Source of the DNA: Rhodosorus marinus CCMP1338
Taxonomy: Eukaryota; Plantae; Rhodophyta
Length of the DNA stretch: 64,000 nt
NCBI GenBank assembly: GCA_029953675.1
Contig: JAMWBK010000011.1
Coordinates: 868,001 to 932,000, forward strand
Direction of reading: 5' to 3'
In this document: piece after piece, positions 1 through 64,000 of the stretch
Layout of the letters: every line of letters begins with the position of its first letter
How positions within the stretch are numbered: position 1 is the stretch's first letter
The notes under the pieces: generated by a model
The model's input: the letters and a program-made list of their open reading frames with translations, nothing else
What the model was told of the DNA's origin: nothing
Databases searched by the model: none
Made by a program: the position numbers and the translations under genes

Positions 1-2
1 TT

Positions 3-1196
3 CGCTCCTCGGCGCCGTTAATGTTCGAGGTGAGCGTGGAGGTGCATGAGGAGGTGATGAAGTCGCCGTTTTATGGGTTCCTTGAGGCCCTGTCAAAGCC
101 CGTGTTCACGCTCTCGACCAGCTACAATGACGACGTTAGAGTTGGAATGGGCTGGGTTTTTGAGACCCATGACCTGCTTTTGGATTATCCCAGAGGAGGA
201 GGAGGAGTTCACGAGTTTCACGACTTGGTAAGCTATCAAAGGAGTTGTGTCTTTAAGCACAACGGCAAGTCTCAAGTGCTCTGCACGTTGCCCGCTGCGG
301 ACGTCTCTGGACGGTTTCACCCGTTCTTTCATATTGTAGAGAACGACCGACGGTCGAATTACCAGGAGATTGGAATGCTTGACCGCGTGAGTGGAAACAA
401 ACTCTTCTCGATCAAGCAGCTAGCGACACGACCTTGTGAGCTATGTACATTGCGCGGCGAGCCGTGCCTTTGCTCGAACGAGATGGTGTCAAGGGGCTTT
501 CTTCCAGGGACGGATGAATCTAGTGACGGTTTGATAATGGCTCCGGATTTGGATGTTGCAGCTTGCCAGGTTGCAAGAAGGCGCTGGATGGCAGGAAGGT
601 TTGGATTTCACGTGAACGGACTCCCTGCGTTTTCAGTGAATGCAAAGCTGCTGTCATCCGGAGAGATGCTTGAAAGGGCGCGCATCTTTCTGGTGCAGAA
701 CCAAGCGCAAAAATCTACCAGCTTATGTCCAATTTCACATTCAATTCTACAGAGGGCCATAATGTCGGTGTTGGAGAAGAAGGAACAGGAAAACGCCGTT
801 TCCGGTGACAAGGATGCGGAGCGGTTTAAGTGCGACCGGTGTGGTGCTTCATTCACCCGGATTTGGAGCCTTAGGAGACACGTCGCGGGTGTCCACGAGG
901 AGAACCGCCAGTTTGCTTGCGAGTTGTGTTCCAGAACCTTCAAGCAGAGTGGACACTTACAGGAGCACCTGAGGACGAACCATTCGAGAAACGGCGGGCA
1001 CAGTTGTGAGATTTGCAGAAAGCGATTCGGAGTGAAGTCAAAATTAGAGCGCCACATGTATCAAAAGCACTCGAACATAAGGATGTATGAGTGCGAGCTG
1101 TGTCTGAAGAAATACAAGGACGCTCATGGTCTGAAAACCCATGTCAAACGAAAGCACAGCTCGACACATAAGACCACACGGGTTGAGACGTTCTGA
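3..1196 (+). CDS. C2H2 zinc-finger protein (4 fingers) with unrecognised N-terminal CxxC/CxC domain; array copy 1, 5'-truncated by the window edge
   Basis: Frame is open from position 3 (RSSAPLMFEV...). It aligns to internal positions of copies 2-4 (HEEVMKSPFYG, VRVGMGW, RPCELCTLRGEPCLCS). Four CxxC-x12-H-x4-H fingers at the C-terminus. Confidence 0.9.
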   Translation, partial: RSSAPLMFEVSVEVHEEVMKSPFYGFLEALSKPVFTLSTSYNDDVRVGMGWVFETHDLLLDYPRGGGGVHEFHDLVSYQRSCVFKHNGKSQVLCTLPAADVSGRFHPFFHIVENDRRSNYQEIGMLDRVSGNKLFSIKQLATRPCELCTLRGEPCLCSNEMVSRGFLPGTDESSDGLIMAPDLDVAACQVARRRWMAGRFGFHVNGLPAFSVNAKLLSSGEMLERARIFLVQNQAQKSTSLCPISHSILQRAIMSVLEKKEQENAVSGDKDAERFKCDRCGASFTRIWSLRRHVAGVHEENRQFACELCSRTFKQSGHLQEHLRTNHSRNGGHSCEICRKRFGVKSKLERHMYQKHSNIRMYECELCLKKYKDAHGLKTHVKRKHSSTHKTTRVETF

Positions 1197-2421
1197 AGGT
1201 GCACCAGGAAAGGTTCTACGAAGCACAATGTCGAGAAGAGTGCGCAGCGCTGGAACACGTCCGTTTCTTACGGTTTTTTAACATGTCAGGTTATTTATTC
1301 TTACGATGCAGTATAGGAACCCTTTGCTTCGAATTAGCACTGGTTAAATAGACTCTTGCTTTCCCTCATGATCCCGTTGAGAATGCTGGTCGCAGTGTAC
1401 CGATTCATGTGCCACATCTCCAGGTCATTCGAGAGGATGTTTTCGGGGTCTATCGAAAGTTGTAGGTGCAGCACTCACTCATAGCTAGCCCACCAAATTC
1501 ATGTTACAAGCATTTCGACTCTCAGTGGATCAGTCATGGATCATTAGGAATCGTGGTTAACCCAAGTCCGGATTTAGAGCGGGAAGGAGACCGTCGACGT
1601 CCTCCGTTTTCCAGTTCTCAGTCCACATGGGTTCGCATCTTCGCTGGCATGCGTTCCCGAGACGCTTATATTACCCTCGAGCGACTGCGGCTTTAGTCGA
1701 CAACCCCAGCCTCTTGGCGACTTCTGCTGAAATCAAGTTAATCTGCAGCCCACCCTCAACTGTGTTAAGGGCTTTGCGGTTACCAACCTTCAGTCCAACA
1801 ATCGGTGAAGGGTAGCTCTCCTTTCCTTTGCTGACGGTTTCTCATCGTGGAATGCAGCCGAACACGCGTTTGCCTGTGCGGCCGCCAGGATGTGAGGAAT
1901 TGGAAGGGCCGAATAGACAGCTTCTTTGCGGATCCAAAAGTCGCGCTCTCAACGATGGCAGATCCAAGTGTCGAAAAGCGACTAGAAAAAATTGCGCGGA
2001 AGCGAAGCACAGGCTACAACGACAGCAGGGTATCCCTACTGTGAAGTAGTATTCCATCCATTTGCATGCAATATTCAGTATCAAGAATCCCAAAAAGAGT
2101 ACAAAATGTTTATGGTGGTTTCGTGCACGGCTTTTTCGTGCAAATTGTAAATCGAAAGTTATTTTCGCGGATGCAGCATTTTTGCAGTTTTTAAGGTATT
2201 CATCAATTTCAATTTATGATTAGTCAAAGAAAATAGAGAATATATTGCTCCGTTGAGCTGTGTCCGATTATCGCTTCTTCTATCCACGGCACCACGATAG
2301 TCAGCTACTTGACGCTTCCTCACGACAGACTAGGATGTACTAGACCAAAATGGGATAACCAAATTGTAGCTACCCATAGTCCAAGAGGTCCCACAGAATT
2401 CCGACTAGCAAACAACGTGAC

Positions 2422-2659
2422 GGAAACTTTTCCCATAGCTCAGGCTGATACTGGTTTGGTGGTTTTTCTAACATAGCCTGATGCGCTAGAGTGGTCAGTG
2501 GAGAGGAATAACATTCATCTGGGCATATAGACTGCTTGGAACCTTTTCCCATAGCTCAGGCCGATACTGGTTTGGTTTGGTGGTTTTTCTAACATAGCCT
2601 GATCGGCTAGAGTGGTCAGTGGAGAGGAATAACATTCGTCTGAGCATATAGACTGCTTG
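2422..2659. repeat. Tandem duplication, ~116-bp unit x2
   Basis: 2422-2537 and 2538-2659 are near-identical (ggaa[a/c]cttttcccatagctcagg...gcatatagactgctt). Copy 2 has an extra tttgg. Confidence 0.95.
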
Positions 2660-3287
2660 ACGAGCACACAGTTAGGGACCGTACATTGATTCTTCTGGTG
2701 GAAAGTAAACGTCTATATGGTCACTTTCGGCCGAGCGAAATAGGGTAGTCACTTCCGTCCCATAAAGAAGTCCCATGATGTATGACAAGTATCGGTCGGT
2801 CGGATAAAGGTTTATCGGGCCTGAAAGCATGTCATGATTAGAGTGTTTGACTTCCGGCTCGTGTCCAATACAAGTTTATCGGACCTGAATAAAAAGGAAG
2901 ATGTGGTTCGTCCGATGTTTTCTTTACGGTCCGTAGTGGTCCCACAATTTTCTTCTTCCGGGCGGGTTGGGCGGAACTTCGATAAAGACCGCCCAGTTCG
3001 CAAATTACAGCGTAATCGTTTATAGAAGCCAGAACAACGATACCAGTATTTCAGTAGACTTCTAGTACTCTCTTGGGATTTGACAGCTGTCCGACGACTT
3101 CGATCGGAGATCGCGACGGAGAGGAGAACAGTTCCAAAGTCCTTGGGGAAGTTGTGCGGGAAAAGAAGGGGAAAAGGAACTAAAATGAATGTCAGAATCT
3201 GCTAAAAGAAATTCCACATATTCGGAAGGATAGTTGTTGCGTTGGCGAAGTGGTTATCCCAGACGAGTGGACATCAGTGCTCAAACT

Positions 3288-3342
3288 CTACGAGTGGGTT
3301 CGAATACAACACGGTCGGTGTTGTATTCGAACCCACTCGTAG
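3288..3342. repeat. Perfect 25-bp inverted repeat (hairpin, 5-nt loop)
   Basis: ctacgagtgggttcgaatacaacac (3288-3312), loop ggtcg, exact reverse complement at 3318-3342. Confidence 0.95.
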
Positions 3343-4330
3343 CTCGCCATGGGGATCGGGATCGGGCGATAGGTCATTTCTCCCCTGGGGACCGGTTAGA
3401 GGAAGGACCGTAAGGTACACGTGCCTTCGTCAACAGCCAACAGCCCAGACTCGAATTCCAAATAGGCGTTCAGAAAATCCTGGAATTGGACTTTCACTAT
3501 GTCCAAAAAGAACGATACTCGGACAGACTCTCCCTCTATTTTCTTTGACTAGTCATCCCTCTCCTTTTTGTACCAAATGCACCCAAAAAAACCCAATTGG
3601 ATTGTGTAGGACAGCCTGTATACTTCAAAAATAACCTTAATTCAATACCACAAGTATCGCCAAAAAATCATAATTCAATATCTAAACCAGAGATGATTGA
3701 TTAATAAACTAGAGTTGATTGAATATCCCCCAATAAAACGGTTTCTCCTTTTTGTTGAATAATTGCCACGAAAACACCGCCCCTAGATTTTCTGATGGTG
3801 TGAACTGTCCATGGACGAGGAAGAGAATTTATCGGACCTGTCTGATCATCGTTGATGGGACGATCTATATATGCCCCGGCCCGAACGCTCATACTAAACA
3901 TCATCGCATCTGCAGAGTAGAAAGTCAAAGCACTTTTTCACATCGCTCCTGTGAAGCAGAAAGTTCTTTCAGTCGCACCTCGTTGGGTGGAGGCGGCACG
4001 CAGATAAACAGCTCCTTCATGACGAAGCCAATTGGCAAAAGTTCGGTGGCCGTGAAGGGGACGAGAAGTGTACAGTGCGACAACATCATTCCTTCGCGTC
4101 CGATTTTGGGGATGTGCCGTTTTAGAGGGCTATGGCAATGGTCGAGGAGGAGGTTGGTCTGTGTGCGGGGGGGTGAGAGGTTTATGAATCCTTACGAGCA
4201 GGGATTGTTGTTGTCATTAAGTTCTATTGATTCTATTATGTGAGTTTTGTTCAACGATTTCAGCTCGGAGTGAGTTGCTTTTGTATGAGGGCATCGAGCT
4301 TCTGGTTTTTTTTTGTGTAGATAAGGGGGG

Positions 4331-5686
4331 ATGACGTTTTCGGAGCTGTTTCCCGTGGCCGACGAGGTGTTGAAGGACTTTATCCTTCACAAGAGCGATG
4401 TGAAACTGTTCGACTTCAACTCTGCAAATGCGATGATGTTTCATATGAACGTGCTGCTGCACGAGGAGGTGATGAAGTCGCCGTTCTATGGGCTTCTGCA
4501 GGGGCTCTCCAACCCCGTGTTCATGCTTTCTACAAAGTACTGTGAAGACGTGAGGATAGGAATGGGTTGGATTTTTGAGGACTTGGGGCCGCTTCTGGAA
4601 TACCCTTCCGGTGAAGGAGGCGTTCACGGGGTACAAGAGGCGGTCACTACCGAACGGATATGTATCTTCAAGCACAATGGCCGAGCTCGCTTGATCTGCA
4701 CACACCCTGGAGATGACAATGGAATTCCGTTCTACAACCTTGAGGAGATAAATATGCGGCAAAACTGCAACGAGGTTGGTGTTCTTGACAGAGAGACAGG
4801 AAACAAGTTCTTTTCAGTGAAGCAGATGGCGACGAGACCCTGTGTTATATGTCGTGCCAGGGGGGATGGCTGCTGCTGCTCGGAAGTGATGATGTCGAGG
4901 GGGTTTGGAGCTATGCCTATCGAGACAGAAGAACGAACCATGGAAAGATTGGATTTCAGTGACCAGGCTTTTACAGTTGCGAGCAGGCAGTGGTTGTCCG
5001 GGAGGTTCGGGTTTCACGCAGACGGACTTCCTGCCTTTTCGATTAACTCGTGGATACTATCATCTGGAGATTTATTTAACAAGGCCAAAGTCTATCTGGT
5101 GCAGCAACAGGCACAGCAATCGACAAGACTACGCCCTCCGTTGTCACGCTCGCCCTTGGAGAGATCGATATTTTCGATGATGACCGAAAAACCGCTGCGC
5201 AAGAAAGCATTGACATTTGGGGAACCGAAGCAGGTATTGATGGATGCCATTCCATCGACGGACGCTGAGACGTCGGAAAATCTGGTCGATAGGGAGCGGG
5301 TGAAATGCGACCAGTGCGATGCTTCGTTTGGAAGCGGATGGGGCCTGCGAAGGCACATTGCAGGAGTGCACGAGAAGAGCCGCAACTTCACGTGCGAATT
5401 CTGTCCAAGAACTTTCAAACAAAGCGGACACCTGCACGAGCACATACGCGTGTACCACTCGGAAAATGGGGGCCACGACTGCGAGATCTGTGGTAAGCGT
5501 TTTGGAGTGAAATCGAAACTGGACCGGCACGTTATTCAGAAGCACATGAATGTCAAGGAGTTTGAGTGCAAGCTGTGCCGGAGAAGGTACAAGGACAAAC
5601 ATTCGCTGAATACACATACGAAACGGAAGCACGCTTGTGAAGAGGGACAAAGCGCTAGCGAGGAAAGAAACCGAGGCGAGGGATGA
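4331..5686 (+). CDS. C2H2 zinc-finger protein (4 fingers) with unrecognised N-terminal domain; array copy 2
   Basis: Intronless 451-aa ORF. N-terminus MTFSELFPVADEVLKD matches copies 3 and 4. Contains RPCVICRARGDGCCCS and four C2H2 fingers. An in-frame TAA lies 9 nt upstream of the ATG. Confidence 0.92.
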   Translation: MTFSELFPVADEVLKDFILHKSDVKLFDFNSANAMMFHMNVLLHEEVMKSPFYGLLQGLSNPVFMLSTKYCEDVRIGMGWIFEDLGPLLEYPSGEGGVHGVQEAVTTERICIFKHNGRARLICTHPGDDNGIPFYNLEEINMRQNCNEVGVLDRETGNKFFSVKQMATRPCVICRARGDGCCCSEVMMSRGFGAMPIETEERTMERLDFSDQAFTVASRQWLSGRFGFHADGLPAFSINSWILSSGDLFNKAKVYLVQQQAQQSTRLRPPLSRSPLERSIFSMMTEKPLRKKALTFGEPKQVLMDAIPSTDAETSENLVDRERVKCDQCDASFGSGWGLRRHIAGVHEKSRNFTCEFCPRTFKQSGHLHEHIRVYHSENGGHDCEICGKRFGVKSKLDRHVIQKHMNVKEFECKLCRRRYKDKHSLNTHTKRKHACEEGQSASEERNRGEG

Positions 5687-7176
5687 CGCGGTTGGAAAAA
5701 GCCAGTTTTGCTCTGTCTCTTCTTCGTAAGACTTGCAGCCTAAAAGCAAGAATAGCAGCTGCAATCCTGCGGATCCTCGTTTCGCCGGGAAGGGAACTTC
5801 ATTGGCCCGAGACAGCGTTCGAGGCTATGGAAAAGCGCCTATAGTCTTTCGCGGGACTGAGTGCTTCCGTAGTGGCTCTTAAGTACGATGCGCGATGGCT
5901 TCGTAGTCAGAATACATGCCGTCAAGCGCACTTGCATAAGCGCAGACGCTTGTGCAGGGCGGACTCCTTAACTCCTCGTTCAGATAGTGTCGATTTGCGA
6001 TGGATTTGGAGTGACGGAGCTGATTGGGAGGTCAATTCCCATGCTCTACTATCAACTGAAGCCACTCGGAGGAACACATGTGGACCCCAAACCACGAGAG
6101 GGTACCTTGTTTCCGAAGAGTCAAGAGGAGAATGTCTACAGGCACAACTTCGACAGCTATAAACCCACCCGCGGCCTCACACACGGCGTTCAAAATTCGA
6201 AGTATGTCGTATAATCATTAACAAACTCTGACAGCACTAAACTATACCGAGGACAATCGATTTCGGGATCTTCAGTAGCAGTTCCAGATGACGCTAGGCT
6301 AGACACACTGTGTTGCCACCGCAGACGAAAGGTCTGCTCAAAACACAACCTGGAGCATTGTGAGGACTGTCCCTTTTCCTTCCTCGGCCATCTTTTTGCC
6401 AAGGAAGCCTTACTCGACGGCAGTTCCCAGGCAAAAGAGACAGCTCTCCGGGAATGTCGTGACCAGTTATAACGGCCTTCAGAAACAAGCTTGAACATTC
6501 ATTTTGCGGCGGGATCACTTCTACGCCCCTAATCGCCACTGGTCAAAACACGCACCTCAAACTGCCCCGACAACCGTATGGGGTTGCACAGACTGCTCAA
6601 GCGAGGAGAGCCGTCTAGCCAACAGTCCCGCTACCCTTCTTTACAGCACCTATGATGTCAGGTTGGTACATGTATGCTGCAGCACTTATATACTGAAAAC
6701 CATCTAACTGATGATCTCCACCAGCAGTGTCCAGAAGGCTATCCTACTCTGCTCAATCTCCACGCTTCAGGGTGATCTCCTTCCTCACGGGATTTCTCTC
6801 TGTACATTTGCTGATGATAAAAGAAAAAGCTCTGTGGGATTTTGGGGCTTCGCGGGGAAGATGGAGGGAGAGCTCGGGAACTGAATGGGATGAGTTGCTT
6901 GTTGGTATCTTGAAGCTCTTCAATATAAGGCAAGCAGAAGGAGGTATGTTTTGAGATTAGGTATTGTAGCTCACGCTATGCTGCTGCGAGCTTGAAGTCA
7001 TTGCAGGAGGGTGGCTTTTGGGGATGGGAGAAGTGAAAAATGGGTCAGCGAGAGCGGGGGGTATTCGAGGGACGAAGTTGTTCGTGGTCTTGTTTCGGTT
7101 GAGTAGTCTTGGATGAAATCACCGGAGGTTGGTGTTTTTGGGCTTTTTAGGTTTGGTTTTGAGAGGAAGAAGAACA

Positions 7177-8491
7177 ATGGAGTTTGAGGAGATGATTCCA
7201 GTGGCGGATGAGGTCTTAAAAGACTACATGCTGCATAAGGGTGAAGTGAGAGTGTTCGACTTTGGTTCGGCTTCACCGATTATGATTGATGTAAAGGTTA
7301 TTTTCCACGAGGAGGTGATGAGGTCGCCGTTCTATGGAATCCTCAAGTCGTTTGAGAATCCCATTTTCGTTACGTCAGTTAAGTACAAGGAGAAAGTTCG
7401 GATAGGAATGGGCTGGTCTTTTGAGGATTCTGGGCCTCTGATCGAGCATTCCAAGGGGAATGGAGGCTGGCATTCAACTTCGGAAGTGACCACGACCACC
7501 AGGATTTGCTTTTTCGAACACAAGGGTTGCGCTCACCTCCTGTCTACACCTCGGGGCGGAGATACGCCCGGCCAACCGTTCCTACATGTGGTTCAGAAAG
7601 ACGGAGAGACGAACTATCAGGAAGTAGGGATTCTGAACGAAGAGACAGGCGCGAAAATTTTTGGAATTAGGCAGTCCGCCACACGTCCCTGCGTCTTCTG
7701 CTCAGCAAGGGATGAGCCATGTCTGTGTTCCCGGAAAATGATCTCGAGGAGCTTTGGTCCTCCTTCGCTGCGGAAGGAAAAGTTCCTCGCCGGAACCTTA
7801 AGCATTCGACGACGGCGCTTTCAAAAGCACAAGCGATCAGTGGCTTTCAGGGAGATGGAATTTTCACGTGAACGACATGCCCGCATTCTCCACTCACGCC
7901 ACGGTGCTCTACGCCGGGACGATGTTCGAGAATGCGAAAAACTTCCTCTGCCAACGGGAAATAATGAAATCTGCAATCCTCTACGAACCAGTATCTTCGT
8001 CATCGGATTTAGAGAATGTGGCTTCAATGCATCTTGAAGGTGTGCGCGGCTCTGTTGCGGAGCTTGGAGTAGACCTTGACATCTCGGATGGGATGAGCAG
8101 CGACGCAAAAGACACGCCTGCAAAGGTTTACGAATGCCGGAAATGTGACACCGTGTTCAGACGCGCTTACGACTTGAAAAGACACGACGCAGGTGTACAC
8201 CAGATTAGCAGAAGCTTTGCCTGCGATAAATGCTCTAGGACCTTCAAGCAGAAGGGACACCTGAACGAACACATGAAGGCGTACCACTCCGAAGCCGGTG
8301 GCCATGAGTGTGAGGTATGCGGGAAGCGATTTGGAGTCAAATCCAAACTCCTACGGCATATAGTGGGAGTCCATACAAACATGCGACTGTTTCCGTGCAA
8401 GTACTGCCGTAAGAAGTACAAGGAGAAGCACCTCCTGAACCACCATCTCAGACATAAGCACCCAAGTGAGAACCCGATCACTACTGATTAG
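7177..8491 (+). pseudogene. C2H2 zinc-finger array copy 3 with a +1 frameshift at ~7800 (pseudogene or assembly indel)
   Basis: Homology to the paralogues runs in the frame of ORF 7129 up to ...EKFLAGTL, then continues in the frame of ORF 7868 as AFDDGAFKSTSDQWLSGRWNFHVNDMPAFS. Removing one A at 7800/7801 restores a linker of the same length as in copy 2. Confidence 0.85.
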
Positions 8492-9324
8492 GCGGAGCGG
8501 GAGGAGTTTTGAGTCCCGCTGTGGAGGCCTTGCAAGAAACAAGGTGTGCTTTTTAACGCTTTTACATAACTGCGAATATTATATTACGGTACTAGACGTG
8601 CTTTTGGGACTCGCACTTCATGCACGTCATCCTCTCCCAGCCGAGCTGAGGGACCATGAGCACGCGTACATCGATCCGCTACTAACTGTACTAATACGTT
8701 CACCGTTCGATTAATTTTCTTTAATAAAAATGAGGCATTTAGGAAGGTCAGGTCTGCGTGTGTTTTTCACGTCTCCTTAGTTCAAATTAGTTCACCTTAC
8801 TTGGACCAGATCAAAAACTCCCGGTCTAAGTCTGTCTTATATAGTCTTCCAAAGTACCAAATATAAACCAAAAGATTGCTGAATAGGTGCTTTCAAATAT
8901 AGCTCTTCCCTAATCTGTCCTATCATCAGCTTTTACCCTTTCGTACTAATGAAGAGCTCTGCTCGTCAGCTCCGGGACATAACGTGGCGTCCGCCCCACT
9001 GTGTGCTGACTTTTAGCCTTTTTAAGTATCATAACCTGTACTGCCCAAAAATAAAAATAAGACATGTACATGAGATGCCAATACAAGTCAATGATTGGTT
9101 AATTTTAGATATCATAACCAATAATGTCCACGAAAGATTCAAAGTTGAAGAGCTTAGGACAGGTGTCTTACTAGATAGTAATAATTGGAGTAATATTCAA
9201 TCAGTAGTATTTTAAACCAATGAAGATGCTGCAAAGGAATTTTTTTCCTTGAAAGCGTTTTTATTGGCTGTGATGAAATTGAATTTACGCATTTCATTGT
9301 TTTGCCCTATCTGGTTGCTGACAG

Positions 9325-9448
9325 TAGGTTTGTGCCCGTGTGGGTTGGGTTTTTCGCTGGTTACCCCTCTAAACCCCCCTGATTTCCCGGGTTTAACCAC
9401 TTCTTGGTCGTAAACAGCGAAAAGCCTGACCCCCTTGGCATAAACCTA
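9325..9448 (-). mobile_element. 124-bp MITE copy A (inverted relative to B and C)
   Basis: ~40-bp imperfect TIRs (TAGG...CCTA). Its reverse complement matches 12272-12395. Flanks ctgacag/ctgacaa (6 of 7 match). Confidence 0.9.
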
Positions 9449-10332
9449 CTGACAAGGCTCCATATTGGTCTGGCCAAGCGGACTTGGTTTTGAGGACCTA
9501 GTCCGCCGCGGACGGTATTCTGAGATGGTTGTTTATGACTGACCAGATATGGTACGATATGACTGGATGCAGTCAGTTACGGTACCAGAGCTTTGCTCTC
9601 GTCTTGATATACGGTTGGAACAATTCCCCCTCCGGGCCAGCTACATTGTCCTACCGTTAGTCTCGTTCCTAGGCGTTCATCGTTGTAGTTCGAAGAAACG
9701 CTGGAGCAAAACCACGAGCATCCGAGGAGCTGACGAGGCGGGTATTTCAGCCGGTCTGCCTTAACACACCCCTTGTTAAAATTTGAAGTACTCTGGAGTA
9801 GCCTCGAGCGTCCCGCGCTAATCTCCCCAACAGCCACCCGCGGCCTTGTCGACGCCCAGCTGGGCGGACAGATGTAAGTCCACTAGTGAGAGTCGTACCC
9901 AAAAAGCTAAAGATAAGCTTCCGACCGACATCCATAGCTCGATCTGATTCAGGCCACACCATCTCAAACTGGTGTATAAGACCCTATGGAGGGTCCAAAA
10001 ACAGGTTCTTCTAAACTAAGTTTGGTGTAAACTTATCAACCTGTCCGTTAAGATCCTTTGAGGGGCTGAACCAGCAAGCTCACGTCCTAGCTCGGTCCCC
10101 ATGCAGTCGGGCGTACTCTCTGGAAAGTGCGGACCGATGTACTAGAAATATCTGAGCTGAAGGTGGAGAGGGGAGATTGGGTGCTTGGTCGGAGAGAGCA
10201 CCTGGATTCGTGAAAGAGAAGGACAAATGGAGGAGAGAACTCGCTGGTTTGGAGAGAGGCTTTTGGCCGGTTAGTAGAGATCTGACAAGTTTTTTCGATT
10301 CGGATGTGAAAGGTGTTGGCATTCCTTCAACG

Positions 10333-11640
10333 ATGGAGTTTTCGGATATGGTTCCGGTCGCGGATGAGATTCTGAAAAACTGGATCCTCCACAAGGCTGA
10401 TGGAAAAGTATTCACTATGCAGGATTCTACCCCAATTTTGGTGAACGTCAAGGTGACGGCTCACGAGGCGGTCATGAAGTCGCCTTTCTTCGGGCTCCTG
10501 CATTCCTTTGAGCTGCCCTGCTTCTTCCTCAGCATGAAGTACAGTCCAAACGTCCGGCTCGGGATGGGCTGGACTTTTGAGGATCCCGGACCTCTGGTGG
10601 AGCATCCGTCTGGTGGCGGAGTGAGCCACCGTCGGAGGGAGGTCCTGAGCTACCACCGCTTCTGCATGTTTGAATGGAACGGTGCAGCGAACATGTTCGT
10701 CACGGTTGTCGGAGGGGACTCGCCAGGACTTCCATTTATTCGGGTAATTGAGGAGGATGGCGCTGCCAACTTTCAGGAGGTCGGAATTCTTGACAACGAG
10801 AACGGCAGTAAGCTGTTCAGCGTTAGCCAGACGTGCGTTCGGCCTTGCTACTTCTGTTCAGCGAGGAACGAACCATGCTCTTGTTCCCATGAGATGACGC
10901 TGAGAAGCTACGGACCTCAAATCCCTCAGGGAAAAGATGAGTTGGGGGCGCGGGAGTTTGTGTTCGAGGACGCCCCGTTCAACTACATAACGCAGAAATG
11001 GATGAGCGGAAAGTGGGGATTTCATTGCGACGGACGACCAGCGTTTTCCACGGACGCCGTCGTCCTAACGGGTGGCGCGCTCTTTGAGAGAGCTCGGAAC
11101 TACCTGAGTCAACAGGAGGTAGAGAGACGGTCCACGCCACTCCATGCAAGGTCGCTCTGGGGCTCTCAAAGCAGCCTCTCCCTGCTTACACTAGGGGAGG
11201 TCGACGAGGAAACGTTTGTCGACGACCTTGAGGATTCAAATTTCTTCGACAGCGATTCAAAGGCATCTGCTGTTCAACTTGCATGTGCGAGCTGCGGCGC
11301 GACGTTCAGGCGTGCGTACGATGTTCGGAGGCATATTGATACAGTACACAGACAGAGCCGGGACTTCCCTTGCAAGCAATGCTCGCGAACGTTTAAACAG
11401 AAAGGACACCTGAATGAGCATATCAGGGCATATCATTCCGATCACGGAGGACACTCCTGCAGTCTCTGCGGGAAAAGATTTGGAATCAAGTCGAAACTTG
11501 ACAGGCATATTTCTGGAGTGCATCTGTCCCTGCGACTGTTCGAGTGCAAGTCGTGTGGAAACAAGTACAAAGAGAAACACTTTCTCACGAGACACATGAA
11601 GAAAAAGCATCCAGAACTTGTCGGCCTGGTTACTACGTAG
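10333..11640 (+). CDS. C2H2 zinc-finger protein (4 fingers) with unrecognised N-terminal domain; array copy 4
   Basis: Start placed at MEFSDMVPVADE by paralogue alignment (the ORF is open further upstream, from 10177). Contains RPCYFCSARNEPCSCS and four C2H2 fingers. Confidence 0.92.
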   Translation: MEFSDMVPVADEILKNWILHKADGKVFTMQDSTPILVNVKVTAHEAVMKSPFFGLLHSFELPCFFLSMKYSPNVRLGMGWTFEDPGPLVEHPSGGGVSHRRREVLSYHRFCMFEWNGAANMFVTVVGGDSPGLPFIRVIEEDGAANFQEVGILDNENGSKLFSVSQTCVRPCYFCSARNEPCSCSHEMTLRSYGPQIPQGKDELGAREFVFEDAPFNYITQKWMSGKWGFHCDGRPAFSTDAVVLTGGALFERARNYLSQQEVERRSTPLHARSLWGSQSSLSLLTLGEVDEETFVDDLEDSNFFDSDSKASAVQLACASCGATFRRAYDVRRHIDTVHRQSRDFPCKQCSRTFKQKGHLNEHIRAYHSDHGGHSCSLCGKRFGIKSKLDRHISGVHLSLRLFECKSCGNKYKEKHFLTRHMKKKHPELVGLVTT

Positions 11641-12271
11641 GACCCTGGAATGTGGCTAGGGCAAGCTGAACCAAAACGGGGATGCTCGCCGTTGACCAAA
11701 ACGAATAGACTCGTGGATCAAAGTGCATATAGAAAAGTCTTCCGTTGTCTAGGGCCTGGAGCCCGCCTTTTAACTTTACCGAGCACCACATCTTGCTGAA
11801 CTTTCTTGAGTTGTAATAAAGCTTTGGGAAGAAACCGGTCTCTGAGATGCTGTTATTCAAGGACGCTGCCAACATCGAGTGCGGTGTTAAAATACAGTAT
11901 GGAGTATGACGTTGGTCACAGGAGCAGGCTGGAGAACCTTTGACGAGAGTGGTAATCCATACTTAGGTCATTTCAAAGGGCGATGGAAGTTGTTTATCAA
12001 ACTTGACATCTTTGAAGGCCCTGCCAATCGCGATGATCGAATCACCACGATGGCAGCAAGGATCCCTCACGGAATGGAAATATTCCATTGGAGGTGGTCG
12101 TCGGCCTCGAAGGGCACACTTTCAATCTCTACGCAGGGCGTTTGAAGTGATCCCTATATTTGTACGTGGGAGACGAATAAGACCAGACTCAGCAAATCAT
12201 GAGTATTTTTGTCTTTCTACGCATCCCTTTGCTCCCTTTCGAGATAAGCACATCCATGCAGTGACCATGAT

Positions 12272-12395
12272 TAGGGTTGTGCCAAGTGGGTCTGGTTTTT
12301 CGCTGTTTACGACCCAGAAGTGGTTAAACCCGCGAAAACAGGGGGGTATAGAGGGGTAAACCAGCGAAAAACCCGACCCACTCGGCACAACCCTA
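12272..12395 (+). mobile_element. 124-bp MITE copy B
   Basis: TIRs tagggttgtgccaagtgggtc... / ...gacccactcggcacaacccta. Flanks ccatgat/ctatgat (6 of 7 match). Confidence 0.92.
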
Positions 12396-12737
12396 CTATG
12401 ATTACATATCAATAGAAACCACAGCCATTCCTGATCCCCCGCCCCCTCCCCTCATCCGCATTACGAGATTCATGGTCAACCCCAATGTAACGGCAAAATA
12501 ATTTCAAATATAAACTATTTTAGTAGTTTTTAGAGCCTTTTTAAATTCCAATTGATTAGGTCCAACGGGTGAGTGTTGGGGGTACATTTCGCAAGTCAAG
12601 CTCGGTTGGGAGGGTTCCGGACGAGGGCTGGTGTGACGTGTATCACAGTAGTCAGATAGAAGCGAATTGGTGAGGCCCTGTGGTTGTGGTAAGGGGCCTG
12701 GATTGTTGCGATCTGTTTAGCCGGTGGTTGAGGAAAA

Positions 12738-14244
12738 ATGGTTCTGACGAGGAGCGCTGCAAAGAGAGTAGCGGTCTCTAGACTGGAAGGTGACAGGCAC
12801 GCGCTGAGCGATGTGAGCAATCTAGGGGATCCGGATGGTCGCTCACCAGGTAAGCCAGGGACGGACTCGTTCGACGGTTGCATTTGGAGTAAAGCGCTGA
12901 GACATCTCGTCTGGAACTCCATTCACAGATGCACACGCGAAGGCTAGCCCCAGCTGTCCTTTCAAAACAGAGCGTACTGGTAATGAAAACGAAGGTAAGC
13001 ACTTTTTTCTCAAGAGGTCGGCTCTCGAAGGACGGAATAGCTGAGTTTGGAACTTGTTTCGGTTGGCAAATCACATCATAGTCCTAGTTGGTGAGTGTAC
13101 ACCGGCGAGAATTCTACCATTCGCGGACGAAATTGCGCTTTCAACCGGTGATTTCAAGAGCCTGACCGGAGCTCTTAGTTTAACTGATCTTGCCAGCCCG
13201 TCTGGAAGTTTTCACGACTCGACCAAGTCGTTCCGGTCTCCTGCTACTCTTGCCAACCTTTTTTCTTCTCAATCTAGCCCATCAGGCTCGCTTCCGGCGC
13301 CTGCCTTTGTTGAGAACCCACTATCATGCTCCGATCAAAACCTTTGCATCGCCGAAGCTGATGGCTTTGGCTCGATTCCATGCGAAGCGGAATCTCCGTG
13401 TGAACAGGGGAATCGGAATCGCCTACCTCCTGTGTTTCAGAGCTCTAAACTGGCTTCTGGGAGCAGCCTAGACCATGCGCAAGCAGAGGTTGCATCGGAT
13501 GAAGCTCCTCAGGATATTTCCATGGAGCGAAGGAGGGAATCAACGGACTCTTTCTCGCTGGGCATTGGTGTTCCGGTCGATCAAACCGAACATGAGCAGG
13601 AAGGCAGCGGTTTACAACTTGAGAAGACACTACAGCTTCCTGACCGTGATGGACACGAGTCGGAAATTCACAGAAGAAGCTCAAGATCCCTCAGTCCTCC
13701 AAGCAGAAGGATCAGTCAGAACAGCGACATGTTCCTTACACCTTGCTTGGGAAGCCCAGAGGCGAGAATGGAGCTTCTTGGAGCCGAAGCAGCTGCCGAC
13801 TGGGAAGGCTCTCACATACGTTTCGATGTGCTGGGGCAGAGCCGAGTAAATGTCGTTCCCAGGGGTAGAATCTTCGATCAGAAAATAACCGCGATTTCTT
13901 CTATACCGTCGCCCAATCCACGCAGACTCGAGTTCGCCGAAATGGAGAAGGACCCCGACACAGCAGAGATTGGAAACTTGGCTGAGGGGACGGCAGCAGA
14001 GTCGCCTACAGGAACGCAATACCCTGACGAGTGCGAGAGTTCAGAGCCGATGTGGCGGGGAACTCACACTCGGTTCGAGGACGAGTCATCCGATGAGGAA
14101 GACTCCGATGATCTGGGTAGCCAGCAAGATGCTCACGAGACTGGAAATGCAGGTGATTCAGCAGATCTTAGCTCAATTTCCAAGTCTTTCAGGCGCGTCT
14201 CTATCAGCAGAACCACGAAGGCAATAGATCACGCCTGGAGATGA
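12738..14244 (+). CDS. Uncharacterised, probably disordered S/E-rich protein with an N-terminal D-box; exons 12738-12849, 12929-12994, 13082 (or 13088)-14244
   Basis: GTAAGC donors at 12850 and 12995 with 79- and 87-bp introns join three open frames in phase 1. Motifs RHALSDVSN, many SP/TP sites, RRLEF. Confidence 0.75.
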
Positions 14245-15472
14245 TCGGGTCTCAAAAGGCCTCTTCAGCGTGACCATGAAGGTTCGATGAAGGAGAACTA
14301 TGACAGCCGCGGAGAAAATTTAAGAGATAATAGTAAAGTGTACTTTAATCCCTAACGAAAACAAAGTCTGCGGTCCGCTCAGCAATATCCAATTGCAACG
14401 GGGTGTTCTTTCTGCGAGCTACCACGTGCACTAGGTGCACCTGCATGACTTTGTTCGCTTTCCTGAACGCTCTTCTCCATTCATCACTTCACCGAACTTC
14501 GCCCCAACACGAACACGTCTGCTGTTTTAAGCGTCGGTTCGTTCAATGTCTTTCATTGGAGGCAGTAAGAGTGCAAATGTACTTGAATGTTTTAGTAAAT
14601 AGATGGAAAACTTGAATTACTACAGATGATTGGTGAAATTGAGATATACTTCTTATTGATTTCCATATAAATCGAGAAGAAGAAGCTCGGTGCTGCTATT
14701 GAATTGGCAGATTTCGATCGTCTGAATACTTCGTGATGTCTCTAAGGATCGCGTATAGGCACTATTTGCGTCTCCGTAGGACGTTTGAGGTAGTGCAAAC
14801 TCGTTGTGATGAAACTAGAGTCCATGAGCGTGACTCGAAGCGCGCGTACTCGCGCAAAGTGTCGCAGAGTGCCCAGGATGGGTTTATTGTCTGCCACAAT
14901 CGGATACAGAGGAACTCAAACTTCACAGCTACTCTGCTCGCGAGCCTTTCAAAAAGGTCCTCAAAAGCATCCATAGATTATGAAAGTTGGACTCGGACTA
15001 ATCCACTTCAGGGATCGCACCTGAAATCGAAGCATGTTCAATAAACTCGCTGGTTAAACAACGCCCCCACGAGATCACCGGCATGAAACGACCCCTAGCT
15101 TGTTTGTTCGAAGTCGAACCACATTGTACTACCCGAGAAGGCTCGGACGACCCGATTCCCACACCTTTATCCACGTCAAAAGGATAGTCAGTCAGCGGAG
15201 ATTCGAGCATCGACTAAGCCAGTGGCAATACTGACATACCTCTGCAGTCTGGAGTTGTCTTCAGAGAGATGCAGGGCTCCCTATAGACAGACCTGTCCAT
15301 CGACATTGGTAATTAGAAATCGCATGCTTCTACTCCACTAAAAACCGCTGTAGAATCGATCCCTAAATGAGTTGCATTGATCCGTGGGAAGATTCCATCG
15401 TGGAGACTTCGATGCTGAGAGGAGTGCTTTGCAGAGGTCATACCGGAAGCTTCAGGACGCTTGTCTATAAAC

Positions 15473-16464
15473 ATGAACTCAATCGTAAGAAAATCTGCTC
15501 GACTTGGTTACCTTGCTTGGAGCTCTGGAAGGGTAAGCGAGCCGTCGAGTGCTGACAAAAAAATTATCTTGGAATAGCTTGGGTGGAATGAGATGTGATC
15601 CGTGCTCACAGTTGTTTCTCGATTTTCTTTTCACTCGATTCTGTAACATCTGTGTGAACCTGTGTTAGAGGGCGCTTGCTACGGGTTTGACAAGCCAGAG
15701 CCTGCCTGACTTGCGGTATGATTATGGAGCGTTGGAGCCGGTGATCAGTGGGGATATCATGGAGATCCACCACTCCAAACACCATGCTACGTACGTCGCC
15801 AACTATAACAAGGCCGCGGAGGGCCTGCTGGACGCGCTTGAGAAGGGTGATGTGGAGAAGGTGACGTCTGCGCAGTCTGCGATCAAGTTCAACGGCGGGG
15901 GTAAGACGAGGAAAAGGGCCCCGATCGACTAGCTGAGAATGGGTTCTTGCTGTATTTGTAGATGACTCACTCGTTCTCTTCTCAGGTCATTTGAACCACT
16001 CGATATTCTGGCAGAACCTTGCCCCCATAAGCAGAGGAGGCGGGGAGGTTCCCACCGATGGCGCACTACTTGAGAAGATCAATGCCGAGTTTGTAACAGT
16101 CGATAACATGATATCCAGATTTAATACCATGACAGCCGGCGTTCAAGGATCTGGATGGGGGTAGGATACCACCTGGACGAAACCACGGAAGTCAATAACC
16201 TATTTTCTAAATCCAACGCAACGCTCTGGTGGCCACGGCAGATGGCTGGCGTACGATTCAGCCAAGGACTCGCTCGTGCTCACAACTTGCCCGAATCAGG
16301 ATCCGCTGGCGAGCACTGGGCTCGTACCGCTTCTGGGAATTGACGTTTGGGAGCACGCGTACTATTTGCAATACAAGAACGCCCGTCCATCATACCTCAA
16401 AGAGATATGGAAGGTCGTCAACTGGGCCGATGTCGCTGCACGTTACAAAGCCGCATCAGCATGA
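15473..16464 (+). CDS. SOD2: Mitochondrial Mn superoxide dismutase; exons 15473-15532, 15669-15900, 15986-16160, 16242-16464
   Basis: [55 protein letters not shown]. All introns are GT-AG and in phase. Arg/Ser-rich presequence [12 protein letters not shown]. Confidence 0.96.
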
Positions 16465-17317
16465 CGCTCACTAAATAAAACTGAAGTATAAACTTCCTCT
16501 CGAATTGGATGCCAGGTCATAGCGCCTGTCCACAGTATTGGAACCCTGCACATTTACACCGTCGCGGATGTTGAACCGCTATTGACTTAGATCGCCCCGT
16601 CCACAGCAACAACTCCGCGGAGTTCCAAGGATTGAATGACCGCCCCATTTGAGACCTATTTTCAAGCTTTTTTGGCCTTCCAGTCTCCCTGACCTCGCAG
16701 TTATAGTTTGCCCTAATCTTTTGCTATCCAGTCCCAAAGTTTGTTGACTTCTTGGATTCCGCTATACCCAGACGGAGGACAAGCTGTGCTTCTTCCTCCG
16801 CCAAACTCAACGCCAGCTTCGAATTCCGTATCGCTGGAAGCGACACCTGTTGCTCATTGGTTTTCTTCCGCTGATTCTCTGTGAACCAGCCTGTCCTTTG
16901 TTGAACCCTGTTGCGAAAGCCTCTCACTCGTGGTCCTTATAGTAGTCTTCAGGACCATGGTATGCACAAGCTAACCAAAGCACGGGCAGGCAGTGGACAG
17001 GCATGGCATGTGGAACGTGGTGCTTCCATGGAAAATTTATCCAGAGACCTTGATAAGCTACAACCGATGTCTTTGCATGAGACATCGCGAAACTGCTACC
17101 CTGACGGACAGCAACTTCACAACGGGAACTTAAAATCCGCAGCGAGCCTGGTTGTACAAAGCCCATATTGGCTCACACTCGCCGACCAGAAGGAACCCTG
17201 CAGCAGGCGAAAACGACATGAAGACAATGGGCTTGGTTCGCTCCATCTCTTCACCGCTCGCGTCACCTTGAAACTCTTCATAGACAACAAAAAAAGGATC
17301 AGGGCACATACTATAGG

Positions 17318-17441
17318 TAGGGTTGTGCCAAGTGGGTCGAGTTTTTTGCTGTTTACGACCCAGAAGCGGTTAAACACGCGAAAGCAGGCGGGGTTTAGAG
17401 GGGTAAACAGCGAAAAACGCGACCCACTTGGTACAAACCTA
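17318..17441 (+). mobile_element. 124-bp MITE copy C
   Basis: Highly similar to copy B. Perfect 7-bp flanking duplication ctatagg at 17311-17317 and 17442-17448. Confidence 0.93.
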
Positions 17442-18274
17442 CTATAGGCGTGGGGATATTGATCTGACTGCAAGCGCTTGAATGGGTAGATCATTCTAAA
17501 TGCGGGGCCGTTTCCAGCAAGGCGTTTCTGTCCATGGAGAGTGACGCGAAGGGTGAAGAGCTCAAAGGCGAAGCAAGGCCTTTCTCTCTATCCAGAGGTG
17601 CCAACCAGTTGACATCGCATAGCGTAGCCAACTGTTAGACTCTTTTCCGACCAATACAAGGACACGTGCATAATTATTATTTGTTGTTCATCGTGCCATC
17701 TAAATACATCCAAAAAGCTATAAAAGTTAAAGCCGAAATTCATTGGATGGGATGAGCTCTTAAGACACGTGGTTCTCTTTCATTCCTTTAAAACACGATA
17801 TTGAAAATCGGAACAAATATAATGCATTTCACGAACCTGGGGCAAAGACAGAGCGACCCCACTTGCTCGATCATAAAAGACATATATATGACTATTTAAA
17901 AATTAGTTTATCAGTCAACTACAGCCCCATCTCCTGACCTAGTTGAACGTATGGGTAATTGTTGTTAATTTATACGAAATAAATAGGACTTGCTGAGATA
18001 TTGGATTGAAAACAATCAATAATCGTAATGAAATTCGAGAATAAAAAATTCGTTTATGACATTTATGTGGGTTTGGGGATTCATTGCTTATCTGATAGAC
18101 TGAGTGAAGTATTGATCGACGAGATTTGTCTTGGGGCTTTACTGGTCTCTGGGATAGACAGCTTGTTGAGAGTGAAGGAGGATCTGCTGACTGTTAATCT
18201 TCTCAATCGAGTTGGAAGGAACGGAATAAAACGATTTGGATTCTCTGTATTTAGTATCTACTTTTCACTGAAGG

Positions 18275-19640
18275 ATGGATCTTGGATTCGTGGGATCGAG
18301 TTTCGGGGTTAGTAGCCCGAGACGCGTGGGGAGATGCAGGCAGCAGCAGGTGGTTATGATGGCTGAGGGATCTCCCAAGAGGGTACTGGTTATTGGTGGC
18401 ACTCGTTTCAGTGGTCTGTACTTGACGAAGGTTCTGGCAGATAGTGGACATGATGTCGTTCTGTTTAACAGAGGCAACACTCCCGTTGGAGACAAGAGTT
18501 TAATGGTAAGAGGTTTGAAAAGTTTTCTATCTAGCTTCGATCGATCGCTTTGCGTTTGAATAATTAGTTGCTCGAGCTGAATTCCAGAATCGATCGCCCT
18601 TGTTTTCTGTCCAGGTTCCTGGCGAAACTGAGGAAGAGTTCGAGGCCAGAAACGCCCGTACAAGTACGATCATTGGTGACCGAACGGACGGGGATGATAT
18701 GGTGGCCAAGCTCAAGGATGAAGAGTTCGATGCCATTTACGACAACAACGGTCGCGAGCTTGATGATTCGAAGGTAGCTACTTGAACCGCGAAGCAGAAA
18801 GCTCTTTCGTTTCTAATGGCATCTTTCCTGTCTTTTCCGCGCTGTAGCCCCTCATCGATCTGTACAAAGGCCGTGTCGAGCACTACGTATACATGAGCAG
18901 TGCAGGAGTGTACCTCAAGTCTGACATTATGCCCCACTGTGAACCGGACGCAACGGATCCGAAATCCAGACACAAGGGCAAGCTTCACACCGAGGCGTAC
19001 CTCATTGAACAGGAGATTCCTTTCACTTCTATAAGACCTACCTATATTTACGGCGCGCTCAACTACAACCCTCTCGAGCAGTGGTTCTTTGAGCGAATCG
19101 CAGCCGGAAGGCCAGTTCCAGTGCCTGGTAGCGGCCTGAACTTGACCGGTCTAGGCCACGTTCAGGACCTTGCAAAAGCGATGGCCGCGGTCTTAGGAAA
19201 CGAGAAGGCGATCGGACAGGTCTACAACATCCAGGACGAAAAAGCGATCACTTTCGACGGAATCGTGCGTGCATGTGCACAAGCCGCGGGCAAGGACCCC
19301 GCGAGCGTCGAAATCGTCCACTACGATCCAAAAGATTTTGATTTTGGAAAGAAGAAGGCGTTCCCAATGAGACCACAGCACTTTTTCACCTCACCACAAA
19401 AGGTACCTTGCAAACAACACATCTTGTCGGGAAAGAAAGCCCAAAAAACTCACCACCCAACCCCTGTCATCTCCTTCCAAGGCACTCACCGACTTGGACT
19501 GGTCAATCGAATTCAACACCGAAGTAGGCCTCAAGGACTCGTACGAGAACGACTTTGTCATCAAAGAGAAGAATGGAAAGCTTAAGAATGACTTCTCCAC
19601 GGACGATATGGTTCTCTCGGAGATGGGCGTTGCAGTCTAA
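18275..19640 (+). CDS. CSP41B: Chloroplast stem-loop RNA-binding protein CSP41b-like (NAD(P)-binding epimerase/SDR fold); exons 18275-18505, 18615-18773, 18848-19402, 19482-19640
   Basis: VLVIGGTRFSG, YMSSAGVY, IRPTYIYG, and the family-typical KDFDFGKKKAFP. Transit-peptide-like N-terminus. Three in-phase GT-AG introns. Confidence 0.92.
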
Positions 19641-20699
19641 GAATACAGGAAACAACCGAACACAATATACAAGACGTTTACTATTACCATTCCCAGCTTT
19701 GCCGAGCACCGTTTCCAGCTTTCTTTCTAGAGGATTCTTCCAGGAAAAGTGTTTCGCTCCCTACTCAAACCTTTCATAGCACCAGCCCCCGATCAATTCT
19801 TCTTCTCTTCTCTCCTCTCCGTGTCGCTTTTAATCCTCAGCGGCCCAAGCGCAATCATGGCGGGGGGATCAGCAAACTTTGGCTTGCTATCGTCAGGAAC
19901 AATCCTGTAGTGGAATTCGCATTCTTTCTCATCTCCTTTCGGGTCCGAACGAGTCCCGCTCGCCTTCGCGTCCGCGACCATATTATTCAGGTATGAAGAT
20001 ACCGGACGGGCGCAAAAAGTACAAAGCTCTACGGCCCTCTACCTCGTCGATATCTACGAGAGTACAATCCTGTCGGCACCTCTTCACCGGATCTCGGGCT
20101 TGGGCTATCTCCGAAATACACTCTCCAAGAGCTCCGTCAAGACCATTCGACGTACTACCACTCTTCCTCGTCAGCAAGAGCTCTATCAAGTTCTTTCCCG
20201 ACTTTTGCTCCACCGGACGCTCACTCTGACTGTGTAGTCTGAACCCGCTTCGGACAGTTTACACGGCGACTCTTCAAGCTTTCTTCATGGCACAAGCCTT
20301 CCGACACCTGCCTATACACCAGTTCGATTCCGCAAGAGAGGATCTACATCGACTTGGCCCCGTAGGTATTGCCTCTCGCAGATGCGCTTTGCCAGGGCAG
20401 AACGTTTTGTCCGCTAAGGAACCATTTTATATGAAAAGTCTTCAAACTCCTTTGATGTTGAGGGCTTCTTCGGAGGCCTGCGCAGTGTATGGGTGATTTG
20501 CTTCGATTTTACTTTTATTTGAGTGACTAAGAAAGCAATCCTTAGATTCGTGTCTGATAGCAACTCCGCTTCCTACCATCTGCCAGCAGTAAAGTCTCTG
20601 GCAGTGCGTGGGATGTCGTGGTATGGGGTTTTCGCGAGCGTGAGTTGCTGCGTTGCTTCGTTCTTCCAGGTCCGGAGAGATACAAGGGATCTTCACTCG

Positions 20700-21110
20700 C
20701 TAAATGCATATCTGCTTCTTCACTTCCTTCTCGCACGACGAGCTGAGCTGCTTGTTCGGCTCCTTCTTGCAGTCCCTCTTGTGGCATCCTTCCGTTGATT
20801 TGGAGTTGGGGTACTTGCCACCCTTACAAAATTTGTACCACCGGGTGCTGGAGAGGAAGGTGCGAGGAGATACGCAGTACCACTGCTTATTGTCCCACTG
20901 AGCAGCGCACCAAGTCCCCCTTCCGCTGCGGGTGCAAATCTGCCTATCGCTTGAGCCGAGTTTTGGACCCAGGAGGACCTGCCCGGTGTGAGACGCAAAT
21001 TGCTCCAGGCACTCAACGTCGATCTCGCAACACTTCATGGCTGGCTCAGGGTCTGCCCAGTAGGCGTGGGCCACGGCTACCAAGAGCACAACTGCTACAG
21101 CGATTCTCAT
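20700..21110 (-). CDS. Small secreted Cys-rich protein, copy 1 (136 aa, 11 Cys)
   Basis: Hydrophobic signal peptide MRIAVAVVLLVAVAHA. A closely similar paralogue at 23750-24166 conserves the ORF and stop position. Confidence 0.85.
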   Translation of the reverse strand: MRIAVAVVLLVAVAHAYWADPEPAMKCCEIDVECLEQFASHTGQVLLGPKLGSSDRQICTRSGRGTWCAAQWDNKQWYCVSPRTFLSSTRWYKFCKGGKYPNSKSTEGCHKRDCKKEPNKQLSSSCEKEVKKQICI

Positions 21111-23749
21111 CGTGGGGTTCTGCAAAGTCCGATATCAATCTGCTTTGTTCTGCTGTTCGTCTTTCCAACTGATGACCAGCCAACCTATTCCGTCTCTTGC
21201 CTCGAGTATTCTTGCGAGGTTCATGATCTCTTCTTGCTATAGACCTAAAGACGACCCTTTAAATACCCTGCGTACATGTTTGGTACGCCAACAGGATTTT
21301 TTCACGGAGATGGGTCTCAGATCCAACTCCAGCGAACCGAAGTGGAGATACGAAAGTGATCTATTCTCGGGAACAGGTTTTGATTGCACCTCCTCCTTTA
21401 CATGCGCCGCCTCCAACTGAAAATCTGACGATGTGCTCGCTTTTCCAAGAATTTAAAGGAAAATCCTGCACGAAAGCTGCCAAGCAAACGAAAGCTTTTG
21501 TGGAAGGAAAAGGCAAAGAGTTCTAAGAATTCCAATTGTCAAAAAAGGGAAATTTAGTACTGACAAACCTGAATGCATCGATTCTGTAGGTTGACGAGCA
21601 CAACAATCTCCAACAATAGTTGGGAGGGGGGGGGGATGGCGAACATCTACCATTCCACCCTCCAGCTTTGCTTATTTTACTTTGCTTGGATGTTATTGGT
21701 GAAATCCCGACCAGGCGACCAAAGGCTTTTACTCGCAGGCTTTGGCGTCTGCTAGTAGCAAGTTTGGGCTCGCTGGAGCAGCAGAGGACTATCGACGAAC
21801 GCTATTCCTCCCCTCCGGTGCGTGAAGTCAAAATGATGGGCTTCATGGTGTGCGGACGAAGCGGAGGAAAAATTGGACAGTTGAAATTTTTCTCTCCCGT
21901 CTAGAGAAAACCAGGCCTTTTGCGAAGCGCAGGATTTCCGAGCGAACCACCGGAGTCGAACTAAAAGTCTGGGGTCACAGTGCACAACTGAAGTGTGCTC
22001 ACAAAGCGGCCCTCCTCCAAAGCATATCATATCTTCTAAAAGCCAGCTGCCTACCCCACGTGAAAATCGGACACTGCGCGGCGCTCAAGAGCCTGGAAAA
22101 CATTTACTTTTGCGGCATTTCCGCTCAACCATTTCTAACCCACCCACCCGAAACCATCTTCCAAAGCAAAACGAAAAAGCTGCTCCACGGAAGTGATTGA
22201 CTGCCATCACTACCGATAAGAAATCTACTAAAACTGTTCGTCCCAGCACCAATCGAGAAGGTCCAATCGAACAACAAACCGAAGAGGGAGTAAAAGAGTA
22301 CGGAAAAACATTCACTTTACAGCACTTTCAACCTGCTGGACCATTTTTTTCTTCTCAACCAAACCGAAAAAACTCTTTCACTACTAAAAAATCTCCAATA
22401 CAATAATTAATTTTCCATCACAATCGATAAGAAATCTACATATTGGCTTGCCCACTAAGCAATTTCTTCTCGAAAAGTAAATTGTGAACGCCACTTCAAA
22501 CTGATTGCAATGTAATCAACCGTTCGTAAGCAAACTCGATTATTGAAAACTCAAATTAAAAATCCGTATTTCTACGGAGTGGCTAATTTTTTCATTTGCC
22601 AGGTGCTTATTAAAGAATGAATATTTAAAATATTTATTCAGGTGATATCTCGTTTGCTATTGCCGACGGGGATTCCTCCATGTTTTTAACGTAATACAAT
22701 TTTGGGAGCTAAAGCGGTTGGTGTTGAGTATGTTTTCCTCTGGTGAGCGAAGTCGGGAAGAGGGTTGGAAACTGAGAGATGTGAACGATGTTTGCCTGAT
22801 GAATCGGCAGGGGTTTAAGGGTCCTGTTTGTGGAATGAAAGCCCGCGCGTAGTGTCTTTGGGGCCGCAGTAGTCGTTTTTGGAAGGCAGAGTATGTGCTG
22901 GGTTCGACGAAGGGAGAACCTTGTGGCAGGTTTTTCTGGGGGATTGTGGGAAACGTTATGGTATGTTCAATTTGCACTGCAAGTTATCGAGACGATGCTG
23001 CCATGGCGTTTCCTTGCAACTGCTCAACTGTACGGAGGTTCTCCAGTCCAGTACGTTTTAGGTAGGCGAGCGCGTAAAATGCGGCATCTCATTTGATATA
23101 CGTAGTCCTCTGGGCTTGCTCCTGAGTTCTGGCAGTAACGCATTCATTGAACCTAGGAGGGCGAGATCGTTTCAAAGAGCTTTGCAGCTAGAATCCCAGC
23201 GCTTTTCTTCCGTCACTGGTTTCTACCCTGCCAAAGCCGTTGCCATCGACAACCAAATCCATGCGGAGAGGAATGGAAGTGTCGCCAAAAAATTTCATCA
23301 ACCAGGAGCGATTCTTACATTATGAATAGACTATTTAACAAAACGTCTCAAACAGGAAATCTAGAAATCGCCTTCAATCACAATAAAATAAATCGGAAAT
23401 TATTCCTTCAACTCATCCTAAAACCATTCTAGAATTTGGAACTCCATCCTTCCCTTTGCTAATTGTTCAAGGTCCCGAATGCGAAGGCTATTCTGGACCT
23501 AACCGTGCATCACTTGGTTCCCCGAAGAGACGAATGACTACGTCTTGGCTTTTACTTTGACTCAATAAGAAAGCGTCGTTTCTAATAGCGTCTGAGCACA
23601 CTACTACTTTCTACCATATCTGGCAGGATTCATGCCTCCAGAGTAGGATGTCCTCGTATGTGGGTTAGCTTGGTACTGCCCTGCTTTCATTCATGGACCG
23701 TTGTTCCAAGGATTTGGTGGCCCGGAGTCAAACAAGCGCTCAATGCCCC

Positions 23750-24166
23750 TTAGATGCAAATCTGCTTCTTCACTTCCTTCTCGCACGATGAGCTGAGCTG
23801 CTTGTCGTTCGAGTTGTTCTTGCAAATCTTCTTCTTGCAACCTTCATTGGATTTGGAATTGGGGTACTTGCCGCCCTTGCAAAAGTTGAACCAGCGGGTG
23901 CTAGAGAGGAAAGTACGAGGAGATATGCAGTACCAATTTGCGTTCTCCCACTGAGCAACGCACCAGGTGCCCCTTCCGCTGCTGCGAGTGCAAAGTCTCC
24001 TGTCGTTCGAATTAAGCTCCGGACCAAGAAGTAGCTGCCCAGTGTGCGATGCGTACTGCTCCAGGCAGTCAATATCGATCTCGCAACACTTCAGCGCTGG
24101 CTCAATGTCTGCCCAGTAAGCGTGGGCCGCGGCGACCATGAGCACAAGTGCGACGATGAACCTCAT
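23750..24166 (-). CDS. Small secreted Cys-rich protein, copy 2 (138 aa, 11 Cys)
   Basis: Signal peptide MRFIVALVLMVAAAHA. All Cys and Trp conserved with copy 1. Confidence 0.85.
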   Translation of the reverse strand: MRFIVALVLMVAAAHAYWADIEPALKCCEIDIDCLEQYASHTGQLLLGPELNSNDRRLCTRSSGRGTWCVAQWENANWYCISPRTFLSSTRWFNFCKGGKYPNSKSNEGCKKKICKNNSNDKQLSSSCEKEVKKQICI

Positions 24167-26879
24167 AGTGGATTCGCGGCTTCAATTGGTTTCGTTGAAC
24201 TCTTCGTCTTTCCAGGGTGTCAGGTGCTAGAATCCGTCTTTGCTTAACTCCGCGTTGCTCTTACCGGGTCCGTGACCTCTTCTTGCAGTTTGTGTCCGCT
24301 TAAATGCTTTCCGCTTGGTCTTGGAAAACAAACACGAGATTTCCTGAGATGATTCTCAGATCTAATTCCAGGTCGGCTAAACAGAAAATGTATGAAAAAA
24401 TCTGCGAGCTTGAACGGGTTTGATTGCTTCCACAAGTTGCCACCTACTAGAACCGTGTTTTTGCAACTCCAAGCGTAAACTCGAAGATCACGTATCCAGG
24501 AAACAGTCTGACTATTGCATGTAGCAAACACGTTGAGTATTGTCTCCCAAAGGGGAGAGACGAAACCTCTTCTCGCAAAGCACTAATTTCTACCCTCTTA
24601 CGGCGTCAACAAAAAGCTCACAGCGGCGATTTCGTTGGTTGGAATCTGCGTCAGTTGCCTATAGCCTCTGAGTCTAAGATCAACCACCGAAGAACGACGC
24701 ATGGACAATTCCAGCTACCGCCACGTGCTAAACGTTAGTGACAAGTCCAGGAAAGCCTTTTGGAGTAATCGGGGACTACGGTCGTAATCAGACGTGAAAT
24801 CTTCTAATTTCCTCGTTCAGGTTCATGAGGATGACACAAAGCGGGGACGAAAGTTGCCGAAGTTGGCATTCGAAAAAGCTTTCCGTTTACTAGCATGAGC
24901 TGCCGAGCTTACACCCCAGGATTCCGAGCGAATTCTTTGGAAAACTAACCGTTCAACACCACAAAATCCCGTCTAGCTGCAATTTTCTCGAAGTGGATAC
25001 CTGGTTTCTTATCCCATTGCAAGCCAACCATTCATCGCTCGAGAATCCCGCAGAGCTGCAATTTTCTCAAATCGGATACTTGATACCTTTTCAAAGCGAC
25101 CATTTTCCATTTCAGATCCCGTGAAACCCCTAGCAGGTGGAGGCACCAGGTCAACCTCGACCGAGCGAGAAGGTCCAATCAAGTCCGCTACCCGGAACCT
25201 CGAGATTCACTTTCCACTCTCTCCGGCCTATATAATCTCAACAAACCCCCCAAAACATTCAAAGCGATGTATCCAATGAAGCAGCCAAACCCAGAATTCA
25301 TCCTGAATTGCCGCAGAGCAACCATGACGAAAGTCGCCCAACATTAGCGACCACGCTAAGCATTCTAAAAAATATGCTCCCATCCCCATCAACCGAAACT
25401 TCCGACTATGGCAATAGAACAAATAAAAATCCAAGTTTCTGCACGACAATTTCTTGCTGACACTATGCAAAACCAATTGAATAGTTGAAATATTTCTATT
25501 GGTGAAAGCCCCCGATTGCGGATGTTGAATTCCCGTAGAACTTAACTAGATCAGAGCGCGAGGTTGGATTGGGATACGCTAAGCTTTTCGCTATACGAAT
25601 TTGATAGTGGGTTGGAAATGGTGTAGGAAGAGATGCGGGTTAAGACTCTTGTGCAATCAAAGGCGAGATGAGCTGGTTTTTGAGTACTGGCGTGTGGAAA
25701 GTGAGAAAAGCAGTTGTTGTGTTTCTGGACTTTTTTGGTGGCAATGCACCGGAGTGTGGATTATGGGCATACGGTGCGTATAACGGAGGGTTGGCTGTTG
25801 TGCGTGCGGAACGTAGTCGTTTCAGAACCCCTCTTCGTCCCAGTAGGCATGGTCGGAGATTCTCTTTGAATTTGATCCTGCTTCTGTCCTGCGGGGCCGC
25901 AGTTAGATCTCTTCGTTGTCAACTGTTCTGCCGTTGCCCCTTTAGTCTCAAGGCGCCATGACGATAGTTTAGCCATATTCTTCCCTGTTCACATGTATAT
26001 ATCATGCCGTAGCAATCGGGAGGCCAGTTACTGCATCGAAACATTCACTATTAAGCGAAAGGCTGGTTCAACCCTGCTTCCCGAGATCTCTAGCTACTTT
26101 TTAAACAAACACCCGCCGACGATCAGGCTACCTTGACGATCCAACCGCAGAGCCGCTGAAAAGCAAGCTCCGCGTTCCCTTCCAACAGGGTTCTCTTCAC
26201 TCCTACTCTGGCATCCTTCTGGACATGTGAGTCAGGACAGGAGCAGGCGCTCCTGTCACATTAAAAAAGTTTTCAATCCGCATATCGCAAGCAGCCACAC
26301 ACCCACCCACGCCCTCCTCGGACACCAGATCCTGTTCGTTTCGACTCCTACAAGATTATGTACATATTTTTTAAATCAATACGTTCATCTAAAAATATCC
26401 AGGAAACACCTCTAAAATAAAAATAAAAAAGAAACTATCTGTTCAACCCTCCTAAAACATATTCTAAAATATGCACCTCGACTAAACCACTTGATGCAGC
26501 CCGTATCCCAGGTCCGAGATCATGAAGAATCACCCAGATTAGGACGAATTCTGAGAATAAAATGCACTGACTCTCCGTTTTTGTTAATAAAAACGAAATA
26601 TTTGAAAAGAGACAGTCATGATTTGGATAAATTTAGAAAATCTGGAATTTCGGAGATGCGTTGTGGCTTTGTGTTGGAGGAGTAAGCTGTTGAGGGAAGG
26701 TGCCGGGGCAACGGTGAGGAGGGGAAAGGAGTAGTTGGCGTGAACTTTTTGGTTATGAAAACTGTTTATCTGGAGGGTGATTTTTCGGTCTTGTGTAGAA
26801 CGAGTCTTCTGGAGAAAGCCATTTTGTTGATTGGCTCAAATTTGGTCTTTTGATTTTGCGTTTTTTGGTTTCCCTAGAG

Positions 26880-27915
26880 ATGAATAGTTTGGTGTCTAGT
26901 TTGGCTGAAAGGGGTGTGAGGGGGAGGTTGGGGATGGGATCTGTGTCTGTTTTGAGGCGCGGAATGGCTGATACTCGGGAAGTAGCGGGTGAGTAGTTTG
27001 TCCTTGTGTTTGGACGCCTTTCTTGTTTTTGCGTGGTTGCGAACATCCTTATTCTTTTTTTTATTGAGAGGCTGCTGACTTCGTCGTTTCGGTCTTGTTG
27101 TTCTCCGTCGGTTGATATCTGGTGATTAACCGTTCTGAAGATGCGAATGATGAGTGGTCGCCAAGGAGAAGAAACCTGGGATTGACCGAGGACATATCGC
27201 TCAATGACCGTAAGTCGTGGAGTCCCCCCTTTCGAGGAATCGCCCCGTTCCCGATCTGGCCGCGACAATGGACTTACATTTCTCTTATGAACTGCTTCTT
27301 TGTTCACAGTTGCGGCTAGAACTATACGGGATTTGTTCATGACCGAAATGGTGAGAGGTCTGGGAATGCTTTTACAGATGTCGACCTTACCAGCCTACAC
27401 GATAATGTATCCGTCAGAAAAGGGCCCCCTCTCACCCAGATTTAGAGGGGAGCATGCGCTTCGAAGATACCCATCGGGTGAAGAGCGCTGCATTGCTTGC
27501 AAGCTTTGTGAAGCCATCTGTCCAGCTCAGGTACGCACTCCCCAGCCAAGACGTACAAGGAACCCAAATTCTGTCCCAGCGATGGATTTTACGACAGCAT
27601 CGTCCTTCCCTTCCTACCTGACAACGGATTTTCTTTATGAAAACTGAACAACAGGCAATCACGATTGAGGCCGAGCCGCGACCAGATGGGTCCAGACGTA
27701 CCACAAGGTATGACATCGACATGACGAAGTGCATTTTCTGCGGATTCTGCCAGGAAGCTTGCCCCGTCGATGCCATTGTTGAAGGCCCCAACTTCGAGTA
27801 TGCAACCGAGACCCACGAGGAACTCCTCTACAACAAGGAAAAGCTCCTCGCCAACGGGGATCGTTGGGAGTCGGAAATCGCTAAAAACCTCGCCGCGGAG
27901 TCGGCGTATCGTTAA
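26880..27915 (+). CDS. NDUFS8: Complex I TYKY/23-kDa Fe-S subunit; exons 26880-26988, 27141-27209, 27310-27530, 27655-27915
   Basis: [39 protein letters not shown] and [17 protein letters not shown] (two 4Fe-4S motifs). In-phase GT-AG introns. The first two exons are less certain. Confidence 0.96.
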
Positions 27916-28886
27916 GAAGCAGATTGGAATGGAGGAGGACAGTAAGTATTTAATGGTAATTCTCTCTTAGTGTCGAGTTTCAACCCTAGCTATTTGTAAA
28001 GTACATGGCCGTCCAGGCCGAGCAAGGACTGTGATGAAAACTTGCATCATGCGAACAGCTTCTATTCTGTTGGAGTTCTTGGCTCGGATTCGCGCCGCGA
28101 GAAATCGAGTTCTAGGCTTTGCGCTGAAGCCCGTAGAGAGAGCTACAGGATCGGCATACTGGATCAGCAAGACGCTTCGCCGAAAACCCTTGATTGCCTA
28201 ATGCACTTGTGGTGAACTCACACTACTTAGCGCTACCAAGCCATAGCCCTCTTTATCTGTTTCTTAATCACCACGGAGGGTTTTCTTGCCTCTTTGTGGC
28301 CACGAGAAGCTTTCTTCTATTTGCGGTTCTGGATTCACTGTTGTTGGTGATAGCCCGGCTCACCACTAAGCCCTCAAGTGCTTAAAACCTTGTCCTATGC
28401 GCACGTGGCGGTGGAGAGCACAACCGGGTTATGACATGTCGTTGCTTTCATCTAACATGCTCGGTGTCCTCCAGCGGCATCGCCCATATGCATGGGAACG
28501 TACGACGTCTTCAACACTCGCGACGCGAGCGTCCATGTAATCGTATCTATGTGACTATCATTCCGCCTCGATTGATCGGTACCTTCGGACCCAAAGCCCT
28601 TAAGCGTTGGAACTTTTGCCAAGTGCGGCAATGAATCTAGTCGAAACCAAATCTCTATGGTGGGTGGTCAATGGTCTGTATCAGTTTGTGGTCGATAGCC
28701 ACCTGTCCAGTCCTTATCAAGAGCGCCAGACTTGGCGTTGGATGCCGCAGGCGAGTTAGGATGGAAAGATGAGACCTTGAGGTGGTGTTTTGGATTAGAG
28801 AGCTTCCACCTTCCACATGTGCTCTAGGGAAGTTTTCTTACTGAGCTATAGAGGAGGATCAAGGCCATAGTTGGACGGGCTTCGCA

Positions 28887-30780
28887 ATGCTGTTTCTCGG
28901 ACTAGACCTCAGCAGCCAAGGTGAGCTGTCGCTGTTACGATTGGATCGGTCTCAAGTGGATTCTCACGTACGATTTGTTGGTGGTTGAAAGAGCTGTCTG
29001 GTTGTTTTCTGTCAAGGACTTAAGGCGATTGTCCTGGAGGATGACCTGAGCGTGAAATCTGAATTCTCTGTGAACTTCGATGGAGACCTTCCGGAGTATG
29101 GAACTAGAGGCGGCGCCCTTTTTGGAGAGAATGGATCGGCTTTTTCCCCCACTATTATGTTTGTGGAGGCAGTCGATAAGCTTCTGCACGGCCTCGTTGC
29201 GATTGGGGTCAACCTCGCTGAAGTCGGCGCTTTATCGGCTTCCGGACAGCAGCATGGAAGCGTCTACTGGGCGAGTGGTAGTGCTGAGAAGCTCAAGCAG
29301 CTGAACCCTGAACTCGAACTCGTGCCTCAGCTAGGAAACGGTTTTTCAGTCAAGCAATCACCAATCTGGATGGACGCCTCAACGGCGAAGTATTGTGCGG
29401 CCCTGGAGGCGGCTGCTGGGGGAGCAGCCAACCTCGCCTCTGAGACGGGATCCAAAGCTTTCCGCCGCTTCACCGCATCCCAGATCTGGAAGATCAAGGA
29501 TAAAGATCCGGCCACATTCGCTGCAACCCAGCGCATAAGTCTGATTAGCGCGTTCATCGTGTCTGTATTCCTTCAAAAGTTCGCCCCCGAGGATTCGTCC
29601 GATGCGTCCGGGACAAATCTGATCGATCTCAGATCGGATCCGCCCCAGTGGAGCACAAAGATGCTCGATATCGTATCTCCAAAGCTTCGAGAAAAGCTCT
29701 GCTCTGCCCCGGTCGATTCTTTTGCTCTCCTGGGCAATATTGGTGAATACTTTCAAAGACGGTAGCTTGCAAACATTGCAACATAGCAACGTTCAACTCA
29801 GCTCTGGACAGGATCTGAGCGCCGCGACGTTTCTCTGGGTTAGGTACGGCTTCTCAGGGTCATGTCGTGTGGTCGCGGCTGCTGGCGATAATCCTTGCAG
29901 TGCAGCGGGTATGCTGATGAGGGAGGACGCGGACCTCTGCGTGTCTCTAGGAACATCAGACACGGCGTTCATGCTTTCGAGCACTGCAACGCCACGTGCT
30001 GATGTAGGGAGCATCTACAGGAATCCACTGAAGCGACTCTCGTACATGCCTATGGTAGTCTACACCAACGGATCGCTGACTCGCGAATCTGCTCGAGACT
30101 ATGATGGGAAGGCTCGGAGCTGGACCGAATTTGAGGATCTCATCAAGAGCGTGCCGAAGGGAAACAATGGTATTGTCGGGTTTTATCTGCCTAGACCGGA
30201 AATTGCTCCGGAAACGAACGGGGACGTATCCCGATACTTTAACGAGGTAAGGAGGTACGAAGAAGTCTGCATCGACAAGGAAGATCAACACGCTGATTTC
30301 TGAGTTTCTGTGGTTCGGCAATGGGACGTGTTTCAGTGCGGGAACTCGGTTGAGGACAGCGAAATATCGCTTGGAACTCGGTGTCGAGCAGCGCTAGAAA
30401 TGAGGGCGCTTGCGATAAGGTACCACACTACTTGTCTCGGCATGTCCAAGCCGGTACGGATTGTAGCGACTGGCGGAGGGTCGAGCTCACCAAGCATGAT
30501 CCAGATTTTAGCAGACGTACTGCAATGCCCCGTCTATGTGTCTCCGACAGTGAACAGCGCGGGCCTCGGTGCGGCATACCGAGCGTTCCACGCCGTCCAA
30601 TGCGAAGCTGCCGACGGAGGGTTTGTCGACTTTTCGGCCTCAATTTCATCGAAGAAGGATGTAGAAAGCGACAGAGTTCTCGAGGCTTCTCCAGACTCAC
30701 ATTCAAAGGCAACCTATGACAACTTGTACACCAACTATATCCGCTGCGAAAAGCTCGTGCTTGAGGATCAGCGTGCTTGA
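28887..30780 (+). CDS. XYLB: Xylulose kinase (FGGY family, eukaryotic XYLB/XK-2 type); exons 28887-28920, 29017-29761, 29844-30246, 30337-30780
   Basis: LFLGLDLSSQGLKA, SGQQHGSVYW, SPIWMDAST, DASGTNL, GDNP, VSLGTSDT, TGGGS. In-phase introns of 96, 82 and 90 bp. Confidence 0.93.
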
Positions 30781-33117
30781 TCGAAGGATACTCGCCAAGT
30801 CACCATTTACAACGCCTCCACTCTTAAGGATGGGTTGAATACACGGACATCGATCCCAAGGTGCTCTGACTTCGCCACGCGAGTGGGGAGAGCAAACAAC
30901 ATCAAGTCAATCAAACTAGCGCCCTGCAAAAGTCAATAACCCCAGCGTCGGGAGTTTCTTGCAAAGTACGTCTCCTAAACCAATGTCAATGACAATCACG
31001 CGGTTGCCGGATTACGAAGCGGTCCAGTTTCAGTATAGTGGGTTCCATCTTGGTACTCAGATGAGTTCCATTGGAATTCGAAACTCTACATACTAGGAAG
31101 TCCCTTGACGTTCAGCACTGCTGAACCGCTATTTCTTCGCCCATCGCAACACAAATCCCCCGCCCAATGCGACTGGTCGTACAGGAAATATCTCAGCAGT
31201 GTCAGGAGATTGATATACGTTGATTGATCCTATTTTCAATCACCATCAAGAAATAGACCAACAAACATCAACCAAATATCAATATTGATTGATATTCATC
31301 AATATCGGTAGATTCGATCTATTTATCCTGTACCGAGAAGGGCAAAGATAATATGTTCGTAATTAGTTCGCGGATATTGTTGCGATCGGATATCGTTATT
31401 AACGCTTCATCTGGTCTGAATATGGCAAAAATGTATACAGCGATAACGTCAGGGGTATAAATTTTCCGCGTGTACAAAAAAATCACTTGTGAGTCATATG
31501 TAAGTGCGCTCCTAATTTCCGAAATTAATGATACTGAGAGACTATTAATTGGTTAGCTTAGACTGAAAGTCGTGAACTATTCGCCCAAGCCGGGTTTGAA
31601 CTGTAATAATCATATCAATATTTAAATATTCAAAGAAAAAAGTATATGATTGGATTGCAACAGATGTATGGCATTGTTTATTGGATAATTGAAGTATCCA
31701 ACCTAGGTTCCACTGCAATGGCAATGACCGATCAGTTTTCGAATAGGAATCCCCAGCCCTTGGTTTCTGTAGCCATGGTCAGCCAGCAATGTTCGGAATC
31801 TTAGGGGGAGGATTTTCCACCACATGCCTAAAAAAGCATTCAATCCCTGGATCTAAAAGTAGTTGAAATATCTCCTTAATCATGTTCATTCCGAGTCGAA
31901 CGTCTAGATAAACTGAAAAAAAGAAAACTTATAGGCCATGGGTATCTTAATTATGATTCCGCGGGAACGTTCGAGCATAGTTCCCGCCCAGACTGAGAAG
32001 ATACAAGGAGATGTTTGTGCAGGGGGGTTCCAGTTTGGGTGCTATCTTACAAGATCTCCACAACTGTAACGCACTGGTGTCATATCTTCTATCGTACTCT
32101 ATATAATAATGAAATAAAATAAAATAAATGATACCGATTATCGAATATACTGGTAACAAGTCGTATATCTATTTCTGCAGCCAAAAATCCGAACATGCTG
32201 CTCAAGAAATATTTATTATACATATTGTCACATAAACGATATTGTTCAAAGCCGTTGGCTTTGGATCTTCTGATTCCACCACATGTTGAAGAGCGGACAA
32301 CAAGCATCAAACTCGATGCAGTCGGAATTCCAACGAATCTCACCTAACCCCCCTTACAAACCGATTTCAAGAAACCCTATCAGATCCCGATTTTCAAATT
32401 TTAGCAAAAGACAAAACCCGCTCACTCCAATAATATCCGTTTCGAATAAAAATACCCTGGAAACCTCCAATTTTGGAGCACCCCCCTTTTCCGACAAGAA
32501 TTGCTAGCACTTCAAACCCCCCTCTGCCCCGCTACAAAATTCATCCTCATGGGCATTCAATGTCCTTACTGATTTTCCATCAAAACAACACAGGTTGTTA
32601 AGAAAAAGAGGCAAAAAAAGATGAATTGGCAGCTATTGGTCTTTTTCAGAAGTTTCTTAGCCCCTTCGTTTTGCTTAGGCAAAAAGGAATTTCTTCATCT
32701 CAGGAAAATTCCAGCACATCCTTCTCCAGGCCGTTCATTTTGATCTGGGGAGTGGCCCTTTTTTAATATGGGCTGTTGTCATAATTAACAAAACTAGTTC
32801 TATAAAGCAGGAATAATATAAGTTTTTGGAAATATATGGATTTGATTTAGATGCTCAGGGCTTGATTTGGAGAGCCGCACGCTTTCTTAAGATGTTCAGG
32901 AAGTTGATGGCTGCCTTGCATTTCGCGCTCATATAGCTGGCGCTCAAAGAGTGTTGGTGATGAGTGGGAAGTGGGGGAGGGTGAAAGGCAGGTTGGACTC
33001 TTAAGGATGGAGTATACGTTTTGAACGAGTAGGATGATAAGATGAGATAGGAGAGAGTGGTTGGATTCTTTGAATGAGGGTGTATTTAGTTGTTGTCCAT
33101 ATTGTTATTTAGTCGAG

Positions 33118-34260
33118 ATGGCGTTTGTGGGTAGTATTGGGGTAGGTGGCGCCCGGGCTGGGCAGGGGCGGAGGTGTGTATCTATGAAGGTACAGACCAT
33201 GCCGACCGCTGTGCGGTTGCAGAGCTTGAGGTCGTCTGTAAATAGTCCTGTTGGAAAGGTCCGCAGCAGAGCTCCATGCAATGTAAATGACGCGCTGGAC
33301 TACTTGCTTAGTCGGGGTGTGAGGATTGACGCTGTGGAAGTGGGAAGGAGCGTAATGGACGTGTTGAGGGAGCTGCATGTAGAGGAAAGCACCGCCCTTG
33401 CTGGCTTGTTAAGGGGTATGCCCCTCACTGAAGTTGAAATTTCCAATATGTTTGGAGAGGAGACCCTTGAAGTTTGGAGAAGGGATAGAGAATTCTGCGG
33501 GATGATGCTTGCAAACCCTTTGGAAACGCCGAGACTTTCACTGGTGTCTATGATTGGCGACTTTCAATGCCTGGTCATTGAGCTCGCTCATGCAGTAGCT
33601 AGTCTACGACATCTTCCGATGAGTTCTTTGTCCAAGAAGACCAAGGAACATTTGCAGCAGATACTGAAAGTCCACGTCCCGTTGGCGGACACCCTGGGCC
33701 TGAAGGCGGTGCATGCGGAGCTCGAAGAACTGGCGTTTATGCACCTTTACCCGAAGGAGTACGACCAAATGTGCGTGCTTGTCGGGGAGCGGTTGGAAAA
33801 GTACGGAACTTTGTTGGGAGACACAATCAGGGAGATGGAGCTTGCGCTGGCAAATCTACCGCAGTTCCAGAAGGTATCATCATTCCGCGTGTACGGCCGT
33901 ATCAAAAACTGCTTCTCGATTTACCGAAAGATGATGAGCAAGGAACTCAAGTTTGAAGAGGTTATGGACTTCGTAGCGCTTCGAGTCATCCTGAACCCGA
34001 AGACCGGTGTTTCTGAACAAGAGGCGTGCGAACGGGTGATGCGAGAGGTGACGAAGCGCTGGAAGACCGTGGAAGGCACAACCAGGGACTACATCAGCCA
34101 TCCGAAGGATAACGGATACCAGTCCCTGCATACCACGATTCTGCCAGAGGGCCTCCCAATGGAGGTCCAGGTTCGCACGGAAAGAATGCACGAGTGCTCT
34201 GAAATCGGCAGTGCTGCCCACTACAACTACAAGTTCGAGGGCCTGCACCAGCTGATCTAG
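33118..34260 (+). CDS. RSH: Plastid-targeted RelA/SpoT homologue ((p)ppGpp synthetase) with degenerate HD hydrolase region
   Basis: MAFVGS transit peptide. Synthetase motifs GRIKNCFSIYRKM, DFVALRV, DYISHPKDNGYQSLHT, EVQVRT, AAHYNYK. AGLLRG replaces AxLLHD. Confidence 0.93.
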   Translation: MAFVGSIGVGGARAGQGRRCVSMKVQTMPTAVRLQSLRSSVNSPVGKVRSRAPCNVNDALDYLLSRGVRIDAVEVGRSVMDVLRELHVEESTALAGLLRGMPLTEVEISNMFGEETLEVWRRDREFCGMMLANPLETPRLSLVSMIGDFQCLVIELAHAVASLRHLPMSSLSKKTKEHLQQILKVHVPLADTLGLKAVHAELEELAFMHLYPKEYDQMCVLVGERLEKYGTLLGDTIREMELALANLPQFQKVSSFRVYGRIKNCFSIYRKMMSKELKFEEVMDFVALRVILNPKTGVSEQEACERVMREVTKRWKTVEGTTRDYISHPKDNGYQSLHTTILPEGLPMEVQVRTERMHECSEIGSAAHYNYKFEGLHQLI

Positions 34261-35069
34261 CTCGTCTGTATGTTGTTTACACAAAGTATATACTTGCACA
34301 CAACGCAGAAATGATTAGTTTATTTTGCTATATAGAATGATTGATACGCCGACCTATGCACAAGCTGCAATGTTTTTAGTGGTCCTGGCTTGCACATAGT
34401 TATTGAACAAAAGAAAGTGGAAAGATCCTTTAATGGAATAAAACAGTTTTTCAAGTACAGCCAAACTTGCTTCCAATCCCAAACCGTTACAAAATTCTGC
34501 CAACCTCAAGAACGGATAGTCTCAATTCCAAACTCTGCAGCTACACCCAAAGACCCGGAGTCGCACTGGAAACCCAGTACAGTAGCATTGCAAGGAACTC
34601 AAGCAATGCGGTCAGCTCATGTGGACAAGGACCGTCCTCCCTCAGAAATGCAGTGGTCGACATCACTAAACTAGCTCTAGCTTCCGACTAACTAACCACC
34701 CCTGGCCACTCAATGCATCAAGAACATAGTCCAATTCCTGCAACTCCCGTGACCTCAAAACCGCACATGCGAAAACACACAAGACCAGCTAGCGTTTTTC
34801 CAGACCATCGCCAGCGCTTTTCCAGGCCATCGCCAGCGCAGCTTTCCGAAATTTTTCAAACGCGTTTGCCGCGATGACAGTCCGCTACATCCAGACATAC
34901 GAAAACCTACTGATTCACCTTTTTGGACATTCCCACAGAACCTATCAACAACAAAACACTCACATGTCATTTCTGCACGAACGAGATTCTTCATCGGCCC
35001 CATTGCTTGCAGTGCAAGAGGTAAGGAGCATAACGATTTCCCAGATTTCGATCCAGTTTCCTATATAAC

Positions 35070-35321
35070 CTAGAATATGGTAAGCAAGTTCTCAATGAGC
35101 CTCGATTCTGTTCAGTATACCAGATTATGGTATCACAGCTGATATTGAACTAGAATATGGCAAAAGAAGTCCACTGAGGGCCATTTTTCAGCATACCAGA
35201 TTACGGTATTATTACTGATGAATAAACCAGAATATGATAAAAAAGTGCTCACATTAAGCTCCGATTCTGTTCAGGATACCAGATTACGGTATTGTTGCTG
35301 ATAATGAACTAGAATCTGATA
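35070..35321. repeat. Minisatellite, ~77-82-bp unit x3 plus a partial unit
   Basis: Units start c[t/c]agaat at 35070, 35150, 35227 and 35309. Shared core ttcag-n-ataccagatta[t/c]ggtat. Confidence 0.85.
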
Positions 35322-35440
35322 CGCGTTTGGGAAATGCAAATGTCTTGGTTTCAAAGAGCTGTTGAGATCCGTTAGGGAGTGGGGCGGTCGTGTGTGCTTT
35401 CTGAAGGAACAGGAGAAGGTGGAAAACCTTTCATCTGGGA

Positions 35441-36407
35441 ATGGCAGGGTTCGTAGTGAGTGTCACATCGGGATTCAGACGAGAGGTGCCTGTGTGCCGT
35501 GAGGCGACGTCGGGTTCATCCGAGGGCCCGTCTGTTGCCTCATTGGAGGATTCGTCTGGGCTGTCGTCGCGATTGACTGGGGTGAGGGTGAAGTTTGGGG
35601 TTTGCGCTGGAGTTGCTTGCACGCAGGATGGTTCGAAGGCGCTCCTCGACATGTTTAAAGTACTTGAGGAAGATACGCCGGAAGAGTTGTCTGTTGAGGC
35701 CTGTGGCTGCCTCGGAATGGTGATTGAGATCGTAGATACAATTTTGCATGTTTTTACTTCTAGGCAGCGAGCAACTCAGGCAAATTTCGTGTTCATCCTT
35801 ATTGAATAGTGCGGTGAGGGCCCGAACGTCATAGACTTGAATTCCCGTACTTTTCACAAAAGGTTGCAAACTCCCGACGAAGCACTCGCCCTCCTCGGAG
35901 GGATCTCGATTTCGCCGGAGTTGTCCGAAGCTTTCCTCATCAAGCACAGAGGAAACCTTGAGATGTCAGAATCAAGGCCGCAGGATGCGATACAGTCATA
36001 CACTGAAGCTCTGCGATTGCTCGGTGACAGGCAAGGAGAAGTCTTCGATCAGGTACGAGCAGCCCCGAACTGGATAACCTTGTTCCCTTGAGCTACATCT
36101 CAGCAGGCTAGGTACACGCGCTGTTCACTAGGTCCGCCTTGCGATTCTGTCGAATCGTTCGGCTGCTCGGCTGGAGCAAGAAGACACTGATGGTGCTGAA
36201 ACCGACGCTGGTGATGCCATCGATATCTTCCCAGCCTACGCACCGGCCTGGAGGAGGCTGGGCGATGTCCACACCAAGAAAAAAGAGGTCGAGTCTGCCA
36301 TCAGGGCGTACGAGACGGCCTCAAAGCTGGATCCAAAAAGCTCCAAGGAGATGGAGAAACGAATTAGCAAAGCGAGGAGGCTGAACAAGCGCTTTGGTCT
36401 GTTCTGA
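35441..36407 (+). CDS. Putative plastid thioredoxin-like [2Fe-2S] ferredoxin + TPR protein; exons 35441-35719, 35810-36052, 36132-36407
   Basis: Splicing yields VCAGVAC...CGCLGMCGEGPNV (Trx-like ferredoxin Cys pattern), followed by TPR-like helices (AIQSYTEAL, AWRRLGDVH, AIRAYETASKLDP). Phase-0 introns of 90 and 79 bp. Confidence 0.85.
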
Positions 36408-36485
36408 GTCCTAGTCCTTCCAGTTGTACAACTTCAGTTCCGAGTCCTAGGACTAGTCCTTCCAGTTGTACAACTTCTGCAAATA

Positions 36486-38755
36486 CTATCTTCGATTTTT
36501 TTGTCTTCGGATGTCCCCCTCCTTCTTCGCATGTCTCTCCTCAGCCTCCTGCTCTTCCCTGAAGAACTCTTCCAGCTCCTCGAGCTCCCTGAGCGTGGGC
36601 TTGATCTCATCGTAGCGCTGACGGGCCCACTGAAACGCAACACGGCGGTTCTCCTTGCCTGTCGTTTCCGTAGCTTCGTAGACCTCCTGCATCCAATGGA
36701 GCTTTGTGCGCTCGAAGAATACCTGCAGAGAGAAGAAGAATGGGTTTGACAGCATCTGTAAGAACCGCTGCTGCCCCATGAATTCCCCGTCCATCGTACT
36801 GCTTCCACCCTCGTACCTTGAGCGTCTCACCAACTCTAGGCGTCCACGCATCGTCCTCAGTCACAAGCTTCTTCTCAAGCTTACTTCGCCTATTCTTTCT
36901 CTGCTCCTTCTTCTCCTCCGCTTCCTCATCGTCCTCGCTCTCATCTGCATCCTCGTCTCCCTCCTCAGCAAAGTCCGATGCGCCATCTCCACTTTCAGCC
37001 ATGTTGTCTGATCCTGATTCTTCCCCAGAGTCCGAAGCGTTCCACTCCATGTGTTTCTGGTTCAGCGCTTTTACGAGTTGATATTCGTCCAACTTTCCAA
37101 GGTCCACGGTCCTGGGCGATGATTTCGACGTCTGAGCAGTGACTGCTTTTTTCCCCCTCAACGGACTTGGCCAAAGTACAGAAAACCCTTACCATATATC
37201 ATCCAGCGTAACCTCTTGCTCAGCTTTCTCGTAGAGCCCGCCGTAGACCACCAGCTTGGAGTTTTTAACGAGAGCTATTGCGCTGCCGAAGCGCCCGACG
37301 GGTTTATTTTCATCCTCGAACGTCTCCTCGTCCTCGTCCTCGCCTTCATCGTCATCCTCGTCTGCATCTTCGGTCACGTCCTCCATAACCTCATCTTGCG
37401 GATCAGGTTCGGCCTCCGCGTCGGCATGTTTCGCCCGCCTTCGCCTTCGTTTCACCTGCTTCTTCTTCCTCAGGGTCATCGGATACCACCTGAACACGAA
37501 GAGAAAACCGCAGTTCCAAAATTTCAACGACCTCGTGAGCCCCATCCTTCGTCGTTGAGAGCAGCAAGGTTCTTACTTCTTCCGGGCAATATTGTAAGCA
37601 AACAGGTCGTTGTAAAACGTGCTCCGAAGACTCTCTTCTGTTTCTTCATCCTCGACACCTCCGAACGTAACCAGCTGGTTTTTGTACAGCACCATACCAA
37701 ACCCGCTCCTATTTGATGGCCCGTATCCACTTCGCTTTAGCTTTTCCCACCTGATTGATAGGGCAAGAGTCCTCGTCCTGAGTGCTTGAGCTGCTGCCTG
37801 CCGCTCGCCTGGCTTTAGCATGTACCAAGACCTACCTCTTTGACTCTGGATCGAACTTCCAGATCTCAGAATGCACGATACCGCGGCTAGTCGCTCCATC
37901 ATCAACCATCGGTTGATTTGCCCCAGCAACGCCTGCAAGGCGCTTCTTCTCCTTGTGTGACATGGGCTTGGCGCCTTTGAGCTTCTCCTTGCAGTATCCA
38001 CCATAGAGTATTATCGCTTCGCCCGTGGAAACCCAGCAGTAGCCGCTCCTTGGAGAAGGACAGTTGCCCGTCACCTCGATCTTGACCCATTTGAGCTCGT
38101 CAAGCTTGAGATCGATCATGTACAGATCGTTGAGATACTTCATGTCACTGATGGTGTCGAAAAACCCGCCGAATACATAAAGCTTGTCCTTGCATACACA
38201 CATGCGATGACCAGATCTTGGGCTAGGACCTCCGCGAACATCAAGCTTGGTCCACGTGAAGTCGGACGTGTCCAGTCGCCACAAATCCCGGTAGTGGTAG
38301 AACTGCGTCTGCCTCGGTGACGAAAACTCTCCTCCAAATATGTACATGAACGATTTATGTACAGTCGCCGCATGCGAGCTTCTGGGCGGAGGCTGGTTCC
38401 TGCTCCTGTACTTGGTCCATGCCTCTTTATCAAGCGAGAATCTGTAGAGGTCCGCGTAGAAAAACGTCGTGGTTCCGTCGAACTTTTCACCCCCAAAGAT
38501 GATCAGCTCCGAATCCTTGAGTGGATTCGACACCATCGTAAAGTTGACCCTAGGGGTAGGACCTTCAGTTTCGGAGACATCAACAGCCAGCTGCTCCATC
38601 TCCGCCGCGATGATCTCCTCAAGTAGTTCCTCGACATCCTTCTCCCCACTCTTCTCCTTGGCCTTTTTCGCTCGTTTCGCCTCCTTCTTGGCGGTCTTTT
38701 CAAGCGTCTTCGCCTTTCCAAGACCTTTCTTCTTATTCTTATCCTTCTTACCCAT
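36486..38755 (-). CDS. KLHDC4: Kelch-repeat protein KLHDC4/Kel3 with C-terminal DUF4110-like region; exons 38755-37836, 37750-37577, 37489-37193, 37111-36817, 36722-36486
   Basis: MGKKDKNKKK start. PTPRVNFT, LIIFGGE, PPPRSSH, YIFGGEFSSPRQTQFYHYRDLW, PSPRSGHRM. Four in-phase introns of 81-94 bp. Confidence 0.93.
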
Positions 38756-39615
38756 CGTTCTTATCCTTTTCAATCCATCCAAGCTCCACTCAATCCCACC
38801 GCCACCACACCCAATGACCCTCTCCATCCCCACGACGCTCATCAAGCATCACAAAATATCTCCAACCCTAATAATCCAATAGAAACACTTAAAATGAACC
38901 TAAACGACTCTGACAGTATTTTAAGATATATAATTGGATTCTTTTTATCCAATTAAAACACTTACGTAGCGTCTTAAGCTTTTTATCATTAATCATTATA
39001 ACCAAAGAACTTAATTGTTTTAAGAAATAAATTAATTTGGTCAGTCAGTTCATCAATCGCGATCCACGCGGTCTGTCTCTGCCTCAATAGCAACTGAACT
39101 GAACTGAGGTCTATCTTGAATGCGATCTGATCTCACTATACTGGGCTATGGGTGGTTCAAGCATCGTCGGATAGGTCAACAACGCTTTTTTATCATGGAT
39201 AGCCCACGCGCGACGCCTGGGACAGCTGCGGTCACAAAACCATGAGGAGTCTCTACGGGATACAAAGACAAAAAGGGATGTGTTTTGGAGTCCGACTTTT
39301 TATCCCTTGTACCCGAATACAGCGTATCATCTTACAAGAATTGCCAACCAGCGGGAGTATGAGGAGAAGGCACTGTTCTTCAAACAGCTGTTCGCCCACC
39401 AAACCTCCCAAACTCTTTCACGGGGCTAGTCTGCAAAACACATAATATCACCGGTGTTGTGTGGAAAAGTCCTCTTTGAAGTGATGAAGACACCAACGCA
39501 GACTACGTTATTTGGGGCCGGCGTTGTCGTTTCAAGTTCGATGAAACTGACCCTGCAGGTATTTTCAGGGAAACTCAATCCATTATCCGTGCGAGGGGGG
39601 AAGGTCCCTTCGGAA

Positions 39616-39657
39616 AAGACTGGAACGCTTGAAGTATCCCACCAGCGTTCCAGTCTT
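39616..39657. repeat. Perfect 14-bp inverted repeat, 14-nt loop
   Basis: aagactggaacgct (39616-39629) and agcgttccagtctt (39644-39657). Confidence 0.9.
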
Positions 39658-40282
39658 GTCCCCAAGAACGCATCCATTCCTCGCCCCAGCACCGAGAGGG
39701 CGCGGCACGCGCGCAAACCATCTAAGTGTCACTATCATTCCCTTCCTCATCTTCCGATAAACCTTCAAAATAAATCCACAAAACATATTTCTACAAATGA
39801 AGCTTACGGAGAAATGCTCCTTGGGACATTCACTTGGGACGTGAACCGGTCCGATGCCCAATAAAAAACCAAATCTAACTGTCACCTGTGTTCCGTTCTC
39901 ATGCTTCAAATAAACCAAGAATCGAAGTCTAAAACAAACTTTACAAAGATGAAGCTTAGATGAAGACATTCGTGTTTGGGACAGTTTTGTCTGACATGAA
40001 CGGAGGTGAGCCACCAGATTTTGTTTCAGTGGGGACGTTCGCTTAGGAGCGTTTTGGCAATGGAGGAGAGAGAAGCGTGGAGAAGGCCTAGTTGTGGATT
40101 GAGGGAGAGCAAGAGGCAGATGTGGGAAGGGGGTGGGTAGGGTTAAGGGGCGGGTCTTATTGTTATGCGTTTGATGAAATGAATGAGTGGAGAGCTTGGA
40201 GCTAGTTCTTGAGGGAATGAATTTGTAAAGGGAGGACGAGTGGGAGGGAGGGATTTGGGTGGTAATGGATTGTGAGCTGTAG

Positions 40283-41816
40283 ATGGGGTTGGGATTTCTG
40301 GTTTGGAGTGGTGGTGGGGGGGTTAGGGTTAGGAGCCGTCGTCGGTTGGTTGGGTGTTCCGTGGTAGCGCCTGCGGAGGAGCAGAGCGTGAGGTTGGCGC
40401 TGGGGAGGTTGAAGGTTGAGGTGCTTCCGGAGCCGCTAAAGTTTTCTTCGTCATGGAGGACGATGGTGGAGACGTTGGAGAGCATGGGATTGACTGGGGG
40501 GCGGCTGTCAAAGCTCCTGAGAAAACGGCCAGCGCTTTTGGAGCTGGACCCGATGGAGACGGTGATTCCTTTCGTTAGAACCGTCACGACGGTTTTGGAT
40601 TATGATACCAAAGGTGCTTCCATTCTGCTGTGCAAGAGACCGTCCCTAATGGACTACCCGGAGATAGCCGTCGCCGAAGTCCTTTCCCTTCTGCTGTCGC
40701 TCGGAATTGAAGAACGTCTCCTCAGGTTCCTCCTCCTAAGGTTTCCCGGCATCGCAGAAATCAACCCATCACAAGTGCGATCGTCGCTTAGGTGCCTCGT
40801 AAAGGACGCACACTTTGAGGTCAACGAGCTATGGCCTCTTATCAGAGAATCGCCGTGGGTAATGTGTTACGACGTCGAGACCGAAACTACTCCAGTCATC
40901 GAGTTCCTCGAGAAGATTGGCGTACAGAATGTGAAGCTTATCATTCAGACTGAGCCAAGGGTAAGGAAAGGAAGAACAAACTTTTCGAATCTTTACAAAG
41001 TCAAACTTCTCATCACGAGCCAAGCCACGGTTTTCGGGTTTTCGGATGCTGAAAGGAGCCTTTTGATTCCTTCTGTGATCGCTTTCGTAGGTGCTTGGAT
41101 GTTCTGTACCTGAACAGCTCGAACCAGTGTACAGATTGTTGTTATCAATTGGATTAAGTAGGAGAGCCATTCCTCTGGTTTTACAGCTCTTTCCTTCCGT
41201 TCTTATTGCGAGCATTGAGGAGAAGCTAGTGCCGAATCGCGACTACCTGATCTCCTTGGGGTTGACCCGGGGAGATGTGGCTCATATGGTTCGGGCATTT
41301 CCACAGATCTTGCTGATGGATACTGAGGAGGAGATGGCAGAGGTTGTAAGATTTTTGGTAGCAAAGGGAGTGGAAGATATCGCAGAGTTTGTCTTTAGGC
41401 TGCCGTCTGTTTTGTCGTACGATGTGAATTCGAATATTAAGCCCAAGCTGAGCTTGCTGGAACGGGTGGGATATGAGATGCGTCAGATTGTTGAGTTTCC
41501 GGGGTGTTTATCATTTTCTCTGGAGGACGTGATCATCCCCAGGATCGCATTTCTACGCTATCTCGGCGTGGACGTGAGTTCCATGCGACTGCCCATCGTC
41601 TTGGCTTGTAGCGAAGACCGTTTCTGCGAACGGGTGGCTTCAAGATCGACAAGCGAATTTCAAGATTTTTGTAGGGACTTGGCAGAGAAGAGAGGCGTGA
41701 ACCGTCATCCGGGAAAACGACGGAAGAGGAAGAGAAAAGGGAGGACAAGGAAGGACAACAGAGCGTTCCCAACGAGGTGCAGGTTCCCTATCAGAGAGTT
41801 GTGTTCTCAACGGTGA
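40283..41816 (+). CDS. mTERF-family organellar protein; exons 40283-40960, 41091-41816 (C-terminus uncertain)
   Basis: Repeated mTERF-like units (FPSVLIASIEEKLVPNRDYLISLG, LPSVLSYDVNSNIKPKLSLL, FPGCLSFSLEDVIIPRIAFL). GTAAGG donor at 40961, phase 0. Confidence 0.88.
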
Positions 41817-42154
41817 ACCGAGACAGCCTTGAAGCTTTGAGAGCAACGCACTTGCTGGACGCCCAAGAGGGATCCGTCTTCGGAGACGGAGCTGTTCCAT
41901 ACTACAGAGCTGGCTCTCAATTAGGATAGGAAAATGAACTAACTCTTTTCTTTTTTAACTATATTAAAAGCTGTGTGTAAATTGAGAATGATACGTTACA
42001 TAGCAGCGGGGGTGCTTTCACACTCATCGGTGATACGCACAGGCACTTCAAGAGAGGTCTACGGAAACCGAAGCGACCTTCAAGGTGATGAGCCTCGGCG
42101 TGACTGTTTTCGCCGGCTTGTTATTCATTTCGCGTACGCTATTCGGAGCGTTGC

Positions 42155-43162
42155 TCAGAGGCGTTGGGGAGACGCTGTGCTGCCGTCAAGTTGAAAGGTT
42201 CCATTGGGCCAGTACCTCAATTCGAGGGCATTCCAAGGAGATGGATCGGTGGCTGCTTTCGACACTCGCGTATTTCCTCGGTGGGTGAGATAATGTCCCT
42301 CGGGAACCACAGCCGAGGTCGCGAGGTCAACGACGGCTGCGGCGTTCTGTGGAGTGACGCATATGAGATCCTTTACCAATTCGACGGCGTCTCGCAGTGG
42401 CTTCGGTAGCGTGTTGCTCATGAGAGGAGACCAGATGAGTCCTGGATGGACATCCACGACATCGTATCCGTTCTCCCGAAGCGCCCGCGAGAAGTGGAGC
42501 AGGGCGAGCTTCGATGCTGCGTAGCTCCTTGAGCTATTTTGATTGTCTCCCACGAGCATGTCACCGGAAAGGGCGCGCAGGTGCGAGGACGAGCTGACGT
42601 TCACTATCCTACCTCTACGTCCCAGGCTCGGAAGAAGACCCCTGGTAAGCACGACGGTGCTAGAAAAGTTGATCCCAAAGATGCCGGGTGGAGACGCCGA
42701 AGCAGCGTTGTTCACTAGCAGCTTGATTTCGAACTTTTTCATAGACCGTAGAAAGCTCTCGATGCAGTCTCTGGATCTCAGTTCCAGCTCGTAGCACTGA
42801 TGATCGACTGACGTTCCACCCAGCTTCTTCAAAGCCCTCGAGCAGCGTTCGAGCTTGGTAGTAGTGAGGACCACACGATACCCCTTCGCCGCAAGCTGGC
42901 GACAGACCTAAGTCAACAAGACCGGAGCCCAGCAGCTTAGAGAAGACCAACAACGAAAACATCTTCAGAGAAGGCACTCCTCACGCACTGCCTCACCGAG
43001 AGTACCTGTTCCGCCGGTCACGATGGCGACAGGCCTGCCCTCAACCTGCCGCAGGATTGCGGAAGAACTGACCCGACTGCCTCCGAATAGATTCGATAAA
43101 ACCTCGCCCCCAACGTGTCGCGCCCATTGTCCATAAGCCCAAAGCCTGTCCAAGAAACTCAT
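42155..43162 (-). CDS. Short-chain dehydrogenase/reductase (retinol-dehydrogenase-like); exons 43162-42989, 42907-42155
   Basis: IVTGGTGTLG, LVNNAA, IVNVSS, YAASK, VHPG. One 81-bp phase-0 intron. Confidence 0.9.
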
Positions 43163-44465
43163 TCTGTTTACGCACGTCTTTCACAAGAGAGGCTGAAAAG
43201 TCAGACTTTCTAAATACTCTACCTGCCGACGTCCTTGACAAGCTCACGGCATCGCTACCGCCCCTACCGGATGAGCCAAGAGAGAAAGTTTCCCGACCTC
43301 CTCAAAGCAACTCGATAGGCGCGCTCTTCCTCTTTTCACTCGCCAACGGCTCCGTCGAGCCTGTTCACGAGCTCCACGATCGTAACCACTCGTCCACCCG
43401 CGCCCGCATGACGTACAGGTCTCACAGTCACCTCGGTAACGCTCGATAGAATGAAAGCACTGCTCCGGCGCACCCAACCCCTTCCAATCGAAACCAGAAC
43501 AGCTTTGGCGACCACTAGGAGAAGGCCATAGGACAGAGACGCGAATCGCACGACCTTCACCGCTGAGCAGGATGGCACTACTGCTGCGGCGATCTTGATC
43601 GTCAACAGAAACTGCAACTCAATCTCACAAGTGGGCCCTGTTTGGGAACGTTTTTCTCCTTGTTGCCTGCGGATATACTCTCCGCAGCCACGCAGGACCG
43701 CGTCAAAAACTCCATACAGAAACCACTCCAAGCGCGGAGCGCACCAATGACTAGTTCATTCAACCTGTGGGCAGAGGCACACCTGAGATTGGTCATGGCT
43801 GATGAGGATGCATCAAGCAGAAGGCGTGGGTCTGAATAGTCGGGCACATCTCCGGGTGTCACTCGAACCGCGCCAAGAAGCTCTTCCACATCTGATCCCT
43901 ACCTCCCATACTACGTGAGCACGGGATATACGCGTCTAAATAGGCTTGAGGTTTAGGATGGTACTATTGCTGCGTCGATCTTGACCGTCAACAGAAACAG
44001 AATCTCAAGTGTACAAGTGTCCCTCTCTGGAAATTCATCTCTCCTGCTTGGTGTCCAGGACTAGACTTCCCGGCAGGGCTCTCCAGGACGACGGCCGTCA
44101 CGGTTGCTGGGCAGGAAGGCACCACATCACAGAAATGTGGGACGGAGTCCTCTTGCGACGGTGGATTTGAGGCCTTCTTCGTCGGGTTGGGAGGTGGGAC
44201 AGTTGATGTACATGGGAATTGGGTCTTTTTGGTTCGTTTCGGTTTATGTAGCGGCGGCGGTTTGAGTTCTTCTTCATCGGGTTGGGAGTCCGGAGGGTGA
44301 CGTACGGGGGAATTGTGTTTTGCTCGTTCGGGGTGGTGTGTAGGAAGGCGTTTGGGTTGCTTCGTGAAGCATTCGGGGCTGTTTGTCGTGCGGAGGGGTT
44401 TGTAGAGGGTTGTGTTTGGTTTAGGAGCGTTTGTGAGTTGGGAGTAGGAGTTTGGGGTGGGGAAG

Positions 44466-46470
44466 ATGGGGGGTAGAAGGAGTAGGGGGAAGAGGAGGGC
44501 TCCTGTTGAGCCATCTGTGGAAGTTGGGGATGAGGTTGATGAGTTTGTGAGTCGAAGGGAGGAGGTACGCTTGGGTGGTAGGGGATTGGATGAGGAGGAG
44601 TCTGAGGAGGAGGTTGATGAGACTCCGGTGATGGGGTTGGAAGGAGAGGATGGGAGTCAAGAGGATGACGACGATGATGATGATGAGGAGGAGGCGTGGA
44701 AGAAGAAGAAGCTGTATTACGGAGGAGACAATGTAGACTACAATTTGATGAGCAGCGATGAGGAGGATGCACTTGAGGAGGAGGAACACGAGGCACTGCG
44801 TTTGCAGAACAAAGAAGCCGAAGAGCTGGAGGAAGAGGATTTCGCAGGCCAGGATGTGGGCGAGGACTCGGAGGAGAGCGCTGAGAAGTCGGACGAACGA
44901 CAGGACGAAAAAGACAACATCCACGAGCAGGCTACTGTCATGGAATCGGTCCGAAAGGCTCTCGGCACCGTCTCCGACGATGAAGATAAGGACGCATCAA
45001 ACTCCGACGAGCAATCGCTGGAAGTATTCACGAGAGAAGGCCTCCAGAAGTCTGCGAAGTCCACCCTGTCCCAAGCTGAAAAGCTCCGAATCGTGGAGGA
45101 AAAATCTCCCGAACTCATCGGCCTCCTCGCGGAGCTCAAGCAGTCCGCCCAGGTGCTTCGCAGTCTCTCAGACAAGACAGACAAGCTGTCCCAACCGGAG
45201 ACCTTGTTTCAGCACGCCCTCATCAACTACTGTGTGAACATCCTGTTTTACCTGAGACTCAAATCGGAAGGTGGCGACGTGCGCTCGCACCCGGTGATCG
45301 GACAGCTGTTAGAGATGAACAGACAGATCTCAAGGTTGAAGAAGATCGCGGCAATAAGTCCAGAGCTTTTGGAAGCGGTGTCATCCGATGAGGAGCGTCC
45401 ATCCGGTGCAGAAGACGACGGAGAAAATGTACGTTCTGACTTTCCCTTTTTGTTTATATCGACCGTGAGTCGGATGTATCGGAGCGACAGAGATGAGAAT
45501 CTCAGTTCCATATTCCTACTAAAGAACTCAAAATCAACTGCGATCACAAGGCCTGGGCAAGCTCCTTGCGCTCGCTTTTTGTTGCGAGTTTGTTCTCACC
45601 AACGCAATAGCAAAAAGCGAACGTATAAAAGTGTTGCAGGCTTCATAGGTCGCCGGTTCGATTCTTGTGAATGGAGTACTAGTGTGAAGGAGAGACTCTT
45701 CTGACCAAAAGGCTTCTGCGTTTGTTTGTTAGGATATGGATGAGAGTGGACGTGAACTGGTTGATGCCGTAGAACAGCAGAGCGAAGATGAGGATATGGG
45801 CAGTACTGATGAGGATGAAGTGGGCGATACTACTACGGATCTAAAGGCGGATGGGGATCTGGACGAGTTCTCTGAGTTGATCGAAATGGTCGGTGACGCC
45901 GGCGGGAGGAGGCGGTCGGCTCGGTTTGGGGATGTGGAGGCTCAAGCTGGGGGTTCGCGTCGCGTGCTGAAGCGGATTAGGATGCATGGTGCTCTGAATA
46001 AGACGTCGCATCCTTCGGCTGAAGATGAGGTTTTGGGTGAACCTGCGGAGAGGCCTCGTGTGGATGCGGGTAGGGCTGGATTGGATAAGGTCGTCGAGGG
46101 CTCGGAGGCAGACGAGGAGGAGGAGGATGATGGCGTGGTAGAAGGGGCGAAATCGAAAAAGCAGAGGAAGCTGGAGCGAGAGAAGAAGTTCCAGGAGAGG
46201 AGAAATTCTGCCCATGTCTATACGTACAAGGATGATGCTGATGAGGAAGACCGTCGCAAGGCAAGTAGGGAGGTGATCAAGAACCGCGGACTCACACCAT
46301 ATCGGAGCAAGAAGAGAAGGAACCCTCGTATCAAGAACAAGCTCAAGTACGAGGATAAAATGAAGCGACATAAGGGCGTTGCGAGGACTGCAAGAACTGA
46401 GCTCGGCGGTAGCTATGCTGGTGAATTGACAGGCATCAACATGAGGTCGACAAAGAGTGTGAAATATTAA
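44466..46470 (+). CDS. SAS10: SSU processome factor Sas10/Utp3; exons 44466-45428, 45733-46470
   Basis: Acidic N-terminus, NYCVNILFYLRLK...SHPVIGQL, and C-terminal KNRGLTPYRSKKRRNPRIKNKLKY...YAGELTGI. The 304-bp intron is long for this window and could hide a small exon. Confidence 0.92.
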
Positions 46471-46573
46471 AACCCCCCAAAAGTGCCGGGGGAATGAGCT
46501 TATAAACTTTCTTCAAGGTTTGTCCATAAAATAAATATTCTGTGCAGTTTGAGTACAGCCCGGCATGTCTTCT

Positions 46574-47494
46574 TCAGACGTATTCAGGGTTGCTCGTGAA
46601 ATCGAGACCTGCGTCTGGTCCTCTGTGTCTAAGGCTCAGTATTGACCGGACATCAGCCACGTTTGCAAGGTTCTCCAGGAGGGGGAGGACGTTGAGCAGT
46701 TGTTCATCTAATGGGTCGTGGGTCCAGGTCGAAATAGGCACTGCGTTGTCCTCCTGAAGCGCATACGAAACCGAGCTGTTGTCGATGATAAGCACCTTTC
46801 TGAGGTCGTTCTGGACGAGCGAGAGGTCTTTCACGCTGCCCAGTTTGGTTGTTAGGCAACTGTCGCGAAAGAAGCGTCCCTTGACCACCCCTCCGACATC
46901 GATCATGTTCACGAGAGGGTCTGCATATTCTCTCGCCGCCGCGGTGAAGATGTAAACATCATACCACATCGCCACCGTCATGAGGAAGGTGCGCAAGTGC
47001 GGTCGTAGGTTGACAGCGAGGACCTCAACATTGTCCTTTGTCCAAAACTCCAGCAAAGCATCGTAGTGCCCATCAAGATCCATATGTGCATGCACAAGAG
47101 TCTCATCCAAATCCAAAACCAGCGCCTTCTTCCCCAAAACCTTTCCCAAGTCGCTCCTCAAGTGGGCAACCTGGTGCACCAAGCTCCCTGCGCCCCCCGC
47201 TACGAACCCATTCGCCACCGAGACACAATCCAGCGCCCTACCAACCCCATCAAACACCCCATTAGCTACCCTCCACTCCAACTCCACCACATCCTTGCCG
47301 AGATCAGCCAAAACCTCATCCACATCTTCGAACCGAACCGCTTTGAACACCCCTTCAAACCTATCCCCGCAGGCCCTAAGATACTCACAGAAAATACTAC
47401 CTGCTCTCACAAAAACCTTCCTCACAAAACCGCTCACGCCATAATACGGTTCCAATCCGGTCACCCTCTTCGGCTTGATCAGTATGACGCTCAT
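46574..47494 (-). CDS. FCP1/SCP (CTD small phosphatase-like, HAD) protein
   Basis: LVLDLDETLVH (DxDxT), LRPHLRTFL, IFTA, KDLS, IIDNS. Intronless ORF. Confidence 0.92.
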   Translation of the reverse strand: MSVILIKPKRVTGLEPYYGVSGFVRKVFVRAGSIFCEYLRACGDRFEGVFKAVRFEDVDEVLADLGKDVVELEWRVANGVFDGVGRALDCVSVANGFVAGGAGSLVHQVAHLRSDLGKVLGKKALVLDLDETLVHAHMDLDGHYDALLEFWTKDNVEVLAVNLRPHLRTFLMTVAMWYDVYIFTAAAREYADPLVNMIDVGGVVKGRFFRDSCLTTKLGSVKDLSLVQNDLRKVLIIDNSSVSYALQEDNAVPISTWTHDPLDEQLLNVLPLLENLANVADVRSILSLRHRGPDAGLDFTSNPEYV

Positions 47495-48239
47495 CTTGCC
47501 TCACTCCTCAACCCCCCTCCCCCCCGAAACTCAGCCTCATCAAATCCAGCCATCCCGAAAACATCCTTGTAGCCCTTCCTCATAACCCACCGGCCTCAGT
47601 CACATATTTATGACAATCACAGAACATTCCACAGACTCAGATAATGTCTTGTCACAGTAAAACCGAAGCCCCTAGGTATCTGCAGAGACCCTGCCACCCC
47701 CTATCGTAACAACTGCAGCCGTTCCAGCTCAACGCACTTTTCTCCGTTCAGTAAATAAATCCAATACGATCTACTGACAAAGAAAACTCAATAAAGACAA
47801 AACTTTTCCTCCTTCTTATCTATTTATATTACCAATTCTATATCTATCTAGACGATGGTTGGCTTGAAAGATTTGTCTGTAGAGTTTCATTGCATAATAT
47901 CTGACAAAGAAGTTATTATTTAAAGTTATTATTAGGAATATTCAATCTACATAAAGATGCGGGAGGGAGTACTGGATTGAAACATGGTTTTTGGGGGGAA
48001 AATTGCTTAATTATAATTCTCGTTTGAAGGAATTAATTTGGGCCTACGTTGATTTTATTTTGGAATTCTTGTGGATTCTCAGAACGGAATCTTGAAATTA
48101 GTGATTCGATGGTGCGTTTTCCTGAGGTAGTACATATGAGTACTTGTTTTGAACTGGTACTATATACTATAGTTGGGTCCTGTTGTAAGTCACACTGTTC
48201 CTAGGATAGCATCAGCCGCCCTGGCCTTCCGAGGTGGGT

Positions 48240-48890
48240 TCCCCTTGCCCCATTATGCTCCCAGAATGAAGACACCGCGGATTTTTGCGCCTACCTGCTC
48301 TCCACTGCCCGGCTGTGAAAGGCACCCGATCCCCCCGACAGATCTTGAACCTGTTGTACCGCGAACTTTGTCCTATAGTACGGCAAGCTGGTCTTGAAAT
48401 TGAACGTGAGAAGCCCTTGCCTGTCGCAGGCAACTAAAATGACCAACTCGTGGTGGCTGACCCCGTGGTCACCTGTGACGATAGCCGCCGTACGACGTAC
48501 GTTGATCTTGCTGTTCCAAATCGTCGCTATTTGCCGGCTGCGGGAGAAGGTCGTGGATTTGCCGCTGCCAGTACGAGACGCCGCAAACACGTGAAATATG
48601 CAGGGGCTTTGTCTTCCCCAGGCATTAGTGCTTCGGCTCTAGCTCATCGCATGGTACCTCTGGTCATTGAGTGCTTTGTGTCCATGGATTCAGTGGGATC
48701 TCATTGGCTTCGGGAGTTGTTCCGCGGACGCCCTGACCGTCTCCCCCTGTTGTTTACCCGTTTACTTTTCTTTGCCGTGGCGCATAAAAGCTGCTTTGAT
48801 GTTGGAGGCGCACGATCTTCGCCGCGCATAGTCATTTTTGCTCCTCGAGGTTTTTCTTTCAGTCCCCAATTAAACAAATTCATTCATTCA
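48240..48890 (+). mobile_element. Decayed 3' fragment of an RLE-type (CRE/R2-like) non-LTR retrotransposon
   Basis: Frameshifted CPxC...HC knuckle at ~48246-48310, then AGLEIEREKP...VVAD...YVDLAV...AAA...RKHVKY...VPLVIECF, which follows the motif order of the restriction-like endonuclease domain. In-frame TAA at 48435. Short (ttca)n run at ~48879-48890. Confidence 0.7.
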
Positions 48891-49750
48891 TATGTCGTTG
48901 AGTTGAGAGTTGCAACCTGGAAGTGTTTATAGATTGAGGGTGGGAAGATGTATTCTTGAAATTTCTTTAATGGCGAGCCGAAAGTGGTTTGGGGAACTGC
49001 ACCGCATGGAGAAGGAAACGCTTTTGGCCAGTAGGTTGGTAAAGCATTTTGGTAGAATGATCTTTGAGCTAGTGCTTGTTTTTGCTCGCTCAGCTTTCTC
49101 TTTTTGCCGGTCGAGAATTGGGCCCTGTCTGGATTGCGAGATGCGATATTCGTGATATATGTGCGTTTCACAGTCCAACCCCGTTCCAGAACGAAACGGT
49201 GACCGTTGCATGGTCGTGCATGCTCCATTGCTGGAAAACTCTCCTCAAGCGTTTCCAGTTTTCGAGCATAACTGGTTTCGTTTACGCTCTAGTCCAATTT
49301 CGATTTAGCAACGAAAAGCACGCACTACGGAAAAGGTAATTCACTTCTAGGCACGCAAGCTTGTGGGGTTGAGGAGGGCAGGAGCGTGGGTGTTCCCTGA
49401 AGGACGCAGCCACAGAACCACTAAGAGTTTCATGCTGAGTCGAGAAATGCCCTCATTTCTCGTTGTGGACTAGTAGGGAGCTCTCTAGCAATGCGTTGCG
49501 TCAAGACCTTCACGTTCCCAGCCTAACCTCATATCCGGGCGGCAACATATTAGAGCGTCGTTTGTGCAGCTTCGCAATATTGTGGTGCAGTTTCGCGAAG
49601 TAGGGTGGAGTATGTCTGCTCTTGATTTAAGGGTACATTCGTGGGTGTGTATAACTATGGATACTCAAGGACCAGGCTCGCTTTTGGAATATCCAAAGCT
49701 GACGTTTACTTTGCACAGATTAGCTACAAGAATTATGTTCAAAGATCAAT

Positions 49751-51316
49751 TCAAGGGAACTGCTTTTGCACGTAAGAGACCCTGAGTTCAACAAAACGAT
49801 CGCAAAGTGCAGAAGTGCATGACCGGATAAGCCGAGGAGCAGTCCCTGGTCGAACCGGAAGCCCCAGGTCAAACGTGTTAGGGGCAATAAGAGTATCGTG
49901 CCCACTGGTAGTATCCTCATCCATGACGGTGACCTCGATCTTGCCGCTGTATGTCCTCGTTCCAAGTGACCTTTCATAGTTCCATACCGGGTTGTGGTTG
50001 CCCCCGATCGTCGGGGTCTTCAGATAACCAATGGAATATCCGTTGGCATTGAAGGCTCTCACTTCAACGTACGGGTCCGATTTACCCGCAAAGAGACCAT
50101 CCCTGTCCGGAAGGTTGTGTCCCTTCACCACTTCAACAGTTATCTCACCATATGGATACTCACAGTTCCGACCGAACCAGCCTCGAGCGCACTCGCACCA
50201 AAAGTCCGAGATGTTGTCAATGCATTTTCCTCCGTTTTGGCACGGATTTGGATCGCACTCGTTGCGGTCGGGAATGAACTCGCTCTTAAACCTCAGCTTG
50301 TAGTCACAGTTACCAGGAGAAGCACAGAGCACGTTGTTCATCGTTCCAGGACGCACGGTCACCAACTGATCATAGATGATGACGTCGTCCCCACTCAGAT
50401 CGTCGCTATCAAACACAGATATTCTGTAGAACATGTAGGAGCCTGGGATAAACTGGTATCTCTTGTTCCAAACGGGCGTGTTATCGTTGCTGATAACGTT
50501 CGTCTGTCTCACGGTCCTGCTTCCGTCCGCGTGGACCGCTTCAATTCTGACGTAGGAGTCCGGTTTCTTTGAGCTGAAACAGCAGGAGTCCTTATTGGGG
50601 AAGTCTTTGCCCTCAATGATGGTTAGAGCCAGCGATCCTTTCAGTCCCTCGGCTGGGCAGTAGTACATTCTGTTGATAGTGTTAATGTCAGCAGCACTGA
50701 GGTCCGTTGCGGTGCCAAGTGGGCGGGAGGCATTGATTGTCTTTTTTCCGTTGCGGCTGAGGAAGAAGCTTCCGTGGTGCATGATAGAATTGTAGTCGTA
50801 GCTGATCCCGTAGGTATCGACCTTTTTCCATGGCTGTGACTTAAACTGCTTCTTGTACTCGTCGCCGACGTTGTTCAGGAAAAGTGAGATGTATGAGGTC
50901 CTCTGCGGATGCACATGCTGGTCGAACAGTCCGATAGCATGTCCAAGTTTGTGCATGACGCGAGCCTTGTCGTCAGAAACGTCGCCAGCGCAATTTCGCC
51001 TAATGTTCACTCTTTGCACTCCACCCATGAATCCAACTTCTTCTTTGTAACATTTAACAGTCTTGGACAGGAATACGATGCGGTTGTTTGCTTGACTGCT
51101 CTGAATGAACAGCAGGCACGTCTCCTCGGCAAATCGCTCAATAGCGCTGCGGATGTCCCGTTTGTCCTGCGACGTCAACGTGGAATGGAAATCGTAAAAG
51201 ACGGCCTTATCGGGCCACTTTTTCGCGTTCGATCTCACTCCTAGTGCTGCGTAGCTGGTATTGATGAGCATGGCCAACAAGGCACACGCCAACACGATCT
51301 TCATTCGCCCGAACAT
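49751..51316 (-). CDS. Secreted astacin-like (M12A) - C2 - EGF - C2 protein, predicted catalytically inactive (copy 1)
   Basis: Signal peptide (M)[18 protein letters not shown], start at 51316 or 51304. [12 protein letters not shown] replaces HExxHxxGxxHE; SIMHH. Two C2 domains (PDSYV/NTPVWN, SDPYV/HNPVWN) flank [14 protein letters not shown]...[12 protein letters not shown]. Confidence 0.9.
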
Positions 51317-52229
51317 TCTTTCAGAAAATCTATTCTCTCCTTCTCCTTCGTTGACTTGTTTGCTGTCTCTTCCCAGCTCTTCCTTGATTGTTTGTTGCCT
51401 CAACTCAATCGCTCAGATCACATCGGGAGAGACCAGCTTATATAGGCACCTAGGAGCCGAGCATCCCGACGCGCGTCAGCAGATTTTGGCCTGCTTTCGG
51501 ACAGGTCAACCACCAGTATATCGCCGAGAGTCCATATCCACATGTCAGGGATATCAAGTGCTCCAAAAGTCTACTGTAAGAGGTTCACTCAGACTATTAA
51601 ATTGAGCTAAAACGTAACATGTTCGCTCATCACCATGGCCAAGTTCAAGTCAATACACTGAACTGCTCTCAAGCCCCGGCCCTGATCAACCACCACCTAT
51701 TTCAGTGCACAAAACGTCTCAAGAGTTCCAGTACGCAAAAAAAGCCAAAAAACAACCGTTTGATACATTTCCAGCGCATACCTCGTGTGTAGCAAACCAT
51801 AGCTCGGCTCCAAATCGAGGATCTCGAAATCAGTTGACGAAAGAACGCGATTTTCCGGCTGAAATTGATCAATAATTTTTTAGACATATCTCGTTGTGTG
51901 AACGGCGAGCATTAATAGCATTAATATTTAATCATAAATTTCTTTTCAATATGGCCGTGAACTTGATTGGATTCTAAGGGACAGGTGTGATTCCACTGTC
52001 AGGAAATCGAGGAAATCAGGAGCTTGTAACGGAAAGAAATAATCTCTGAAAAGAATAGTTGTTCTAGTTAGTTTTTAAGAATTGGACGCCCCACTGAGGA
52101 AATTTTGATGCGGCCATCGAAAACCACTTTGGTGGAGATGATTGAAATGAGTTAATATTTAGAAGAACTTACATCGGCGATTGAGGGCTGTGAATCTATT
52201 GGATAACCGAGTTTGGGGATAGAGAAAGC

Positions 52230-52413
52230 TGAAAATTTGGAGATGGATTTGGAGTTTGTTTAGAAGGATTCTATGGCAAACTACAAAAAACTACTTTTGA
52301 GTTGATTCTGTTGGTTGGAGGAAAAGCGAGGTGAAAGTTTGAAGGTGGACTCAGGGTTTGTTTAGAAGGGTTCTATGGCAAAGTTCTAAAAAGTCACTTT
52401 TGAGGAGATCCTG
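52230..52413. repeat. Diverged direct repeat, ~80-bp copies offset by 102 bp
   Basis: gtttgtttagaagg[a/g]ttctatggcaaa...cttttgag at 52254-52301 and 52356-52404. Confidence 0.8.
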
Positions 52414-53671
52414 TGGGTTTGCATGCTTTTTATCTTTTATCGTTGTGATATTGGGTGAGATTCGGGCCCTGACAGGATTTTTGGATTGTAGATGAGACAT
52501 GGCAGATATCGTATTCTTGTAATTTCTGCAATGAACAGCCCAACGGGTTTAACAACAAAGCGGCGACCGCTGCACTGGGAACGCGAACGGGTTGGCGCAC
52601 ATAGATAGGGCTGCAATCTGGTACTCTGACCAACTCTTTCACGTACTACGGAAACAAAAAGGATAAAGGCTCTTTTGTTTTTGGTTCGTGTTAGTACTGT
52701 GCGTGTGTATGGCTGGTGTCATGGCTCCGGGTTAGTGAGGTGGAGGGTGTTCTGTGGTTTGAGACAGGCGCTAGAACTGTGCTAAGGCCTAGTGTAAACG
52801 ACTTTTAAGGTGCTCCTTTTTAAAACTATGCTTGTGTCGTCCAGTTTCAGGTGTAGTTGATGACAAAAGAAAAACACACACACACACACCCCTGACTCGC
52901 ATGACTCGGAATGCCCTCGCCCAGGACCTCGCAGGTTCATTTCTTGATCAACTGTTATCAAGGGACTTCATGTCGGTAAGCGTAGCTCTGAAAGTAGTTT
53001 ACAACAGAAAAGAAGTGTTGGGCGGCCTCGTTTGACCAATCGAGAAGTAAGGACGGTCGGAGTGCATACGCTTGGGAACGGCGAAAGGACAGGGGGCCTT
53101 CGTTGCAAGTGTTTTGGCGGCGAAGGTCGAGGATGTTATTCTAGTTGCTATTTGAGGGATCAATGAATAGTACGAGCCTGTCATTCACCTACACTGCTCA
53201 ACAACTACAATCAATCCCGTTGATAAACTATCGATGCCTCTCTGAAGTGAGGTTGTAATGCACACGCTTTGCTTATCGAAGCTCTCCTTGTCTATTATTT
53301 GCACGTGAGCTTTCTGCTTCCGTGTTTAAACACCGCCCAACCACAATCGCTGGGCTCAAAATAGCTGAGGAGCGAGGGCAGAGAAAGATCGCGGCGGTGA
53401 TACCGTCTAGTGCGGAGTAGAGCGGGTCGTCTATATTTGGAGTTTTTGGGGTTTCCAAATAAAGTTGGGAATCACAAAATCTCAAGGCGGCAGCGGTTGC
53501 CAGGCAAGATACTCGAAATTTTCCAGTCGACTAAATTTGTTGTGAGATTCACTGGTGTTTACTTTAAGTGGCCATCCTGCGAGCATTCGAAAGAGTCATC
53601 GACAGAGACCCAACCACCTAGGAGTTCGTCGATGCACGTAGACTCTACTGATGAACATTCAGTTCGGGCGA

Positions 53672-54329
53672 CTATTTCCGTTTAGGCCCTGTGGATAGTG
53701 TCTCATACACCATGTTGAACGGGGGCACCTCTTTTGCGCTTTCTATAACGTATTTCGCCAGCCAAGAGGAGCAGTGACCATGTTTGGCCGCTGATGCCGT
53801 CATTGCAAACGTGGAAGCGGGATGCTCCACGCTTGAGCAGTAGTTGAGCAGCATGGCTCCCAAAACCTGAAAATTGAAAAGTAGATCCGGGGATTGGGAG
53901 CTTTCCCGGTGTCACCTTGAGGAATACCACGGCAGACGTCGTCTCTGCCCTCGCCCCCTTGACTTAGGGGAATTGGCCTAAAACGTAGGTGAACTTACCA
54001 CGAGCATAAACGTATCTTTCCGAGCTTCAGATGCCTGGAGAAGGCTCCGCCATGAACAAACAAATGCAACAGTGTCGCCCGCCGACCGGACCAAGAGCTT
54101 CCTTAGGAGCAAGTCATCCAAGTGCTCTACTCCATTGATATAAGCTTTCTGTCTGATATGGAAGCACCATCGACATCGCAATTTCCTTCCCGGCTACCCT
54201 AGGCCAAATGACATAGAACATGGGAAATCACCTAGCGGTCCATGTGAATACTAACAAACTTCCTGTCATGGTATCACGAAGACGCCGAAAACGTCCAGTG
54301 CGGGCACGGGTAAGACCACATGCAAATGT
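53672..54329 (-). CDS. Hypothetical multi-exon gene, 3' part; exons 54329-54232, 54152-53999, 53866-53672; upstream exons unresolved
   Basis: A 79-bp GT-AG intron and a 132-bp GTAAGT...TTTCAG intron join three open frames in phase. The plus strand is A/C-rich at ~54660-54840, as seen at other minus-strand gene starts here. No family recognised. Confidence 0.45.
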
Positions 54330-56206
54330 CTAGCCCAGTGACGCTAAAAAGAACAATTGCTCTAATACTTTTTCCCATTCACACTAGGGCTCACAATACT
54401 GAGTCTGACACCATCCTCATCCTAAACTACAAGCAGCTCAACTCGTGACTAACCCTCGCTTCGCACGTCGACTGTAAAGAAAGAATAGTCGCCCCAGCCG
54501 GGGCCCGGACACTTATATTGCTAGCCAATTCCTTCCACGTTGGCCCAGTAGACACCTCGTACCTGCGAACTAAACTTGGAAAACAGGATCGCAATCCTTA
54601 CGGAGGAGGGCATCTCCTATTCAGCATCTAGCCCCATCCGGTACCAAGCTCCTCTACAGCCCTCATTGCCGTTCAAACGATCACGCTCCCAGCCCTAATC
54701 ATCTTCAACACATCCCCAAAAAAAAAAAGATTCTCAGCTCGTGCTCCAATCACCATCTTCTCCATCGATCCCCGTGTTCCAATCACCACCGCCTAACCCC
54801 CAAACTCTTCCGAAATATTATCACCTTTCAATCAAAAATTACCTAGACTTTTGTAAACTATTCGAGTCCTATTCATTCAATCCAGAAAAAAATATCAATC
54901 ATTAACTGAGTTAAAATTGACTGATCAATTTTCTGGTTTTGCTCTGCCCACATTCAGCAAGAGAAATTGTGTGAATAGGCTGCCCCAGGCCGGTTTTCAT
55001 CGCGAAATTCGGTGTACTGGGTTTTTCCGTTGTTTAGGTTGGAATTTTCTATCACCGACGTTTTCTTGGCTGGGGCTCCCCACCCCGCAGCTCACTCTGC
55101 TTTGCTCCGTCAAAGTATTTCCGAATTATGTTTGGAGCTTACATCCCTTAAGAAGCCCTGTCCTGGATCCTGAAAGCTCCGAACAAATCGCGTTCCTCCA
55201 AGAATCGAGGATTCTTTTACTAACTTTCAGTGTCCTCGATTTTCTTTAAGCTGGAGGAAGGGGTATCTGGGGATTTTTGTTTTTTAGAATAATTCCTGGA
55301 TGGGGCAATTTTGTTTTTGTTTTTTTGCGCGATGAACTGTTCTTCCAGAAACGATCGAGCTGACTGGACGGGCACCCCAATGTGTTTTGTTTTACGGTAC
55401 TTTCTGAAGGAGAATCATGCCCTTAGCTGACGAGCGAGGGGTCGGCGGGGTTTCAAAAAAAGGAAGATTATTTGAGGGAAACTGTGGCTTATCCAATCGC
55501 CTTCAGCTGCCCTCTCCTATGGACCAATTGAGTTCAGGCCTTGAAAACTCGCGTGTCCTAATCAACGTTGCCATCTACATTCAACCAAATTTCATAAACC
55601 GTTGGAATTCGTTTCTTAATTCCTCAAAATCCACGGTCTACTGGCGGGTTGCCCTAAACTCGCGAGCAACTAAATATCACATACATTTATACTATAAGGA
55701 GACCAAGAATCCTGCAAAATGTAAACTTTTGAACGCGAATAAACGGTGAGCAAATCCAACCCTCACCGCCATGGGAAAGTCAGAAGGTGAGCAAAACGTA
55801 AATGGTCGAAATGGGGTTGATATGAGCGTTTTAAGTTTTTGGAAATAATTAGCCAATATGGTCGAATTTGGTTTGATGTACCTGTTGAATATTAGATAAT
55901 TTTCCTTTGGGCTAACCTGCGAGCGCTTACAGATTTCTCTCGTTGCATTGGATCACGGTGATGGCCCACGCCTTTCTGCTTAGCTTTCATAGGGCTCCAC
56001 TGTCTCGTGGACGTTCTTGCTGAAGGCTGAGGATGGAGGGTGTGATGTGGGTTTTTTCTCTGTTGTGAATGCGAGGAACGAGGATGGATATATAATTGAG
56101 GTTGGCAGTGGACTAGCTGCGGGTTGGAGCAGAAGGGTTTGTACAGATAAGAGAAGAAGAACTTGTGTTTTTGGAAGAACGAAATTTGTAAGTTATTGTA
56201 ATTGCA

Positions 56207-56782
56207 ATGGATTCGGTTTTGGCATGCTATGAGGATCAGGAGGTCATTAGGCTAACTGGATCCGAGCTGGTTTCGGCTGTTGGTGAAGCTCTGGAGAGAG
56301 CTTGCTGTGCTGATGATGAAGATTATGATTCGATGATCCCGATGTCTTTCTACGGAACTCACAAGCAAACGATGGGAGTGAAGAAGTATGTGTTGAGGCT
56401 TTATGAGTACCTGGATTGTTCCGATGTGGCTTTCATCACGGCTTTGATGTACTTGGACAGGATTCAGTCAGCGAACAAGAACAACAGGCTGACCCTGTTG
56501 AATCTGCATAGGCTTTTCGCTACAGCTGTGCTGGTGGCGATCAAATACCATGACGATGAGCACTTCTCAAATGAGTACTATGCGCAGGTGTTCGGTATGA
56601 AGGGCCTGGAAGAAATCAACGAATTGGAGGCGCTTTTCCTTTCAATGATGGATTTCCGCGTTGGGGTGAGCGAGAAAGAGTACTATTTCTACAAAATGCA
56701 CTTGATACAGTCCCAGATGGAAATTCCTGCCCATACCTCGTTCGAGTTTTGCTCCAGCCCTGTGGCCTGCTCCGCCGCATAA
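56207..56782 (+). CDS. P/U-type (PHO80-like) cyclin
   Basis: YVLRLYEYLDCSDVAFITALMYLDR, NLHRLFATAVLVAIKYHDDEHFSNEYYAQVFG, EINELEALFL. Confidence 0.93.
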   Translation: MDSVLACYEDQEVIRLTGSELVSAVGEALERACCADDEDYDSMIPMSFYGTHKQTMGVKKYVLRLYEYLDCSDVAFITALMYLDRIQSANKNNRLTLLNLHRLFATAVLVAIKYHDDEHFSNEYYAQVFGMKGLEEINELEALFLSMMDFRVGVSEKEYYFYKMHLIQSQMEIPAHTSFEFCSSPVACSAA

Positions 56783-59700
56783 GCACAAGTTCGATGGCTT
56801 GATTGAACTTATTTATCAAACTTGAACATAGTTCCTCAACTTGTACGGATACAACTTTTTCAACTCTGTCAATAAATACCGACTCATCTATCAAGAAATC
56901 AATGGAAAACTCCACCACAACGACCAAAACCGAAGCATTATCAAATCCGCCCTATCGGAGTCTCTAACCCTTCTGCCTTCCTTGCTCCGACCGCGCCCGA
57001 AGAGGATCTTCGCGTACGTCATTGTGCTCTCATGCGAATGGTCATCCTTTTGTTGGAGCACCGGTGCCCTCACTTTGCGGACTGGGCCTGAGCTTGTATG
57101 CGTGGTCTCTGGGCTCTACAATGACTTGGAACTTGGACTGGGGACGTTGCCACTTTGCTACAGTTCGTCGACTGCTAGTGCTTAAGATCAATGAGAGCAG
57201 AAACGTGGAATCTAACCCCGAGCGAGAATGATCACGTCTTGGCCCCCTTTTGCAGACCATCGGATGGGGGTTCGAGAAACACACACTACCACAACTGAGC
57301 TAAGAGTGTAATGGCTAGTTTCTTCGAGCTATACGAGCACGAATGCTGATGGCCCATTAGTAAAACCACCACCAATGCTGATGGGCCTTTCCACGCCCGT
57401 TTCATGGTTGTCCTTGATTATCATCGACAACAAATCCCCGCGTCTTCAATAGGTTGAAACATGAGCTCTTTAGCTTCGATGGATTGTTCAACACAATTGC
57501 AGGTCTCCAATGGACTTGCGGGAGCCGTTCTTGTCGCGCTTGCAGTGCCCTCATCACTGAAAGGGTAAGCTACTATCGACTACTAACGATATAACTGTCA
57601 GCCCAAGCCTCTGAGGACGTCTTGTTTGGGGTCCTCTATGGGATATTTCGGGTACGTCTGATGTATTATTCCATCAGCGAGTGGTAGATATCCTACTGGA
57701 TACCCACAGAGCGTTCTTTTGAGCTTCAAACCCGTCCCAAAACCAACAATCCTGAACTCTCATGAACCAACCAAACTGGTCTGTGATTCGACCAGCCAGC
57801 GAAAACCACGATCAGGAAAGCCGTGATCAAGAGGACGTTGACGCAAAAACACAAAGTAACCATCACTACCACTTCAGGCGACGGACACTAGGGCGGAAAC
57901 CTGTCAGCCGACTCCAAGCCCAGTCGCCCTTCCACCTCGTTCTTCAAAGGCCAACGCGTGCACGAAAGCTGTGGAGATCGGGAGCTGAGGAATCTAGAAA
58001 CAAACCTGATTTGTGAAGAAATACTTGAGATCCAATCAATAGATAAAGTGTGCGCCATGTTGAGTTGAGAAGTGGAGTTTCACTGGGAAAATGGTGCAAT
58101 GTTTCGGAAAGCTGTTTTTATTTTCATTATACAATTAAACAGTAGCAGTAGATTCCTGTCGGGAAGTAGCATTTTTTGGCTGACCGTCCTCAGACGGCTT
58201 GGAGAGATTGAAAAGGGTGAAATGGTTCAGGACTCAGCAAAAACTTTTACAAAAGGAAAGAATGGTGGTCGATGGCAAAACTGGGAGTCGTTTTCGTGTG
58301 TCAATTTTTGTCTAAGAAATCAAAGAAGCAACGCCGCAGGGGTGAATTTTTTTTGAAAGAAGAAAGTGGGAAAATATATTGCAATCCCCTTCTTTCGTAA
58401 TTTCACCCGGCTGACGACGAGATATGAATAATTGCATTATTTTGTTAAAGACTTTCCGTCGCGCTTGATGTTGGGGTACGCACACCATGCTGTTTTTCAA
58501 ATCTTTTTGAAGGATTCACTCCGATAGTCACTTCCTACCCCTCTTGACTGCCTTGTATCCTGCTCTTCCTTGTGGCTCATGGACCACTCCTCCCATAGAA
58601 CTGGTTTTTGATTCTTGATTGCCGCTGCAGGAGCGTGGAACGGACTCCTTACTATTTTCCATTCATTTATCGATGATCCCAAGCAAATCAAAAATTCTGT
58701 CGTCCAACTATCTACTTAGCGTACGATCTATTCTACCTCCAACGTGCATAGACTGTATAGATTTCCATAGGTCTTAGCAGAGTATTAAATGTTTGAAATT
58801 CTTGTGCACGGAGAAGGCTTCAAGCGTGATATTCAAATAAAATTTGAAGCCATACTAAGAGCCAATCGGTCTCCATTCTCTATGGGAACGATCCAATGCG
58901 TTCTTGATCCTCACGTCGTCTCAGAGTAGACTGACTAAGAAGGATAGTAAGACTTTGTGCAGTAGAAAAACAAGTTTAGGCGACGCACATCATATTGTAT
59001 TCCAATTATTTCATACACTAAAACGACCTTTTTGGAACCTTATCCTGGCAAGCACTATCCCCTCTCATAATTGAATTTCGGAAAGTTTTGAGAATGGAGA
59101 AGTACCCCGTAATGAGCTGAGTCATTAGTCTCATCGTTTTGGACTCGGAATTGAGTATATTACTTCCTAGGCGATGTGTGCGCCAAAGAGCCAAAACGAA
59201 CGCCCTACTATTTTGCTTTTAAATTTTCGGGCCAGCGCGTGGTCGTTCGGACTGCAGCGGGAATGAGAAACGGTTAAACTTTTTGTTTTAATCAAGACAT
59301 CCCAGAGCAGTTCACTCAAATCAAGATTGATCCGAACAAATCGCAGGCGCTCGGACAGAGAAAGAGTGCCTATTTTCTTTGTAAATCATCATGGCTGTCG
59401 GGATCTCGCGTTTCGTAAATTGCTTTATCAATAGACTGATCGCTGCATTTCGGCTCTGAGGAACCGACGATAAACTCGTTTTCGGATATAATTTGTTGCA
59501 TTTTTGTGCTCAGAAATTACCTCGTATTTCGGCGCTCCTTATGACTGAATGACGCAATGCTGAGGAGCGTGGTTTTAAATGAGGAAATTATTCTCGAAAT
59601 CTAAATGCCTTTTTGTTTTGTTTTATTATCTTCTCATGGCTGACTGGGTTCGGTATTGAGGAGCCTGTATTGATTGGATGAAATACCATGATTTCCTGAA

Positions 59701-59880
59701 GTTTTTGATTAGGCAAGAATTGGTTTGATCGTTTCAGAATCGGGTCCCTCCAAAATTGAGCATCACTGAAGCGATTGAGGGCGGTATGGTGCCGTTCAAG
59801 AAGTTCTTGGGAAGGGTATTAATAGGTCACTCTGGAGATGGGGTCTTCACGTCTGGTCGGATAGATGGTAGAACAGGTAG

Positions 59881-60426
59881 ATGAGTATATTTGTATTGAA
59901 CGTGAGGTTGCCGAAATCAGCTATGGATTGTTTGGATTTGAGCTCTGGAGTGGAGACTTGGGCGGACTGGGAGGTTTCCTCTGCGACTGTACCGTCTTCG
60001 GATGTTGCTGATGAGTTTGAGAATGCTGCGCTGGCAGAAGAAATCATGAACGAGGTGCTTTCTGGCAGTCTTCCGACAGTGCTTGGCCTCGAGGATTCAC
60101 GTGAATTTGCAGATGAGTTCTGTACGTCCGACTTTGAAAGTTCTTCGGAATCGTCTTCGTGTACGATTTCCGTTTGTGAGGAACAAGATGTCTCCCACCA
60201 CTGCCGTGCACCTGTGTCCAAGCCCTCAAAGAAGCGGGTGTACAAGAAAGAGGCATGCCCGGTGTGCAACGAGGTATTCTTCCGGCGACACGAGATGATG
60301 AGACACCTCAAGGCATCGCACCTGAAGATAAAACCATTTCAGTGCTCCTTCTGCCCGAAGAAGTTCGCGAGAAATTCCCATGTCAAATCGCACGAGAGCA
60401 GGATTCACCTCAAACCCGCAGTCTGA
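59881..60426 (+). CDS. Small C2H2 zinc-finger transcription factor (2 fingers, acidic N-terminus); start may be at 59923
   Basis: CPVCNEVFFRRHEMMRHLKASH, linker LKIKPFQ, CSFCPKKFARNSHVKSHESRIH. Confidence 0.88.
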   Translation: MSIFVLNVRLPKSAMDCLDLSSGVETWADWEVSSATVPSSDVADEFENAALAEEIMNEVLSGSLPTVLGLEDSREFADEFCTSDFESSSESSSCTISVCEEQDVSHHCRAPVSKPSKKRVYKKEACPVCNEVFFRRHEMMRHLKASHLKIKPFQCSFCPKKFARNSHVKSHESRIHLKPAV

Positions 60427-62292
60427 TCCTTTGCACAGAACAAGCCGCCGGCGTTCACAATGTCGAAGGCTATTCGAGAACGATGGCGGAAGGTCTTCAA
60501 CAGCGGAAACGACCCTGTTTGCACATTGTAAAATATCAACTTGCCAACTGCAGCAAACTAATCCGATTATCAACGGACACGTCCGGATCATTGGACTTAT
60601 CAATCAACAACACAATTTCAATCAATTTTGGCCCCTATTTTCGCTGCACAGTTTCGATACGTAAAATTTATTAAACAAATCAGTGATTAATGAAATTGAT
60701 CGTGTTACAACCTGTGTGGTTCTGGAGTTGAATCGCGATTATTTCTGACCTTGACAGGCTGTCACTTCAAGTTATGAATTTTCTGAAAGGCAGACTTAAA
60801 GAAGACATCTCTTGGTCTATTCCTTGTCCTCAGGCTATGCGATATCTTCCCACACGTGCACAACATCGTGGTGCTGCCGCTGGTTCAATGCGACGACTGA
60901 AGGAGTCTCAGTGCGCTTAGGTGATGACTCATCGGTTTTATATCCCTGATCATTGAGTAGGTGCTTTACAGGGTACGTAGATAGAGGGATAGAGAAACAA
61001 GAGGGAATATTTACAGCAAACGGCATAGTTAAATTCTTGAGATCGGAGAGCTCTTGATTGGATTGGATTCTGTTGCGTGTTGTTGTGAGCACCGTGGGAT
61101 CGCTTTGATCGACTTCACCGGAATGAGTTTCACGAGAACGGGGTTGTTCTTGCCGAAACCTCTTTGTCCGGTAGCTTTGGAGACGAGGAGGTTTCATCGG
61201 TAGTCGCTAAAGGAGTCCACTTCGGCTCTAAAGTATTGTGTTTTATTTCTTATAGCTTAGGCTTGGAATATGCGGCACATCGAATCACCGCTTATCCAAC
61301 ACTCGTGCAAATAGATGGCTCGTGCGAATAAGCAATCGTGTTCGATTGGTTGCTGGATCATAGAATCTGAAGGATTGAAAAAGCAAGGCTTGTCTCGTAC
61401 CGAAAAATGTGTATGCCCACTACCATTCTGATTCTATGATTCAGATACCGGTGCCGGTATCACGCGAGTACTTATTCGTACGAATGTTTTTAACACCACG
61501 GTCTATGGTGGGGACCGAGTCTTGGTTTGGCTAACGCAGTGTTAAGGGCTACCCGGGGCGTAATCCGTACGAAGTACGAGGAACTTTATCGTTCAATCAG
61601 AGGCGGCGGTATCCAGCCTCGGCGGGCAAGCTTGCAAAAGTATCGCCACTGATCCACCCTGACCCGACGTAGAAGTATGAGATAGTAGGCCTCTAGCGAT
61701 GGTCAGCAGCACATGGGCGAAGACACTCCTTCAAGGTCACCGTTCTTTTCGCATTGGAAGGAAAGTAGTAGAACGGTTCTGGAAGGAGTAGCTGTATTTG
61801 TAGTGAAAAGTAAAGGTGGATTCTTGAGGCGGGTGGTGGGGGGAAGAGTTTCACGAAGGTGGGGTAGCTTGTGTCGAGCTCTAGACGGAGGGTATATGGC
61901 GATTTGGGAATAAGAGATTTTTACTAGTGAATTCCAATTGAGCTCTTATATACTGCGGTTTGAAATAGGAGTCGGATCGAGGTAGCAAGGTGGATTCAGC
62001 ACAAAAAGCGTGTTGATTTGTAAAGTAGAGCGTCCGAAGCTGATCGAGGACGATTCTATCCAAAGGCGTCCGTTGGTAGACTTGCTCGGGGTGGTAAAGG
62101 CTGTGGCGCTGATGTAGAGTTCAAGACACAGGTGTCGTGAGGGGATACGCCGACGAAATTGTTGAGACAAAAAGTGCTTGTGAGTTTTACTTGATTTGAT
62201 TATCTAGAAGTTGAAAGTATGTTCGGTTTTTGTCTATTTTTCAAATTTGCCCTTTTCTCCCCGGTGGTCAGGTTGGGTTTCCACCGCTCAAG

Positions 62293-63876
62293 CTAATTCT
62301 GGTAGTGGTAGTTGACCTCAACGTCCACCCAACGAGAGCACCTGGATGGACTGTCACAGACCTTGACAATGTAGGGCTGGGTTCCCTGAAGGACTGGATT
62401 GTTCAACTGGAATGTTCTCATCGGAAGGAGGGTATCATCCCCGCTAGTTGTGTCGTGGTCCTTGGTTGAAACGGCGAAGGATTTGAACGACCTGTAGCCG
62501 AGCGAGCTGGCGTAGTTCCAGACGGGATTATGGTTTCCTCTGATAGTAGGTGTCTTCATGGTGACTGTCCTTCCGTCCACGTCAGTTGCCACAATAGTTA
62601 CGTATGGATCAGAGTCACCTGCACCAAAACCGTCCTTGTCCGGAAGGTTGTGTCCTCCGAGTACCTTGAGGATGAGCTTTCCGAACGGGCGCTCGCAGTT
62701 TACGCCAGTGAACCCACGCGGGCAGTTGCATACGTAGTCTGCTTCGAGATCTACGCATTCTCCTCCATTCTCGCAAGGGTTTCTTGCGCATTCATCACGG
62801 TCCGCGGTCAACTCTGTCCTAAACCTTAGCACGCCCTTGTCCGTCGCTCCTGACGAGTGGTACATGACGTTTTGGGATGATCCAATTCTAACAGGGAATA
62901 TTTGGCTGTAGAAGATCAAGTCGTCATCAGACCCGCTGTCGTCATCGAGGACGTGGACCCTATAGTACATCCATTCGTCAACGTTGAAATCGATCTTCTG
63001 GTTCCATTCGGGATTGTTGTTGTCACGGATCACTCTCGTCTGCTGGGTAACCTTGTGTCCGGCGGCGTTGTAAGCTTCCACTTTGACGTACGTATCTGGT
63101 CTCGACCTACCGAAGTAGATGCTAGGGTCCTTATCCGGCAATCCCTCCGCGCGCTGAATGGTGATCGAGAACCTCCCGTTAGTACCCGTTCCCGGACAGG
63201 TGTACATTCTGTTGAGCGTCAGGATGTCGCTTGAGGTCAGGTCGGTTGAGCCTCCCAACGGGTATGCGGGGTTGTACTTGTAGGTCAGAGTCCTGCGGCC
63301 GTTTCCACTCAAGAAATTGTTTCCATAGTGCATGATCGATCTGGTGTCATATCGTACACCGTAATGATCAACATCGCTCCACGACTCCTTGTCGAACTGT
63401 TTTTCGTATAGGTCGTCGTCTGTTCTCACGTTATTGAGGTGCACGTTGAGGTAGGAATCACGGTCTGGGCGGTTGTGTTCGTGGAAGAGGCCAAGAGCGT
63501 GTCCGATCTCATGTACAATCTCCGTGTAGGTGTTTTCAAAGCCATCGTCGCATCCCGATCCAAAGTTGACCGTCTGAACACCTCCCTTAAAACCAATAGT
63601 CTCCGAGAAGCATCTCGGTTCGCTAGCCTGGAATCGGATCCTGTTCCGCGCACGTGTGGACTCGATGAAATTTAGACACGTCGTTTCCTGGTACCGCTTG
63701 CTGCTTCTCTTGATATCGGTTTCCTGCCTGTACGACAGACTCGAGTCGAGCTCGTAGAACACCGTACGATGGGGCCACTTCCTGCTGTCTGATCGAACTG
63801 CTGCCGATCCACTACTAAACTCGATCACCGAGGCGATCGCAGCCATCGTCAATAGTATCTTCACCATTCCAGCCAT
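62293..63876 (-). CDS. Secreted astacin-like (M12A) metalloprotease - C2 - EGF - C2, catalytic motif intact (copy 2)
   Basis: Signal peptide. [19 protein letters not shown] and Met-turn SIMHY. C2 domains with Asp-rich loops ([17 protein letters not shown]; [17 protein letters not shown]). [37 protein letters not shown]. Confidence 0.94.
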
Positions 63877-64000
63877 TTCTGATGCTTCTATTGTTCTTTG
63901 CCTTGTTGTAGTCTCTTTGTTCTGTTCTCCTTACTATTCACTGTCTTGACATGCAATTCGAACCCACCGGTGCTGGGGTTCATCGGTTGACTCTATAAAT

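Follow-up and report, generated by a model that had tools for sequence, protein, structure and literature searches.

The left end of a 64,000-nucleotide stretch of the Rhodosorus marinus CCMP1338 genome (JAMWBK010000011.1, 868001-932000; hereafter the window, meaning the whole stretch that was analysed) raises the question of what a row of C2H2 zinc finger genes with an unfamiliar N-terminal domain represents in a single-celled alga whose genome measures 31 Mb. To our knowledge, the transcription factor repertoires of red algae have been described almost only as Pfam domain counts, and in such counts these genes appear merely as 'C2H2'. The locus holds members of a lineage-restricted family of probable transcription factors that had so far gone undescribed.

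A hidden Markov model (HMM) of the N-terminal domain (N-domain), run against the six-frame translation of the window, gave exactly four matches, copies 1-4 (E 1e-67 to 1e-91; Table 1), a signal far beyond chance, and no family member to the right of copy 4. As originally proposed, these are same-strand paralogues with a common N-domain, a variable linker and four fingers, and their start-to-start distances are 4415, 2846 and 3156 bp. The motifs by which they had been recognised are in register, except that PVADE-x-LK of copy 1 lies outside the window and the last motif has a spacing of x4 rather than x3, its corrected form being W[LM]xG[RK][FW]xFH-x4-PAFS. The N-domain was put at about 250 aa and measures about 262 aa. 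Copy 3 is not one open reading frame: four bases (AGCA) occupy the place of one codon in its intact orthologue P0006, and the frame is therefore shifted by +1. The public gene model spans this shift with a predicted intron that removes the Cys cluster, which is missing from the model only because the intron hides the frameshift, and the model is corrected here. An inverted relic precedes the start codon of copy 2 by about 360 bp. MITE-like 126-nt elements lie close to copy 4, and no Rfam family or tRNA was found in the window.

Table 1. Family genes and associated features in the window (window coordinates).
Feature	Position	Strand	Remarks
Copy 1 (g09)	3..1196	+	P0005 is the full protein, 426 aa; first 29 codons left of window
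Copy 1 N-domain	3-710	+	Residues 1-29 off-window
Copy 1 Cys cluster	429-476	+	Putative Zn site
Copy 1 linker	711-830	+	
Copy 1 fingers	831-1157	+	
Copy 1 stop codon	1194-1196	+	
Inverted relic	3885..3968	-	84 bp, copy-2 codons 15-41, 81% identity
Copy 2 (g10)	4331..5686	+	P0001, 451 aa
Copy 2 N-domain	4331-5116	+	
Copy 2 Cys cluster	4835..4882	+	RPC-x2-C-x6-C-x-CS, putative Zn site
Copy 2 linker	5117-5305	+	
Copy 2 fingers	5306-5632	+	
Copy 3 (g11)	7177..8491	+	NDN08_007249
Copy 3 N-domain	7177-7966	+	+1 frameshift at 7801-7804
Copy 3 Cys cluster	7684-7731	+	Putative Zn site
Copy 3 fingers	8135-8461	+	
Copy 4 (g12)	10333..11640	+	Last gene of the array
Copy 4 N-domain	10333-11124	+	
Copy 4 Cys cluster	10840-10887	+	Putative Zn site
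Copy 4 linker	11125-11283	+	
Copy 4 fingers	11284-11610	+	

The array had been suspected to continue beyond the left window edge, and eight further copies lie there. The window's four genes form the right-hand third of a tandem array of 12 consecutive plus-strand genes, head-to-tail and intron-free, that spans 36.4 kb (contig positions 843271-879640), in line with the predicted local expansion by tandem duplication. The tag numbers of g04 (NDN08_007242) and g11 (NDN08_007249) are 7 apart, matching the gene distance, and the 1.3 kb upstream of g01 contains no long ORF. With one dispersed gene outside the array, the family in R. marinus has at least 13 genes. Between the array units, the intergenic DNA has nothing in common except small repeats. 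K-mer sharing among the upstream regions of the 12 genes (600 bp each) does not exceed the null, and no common upstream motif of the kind that autoregulation might leave emerged, a point against the transcription factor reading favoured below.

Even spacing and the lack of introns, together with the MITE-like elements near copy 4 and the frameshift in copy 3, would suit an assembly artefact (collapsed or duplicated) or a recently amplified cassette of transposon or viral origin. However, in the N-domain, members of the window subfamily are just 42-62% identical and members of different subfamilies 15-25%, and between paralogues the synonymous sites are saturated (pS 0.6-0.9). Orthologous subfamilies are also present in Bangiopsis, Purpureofilum and the SRR22824290 organism, and transposase and viral domains are absent. 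The divergence between copies had been cited in advance against an artefact, and that reading is refuted; a transposon or viral origin is rejected by the divergence, the unrelated intergenic DNA and the lack of any match in BFVD, and the probability left to either is negligible. The paralogues are old and under purifying selection, with dN of 0.28-0.54 in the N-domain, 0.24-0.37 in the fingers and 0.55-1.7 in the linker, and omega of about 0.13-0.25 where computable.

The family was also predicted to be lineage-specific, and its distribution agrees with this. A profile search of 1.84 billion representative proteins returned 27 matches, or about 26 real clusters, the 1246-aa P0022 being a spurious hit to a low-complexity repeat. 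All the other matches consist of N-domain plus fingers, or of fragments of that architecture, and every named source (Rhodosorus, Bangiopsis sp. CCMP1999 and Purpureofilum) belongs to the Stylonematophyceae. Word-indexed homology searches reached Rhodosorus proteins only, and the divergent members needed the exhaustive profile search. Other R. marinus strains have orthologues, 80-92% identical, in their MMETSP transcriptomes and so transcribe the family. The phylogeny contains two Rhodosorus-specific clades, one of g07-g12 (bootstrap 97) and one of g01-g05 with the dispersed gene P0032 and the MMETSP transcript P0029 (bootstrap 94), as well as a separate clade of 11 genes from the SRR22824290 organism, where the independent expansion comprises at least 11 genes. 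A literature search found no description of the family.

The order of the parts is fixed, with the N-domain followed by a fast-evolving linker of 40-90 aa and then by the fingers, whose number is constant at four. All fingers read C-x2-C-x12-H-x4-H and so belong to the tandem C2H2 unit (PF00096, C-x2-4-C-x12-H-x3-5-H); the Pfam zf-C2H2 matches to the window copies (E 1e-14 to 1e-17) score 52-61 bits, above the cut-off of 25.2. The inter-finger linkers (EKSRNFT, SENGGHD and MNVKEFE) have the canonical length of 7 residues each, with which fingers can wrap around the major groove, and the TGEKP sequence is absent from them. The contact residues of finger 2 (xGHE) and finger 3 (GSKR) are near-invariant across paralogues and species. 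The fingers resemble DNA-binding polydactyl fingers such as those of ZNF568 and CTCF (E 1e-19 to 1e-22), and the finger region is basic in all 12 array genes (pI 9.2-10.0, net charge +9 to +16), which together suggest sequence-specific DNA binding.

The N-domain was said to fit no known family, and the HMM, AlphaFold and Foldseek checks proposed at the time bear this out, with no match to a characterised family. Pfam yields nothing at E<=1 for the N-domains, whether taken from the window copies or from 25 family members, a PDB sequence search gave no match of weight, and Foldseek in local mode found nothing at E<=0.001 among the solved and viral folds of PDB and BFVD. An AlphaFold2 model built on a 25-sequence alignment reached a pLDDT of 83.9 and a pTM of 0.81; with 7 Rhodosorus sequences alone the pLDDT was 36 and the model unusable. 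The predicted fold has about ten antiparallel strands in consecutive hairpins, helices inserted after strand 1 and a Cys4 loop, and an hhalign self-comparison detected no internal repeat. The N-domain carries a confident predicted fold without known homologue; the beta-rich character expected of it is borne out by the model, and the alignment offers a candidate for the expected Zn site. Three Cys (C171, C174 and C181) are invariant in the 25 family members and a fourth, C183, is present in 88%, forming a putative Zn site with the spacing C-x2-C-x6-C-x-C, or C-x2-C-x6-C-x4-C in g01-g05. Also conserved are R109 (invariant) and E139 (nearly so), both on strands, and a C-terminal amphipathic helix with the motif V-L-Q-x-E.

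Two Cys-rich Zn modules were considered for the cluster and rejected. The pattern of the fungal Zn2Cys6 binuclear cluster (PF00172) is C-x2-C-x6-C-x5-12-C-x2-C-x6-8-C, and the copper fist (PF00649) has C-x2-C-x8-C-x-H with an adjacent GRP motif; only four Cys are conserved here, and neither family appears at E<=1. Beta-rich, Zn-containing domains that bind DNA are known from p53 and GCM, and with these precedents the N-domain could itself bind nucleic acid, as the basic N-domains of some SRR22824290 proteins (pI 8.6-9.1) might also suggest. However, every one of the 12 R. marinus array genes encodes an acidic N-domain (pI 5.1-6.3, net charge between -1 and -10), and the predicted fold does not match p53, Rel, GCM or domains of that sort. 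In a variant of the same idea, the whole protein would be an RNA- rather than DNA-binding factor. The H-x4-H spacing of all fingers leaves room for RNA binding, as does one finger of copy 1 that also exceeds the Pfam threshold for zf-C2H2_jaz (dsRNA-binding), but the canonical inter-finger linkers are unlike the long ones of JAZ-type fingers. A nucleic-acid-binding N-domain or an RNA-binding protein is, on balance, very improbable.

The N-domain could instead bind a small molecule. As a calycin-type (FABP/lipocalin-like) closed up-and-down beta-barrel of 8-10 strands, it would make these proteins small-molecule-gated one-component transcription factors, with a ligand for each paralogue. The modelled strand hairpins are compatible with such a barrel, with helices placed after strand 1 as in FABPs, and the top Foldseek matches, though non-significant, are NanoLuc (FABP-like), FABP4, lipocalins, siderocalin and designed beta-barrels. 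Moreover, R109 and E139 lie on strands, and the N-domain differs strongly from one paralogue to the next, against a constant set of fingers. Against the barrel stand the scores themselves (best Foldseek E 0.027, probability 0.44, TM-score at most 0.29) and hhalign probabilities below 1% (0.3% against FABP4 and 0.03% against NanoLuc), and we regard a calycin barrel as unlikely. Decidedly unlikely is the fuller proposal of a novel Zn-stabilised, small-molecule-binding beta-barrel that makes the family ligand-gated one-component transcription factors of stylonematophycean red algae. If true, it would be an independent analogue of the nuclear receptors, in which each paralogue senses a different metabolite and competes for the same DNA element.

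Another possibility, which we treat as tentative and somewhat doubtful, is a homo- or hetero-oligomerisation or partner-recruiting module, comparable in function to ZAD, SCAN or BTB, through which the paralogues would act as a combinatorial network at common DNA sites. The fixed architecture, in which the domain never occurs without fingers, is consistent with such a role, as are the conserved C-terminal helix and the putative Cys4 Zn site, which has a counterpart in ZAD. The DNA-contact residues are common to the paralogues, which would therefore meet on the same sites. However, sequence similarity to ZAD, SCAN and BTB is absent, and at 262 aa the N-domain is far larger than any of these modules.

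The reading that we favour, and consider probable, is a Stylonematophyceae-restricted C2H2 family of likely transcription factors with a regulatory N-domain and a common core DNA element. The proteins would bind DNA sequence-specifically, and all members would recognise one core element, with fingers 1 and 4 modulating this recognition, because the contacts of fingers 2 and 3 are nearly invariant. The paralogues would differ mainly in the N-domain, which would act as a regulatory module and not as a second DNA-binding domain, receiving its input through partner binding, homo- or hetero-oligomerisation or a small ligand. The Cys4 cluster would hold one structural Zn. An effector or ligand-sensor role for the N-domain, as first suggested, may be hinted at by the weak, non-significant Foldseek similarity to FABPs and lipocalins.

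Among known systems, the original prediction likened the array to KRAB-, SCAN- and ZAD-ZNF clusters. The KRAB-ZNF genes of vertebrates, SCAN-ZNF genes and the ZAD-ZNF genes of insects likewise join C2H2 fingers to a lineage-specific N-terminal accessory domain, and local tandem duplication has likewise built them up into clusters on one strand, in independent, lineage-specific expansions. ZAD also binds Zn through four Cys. The likeness holds for cluster shape only. The red-algal N-domain has no sequence match to KRAB, SCAN, ZAD or BTB and is a 262-aa beta-rich domain in contrast to short helical or treble-clef KRAB, SCAN and ZAD modules. The KRAB, SCAN and ZAD families keep the accessory domain conserved and vary their finger arrays, whereas here the pattern is reversed, with a divergent N-domain and with finger number and contacts held. 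Set beside KRAB and ZAD clusters, the family forms a natural contrast, because its own accessory domain diversifies while DNA specificity appears to be held, and it provides a case of tandem expansion of probable transcription factors in a unicellular alga.

With the N-domain, the family also offers a defined candidate for a novel fold or a novel domain family. The model of the N-domain is compatible with the meander of about ten antiparallel strands with helices after strand 1 of calycin barrels (FABP, lipocalin, NanoLuc), but these matches are non-significant (E>=0.027) with sequence similarity absent, and the red-algal domain has in addition an insert of about 50 residues, in which the Cys4 site and helices lie, and a long C-terminal helix. 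A functional analogy may be drawn with nuclear receptors and with fungal Zn2Cys6 factors that carry a 'fungal-specific TF' domain, where a regulatory or sensor domain, larger and more divergent, accompanies a conserved Zn-based module for DNA binding; lineage-specific expansions are known in these families too, sometimes as clusters. Unlike them, the red-algal proteins have a C-terminal C2H2 module, an N-domain with putative ligand binding but no homology to ligand-binding domains, and four Cys instead of the six of Zn2Cys6, with no Zn_clus Pfam match. In its logic, the family would have less in common with KRAB-type clusters than with transcription factors that keep their DNA-binding domain conserved and diversify a sensor or regulatory domain.

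The last four of 12 array genes, which the window covers with copy 1 cut at its left edge, belong to an expressed, lineage-restricted C2H2 zinc finger family. ORFs, Pfam and a profile HMM of the shared ~262-aa N-terminal domain (hereafter the N-domain) confirm that these four plus-strand paralogues, copies 1 to 4, combine that domain with four fingers. Each protein ends in four C-x2-C-x12-H-x4-H fingers (Pfam zf-C2H2, E 1e-14 to 1e-17), and for the ~260 residues N-terminal to them Pfam has no match at E<=1 in any of the copies. A six-frame translation of the window yields exactly four matches to the N-domain HMM, namely copies 1-4 (E 1e-67 to 1e-91), and no others. The motifs listed in the original prediction are all found in register, with the correction that the last reads FH-x4-PAFS instead of having x3 spacing. 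Since the window starts at codon 30 of copy 1, as placed from the full-length protein P0005, the PVADE-x-LK of this gene falls beyond the window edge.

The array was correctly suspected to run past the left window edge. On the contig JAMWBK010000011.1 (1,442,050 bp; window at 868001-932000) of the R. marinus CCMP1338 assembly (PMC10250338), the flanking sequence left of copy 1 holds eight more same-strand genes of identical architecture. The array comprises at least 12 consecutive genes, g01-g12, over 36.4 kb (record positions 843271-879640) with intergenic spacers of 0.7-3.1 kb; g01 is the leftmost in the sequence examined, copies 1-4 are g09-g12, and the N-domain HMM on the window places the right-hand end at g12. 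The locus tags of g04 (NDN08_007242) and g11 (NDN08_007249) differ by seven, which equals the step between the two genes in the array and leaves no room for any other annotated gene. A dispersed 13th member, NDN08_007190 (P0032), is found ~170 kb upstream of the array amid unrelated genes. A 126-nt MITE-like element occurs in three copies (89-90% alike; terminal inverted repeats of ~38 nt, TAGGGTTGTGCCAAGTGGGTC...), two of which flank copy 4 on both sides, and an inverted relic might base-pair with the start of the copy 2 coding sequence if the two were co-transcribed. Elsewhere in the window, two paralogous ORFs encode a hydrophobic N-terminus, an astacin (M12A) metalloprotease, C2, EGF and C2, a combination that appeared unusual for an alga, and a RelA/SpoT homologue with HD_4 plus RelA_SpoT domains is presumably a plastid (p)ppGpp enzyme.

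Features of the array and its surroundings (window positions unless a contig is named)
Feature	Position	Strand	Remarks
Copy 1 ORF	3-1196	+	ORF listing and translation
Copy 2 ORF	4331-5686	+	ORF listing and translation
Copy 3 ORF	7129-8037 plus 7868-8491	+	two frames; ORF listing and translation
Copy 4 ORF	10177-11640	+	first ATG 10333; ORF listing and translation
NDN08_007190 (P0032)	JAMWBK010000011.1 660846-682198 (L004), gene at 10001-11353		
MITE-like copy	9323-9448	-	
MITE-like copy	12272-12397	+	
MITE-like copy	17318-17443	+	
Inverted relic of copy 2 codons 15-41	3885-3968		84 bp, 81% identity, ~360 bp upstream of copy 2 start
121-bp tandem repeat	2422-2659		two units, 90% identity, in the 3.1-kb copy 1/copy 2 spacer
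Astacin/C2/EGF/C2 ORF	49751-51403	-	
Astacin/C2/EGF/C2 ORF	62293-63876	-	
RelA/SpoT homologue	33061-34260	+	

The array genes are old and constrained. N-domain identity is 42-62% within the window subfamily (g07-g12) but only 15-25% between g07-g12 and g01-g06, and the finger regions are 36-66% identical across the array. Synonymous differences are saturated (pS 0.6-0.9), dN spans 0.28-0.54 for the N-domain, 0.24-0.37 for the fingers and 0.55-1.7 for the linker, and N-domain omega is 0.13-0.25 where dS is estimable. Apart from small repeats, the array spacers bear no similarity to one another. An assembly artefact, considered unlikely from the start, is ruled out by this paralogue divergence, the saturated pS and the unlike spacers. 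Orthologues of g08-g12, 80-92% identical, turn up among the MMETSP transcripts of other R. marinus strains, which shows that these genes are transcribed.

Copy 3 switches frame between 7800 and 7805, where AGCA (four bases) faces one codon in P0006, an intact 432-aa orthologue from another strain. As identity to P0006 is 92% before the shift and 90% after it, with no further stops, the frameshift either arose very recently or reflects an error in sequencing; the orthologous transcript from the other strain is unbroken and intact. In the public model NDN08_007249 (P0007, 386 aa), a predicted intron in the region of window positions 7668-7840 spans the +1 frameshift at 7801-7804 and takes out the conserved Cys cluster. 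This intron merely conceals the frameshift.

Searching 1.84 billion representative proteins with a profile built from seven Rhodosorus N-domains (E<=0.001) returned 27 proteins, one of which is a spurious low-complexity repeat. In the other matches the N-domain precedes the same set of four fingers, or pieces of that architecture are present; never among the 27 was the N-domain seen alone or with other partner domains. Rhodosorus marinus, Bangiopsis sp. CCMP1999 and Purpureofilum apyrenoidigerum are the named sources, all of them Stylonematophyceae, which bears out the proposed lineage specificity, and the remaining matches come from two SRA runs of one organism, SRR22824290 and SRR22824282. 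A neighbour-joining tree with bootstrap has two deep clades. In clade A, g07-g12 form a monophyletic group (bootstrap 97) whose sister is Bangiopsis P0011 (92), adjoined by an 11-gene expansion of the SRR organism's own (98). Clade B (97) comprises, besides the Purpureofilum gene and three from Bangiopsis, g06 with SRR P0019 and a group (94) in which g01-g05 are joined by P0032 and P0029. Hence the subfamilies arose before these species diverged, and expansion then took place separately in each lineage. In the SRR runs (L002, L005-L010) the independent expansion has at least 11 members, plus a g06 orthologue. On these short contigs no member has another family gene within 4-5 kb of it, so close tandem packing may be particular to Rhodosorus.

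The N-domain is uncharacterised and probably new. Its lack of a known family, as first proposed, held against Pfam (no match for 25 of 25 members), a PDB-sequence profile search (no match of weight) and Foldseek searches of PDB and BFVD with the predicted model (none at E<=0.001). Among 25 diverse members, the residues conserved throughout or nearly so (numbered as in P0001, the copy 2 protein) are G77, W80, R109, E139, D141-G142, G150, C171, C174, C181, C183 (88%), W221, G224 and Q258; the Cys pattern is C-x2-C-x6-C-x-C, with a C-x2-C-x6-C-x4-C variant in g01-g05. Using the 25-sequence alignment, AlphaFold2 gave a confident model (pLDDT 83.9, pTM 0.81); a shallow 7-sequence alignment gave pLDDT 36. 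In agreement with the anticipated beta-strand character, the model has ~10 antiparallel strands as successive hairpins, together with a short N-terminal helix, helices after strand 1, a ~50-residue region with the Cys cluster and several helices, and a C-terminal part of two last strands and a long helix. No internal repeat was found in the domain. The best PDB matches by Foldseek are beta-barrels (NanoLuc, FABP4, lipocalins and designed barrels; probability <=0.44, TM-score <=0.29), which may hint at topology only, and hhalign of the N-domain with FABP4 and NanoLuc was negative. Every one of the 12 array genes encodes an acidic N-domain (pI 5.1-6.3) and a strongly basic finger region (pI 9.2-10.0); nucleic-acid binding by the N-domain seems very improbable.

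Taking positions -1, 2, 3 and 6 as base-contacting, finger 2 (xGHE) and finger 3 (GSKR) are the same in nearly all members of every species. Finger 1 is mostly xYDR, with xW[GS]R in g08-g10, and finger 4 is variable. The inter-finger linkers have 7 residues, as in DNA-wrapping polydactyl proteins, and among solved structures the fingers of ZNF568 and CTCF, both bound to DNA, come closest. RNA binding is kept as a slim alternative since one finger of copy 1 also exceeds the zf-C2H2_jaz threshold. The family most likely consists of sequence-specific transcription factors that bind DNA, in which the four-finger module would recognise a core element common to the paralogues. Properties particular to each paralogue would then lie in the linker, in fingers 1 and 4 and in the N-domain. 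This domain itself is probably a Zn-stabilised, beta-rich regulatory module, for which partner binding or oligomerisation is a tentative role and small-ligand binding a somewhat less likely one.

A description of this family was not found in the papers examined on red-algal transcription factors or the R. marinus genome. The proposed analogy to KRAB-, SCAN- and ZAD-ZNF clusters holds for the cluster form, in which an accessory domain is joined to C2H2 fingers, and for lineage-specific growth through tandem duplication. It breaks down over domain identity, as none of these domains occurs in the array proteins, and for finger diversification: those families diversify their finger arrays, whereas the family described here conserves its DNA-binding module and lets the accessory domain diverge, the reverse pattern. 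Nuclear receptors and fungal Zn-cluster factors, although not homologous to this family, are nearer to it in logic.

Follow-up and report, generated by a model that had tools for sequence, protein, structure and literature searches.

A prodomain-less astacin homologue with a lost active site is probably maintained as a pseudo-enzyme in the red alga Rhodosorus marinus

The window analyzed here is a 64-kb stretch (64,000 nucleotides) of contig JAMWBK010000011.1 in GCA_029953675.1, the assembly of R. marinus CCMP1338 (PMC10250338). It contains two astacin-like genes, referred to here as copy 1 and copy 2, which were the only two found in the window by tblastn. Both lie on the same strand, their starts are separated by 12,560 bp, and two unrelated genes, encoding a cyclin and a C2H2 zinc finger protein, are located between them. 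The cyclin ORF is an exact match to GCA_029953675.1, and a CSP41-like ORF indicated, as to taxonomy, no more than a photosynthetic eukaryote. On the contig, copy 1 occupies about 917,751-919,316 and copy 2 930,293-931,876. The products of the two copies share 45% identity over their full length (E = 4e-164). The features of the locus are as follows.

49751..51316, minus strand: copy 1, a complete single-exon ORF of 521 aa plus stop; probable pseudo-astacin with signal peptide, astacin-like, C2, EGF, and C2 domains
51248..51316, minus strand: predicted signal peptide of copy 1, aa 1-23, assigned by inspection
50654..51220, minus strand: astacin-like (M12A) domain, PF01400, aa 33-221, with cysteines C67, C89, C109, and C220
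50918..50953, minus strand: degenerate zinc-binding motif, aa 122-133
50897..50917, minus strand: site of the lost RxDRD signature, aa 134-140, HVHPQRT in place of HNRPDRD
50774..50788, minus strand: Met-turn, SIMHH, aa 177-181, with the Met retained and the zinc-liganding Tyr replaced by His
50270..50641, minus strand: first C2 domain, approximately aa 226-349, with acidic loop residues retained, terminal Cys pair CASPGNC, and pLDDT of 80-93
50435..50555, plus strand: 121-nt block absent from the L083 transcript contig of a different Rhodosorus strain, with a GT start and an AG end on the plus strand (antisense to copy 1); candidate antisense intron
50165..50257, minus strand: EGF domain, aa 354-384, six Cys
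49772..50149, minus strand: second C2 domain, aa 390-515, with terminal Cys pair CTSALC and Asp at all five Ca2+-ligand positions of the synaptotagmin type
62293..63876, minus strand: copy 2, the canonical paralogue, 527 aa, with the architecture of copy 1
63478..63513, minus strand: zinc motif of copy 2, canonical
63325..63339, minus strand: Met-turn of copy 2, SIMHY

The reading frame of copy 1 runs without a stop for 521 codons from an ATG at 51316 to a stop codon at 49751-49753 on the minus strand, and it is open for 550 codons if counted from an upstream TTG. Each of the remaining five frames across this stretch contained 8 to 37 stops, and the GC3 of copy 1 was 0.63, equal to that of the neighboring genes. 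Translation confirmed the residues and coordinates given in a preliminary description of this DNA, in which copy 1 was presented as an intact paralogous ORF with four substitutions in its catalytic site. Exact look-ups of the products of copy 1 (with two alternative starts) and of copy 2 returned no gene on record for GCA_029953675.1, and the two are apparently missing from the reference annotation. That public annotation was RNA-seq trained.

The astacin-like domain of copy 1 matched the Pfam Astacin model PF01400 over its entire length (model positions 1-189 of 189; E = 2e-40; 138.8 bits, compared to a cut-off of 22.5), and Pfam also identified two C2 domains (E = 3e-25) and the EGF domain at aa 354-384 (E = 7e-10). 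Among PDB sequences, the astacin domain matched BMP1 (E = 1e-21), TLL1, and astacin, and a Foldseek comparison of the copy 1 model to astacin and BMP1 catalytic domains (1ast, 6saz, 3edg, and 3edh) gave TM scores of 0.65 to 0.69 when normalized to the target. AlphaFold confidence was low in the lower astacin subdomain of copy 1 and equally so in canonical copy 2, with the same shallow alignment. We considered the low confidence as a sign of structural decay in copy 1 but rejected this, since copy 2 showed an identical profile. The six EGF cysteines and four astacin cysteines were invariant across the family alignment; at the positions of the disulfides C42-C198 and C64-C84 of astacin, the copy 1 cysteines align with those of BMP1, and the corresponding bonds are predicted. 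The Met-turn Met179 was also conserved. In the second C2 domain, the motifs D-x6-SDP and MDxDxxxxxD aligned with the C2 domains of synaptotagmin-7, with Asp at five of five Ca2+-ligand positions, and inspection of the sequence and alignment found Asp at the corresponding positions of the first C2 domain as well. By inspection, the EGF domain fits what we take to be the calcium-binding consensus, D-x-N-E-C ... C-x-D-x4-F-x-C. Inspection, the family alignment, and the synaptotagmin-7 alignment bore out the earlier statement that the signal peptide, EGF cysteines, and most C2 Asp residues are preserved.

Preservation did not extend to the active site. The zinc motif of copy 1 follows the pattern HKxxHxxGxxDQ, compared to HExxHxxGxxHE in astacins, with the general base Glu replaced by Lys, the third ligand His by Asp, and the family-specific Glu by Gln. 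In astacins, the first of these Glu residues serves as general base/acid, three His and a Tyr bind zinc, and the family-specific Glu binds the mature N terminus; no metzincin is known to function without the general base Glu (PMC9848320). Copy 1 is almost certainly non-catalytic. The potential metal ligands left in the CCMP1338 protein are His122, His126, Asp132, and His181. The RxDRD signature that follows the zinc motif was also lost in copy 1 and was retained, as RPDR, in every other Rhodosorus paralogue seen; the preliminary description had missed both this loss and the lack of a prosegment in either copy.

How often the HExxH Glu is lost was surveyed in two sets of sequences. It was missing from none of 84 astacin domains at 80 metagenome loci, which were used solely to survey active-site motifs, whereas among the representative matches listed, the 71 proteins with an astacin domain that were closest to copy 1, itself included, contained 77 such matches, 11 of which lacked it. 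Judged from these motifs, the loss is uncommon in general but recurrent in the clade of copy 1.

The signal peptide of copy 1 runs straight into a sequence resembling a mature N terminus, with neither a prosegment nor an FxGD aspartate switch, and the prosegment was also absent from copy 2 and from every Rhodosorus paralogue inspected. R. marinus has at least eight of these prodomain-less astacin-C2-EGF-C2 genes on at least four contigs. Copy 2 is the only one with a canonical active site; three are evidently dead, and in four the third ligand is Asp or Asn. The active/inactive pair about 12.5 kb apart that had been proposed earlier is therefore correct as to spacing but too narrow as a description, given the size of the family. 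Six of the paralogues, KAJ8905543 (P0164), KAJ8905550 (P0145), KAJ8905551 (P0154), KAJ8905601 (P0179), KAJ8904749 (P0155), and KAJ8903135 (P0230), resemble copy 1 in being prodomain-less R. marinus proteins with degenerate zinc sites; they are 29 to 35% identical to it and branch apart from it as a clade of their own (92% bootstrap). All six have Asn or Asp in place of the third His, with P0145 carrying YQLGK and P0230 carrying HETGR. Unlike copy 1, all six retain RPDR, and in no case is the Glu replaced by Lys. In P0164 and P0179, HExxH is intact and the third ligand is Asp, and in snapalysins Asp is a competent third zinc ligand; the His-to-Asp change is therefore not inactivating by itself.

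In the tree, the Rhodosorus clade was monophyletic, and copy 1 joined copy 2 and the R. marinus transcriptome protein A0A7S3A5U5 (P0134), which is 77% identical to copy 2, with 100% bootstrap. Copy 1 arose within the Rhodosorus lineage when a prodomain-less astacin-C2-EGF-C2 gene with a canonical active site was duplicated. There was no nucleotide contig on record for P0134, the copy 2 orthologue, or for a second isoform, P0138. In a word-indexed protein search with copy 1 as query, none of the relatives exceeded 35% identity and none came from Rhodosorus, and a scan of metagenome contigs yielded no copy 1 orthologue, the best match being 32% over the astacin domain.

An orthologue of copy 1 was found in L083, a transcript contig from a different Rhodosorus strain, whose zinc motif reads HKIGRGIGLFDQ. 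It carries the identical Glu-to-Lys, His-to-Asp, Glu-to-Gln, and Tyr-to-His changes, the last within the same SIMHH Met-turn. Because an independent strain has the same four substitutions, they are not read errors. The divergence of the two Rhodosorus strains came after the loss of the general base Glu, of the third zinc His and the Tyr as zinc ligands, of the Glu that binds the N terminus, and of RxDRD. In addition, L083 has the change H126R, by which a second zinc His is gone.

We used the comparison with L083, together with a relative-rate test, to examine selection on copy 1, since dS between copies 1 and 2 was saturated and their dN/dS was uninformative. All selection figures rest on this one partial orthologue, which covers aa 87-252 and 295-521. 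For the astacin part (aa 87-222), dN/dS was 0.118 (Sd 28, Nd 16; Fisher p = 4.6e-11), falling to 0.082 when the helix at aa 120-127 was removed, and aa 128-185, which extend from the lost third ligand as far as the Met-turn, gave 0.08. The values for the C-terminal domains were 0.069 for the tail of the first C2 domain, 0.087 for the EGF domain, and 0.159 for the second C2 domain, and four estimation methods were concordant. The ligand-bearing helix, conversely, showed no detectable constraint (dN/dS of about 1.5, on very few sites), and 5 of the 14 amino-acid differences of the astacin domain fell within these 8 residues (P = 2.6e-4). Identity at the three codon positions was 0.93, 0.96, and 0.78 in the astacin part and 0.96, 0.95, and 0.81 in the C-terminal part, and the alignment broke down right past the stop codon, in the 3' untranslated region. 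In the relative-rate test, copy 1 had 53 unique changes compared to 38 for copy 2, which was not a significant difference; seven of those in copy 1 sit in active-site motifs. After the loss of its active site, strong purifying selection has acted on copy 1 along its entire length, the former active-site helix excepted, and the per-domain dN/dS values relative to the related strain, 0.12 for the dead protease and 0.07 to 0.16 for the other domains, agree with the earlier proposal that it has been retained.

L083 is out of frame relative to copy 1, and the 121-nt block that it lacks is bounded by GT and AG when read on the opposite strand. We therefore read the gap as antisense splicing, which the frame break looks like, rather than as a lesion. 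L083 may derive from an antisense RNA of the copy 1 locus that has been spliced, in which case it would not report expression of copy 1 from the sense strand. A repeat-mediated deletion or a reverse-transcription artifact, suggested by a 7-nt repeat (CTCCTAC) nearby, was rejected because the junction is out of register with the repeat and its microhomology is 1 nt.

Low dN/dS, together with substitutions common to both strains, indicates that copy 1 is maintained and is not a decaying pseudogene. We consider it likely that copy 1 is a selectively maintained, non-catalytic astacin homologue, that is, a pseudo-enzyme of family M12A. A pseudogene that happens to be free of stop codons would account for the missing catalytic residues, for the lack of a gene with the copy 1 product in the public annotation, and for the out-of-frame L083 contig, but it is highly improbable and already largely refuted by the dN/dS of 0.12 in the protease domain (28 synonymous and 16 non-synonymous differences; p = 5e-11), the 521 stop-free codons compared to 8 to 37 stops in the other frames, a GC3 like that of a coding gene, a rate of evolution not significantly faster than that of copy 2, and the opposite-strand GT-AG ends of the L083 frame break, which resemble antisense splicing. 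There is even less reason to believe that the conserved entity is an overlapping antisense RNA and not the protein. Although splicing of a transcript from the opposite strand is the best reading of L083, its substitutions track the codon periodicity of copy 1 (identity of 0.93, 0.96, and 0.78), and no long antisense ORF exists opposite copy 1.

Two further explanations grant that the protein is conserved and differ as to why. The C2-EGF-C2 part could by itself be functional as a Ca2+-dependent binder of surfaces or lipids, with the dead astacin domain kept for folding, secretion, or spacing and having no ligand of its own. The C-terminal dN/dS values, as low as or below that of the astacin domain, would fit this, as would the free evolution of the former cleft helix and the further zinc ligand dropped by the orthologue. 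We nevertheless regard it as rather unlikely: once the 8-residue helix is set aside, the astacin domain is constrained like the EGF and C2 domains (dN/dS of 0.08, and again 0.08 for aa 128-185), which exceeds the constraint usual for a passive spacer. That copy 1 is still a hydrolase with altered chemistry, in which His122, His126, Asp132, and His181 hold a metal with an Asp ligand of the snapalysin type, is very unlikely. Four potential ligands do remain in CCMP1338, and the intact HExxH of P0164 and P0179 next to a third-position Asp suggests that Asp is tolerated in the family. However, the ligand helix is unconstrained (dN/dS of about 1.5 on very few sites), Arg takes the place of His126 in the orthologue, so that the metal site is not conserved, and the general base Glu, without which no metzincin is known to work (PMC9848320), is Lys in both strains.

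For a maintained pseudo-enzyme, the domain content suggests how copy 1 might act. Its signal peptide, disulfide-type Cys pairs, and calcium-binding type of EGF domain point to a secreted protein, which would be unable to hydrolyze peptide bonds and would probably no longer need zinc. Two Ca2+-loaded C2 domains could tether it to an anionic surface, either the membrane or a sulfated cell coat, where the dead astacin fold would serve as a conserved binding or scaffold module. Copy 1 could act as a decoy, a trap, an adhesin, or a regulator of copy 2, as had been suggested; a substrate trap in its zinc-dependent form is disfavored because L083 has lost another zinc ligand through H126R. Given the targeting module common to copies 1 and 2 and the lack of a latency-imposing prosegment in the family, copy 2 may face competition from copy 1 and the other degenerate paralogues, either for its substrates or for docking sites. 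Such a role as competitor or regulator is the most specific reading and the least supported, and we put it forward tentatively, as possible though doubtful. A wider scenario, which taken as a whole is quite unlikely, would begin with lineage-specific, prodomain-less, Ca2+/C2-targeted secreted astacins, possibly acquired from animals, most of which turned into non-catalytic binders preserved by selection, so that one canonical enzyme is left. These would form an extracellular system of recognition, adhesion, or protease buffering at the algal surface, with the dead paralogues substituting for the prosegment in the control of proteolysis and copy 1 also lying under a spliced natural antisense transcript.

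With the astacin family (MEROPS M12A, PF01400), which includes astacin, BMP1/tolloid, the meprins, and the hatching enzymes, copy 1 shares a full-length model match, a fold of two subdomains, the Met of the Met-turn, the four disulfide cysteines, predicted secretion by way of a signal peptide, and an EGF accessory domain. It departs from the norm of the family in having SIMHH instead of SxMHY, in the loss of RxDRD, in the lack of a prosegment and aspartate switch, and in the use of C2 domains as accessory modules; the term "C2 domain" does not appear in the text of the 2023 review of the family (PMC9848320).

Pseudo-proteases are well documented among ADAMs, rhomboids, and carboxypeptidases; to our knowledge, they are scarcely characterized in astacins and not at all in algae. 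Our literature search found nothing specific on astacin pseudoproteases or on Rhodosorus astacins. The ADAM branch of M12 includes the pseudopeptidases ADAM7 (HQLGH), ADAM29 (HHLGH), ADAM11/22/23, and unc-71, metzincins that, like copy 1, have substitutions of the general base and/or zinc ligands and a conserved Met-turn, and that are kept as extracellular binding or scaffolding proteins beside active paralogues (PMC11266112). Unlike copy 1, these are animal proteins of M12B rather than M12A, with disintegrin, Cys-rich, and transmembrane domains in place of C2-EGF-C2.

These results document astacins in a red alga, a group not listed among the astacin-bearing taxa in the 2023 family review (PMC9848320). 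New as well are the prosegment-less astacin-C2-EGF-C2 architecture and a small gene family whose members have as a rule lost catalysis and are nevertheless under strong constraint. R. marinus offers a tractable unicellular system for asking why a dead metzincin fold is kept; no general concept is changed by the finding of copy 1. The closest architectural parallels come from sources other than Rhodosorus. P0001 to P0003, on eukaryote-like ENA contigs, have the domain order and post-C2 Cys pairs of copy 1 and are 33 to 35% identical to it over 92 to 95%, and P0004, a shorter astacin-C2-EGF protein of the sponge Halichondria panicea named "zinc metalloproteinase nas-4-like," is 31% identical over 69%. 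Unlike copy 1, all four have canonical active sites (HEIGHAVGFWHE, SIMHY), and P0001 to P0003 carry an acidic prosegment of approximately 200 aa with the aspartate-switch motif FEGDI, which copy 1 lacks. P0001 and P0003 are encoded by intronless genes that form a tandem pair.

The preliminary description of this region reported an intact ORF (copy 1) for a pseudo-astacin with four catalytic-site substitutions, paralogous to a canonical astacin (copy 2). All four substitutions were real by translation: the motif Glu is Lys, the third zinc His is Asp, the Glu following it is Gln, and the Met-turn Tyr is His. Their starts separated by 12,560 bp, the two genes are the only family copies within the 64-kb window:

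49751-51316, (-) strand: copy 1, 521 residues counted from the first ATG
50918-50953, (-) strand: degenerate zinc motif of copy 1, from translation
50774-50788, (-) strand: Met-turn of copy 1, SIMHH, from translation
62293-63876, (-) strand: copy 2, on the same strand as copy 1
63478-63513, (-) strand: canonical zinc motif of copy 2, from translation
63325-63339, (-) strand: Met-turn of copy 2, SIMHY, from translation

The two proteins were 45% identical across their entire length. Pfam matched Astacin in full to aa 33-221 of copy 1 (E=2e-40), along with two C2 domains and one EGF domain. A further change in copy 1, absent from the preliminary description, is the loss of the RxDRD signature after the zinc motif (HVHPQRT versus HNRPDRD). 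The four astacin and six EGF cysteines were invariant across the family alignment, and in the second C2 domain of copy 1 all five canonical Ca2+-ligand Asp positions aligned with those of synaptotagmin-7.

An orthologue from another Rhodosorus strain was available for comparison. The representative protein search returned P0138, a 189-aa fragment 88% identical to copy 1, whose source record holds only an MMETSP transcriptome identifier. Its cluster mate P0283 (91% identity to copy 1 over aa 295-521) has both an MMETSP identifier and a JGI/IMG record and is encoded on L083, a 1475-nt transcript contig from JGI sample 3300017118 that also spans copy 1 aa 87-252 in another frame. The L083 orthologue had the same Glu to Lys, His to Asp, Glu to Gln and Tyr to His changes, the same SIMHH Met-turn and the same loss of RxDRD, and its second zinc histidine was additionally Arg (H126R). 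Because they are shared, these substitutions must have arisen before the two strains diverged, and sequencing error is ruled out as their source.

Per-domain dN/dS against a related-strain orthologue, the test proposed in the preliminary description, was low in all regions (0.069-0.159), with agreement among four estimation methods. For the astacin part (aa 87-222), dN/dS was 0.118 (Sd 28, Nd 16; Fisher p=4.6e-11), falling to 0.082 when helix 120-127 was removed; values were 0.069 for the tail of the first C2 domain, 0.087 for EGF and 0.159 for the second C2 domain. Nucleotide identity at the three codon positions of the astacin part was 0.93/0.96/0.78, and the alignment broke down right past the stop codon. 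Of the 14 amino-acid differences across the astacin domain, 5 fell in the eight-residue stretch that was once the active-site helix (P=2.6e-4). Constraint has gone from the catalytic centre but persists on the fold, and the low dN/dS supports the proposed retention of a non-catalytic paralogue. The GC3 of copy 1 (0.63) equalled that of neighbouring genes. In a relative-rate test with four outgroups, copy 1 had 53 unique changes, seven of them in active-site motifs, versus 38 for copy 2, a modest and mostly non-significant excess. The dN/dS between copies 1 and 2 was uninformative as a test of selection because dS was saturated. Copy 2 was 77% identical to its transcriptome orthologue P0134, and copy 1 was approximately 90% identical to the L083 orthologue; if the P0134 and L083 transcripts share one strain, the pseudo-enzyme would be the slower-evolving copy.

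L083 was 121 nt short relative to copy 1, which breaks the reading frame. The junction (near position 507-508) had only 1 nt of microhomology, and in one of two possible registers the missing block corresponds to window positions 50435-50555, which on the (+) strand, antisense to copy 1, starts with GT and ends with AG. We estimate the chance of such ends at approximately 0.8%. If the library was unstranded, as we presume, the simplest reading suggested by these ends is that L083 derives from a natural antisense transcript of the pseudo-astacin gene that had been spliced. The break in the frame probably does not reflect a lesion in the genome. No long antisense ORF was found on L083. L083 is thus an orthologous sequence and evidence that the locus is transcribed, not proof of sense-strand expression.

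The preliminary description had treated the two copies as an active/inactive pair. The zinc motif was taken from every astacin-containing match listed when copy 1 was run through the representative search, and the source of each match was traced. By this exhaustive search and cluster look-up, the closest relatives of copy 1 among the matches listed were proteins of R. marinus, a unicellular red alga. At least eight family members were counted in this species, spread over at least four contigs, so that a simple pair of partners was not supported.

Zinc motifs and Met-turns of Rhodosorus astacin family members
Copy 2 and P0134: zinc motif canonical; Met-turn canonical
Copy 1: zinc motif degenerate (Glu to Lys, His to Asp, Glu to Gln); Met-turn SIMHH
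P0164 (KAJ8905543): zinc motif HELGHALGLYDE; Met-turn SAMHY
P0179 (KAJ8905601): zinc motif HEVGHALGLADE; Met-turn SIMQY
P0155 (KAJ8904749): zinc motif HEIGHVLGLYNE; Met-turn SVMQY
P0154 (KAJ8905551): zinc motif HELGHVLGMYNS; Met-turn SIMTM
P0230 (KAJ8903135): zinc motif HETGRALGLIDL; Met-turn SVMLY
P0145 (KAJ8905550): zinc motif YQLGKVLGMVET; Met-turn SIMIF

The third zinc histidine was Asp or Asn in all six further R. marinus paralogues, which showed various other losses as well. In a neighbour-joining tree the Rhodosorus sequences clustered (71% bootstrap), copy 1 branched as sister to the group of copy 2 and P0134 (100%), and the six remaining paralogues formed a separate clade (92%); copy 1 lies outside that clade, and its loss of the third histidine was therefore independent. 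Three of the six are close neighbours, only a few genes apart, on a single 3.19-Mb scaffold (NDN08_002050, 002057 and 002058). Relatives without the motif Glu also exist beyond Rhodosorus among the matches listed (HTLGH, HLIGH, HIIGH and HMIGH); the Glu was present in every one of 84 astacin domains surveyed at unrelated metagenome loci.

Sequence inspection found neither a prosegment nor the FxGD aspartate switch in copies 1 and 2, whose signal-peptide-like N-terminus leads directly into a mature-type A(A/L)(G)VRS...KW, and both elements were present in the nearest non-Rhodosorus relatives. The prosegment was likewise absent from the other paralogues inspected (P0145, P0154, P0155, P0164 and P0179). 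P0163, a Logan-derived relative, also lacked it. In all of these proteins A-V-R-[SD]-x3-4-W comes immediately after the signal peptide. It follows that copy 2 would be released with none of the latency that an aspartate switch typically confers on astacins.

In astacins, the motif Glu acts as general base/acid, three His and a Tyr bind zinc, and the Glu following the third His binds the mature N-terminus (PMC9848320). Four of these six key residues were lost in copy 1 and five in the L083 orthologue. As far as sequence allows, catalysis by copy 1 is excluded, and zinc binding is not conserved; H126R in the orthologue disfavours a zinc-dependent substrate trap. Secretion of copy 1 is suggested by its signal peptide, by the pair of Cys that follows each C2 domain and by a calcium-binding EGF consensus. 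Its C2 domains would be Ca2+ loaded in sea water and could anchor copy 1 on an anionic surface, with the dead but constrained astacin fold serving as a binding or scaffold module. A hypothetical role in which copy 1 competes with active copy 2 for substrates or docking sites is attractive because the family lacks a prosegment for latency and the two copies have a targeting module in common.

The AlphaFold model of copy 1 (mean pLDDT 72) was confident for the C2 domains, moderate for the upper astacin subdomain and poor for the lower. Foldseek matched it to the catalytic domains of astacin, BMP1 and hatching enzymes (target-normalised TM 0.61-0.69) and to tandem-C2 proteins. The copy 2 model, from the same shallow alignment, had an identical weak region, and the copy 1 model therefore says nothing on decay of the cleft.

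By descent copy 1 is an astacin-family protein, but it does not have the features that define active members. A conceptual match is provided by the ADAM pseudopeptidases, in which ADAM7 (HQLGH) and ADAM29 (HHLGH) conserve the Met-turn and have binding and scaffolding roles (PMC11266112). A 2023 astacin review lists fewer than 400 non-holozoan sequences, counts the prosegment in the core architecture and does not contain the strings "Rhodo," "red alga" or "C2 domain" (PMC9848320); on this basis the host, the architecture and the missing prosegment are unusual, but the phenomenon belongs to a kind already known. Outside Rhodosorus, the nearest relatives were two intronless astacin-C2-EGF-C2 genes arranged as a tandem pair (5713-7914 and 10001-12127) on L001, a 240-kb eukaryote-like ENA contig; both encode a long acidic prosegment. 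A protein of the sponge Halichondria panicea was also among the nearest relatives. Given this pair and the sponge protein, horizontal acquisition of the red-algal family from an animal is a possibility.

GCA_029953675.1 is the CCMP1338 nuclear genome (Lee et al. 2023, PMC10250338). ORFs in the window have a eukaryote-type density, and its CSP41-like, RelA/SpoT and mTERF genes are in keeping with a photosynthetic eukaryote as the source. The called genes indexed at contig positions 914,207-934,782 were only Sas10, NIF, a cyclin and a zinc-finger gene, and neither astacin copy is on record in that 20-kb stretch; since their neighbours are, these two clean single-exon genes of 520+ aa seem to be publicly unannotated. 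Between the copies, on the other strand, lie a PHO80-type cyclin, whose ORF is the exact product recorded on contig JAMWBK010000011.1, and the C2H2 zinc-finger gene. The zinc-finger gene and others in the window are as follows:

59881-60426, (+) strand: small C2H2 zinc-finger gene, annotated 167-aa product
33061-34260, (+) strand: RelA/SpoT homologue (HD and synthetase domains), plastid-related nuclear gene
40283-41816, (+) strand: two adjacent mTERF-like ORFs, plastid-related nuclear genes
18893-19585, (+) strand: CSP41-type epimerase exon, plastid-related, 85% identical to a Logan protein
21-1196, 4331-5686, 7129-8491 and 10177-11640, (+) strand: tandem array of four paralogous genes

The genes of the array share a domain at the N-terminus and carry C2H2 zinc fingers at the C-terminus, and the third is broken into two overlapping ORFs (7129-8037 and 7868-8491), indicating a frameshift or an intron.

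What the first reader, a model, noticed from the sequence alone, without database searches (positions are those of the whole stretch)
62293..63876. Secreted astacin-C2-EGF-C2 architecture: a candidate Ca2+-dependent membrane-docking extracellular protease in an alga
Seen: signal peptide, astacin domain with intact HExxHxxGxxHE and SxMHY, C2 domain, calcium-binding-type EGF, second C2 domain, and no transmembrane segment; the paralogue at 49751-51316 has the same layout. Established: C2 domains are mostly cytosolic, and the best-known secreted example is perforin, where an EGF-adjacent C2 docks on membranes in Ca2+; astacins usually carry CUB, MAM, ShK, TSP or EGF domains. I do not recognise this combination. 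Inference: in seawater Ca2+ the two C2 domains could anchor the protease to own or foreign membranes, for defence, matrix remodelling or daughter-cell release.
Basis: partly seen in the sequence, partly recalled or inferred. Interest (0 to 1): 0.82.

Follow-up and report, generated by a model that had tools for sequence, protein, structure and literature searches.

The report
Secreted red-algal astacin protease with C2 domains
A red alga (Rhodosorus) encodes a secreted zinc protease of the animal-type astacin family that carries two calcium-binding C2 domains and lacks the usual safety-catch propeptide; the domain layout is real but already sits uncharacterised in databases, mostly in sponge-like genomes.

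Summary
Window 62293-63876 (-) is one intron-less, transcribed 527-aa gene: signal peptide, intact astacin domain ([17 protein letters not shown]), C2, calcium-binding EGF, C2, and no membrane anchor. The organism is Rhodosorus marinus or a close relative (93% identical MMETSP protein).

The novelty claim does not hold. 76 of the best 120 database relatives carry astacin plus C2, including RefSeq proteins of the sponge Halichondria panicea with the same layout. At least four R. marinus family members are already in UniProt as "Metalloendopeptidase". No paper found describes the combination, and the main astacin survey does not list C2.

1. The algal proteins have no propeptide. Signal-peptidase cleavage would give the mature astacin N-terminus directly.
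2. The paralogue at 49751-51316 has a dead zinc site ([17 protein letters not shown]) yet is under purifying selection (dN/dS 0.13). Two more R. marinus paralogues also have degenerate zinc sites.
3. The perforin-like third calcium loop of C2-1 has Ser where perforin has membrane-inserting aromatics.

Calcium-dependent surface docking remains plausible but untested. Verdict: a new variant of a known kind, of moderate interest.

The parts
62293..63876 (-). Complete single-exon CDS (g1) of 527 aa plus stop: signal peptide, astacin, C2, cbEGF, C2
   Evidence: ORF. Domains. Collinear with transcript contig L009 at 88% nt identity. dN/dS 0.094 against the MMETSP-lineage orthologue.
63805..63876 (-). 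Signal peptide, residues 1-24 ([24 protein letters not shown]). The predicted cleavage site is placed 9 residues before the conserved Trp34.
   Evidence: The only Kyte-Doolittle peak in the protein. Modelled as a low-confidence helix at 3-14. Residues 25-35 ([11 protein letters not shown]) align to the mature N-terminus of BMP1 (AATSRPERVWP). No FEGD propeptide, unlike the relatives.
63193..63804 (-). Astacin (M12A) catalytic domain, residues 25-228, with the four conserved Cys (67, 89, 109, 227)
   Evidence: Pfam PF01400, E 4.5e-44. BMP1 E 8e-25 by sequence. TM 0.90 and rmsd 2.1-2.4 A to 3edh/3edg. Cys positions.
63478..63513 (-). Zinc-binding consensus [12 protein letters not shown], residues 122-133: three His ligands, catalytic Glu123 and family-specific Glu133. 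It is followed by NRPDRD.
   Evidence: Translation check. Alignment.
63325..63339 (-). Met-turn SIMHY, residues 180-184, with the zinc-ligand Tyr184
62803..63192 (-). C2 domain 1, residues 229-358. Ca2+ ligands D250, D261, D311, D313, D319. Loop 1 is [14 protein letters not shown] and loop 3 is DDDSGSDDD.
   Evidence: Pfam C2. Best PDB sequence hit is the perforin-1 C2 domain, E 1.1e-4. Loop positions. pLDDT is above 90 outside the loops.
62689..62802 (-). Calcium-binding EGF domain, residues 359-396 ([25 protein letters not shown]...)
   Evidence: Pfam EGF, E 4.4e-9. Matches to Notch, Delta and factor VII/IX cbEGFs. PROSITE PS01187 pattern match.
62296..62688 (-). C2 domain 2, residues 397-527. 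Ca2+ ligands D415, D423, D473, D475, D481. There is a C-terminal Cys pair, C507/C513.
   Evidence: Pfam C2. Best PDB sequence hit is synaptotagmin-7 C2B. D415, D423, D473 and D475 are invariant in the 8 algal-type proteins.
49751..51316 (-). Paralogue g2 (521 aa): same layout, 45% identity, a conserved pseudoprotease. It lies about 11 kb from g1, with a cyclin gene and a zinc-finger gene between them.
   Evidence: dN/dS 0.126 overall and 0.133 for the dead catalytic domain. A transcribed orthologue exists: P0232, P0287, L008. Intervening genes.
50918..50953 (-). Degenerate zinc motif of g2, [12 protein letters not shown]: catalytic Glu to Lys, third His to Asp, family Glu to Gln. Its Met-turn is SIMHH (50774-50788).
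   Evidence: The orthologue in the other Rhodosorus lineage reads HKIGRGIGLFDQ.

Best explanation
g1 encodes an extracellular astacin-family zinc endopeptidase of the red alga Rhodosorus.

Shown or read directly from sequence:
- The protein enters the secretory pathway through an N-terminal signal peptide.
- There is no propeptide, so signal-peptidase cleavage at about Ser24/Ala25 would itself produce the canonical mature astacin N-terminus. This is inferred from sequence alignment.
- In known astacins that N-terminus is freed only on zymogen activation, and it then salt-bridges to the family-specific Glu, here Glu133.

Inferred: the enzyme is therefore made active, without a zymogen stage.

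The C-terminal C2-cbEGF-C2 module keeps all Ca2+ ligands. At seawater Ca2+ it should be permanently loaded.

Inferred mechanism: the module docks the protease on an anionic surface just outside the cell. The most likely surface is a membrane, reached through the hydrophobic and basic first loops (IYF/R..R in C2-1, F in C2-2). There the enzyme would cleave cell-surface or matrix proteins.

The gene belongs to a pre-existing but uncharacterised astacin-C2-(EGF-C2)n family that is abundant in sponge-type genomes. Rhodosorus has at least five members. Three of them, including g2 in this window, have lost zinc or catalytic residues while keeping the signal peptide and C2/EGF modules under purifying selection.

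Speculation: these dead copies act as non-catalytic binders or competitors, and may replace the missing propeptide as a means of control.
For: Domain identity and intact catalytic motifs. Fold.

Secretion features: one N-terminal hydrophobic segment, no other transmembrane segment, and 12 Cys in domain-typical positions.

No propeptide: the alignment shows SP+FEGD+KR/RR|A in the relatives, but the signal peptide joined directly to the mature N-terminus in g1, g2, P0001, P0002 and P0031, and in P0255 and P0250. The spacing to Trp34 is identical to mature BMP1.

Role of the family Glu salt bridge, and the prodomain described as universal: PMC9848320.

Ca2+ ligands.

The family consensus has Trp at the loop-1 tips in sponge-type members (DTDPWL, DGWW/DGWF), like membrane-inserting C2 domains.

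Expression: MMETSP transcripts.

Purifying selection: omega is 0.094 for g1 and 0.126 for g2.

Dead paralogues.

Family membership: collinear 43-sequence alignment with conserved junctions, and Pfam architectures of relatives.
Against: No experiment supports secretion, activity, Ca2+ binding or lipid binding.

The third Ca2+ loops ([18 protein letters not shown]) lack hydrophobic residues. The two positions that hold perforin's membrane-inserting aromatics are Ser (plus my memory of the perforin literature). Membrane penetration would therefore rest on loop 1 alone.

Anionic phospholipids are normally scarce on outer leaflets. Stylonematophyceae are wrapped in thick mucilage (PMC10250338), so a polysaccharide target is equally conceivable.

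The signal-peptidase site is inferred, not predicted by a trained tool. The model's confidence for residues 21-30 is low, about 59.

The competitor role proposed for the dead paralogues is speculation.
Confidence: 0.45

Rival explanations
1. The Ca2+-loaded C2 domains bind the alga's own anionic (sulfated or carboxylated) mucilage polysaccharides rather than lipid. This would hold the protease, and the dead paralogues, in the extracellular matrix as matrix-remodelling and structural components.
For: The acidic Ca2+ loops have no hydrophobic residues in loop 3. Stylonematophyceae have thick mucilaginous walls (PMC10250338). In the other Rhodosorus lineage a carbohydrate-type sulfotransferase lies about 2 kb from the g1 orthologue, which is weak, circumstantial evidence. 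Conserved pseudoproteases fit a binding or structural role.
Against: I know of no documented C2 domain (PF00168) that binds polysaccharide. The nearest structural neighbours are all lipid-binding tandem C2 proteins. Loop 1 carries the Ile-Tyr-Phe plus Arg residues typical of membrane-inserting C2 domains.
Confidence: 0.25
2. The C2-cbEGF-C2 module is a protein-protein exosite. It would recruit substrates or partners, as the CUB and EGF domains do in BMP1/tolloid, with Ca2+ serving only to rigidify the module. There would be no surface docking.
For: Non-catalytic domains of astacins usually act in substrate recognition (established knowledge; PMC9848320). cbEGF domains rigidify tandem arrays. 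Some C2 domains are protein-interaction modules.
Against: Full conservation of all ten Ca2+-ligand Asp, together with exposed hydrophobic and basic loop-1 tips across the family, is the signature of Ca2+-bridged surface binding rather than of a purely structural site.
Confidence: 0.15
3. The protein is not released outside the cell. It would work in the lumen of an endomembrane compartment (vacuole, lysosome-like or secretory granule), docking on the lumenal leaflet. This is comparable to a digestive role that the sponge relatives might have in phagosomes.
For: A signal peptide only shows entry into the ER. An always-active protease could be tolerated in a degradative compartment. The sponge-type expansion is compatible with intracellular digestion (speculation).
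Against: No retention or sorting motif is evident: the C-terminus is ...NYHYQN and there is no transmembrane segment. Rhodosorus is a phototroph. cbEGF domains are typical of extracellular proteins.
Confidence: 0.1
4. The gene is a contaminant or an assembly artefact, for example animal DNA in an algal assembly. One 'plant astacin' was debunked in this way.
For: Astacins are regarded as holozoan, and plant hits have turned out to be contamination (PMC9848320).
Against: - Eukaryotic, alga-compatible neighbours including an RSH gene.
- GC3 of 0.63-0.64, identical to neighbouring genes.
- Orthologues at 88-90% nt identity in independent Rhodosorus transcriptomes.
- Further paralogues on a 3.19-Mb contig of the CCMP1338 genome.
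- The closest animal-type relative is only 37-38% identical.
Confidence: 0.01

Closest known systems
Uncharacterised astacin-C2-(EGF-C2)n proteins of sponges and sponge-like metagenome contigs, for example Halichondria panicea LOC135335979 (P0040) and 'zinc metalloproteinase nas-14-like' (P0037)
   Same: Collinear over 85-94% of the length at 30-38% identity. Same order astacin, C2, cbEGF, C2. Conserved junctions (YxCPGxGxxG; DxNEC). The same ten Ca2+-ligand Asp. Arranged in tandem gene arrays.
   Different: They carry a signal peptide plus an FEGD aspartate-switch propeptide with a KR/RR activation site. The algal proteins have none. Their loop-1 tips carry Trp, where the alga has Ile/Tyr/Phe. 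Many have extra EGF-C2 repeats. Apart from H. panicea, the source organism is inferred and not shown.
BMP1/tolloid and meprins (multidomain animal astacins)
   Same: Catalytic domain: E 8e-25, TM 0.90, same zinc motif, Met-turn and disulfide Cys. Secreted, and cbEGF is used as an accessory domain.
   Different: Their accessory domains are CUB or MAM/TRAF, never C2. All are zymogens with prodomains (PMC9848320).
Perforin-1 (MACPF-EGF-C2)
   Same: An extracellular C2 that follows an EGF. The perforin C2 is the best solved-structure sequence match of C2-1, and the two share the unusual loop-3 motif D-x-D-x-G-x-D-D-D-L. Ca2+-dependent docking is the working model for both.
   Different: There is no MACPF domain, and the effector here is a protease. 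The match is weak (E 1e-4 over 43 residues). Perforin's loop-3 aromatic positions are Ser here. By fold, tandem cytosolic C2 proteins score higher.
Tandem-C2 Ca2+/lipid sensors (E-Syt2 C2A-C2B, synaptotagmins, ferlins, copine BON1)
   Same: Best structural neighbours of the C2 pair (E about 1e-12). Canonical five-Asp Ca2+ sites.
   Different: All of those are cytosolic. Here the two C2 domains are separated by a cbEGF and lie behind a signal peptide.
Fish hatching enzymes (HCE-1, ZHE1) and algal cell-release proteases (Chlamydomonas sporangin and gametolysin; from general knowledge)
   Same: HCE-1 and ZHE1 are close structural matches of the catalytic domain (TM 0.82-0.86). Functionally, they are secreted proteases that open an extracellular coat.
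   Different: The hatching enzymes have no C2 or EGF and are zymogens. The green-algal release proteases belong to unrelated families (subtilase, M11).
Myroilysin (bacterial astacin xenologue)
   Same: An astacin outside Holozoa whose latency mechanism departs from the animal aspartate switch (PMC9848320). Sequence hit E 6e-9.
   Different: Myroilysin still has a prodomain (cysteine switch). The algal proteins appear to have none.

Membership tests
Astacin metallopeptidases (MEROPS M12A, Pfam PF01400) | Extended zinc motif HExxHxxGxxH with a catalytic Glu | tested here: met
   g1 reads [11 protein letters not shown] at 122-132. Not met in paralogue g2, which reads [11 protein letters not shown].
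Astacin metallopeptidases (MEROPS M12A, Pfam PF01400) | Family-specific Glu after the third His, and the ExxRxDRD motif | tested here: met
   g1 reads H132-E133-HNRPDRD.
Astacin metallopeptidases (MEROPS M12A, Pfam PF01400) | Met-turn SxMHY with a Tyr zinc ligand | tested here: met
   SIMHY at 180-184. g2 has SIMHH.
Astacin metallopeptidases (MEROPS M12A, Pfam PF01400) | Astacin catalytic-domain fold and conserved disulfide cysteines | tested here: met
   TM 0.90 and rmsd 2.1-2.4 A to BMP1. Cys67, 89, 109 and 227 are present. Disulfide pairing was not verified.
Astacin metallopeptidases (MEROPS M12A, Pfam PF01400) | N-terminal prodomain conferring latency (aspartate switch, FxGD). PMC9848320 describes it as present in astacins of all phyla. 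| tested here: not met
   No residues lie between the signal peptide and the mature N-terminus in g1, g2, P0001, P0002, P0255, P0250 or P0031. The relatives show FEGD. This is a departure in regulation and does not affect catalytic-domain membership.
Astacin metallopeptidases (MEROPS M12A, Pfam PF01400) | Zinc-dependent endopeptidase activity | not testable with these tools
   Needs recombinant or native protein.
Ca2+-dependent lipid-binding C2 domains (Pfam PF00168) | C2 beta-sandwich fold and a profile match | tested here: met
   Pfam E 2.9e-25 with two stretches. Foldseek E about 1e-12 to E-Syt2, myoferlin and Syt. Single-domain hits have TM 0.68-0.74.
Ca2+-dependent lipid-binding C2 domains (Pfam PF00168) | Five acidic Ca2+ ligands in loops 1 and 3 | tested here: met
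   D250, D261, D311, D313, D319 in C2-1 and D415, D423, D473, D475, D481 in C2-2, aligned to rabphilin, Syt7 and perforin ligands.
Ca2+-dependent lipid-binding C2 domains (Pfam PF00168) | Hydrophobic or basic residues at the loop tips for membrane insertion | tested here: inconclusive
   Loop 1 has I253-Y254-F255 plus R257 and R259 in C2-1, and F417 in C2-2. Loop 3 has none.
Ca2+-dependent lipid-binding C2 domains (Pfam PF00168) | Ca2+-dependent phospholipid binding | not testable with these tools
   Needs liposome assays.
Calcium-binding EGF (PROSITE PS01187) | The consensus [DEQN]-x-[DEQN](2)-C ... C-x-[DN]-x(4)-[FY]-x-C with six Cys | tested here: met
   [25 protein letters not shown] at 359-383. 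Matches to Notch and factor VII/IX cbEGFs.
Perforin-type MACPF-EGF-C2 proteins | A MACPF pore-forming domain upstream of EGF-C2 | tested here: not met
   No MACPF hit in Pfam. The N-terminal domain is astacin.
Perforin-type MACPF-EGF-C2 proteins | A C2 specifically related to the perforin C2, with its loop aromatics | tested here: inconclusive
   Perforin C2 is the top PDB sequence hit of C2-1, but only at E 1.1e-4 over 43 residues. The aromatic positions of loop 3 are Ser.
Database family 'astacin-C2-(EGF-C2)n' (uncharacterised; sponge RefSeq and metagenome proteins) | Collinear full-length homology with conserved domain junctions | tested here: met
   E 1e-121 to 1e-65 with 85-94% coverage. 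The 43-sequence alignment has a conserved CPGxG junction and DxNEC. Pfam architectures. Tree support for a single clade is weak: 9% bootstrap.

The most novel reading that the evidence does not exclude
The Rhodosorus proteins would be the first astacins that dispense with zymogen latency altogether, being activated by signal peptidase. Control would come instead from co-secreted, conserved pseudoprotease paralogues that compete for the same Ca2+-dependent C2 docking sites. The astacin-C2-EGF-C2 gene would have moved horizontally between an early-branching animal (sponge) lineage and a red alga. Its EGF-C2 unit would represent an ancient extracellular, seawater-Ca2+-driven membrane-docking module of the kind later used by perforin.
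Probability: 0.15. Interest if true: 0.7.

Novelty: new variant of a known kind. Interest (0 to 1): 0.45.

Why it matters
Astacins are textbook animal extracellular proteases. The most complete survey states that they always carry a prodomain, lists no C2 domain among their partners, and finds none in plants.

This locus, together with its database relatives, shows three things:
- a large, unstudied astacin subfamily that uses C2 domains outside the cell;
- a red-algal branch that has dropped the prodomain;
- repeated, selectively maintained loss of catalysis within that branch.

If the C2 domains do dock on membranes or on the matrix in seawater Ca2+, this would widen the small set of known extracellular C2 functions, which is essentially perforin. 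It would also give a tractable unicellular system for studying protease targeting and pseudoenzyme regulation.

If they do not, the locus is simply another horizontally scattered astacin.

Tried and rejected
1. Catalytic-domain phylogeny. The first NJ tree placed the algal clade outside the sponge-type clade. An HMM-aligned tree made them sisters. Bootstrap support for either arrangement is poor: 9% for the union, 13% for the sponge-type clade alone and 43-49% for the algal-type clade. Origin and direction of transfer are therefore left open.

2. Exhaustive search with the C2-EGF-C2 module. The ranking was swamped by multi-EGF Notch- and fibrillin-like proteins. It was useful only after picking out the hits that cover the whole module.

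3. Profile search with the eight algal-type proteins. The candidate cap was again filled by EGF proteins, and no new named taxa appeared.

4. Taxon of the unnamed relatives. Cluster look-ups gave no names. The talin neighbour of P0019 (GCA_029782515.1) returned only unnamed hits. Literature searches for GCA_029782515 and SRR22824282 found nothing. The SRR22824282/90 runs are not from the Stylonematophyceae paper.

5. Intron hypothesis for the 121-nt segment missing from the g2-orthologue transcript. Rejected: the segment is bounded by a CTCCTAC direct repeat and not by GT-AG, and its removal shifts the frame.

6. Pseudogene hypothesis for g2. Rejected by dN/dS 0.126.

7. Compositional signal of recent transfer. 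None: GC3 equals that of the neighbours.

8. Further copies in the window. None by tblastn.

9. Literature search for an astacin + C2 fusion or for extracellular C2 domains. Nothing relevant was found.
Full report
**1. What is at the coordinates**

Window 62293-63876 on the minus strand is one uninterrupted ORF of 527 codons.
- Pfam finds an astacin catalytic domain at residues 33-228 (E 4.5e-44), two C2 stretches (E 2.9e-25) and an EGF domain at 363-392 (E 4.4e-9).
- The zinc motif [12 protein letters not shown], the following NRPDRD and the Met-turn SIMHY are all intact.
- The EGF matches the PROSITE calcium-binding EGF pattern.
- Each C2 keeps the five canonical acidic Ca2+ ligands: D250/D261/D311/D313/D319 and D415/D423/D473/D475/D481.
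- The only hydrophobic segment is the N-terminal 20 residues. The 12 cysteines sit at domain-typical positions.

AlphaFold2 models are confident: pLDDT 86 for the full length and 90 for C2-EGF-C2. The catalytic domain superposes on BMP1 with TM 0.90. The C2 pair superposes on E-Syt2, myoferlin, otoferlin and synaptotagmins.

**2. Organism and gene model**

The best database hit is a Rhodosorus marinus MMETSP protein of identical length at 93% identity. A second R. marinus protein is 77% identical.

The window's other genes are eukaryotic: four C2H2 zinc-finger genes, a Kelch protein, Sas10/Utp3, an NIF phosphatase, a cyclin and an RSH (RelA/SpoT) gene. RSH genes are typical of plastid-bearing eukaryotes.

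A Rhodosorus transcript contig (L009) is collinear with window 63998-62012 at 88% nucleotide identity. The gene is therefore transcribed and has no intron. The published R. marinus genome averages about three introns per gene (PMC10250338).

GC3 of the two astacin genes (0.63-0.64) matches their neighbours (0.60-0.65). This gives no compositional sign of recent transfer and argues against contamination. The exact protein sequences are not in the protein collection. Synonymous divergence from the MMETSP lineage is about 0.36. The window therefore comes from a distinct lineage of the R. marinus complex.

**3. Is the architecture new?**

No, not to the databases.
- Among the best 120 relatives, 76 cluster representatives carry both the astacin and C2 Pfam domains, most of them with EGF as well.
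- Two are RefSeq proteins of the sponge Halichondria panicea. One of them (P0040, 537 aa) has exactly astacin-C2-EGF-C2.
- The rest come from long eukaryote-like metagenome contigs and unnamed NCBI assemblies, often in tandem arrays.
- A 43-sequence alignment is collinear end to end. The astacin-to-C2 junction (YxCPGxGxxG), the start of the cbEGF (DxNEC) and the Ca2+ ligands are all conserved. This argues for one origin of the fusion.
- R. marinus itself has further members. NDN08_002057 and NDN08_002058 are adjacent genes on a 3.19-Mb contig of the CCMP1338 genome, already in UniProt as "Metalloendopeptidase". Their layout is astacin-C2-EGF-C2-(EGF-like)-C2.

The literature is a different matter.
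- Full-text searches found no paper on an astacin-C2 fusion.
- The comprehensive survey by Gomis-Ruth and Stocker (PMC9848320) lists ABC, CLEC, CUB, EGF, FA58C, FN3, HYR, IG, kringle, LCCL, LysM, MAM, MATH and other accessory domains. It does not mention C2 or red algae.
- That survey reports fewer than 400 astacins outside Holozoa, which it attributes to horizontal transfer.

**4.

(a) There is no propeptide.
- Almost all relatives have a signal peptide, then a propeptide with the FEGD aspartate-switch motif, then a KR/RR|A activation site.
- In g1, g2, P0001, P0002, P0255, P0250 and P0031 the signal peptide abuts the mature N-terminus directly.
- Residues 25-35 ([11 protein letters not shown]) align position for position with mature BMP1 (AATSRPERVWP).
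- In astacins the new N-terminus salt-bridges to the family-specific Glu after activation, and the survey describes a prodomain as part of the minimal architecture in all phyla.
- The algal enzymes would thus be activated by signal peptidase, with no zymogen stage. This is an inference.

(b) The paralogue at 49751-51316 is catalytically dead.
- It reads [12 protein letters not shown] and SIMHH: the catalytic Glu, the third His, the family Glu and the Tyr ligand are all replaced.
- It is not a pseudogene. It keeps an open frame, a signal peptide, all domain cysteines and all ten C2 Asp.
- Its orthologue is transcribed in the MMETSP lineage.
- dN/dS against that orthologue is 0.126 overall and 0.133 for the dead catalytic domain alone. 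For g1 the value is 0.094.
- The orthologue has lost a further zinc His (HKIGRGIGLFDQ).
- NDN08_002057 (YQLGKVLGMVET, SIMIF) and NDN08_002058 (HELGHVLGMYNS, SIMTM) also have degenerate zinc sites.
- So three of the five Rhodosorus family members found here are conserved pseudoproteases.

(c) The perforin analogy is partly borne out, with a caveat.
- By sequence, the best solved-structure match of C2-1 is the perforin-1 C2 domain (E 1.1e-4). The match includes the loop-3 motif D-x-D-x-G-x-D-D-D-L.
- From my memory of the perforin literature, the two x positions hold membrane-inserting aromatics in perforin. Here they are Ser.
- Hydrophobic and basic residues are present only in loop 1: IYF and R..R in C2-1, and F in C2-2.
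- Sponge-type relatives carry Trp at these tips.

**5. Relationships**

The algal-type proteins are the Rhodosorus family plus P0186 and P0031. The last two come from the same unidentified organism, sampled in SRA runs SRR22824282 and SRR22824290. The group shares several features:
- no propeptide, seen wherever the N-terminus is present (P0186 is N-terminally truncated);
- a C-terminal C...CSR motif;
- in g2 and P0186, a vicinal Cys-Cys in loop 1 of C2-1.

NJ trees of the catalytic domain give 75-83% support for Rhodosorus monophyly. The deeper nodes are unresolved: 43-49% for the algal-type clade and 9% for its union with the sponge-type clade. A single origin of the fusion therefore rests on collinearity, and the direction of any horizontal transfer cannot be decided here.

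**6. Mechanism**

Shown or read directly from sequence: a secretory signal, an intact astacin active site, Ca2+-competent C2 and cbEGF domains, expression and purifying selection.

Inferred: the enzyme is active as soon as it folds. In seawater Ca2+ the C2-cbEGF-C2 module is loaded and tethers the protease to an anionic surface. I favour membranes (0.45 for the overall statement), because the nearest folds are all lipid binders and loop 1 has the right chemistry.

Rival readings:
- Ca2+-bridged binding to the sulfated mucilage (0.25);
- a protein-recruiting exosite (0.15);
- a lumenal rather than extracellular site of action (0.10).

The dead paralogues may be competitors or structural binders. 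That is speculation.

**7. Verdict**

This is a real, well-formed gene. It is a new variant of a known kind: an astacin with C2 accessory domains and no prodomain. The architecture is already present but unstudied in databases. Interest is moderate.

Noticed in passing
L008 (JGI 3300017118 transcript contig) versus window 50436-50556: The transcript of the g2 orthologue lacks 121 nt from the middle of C2-1. The missing segment is bounded by a 7-bp direct repeat (CTCCTAC) and not by GT-AG, and its removal shifts the reading frame. It may be a reverse-transcriptase template-switch artefact, an aberrant isoform or a strain-specific deletion. Two transcript isoforms exist (28736 and 28737).
   Followed up: partly
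window 21-1196, 4331-5686, 10177-11640 (+) and 59881-60426 (+): Four genes encode C-terminal C2H2 zinc-finger proteins. Three of them form a loose same-strand array in the first 12 kb. This may be a local transcription-factor gene family expansion.
   Followed up: no
window 33061-34260 (+): A RelA/SpoT homologue (RSH) with HD_4 and RelA_SpoT domains. This is a (p)ppGpp enzyme typical of plastid-bearing eukaryotes and supports an algal nuclear origin for the window.
   Followed up: no
L009 4055-4954 (-), about 2 kb downstream of the g1 orthologue: In the other Rhodosorus lineage a Sulfotransfer_2 (carbohydrate-type sulfotransferase) gene lies next to the astacin gene. The window shows no nucleotide match beyond 61588. 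Either synteny differs there, or the contig is chimeric.
   Followed up: partly
L001 (ERZ25072258) and L002 (ERZ25073846): The sponge-type relatives sit in tandem arrays of two or three astacin-C2-EGF genes within 14 kb. Related secreted proteins with only EGF and C2 domains and no protease also exist (P0082, P0089).
   Followed up: partly
window 2422-2659 and 35067-35321: Two tandem repeats. One has a 121-bp unit in 2 copies (90% match). The other has a 76-bp unit in 3.2 copies (74% match). Both lie in apparently non-coding sequence.
   Followed up: no
window 36001-46000: GC skew swings strongly between adjacent 2-kb bins (-0.18, -0.15, +0.25, -0.06, +0.29). Overlapping long ORFs occur on both strands around 39.6-41.8 kb and 44.1-45.7 kb. 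The cause was not examined.
   Followed up: no
window 49751-51316: g2 residues 245-246; also P0186: A vicinal Cys-Cys sits in the first Ca2+-binding loop of C2-1 ([13 protein letters not shown]). It is shared with P0186 from an unidentified organism (NKDGGCCFRSPKPD). This is an unusual feature for a C2 loop and its significance is unknown.
   Followed up: no
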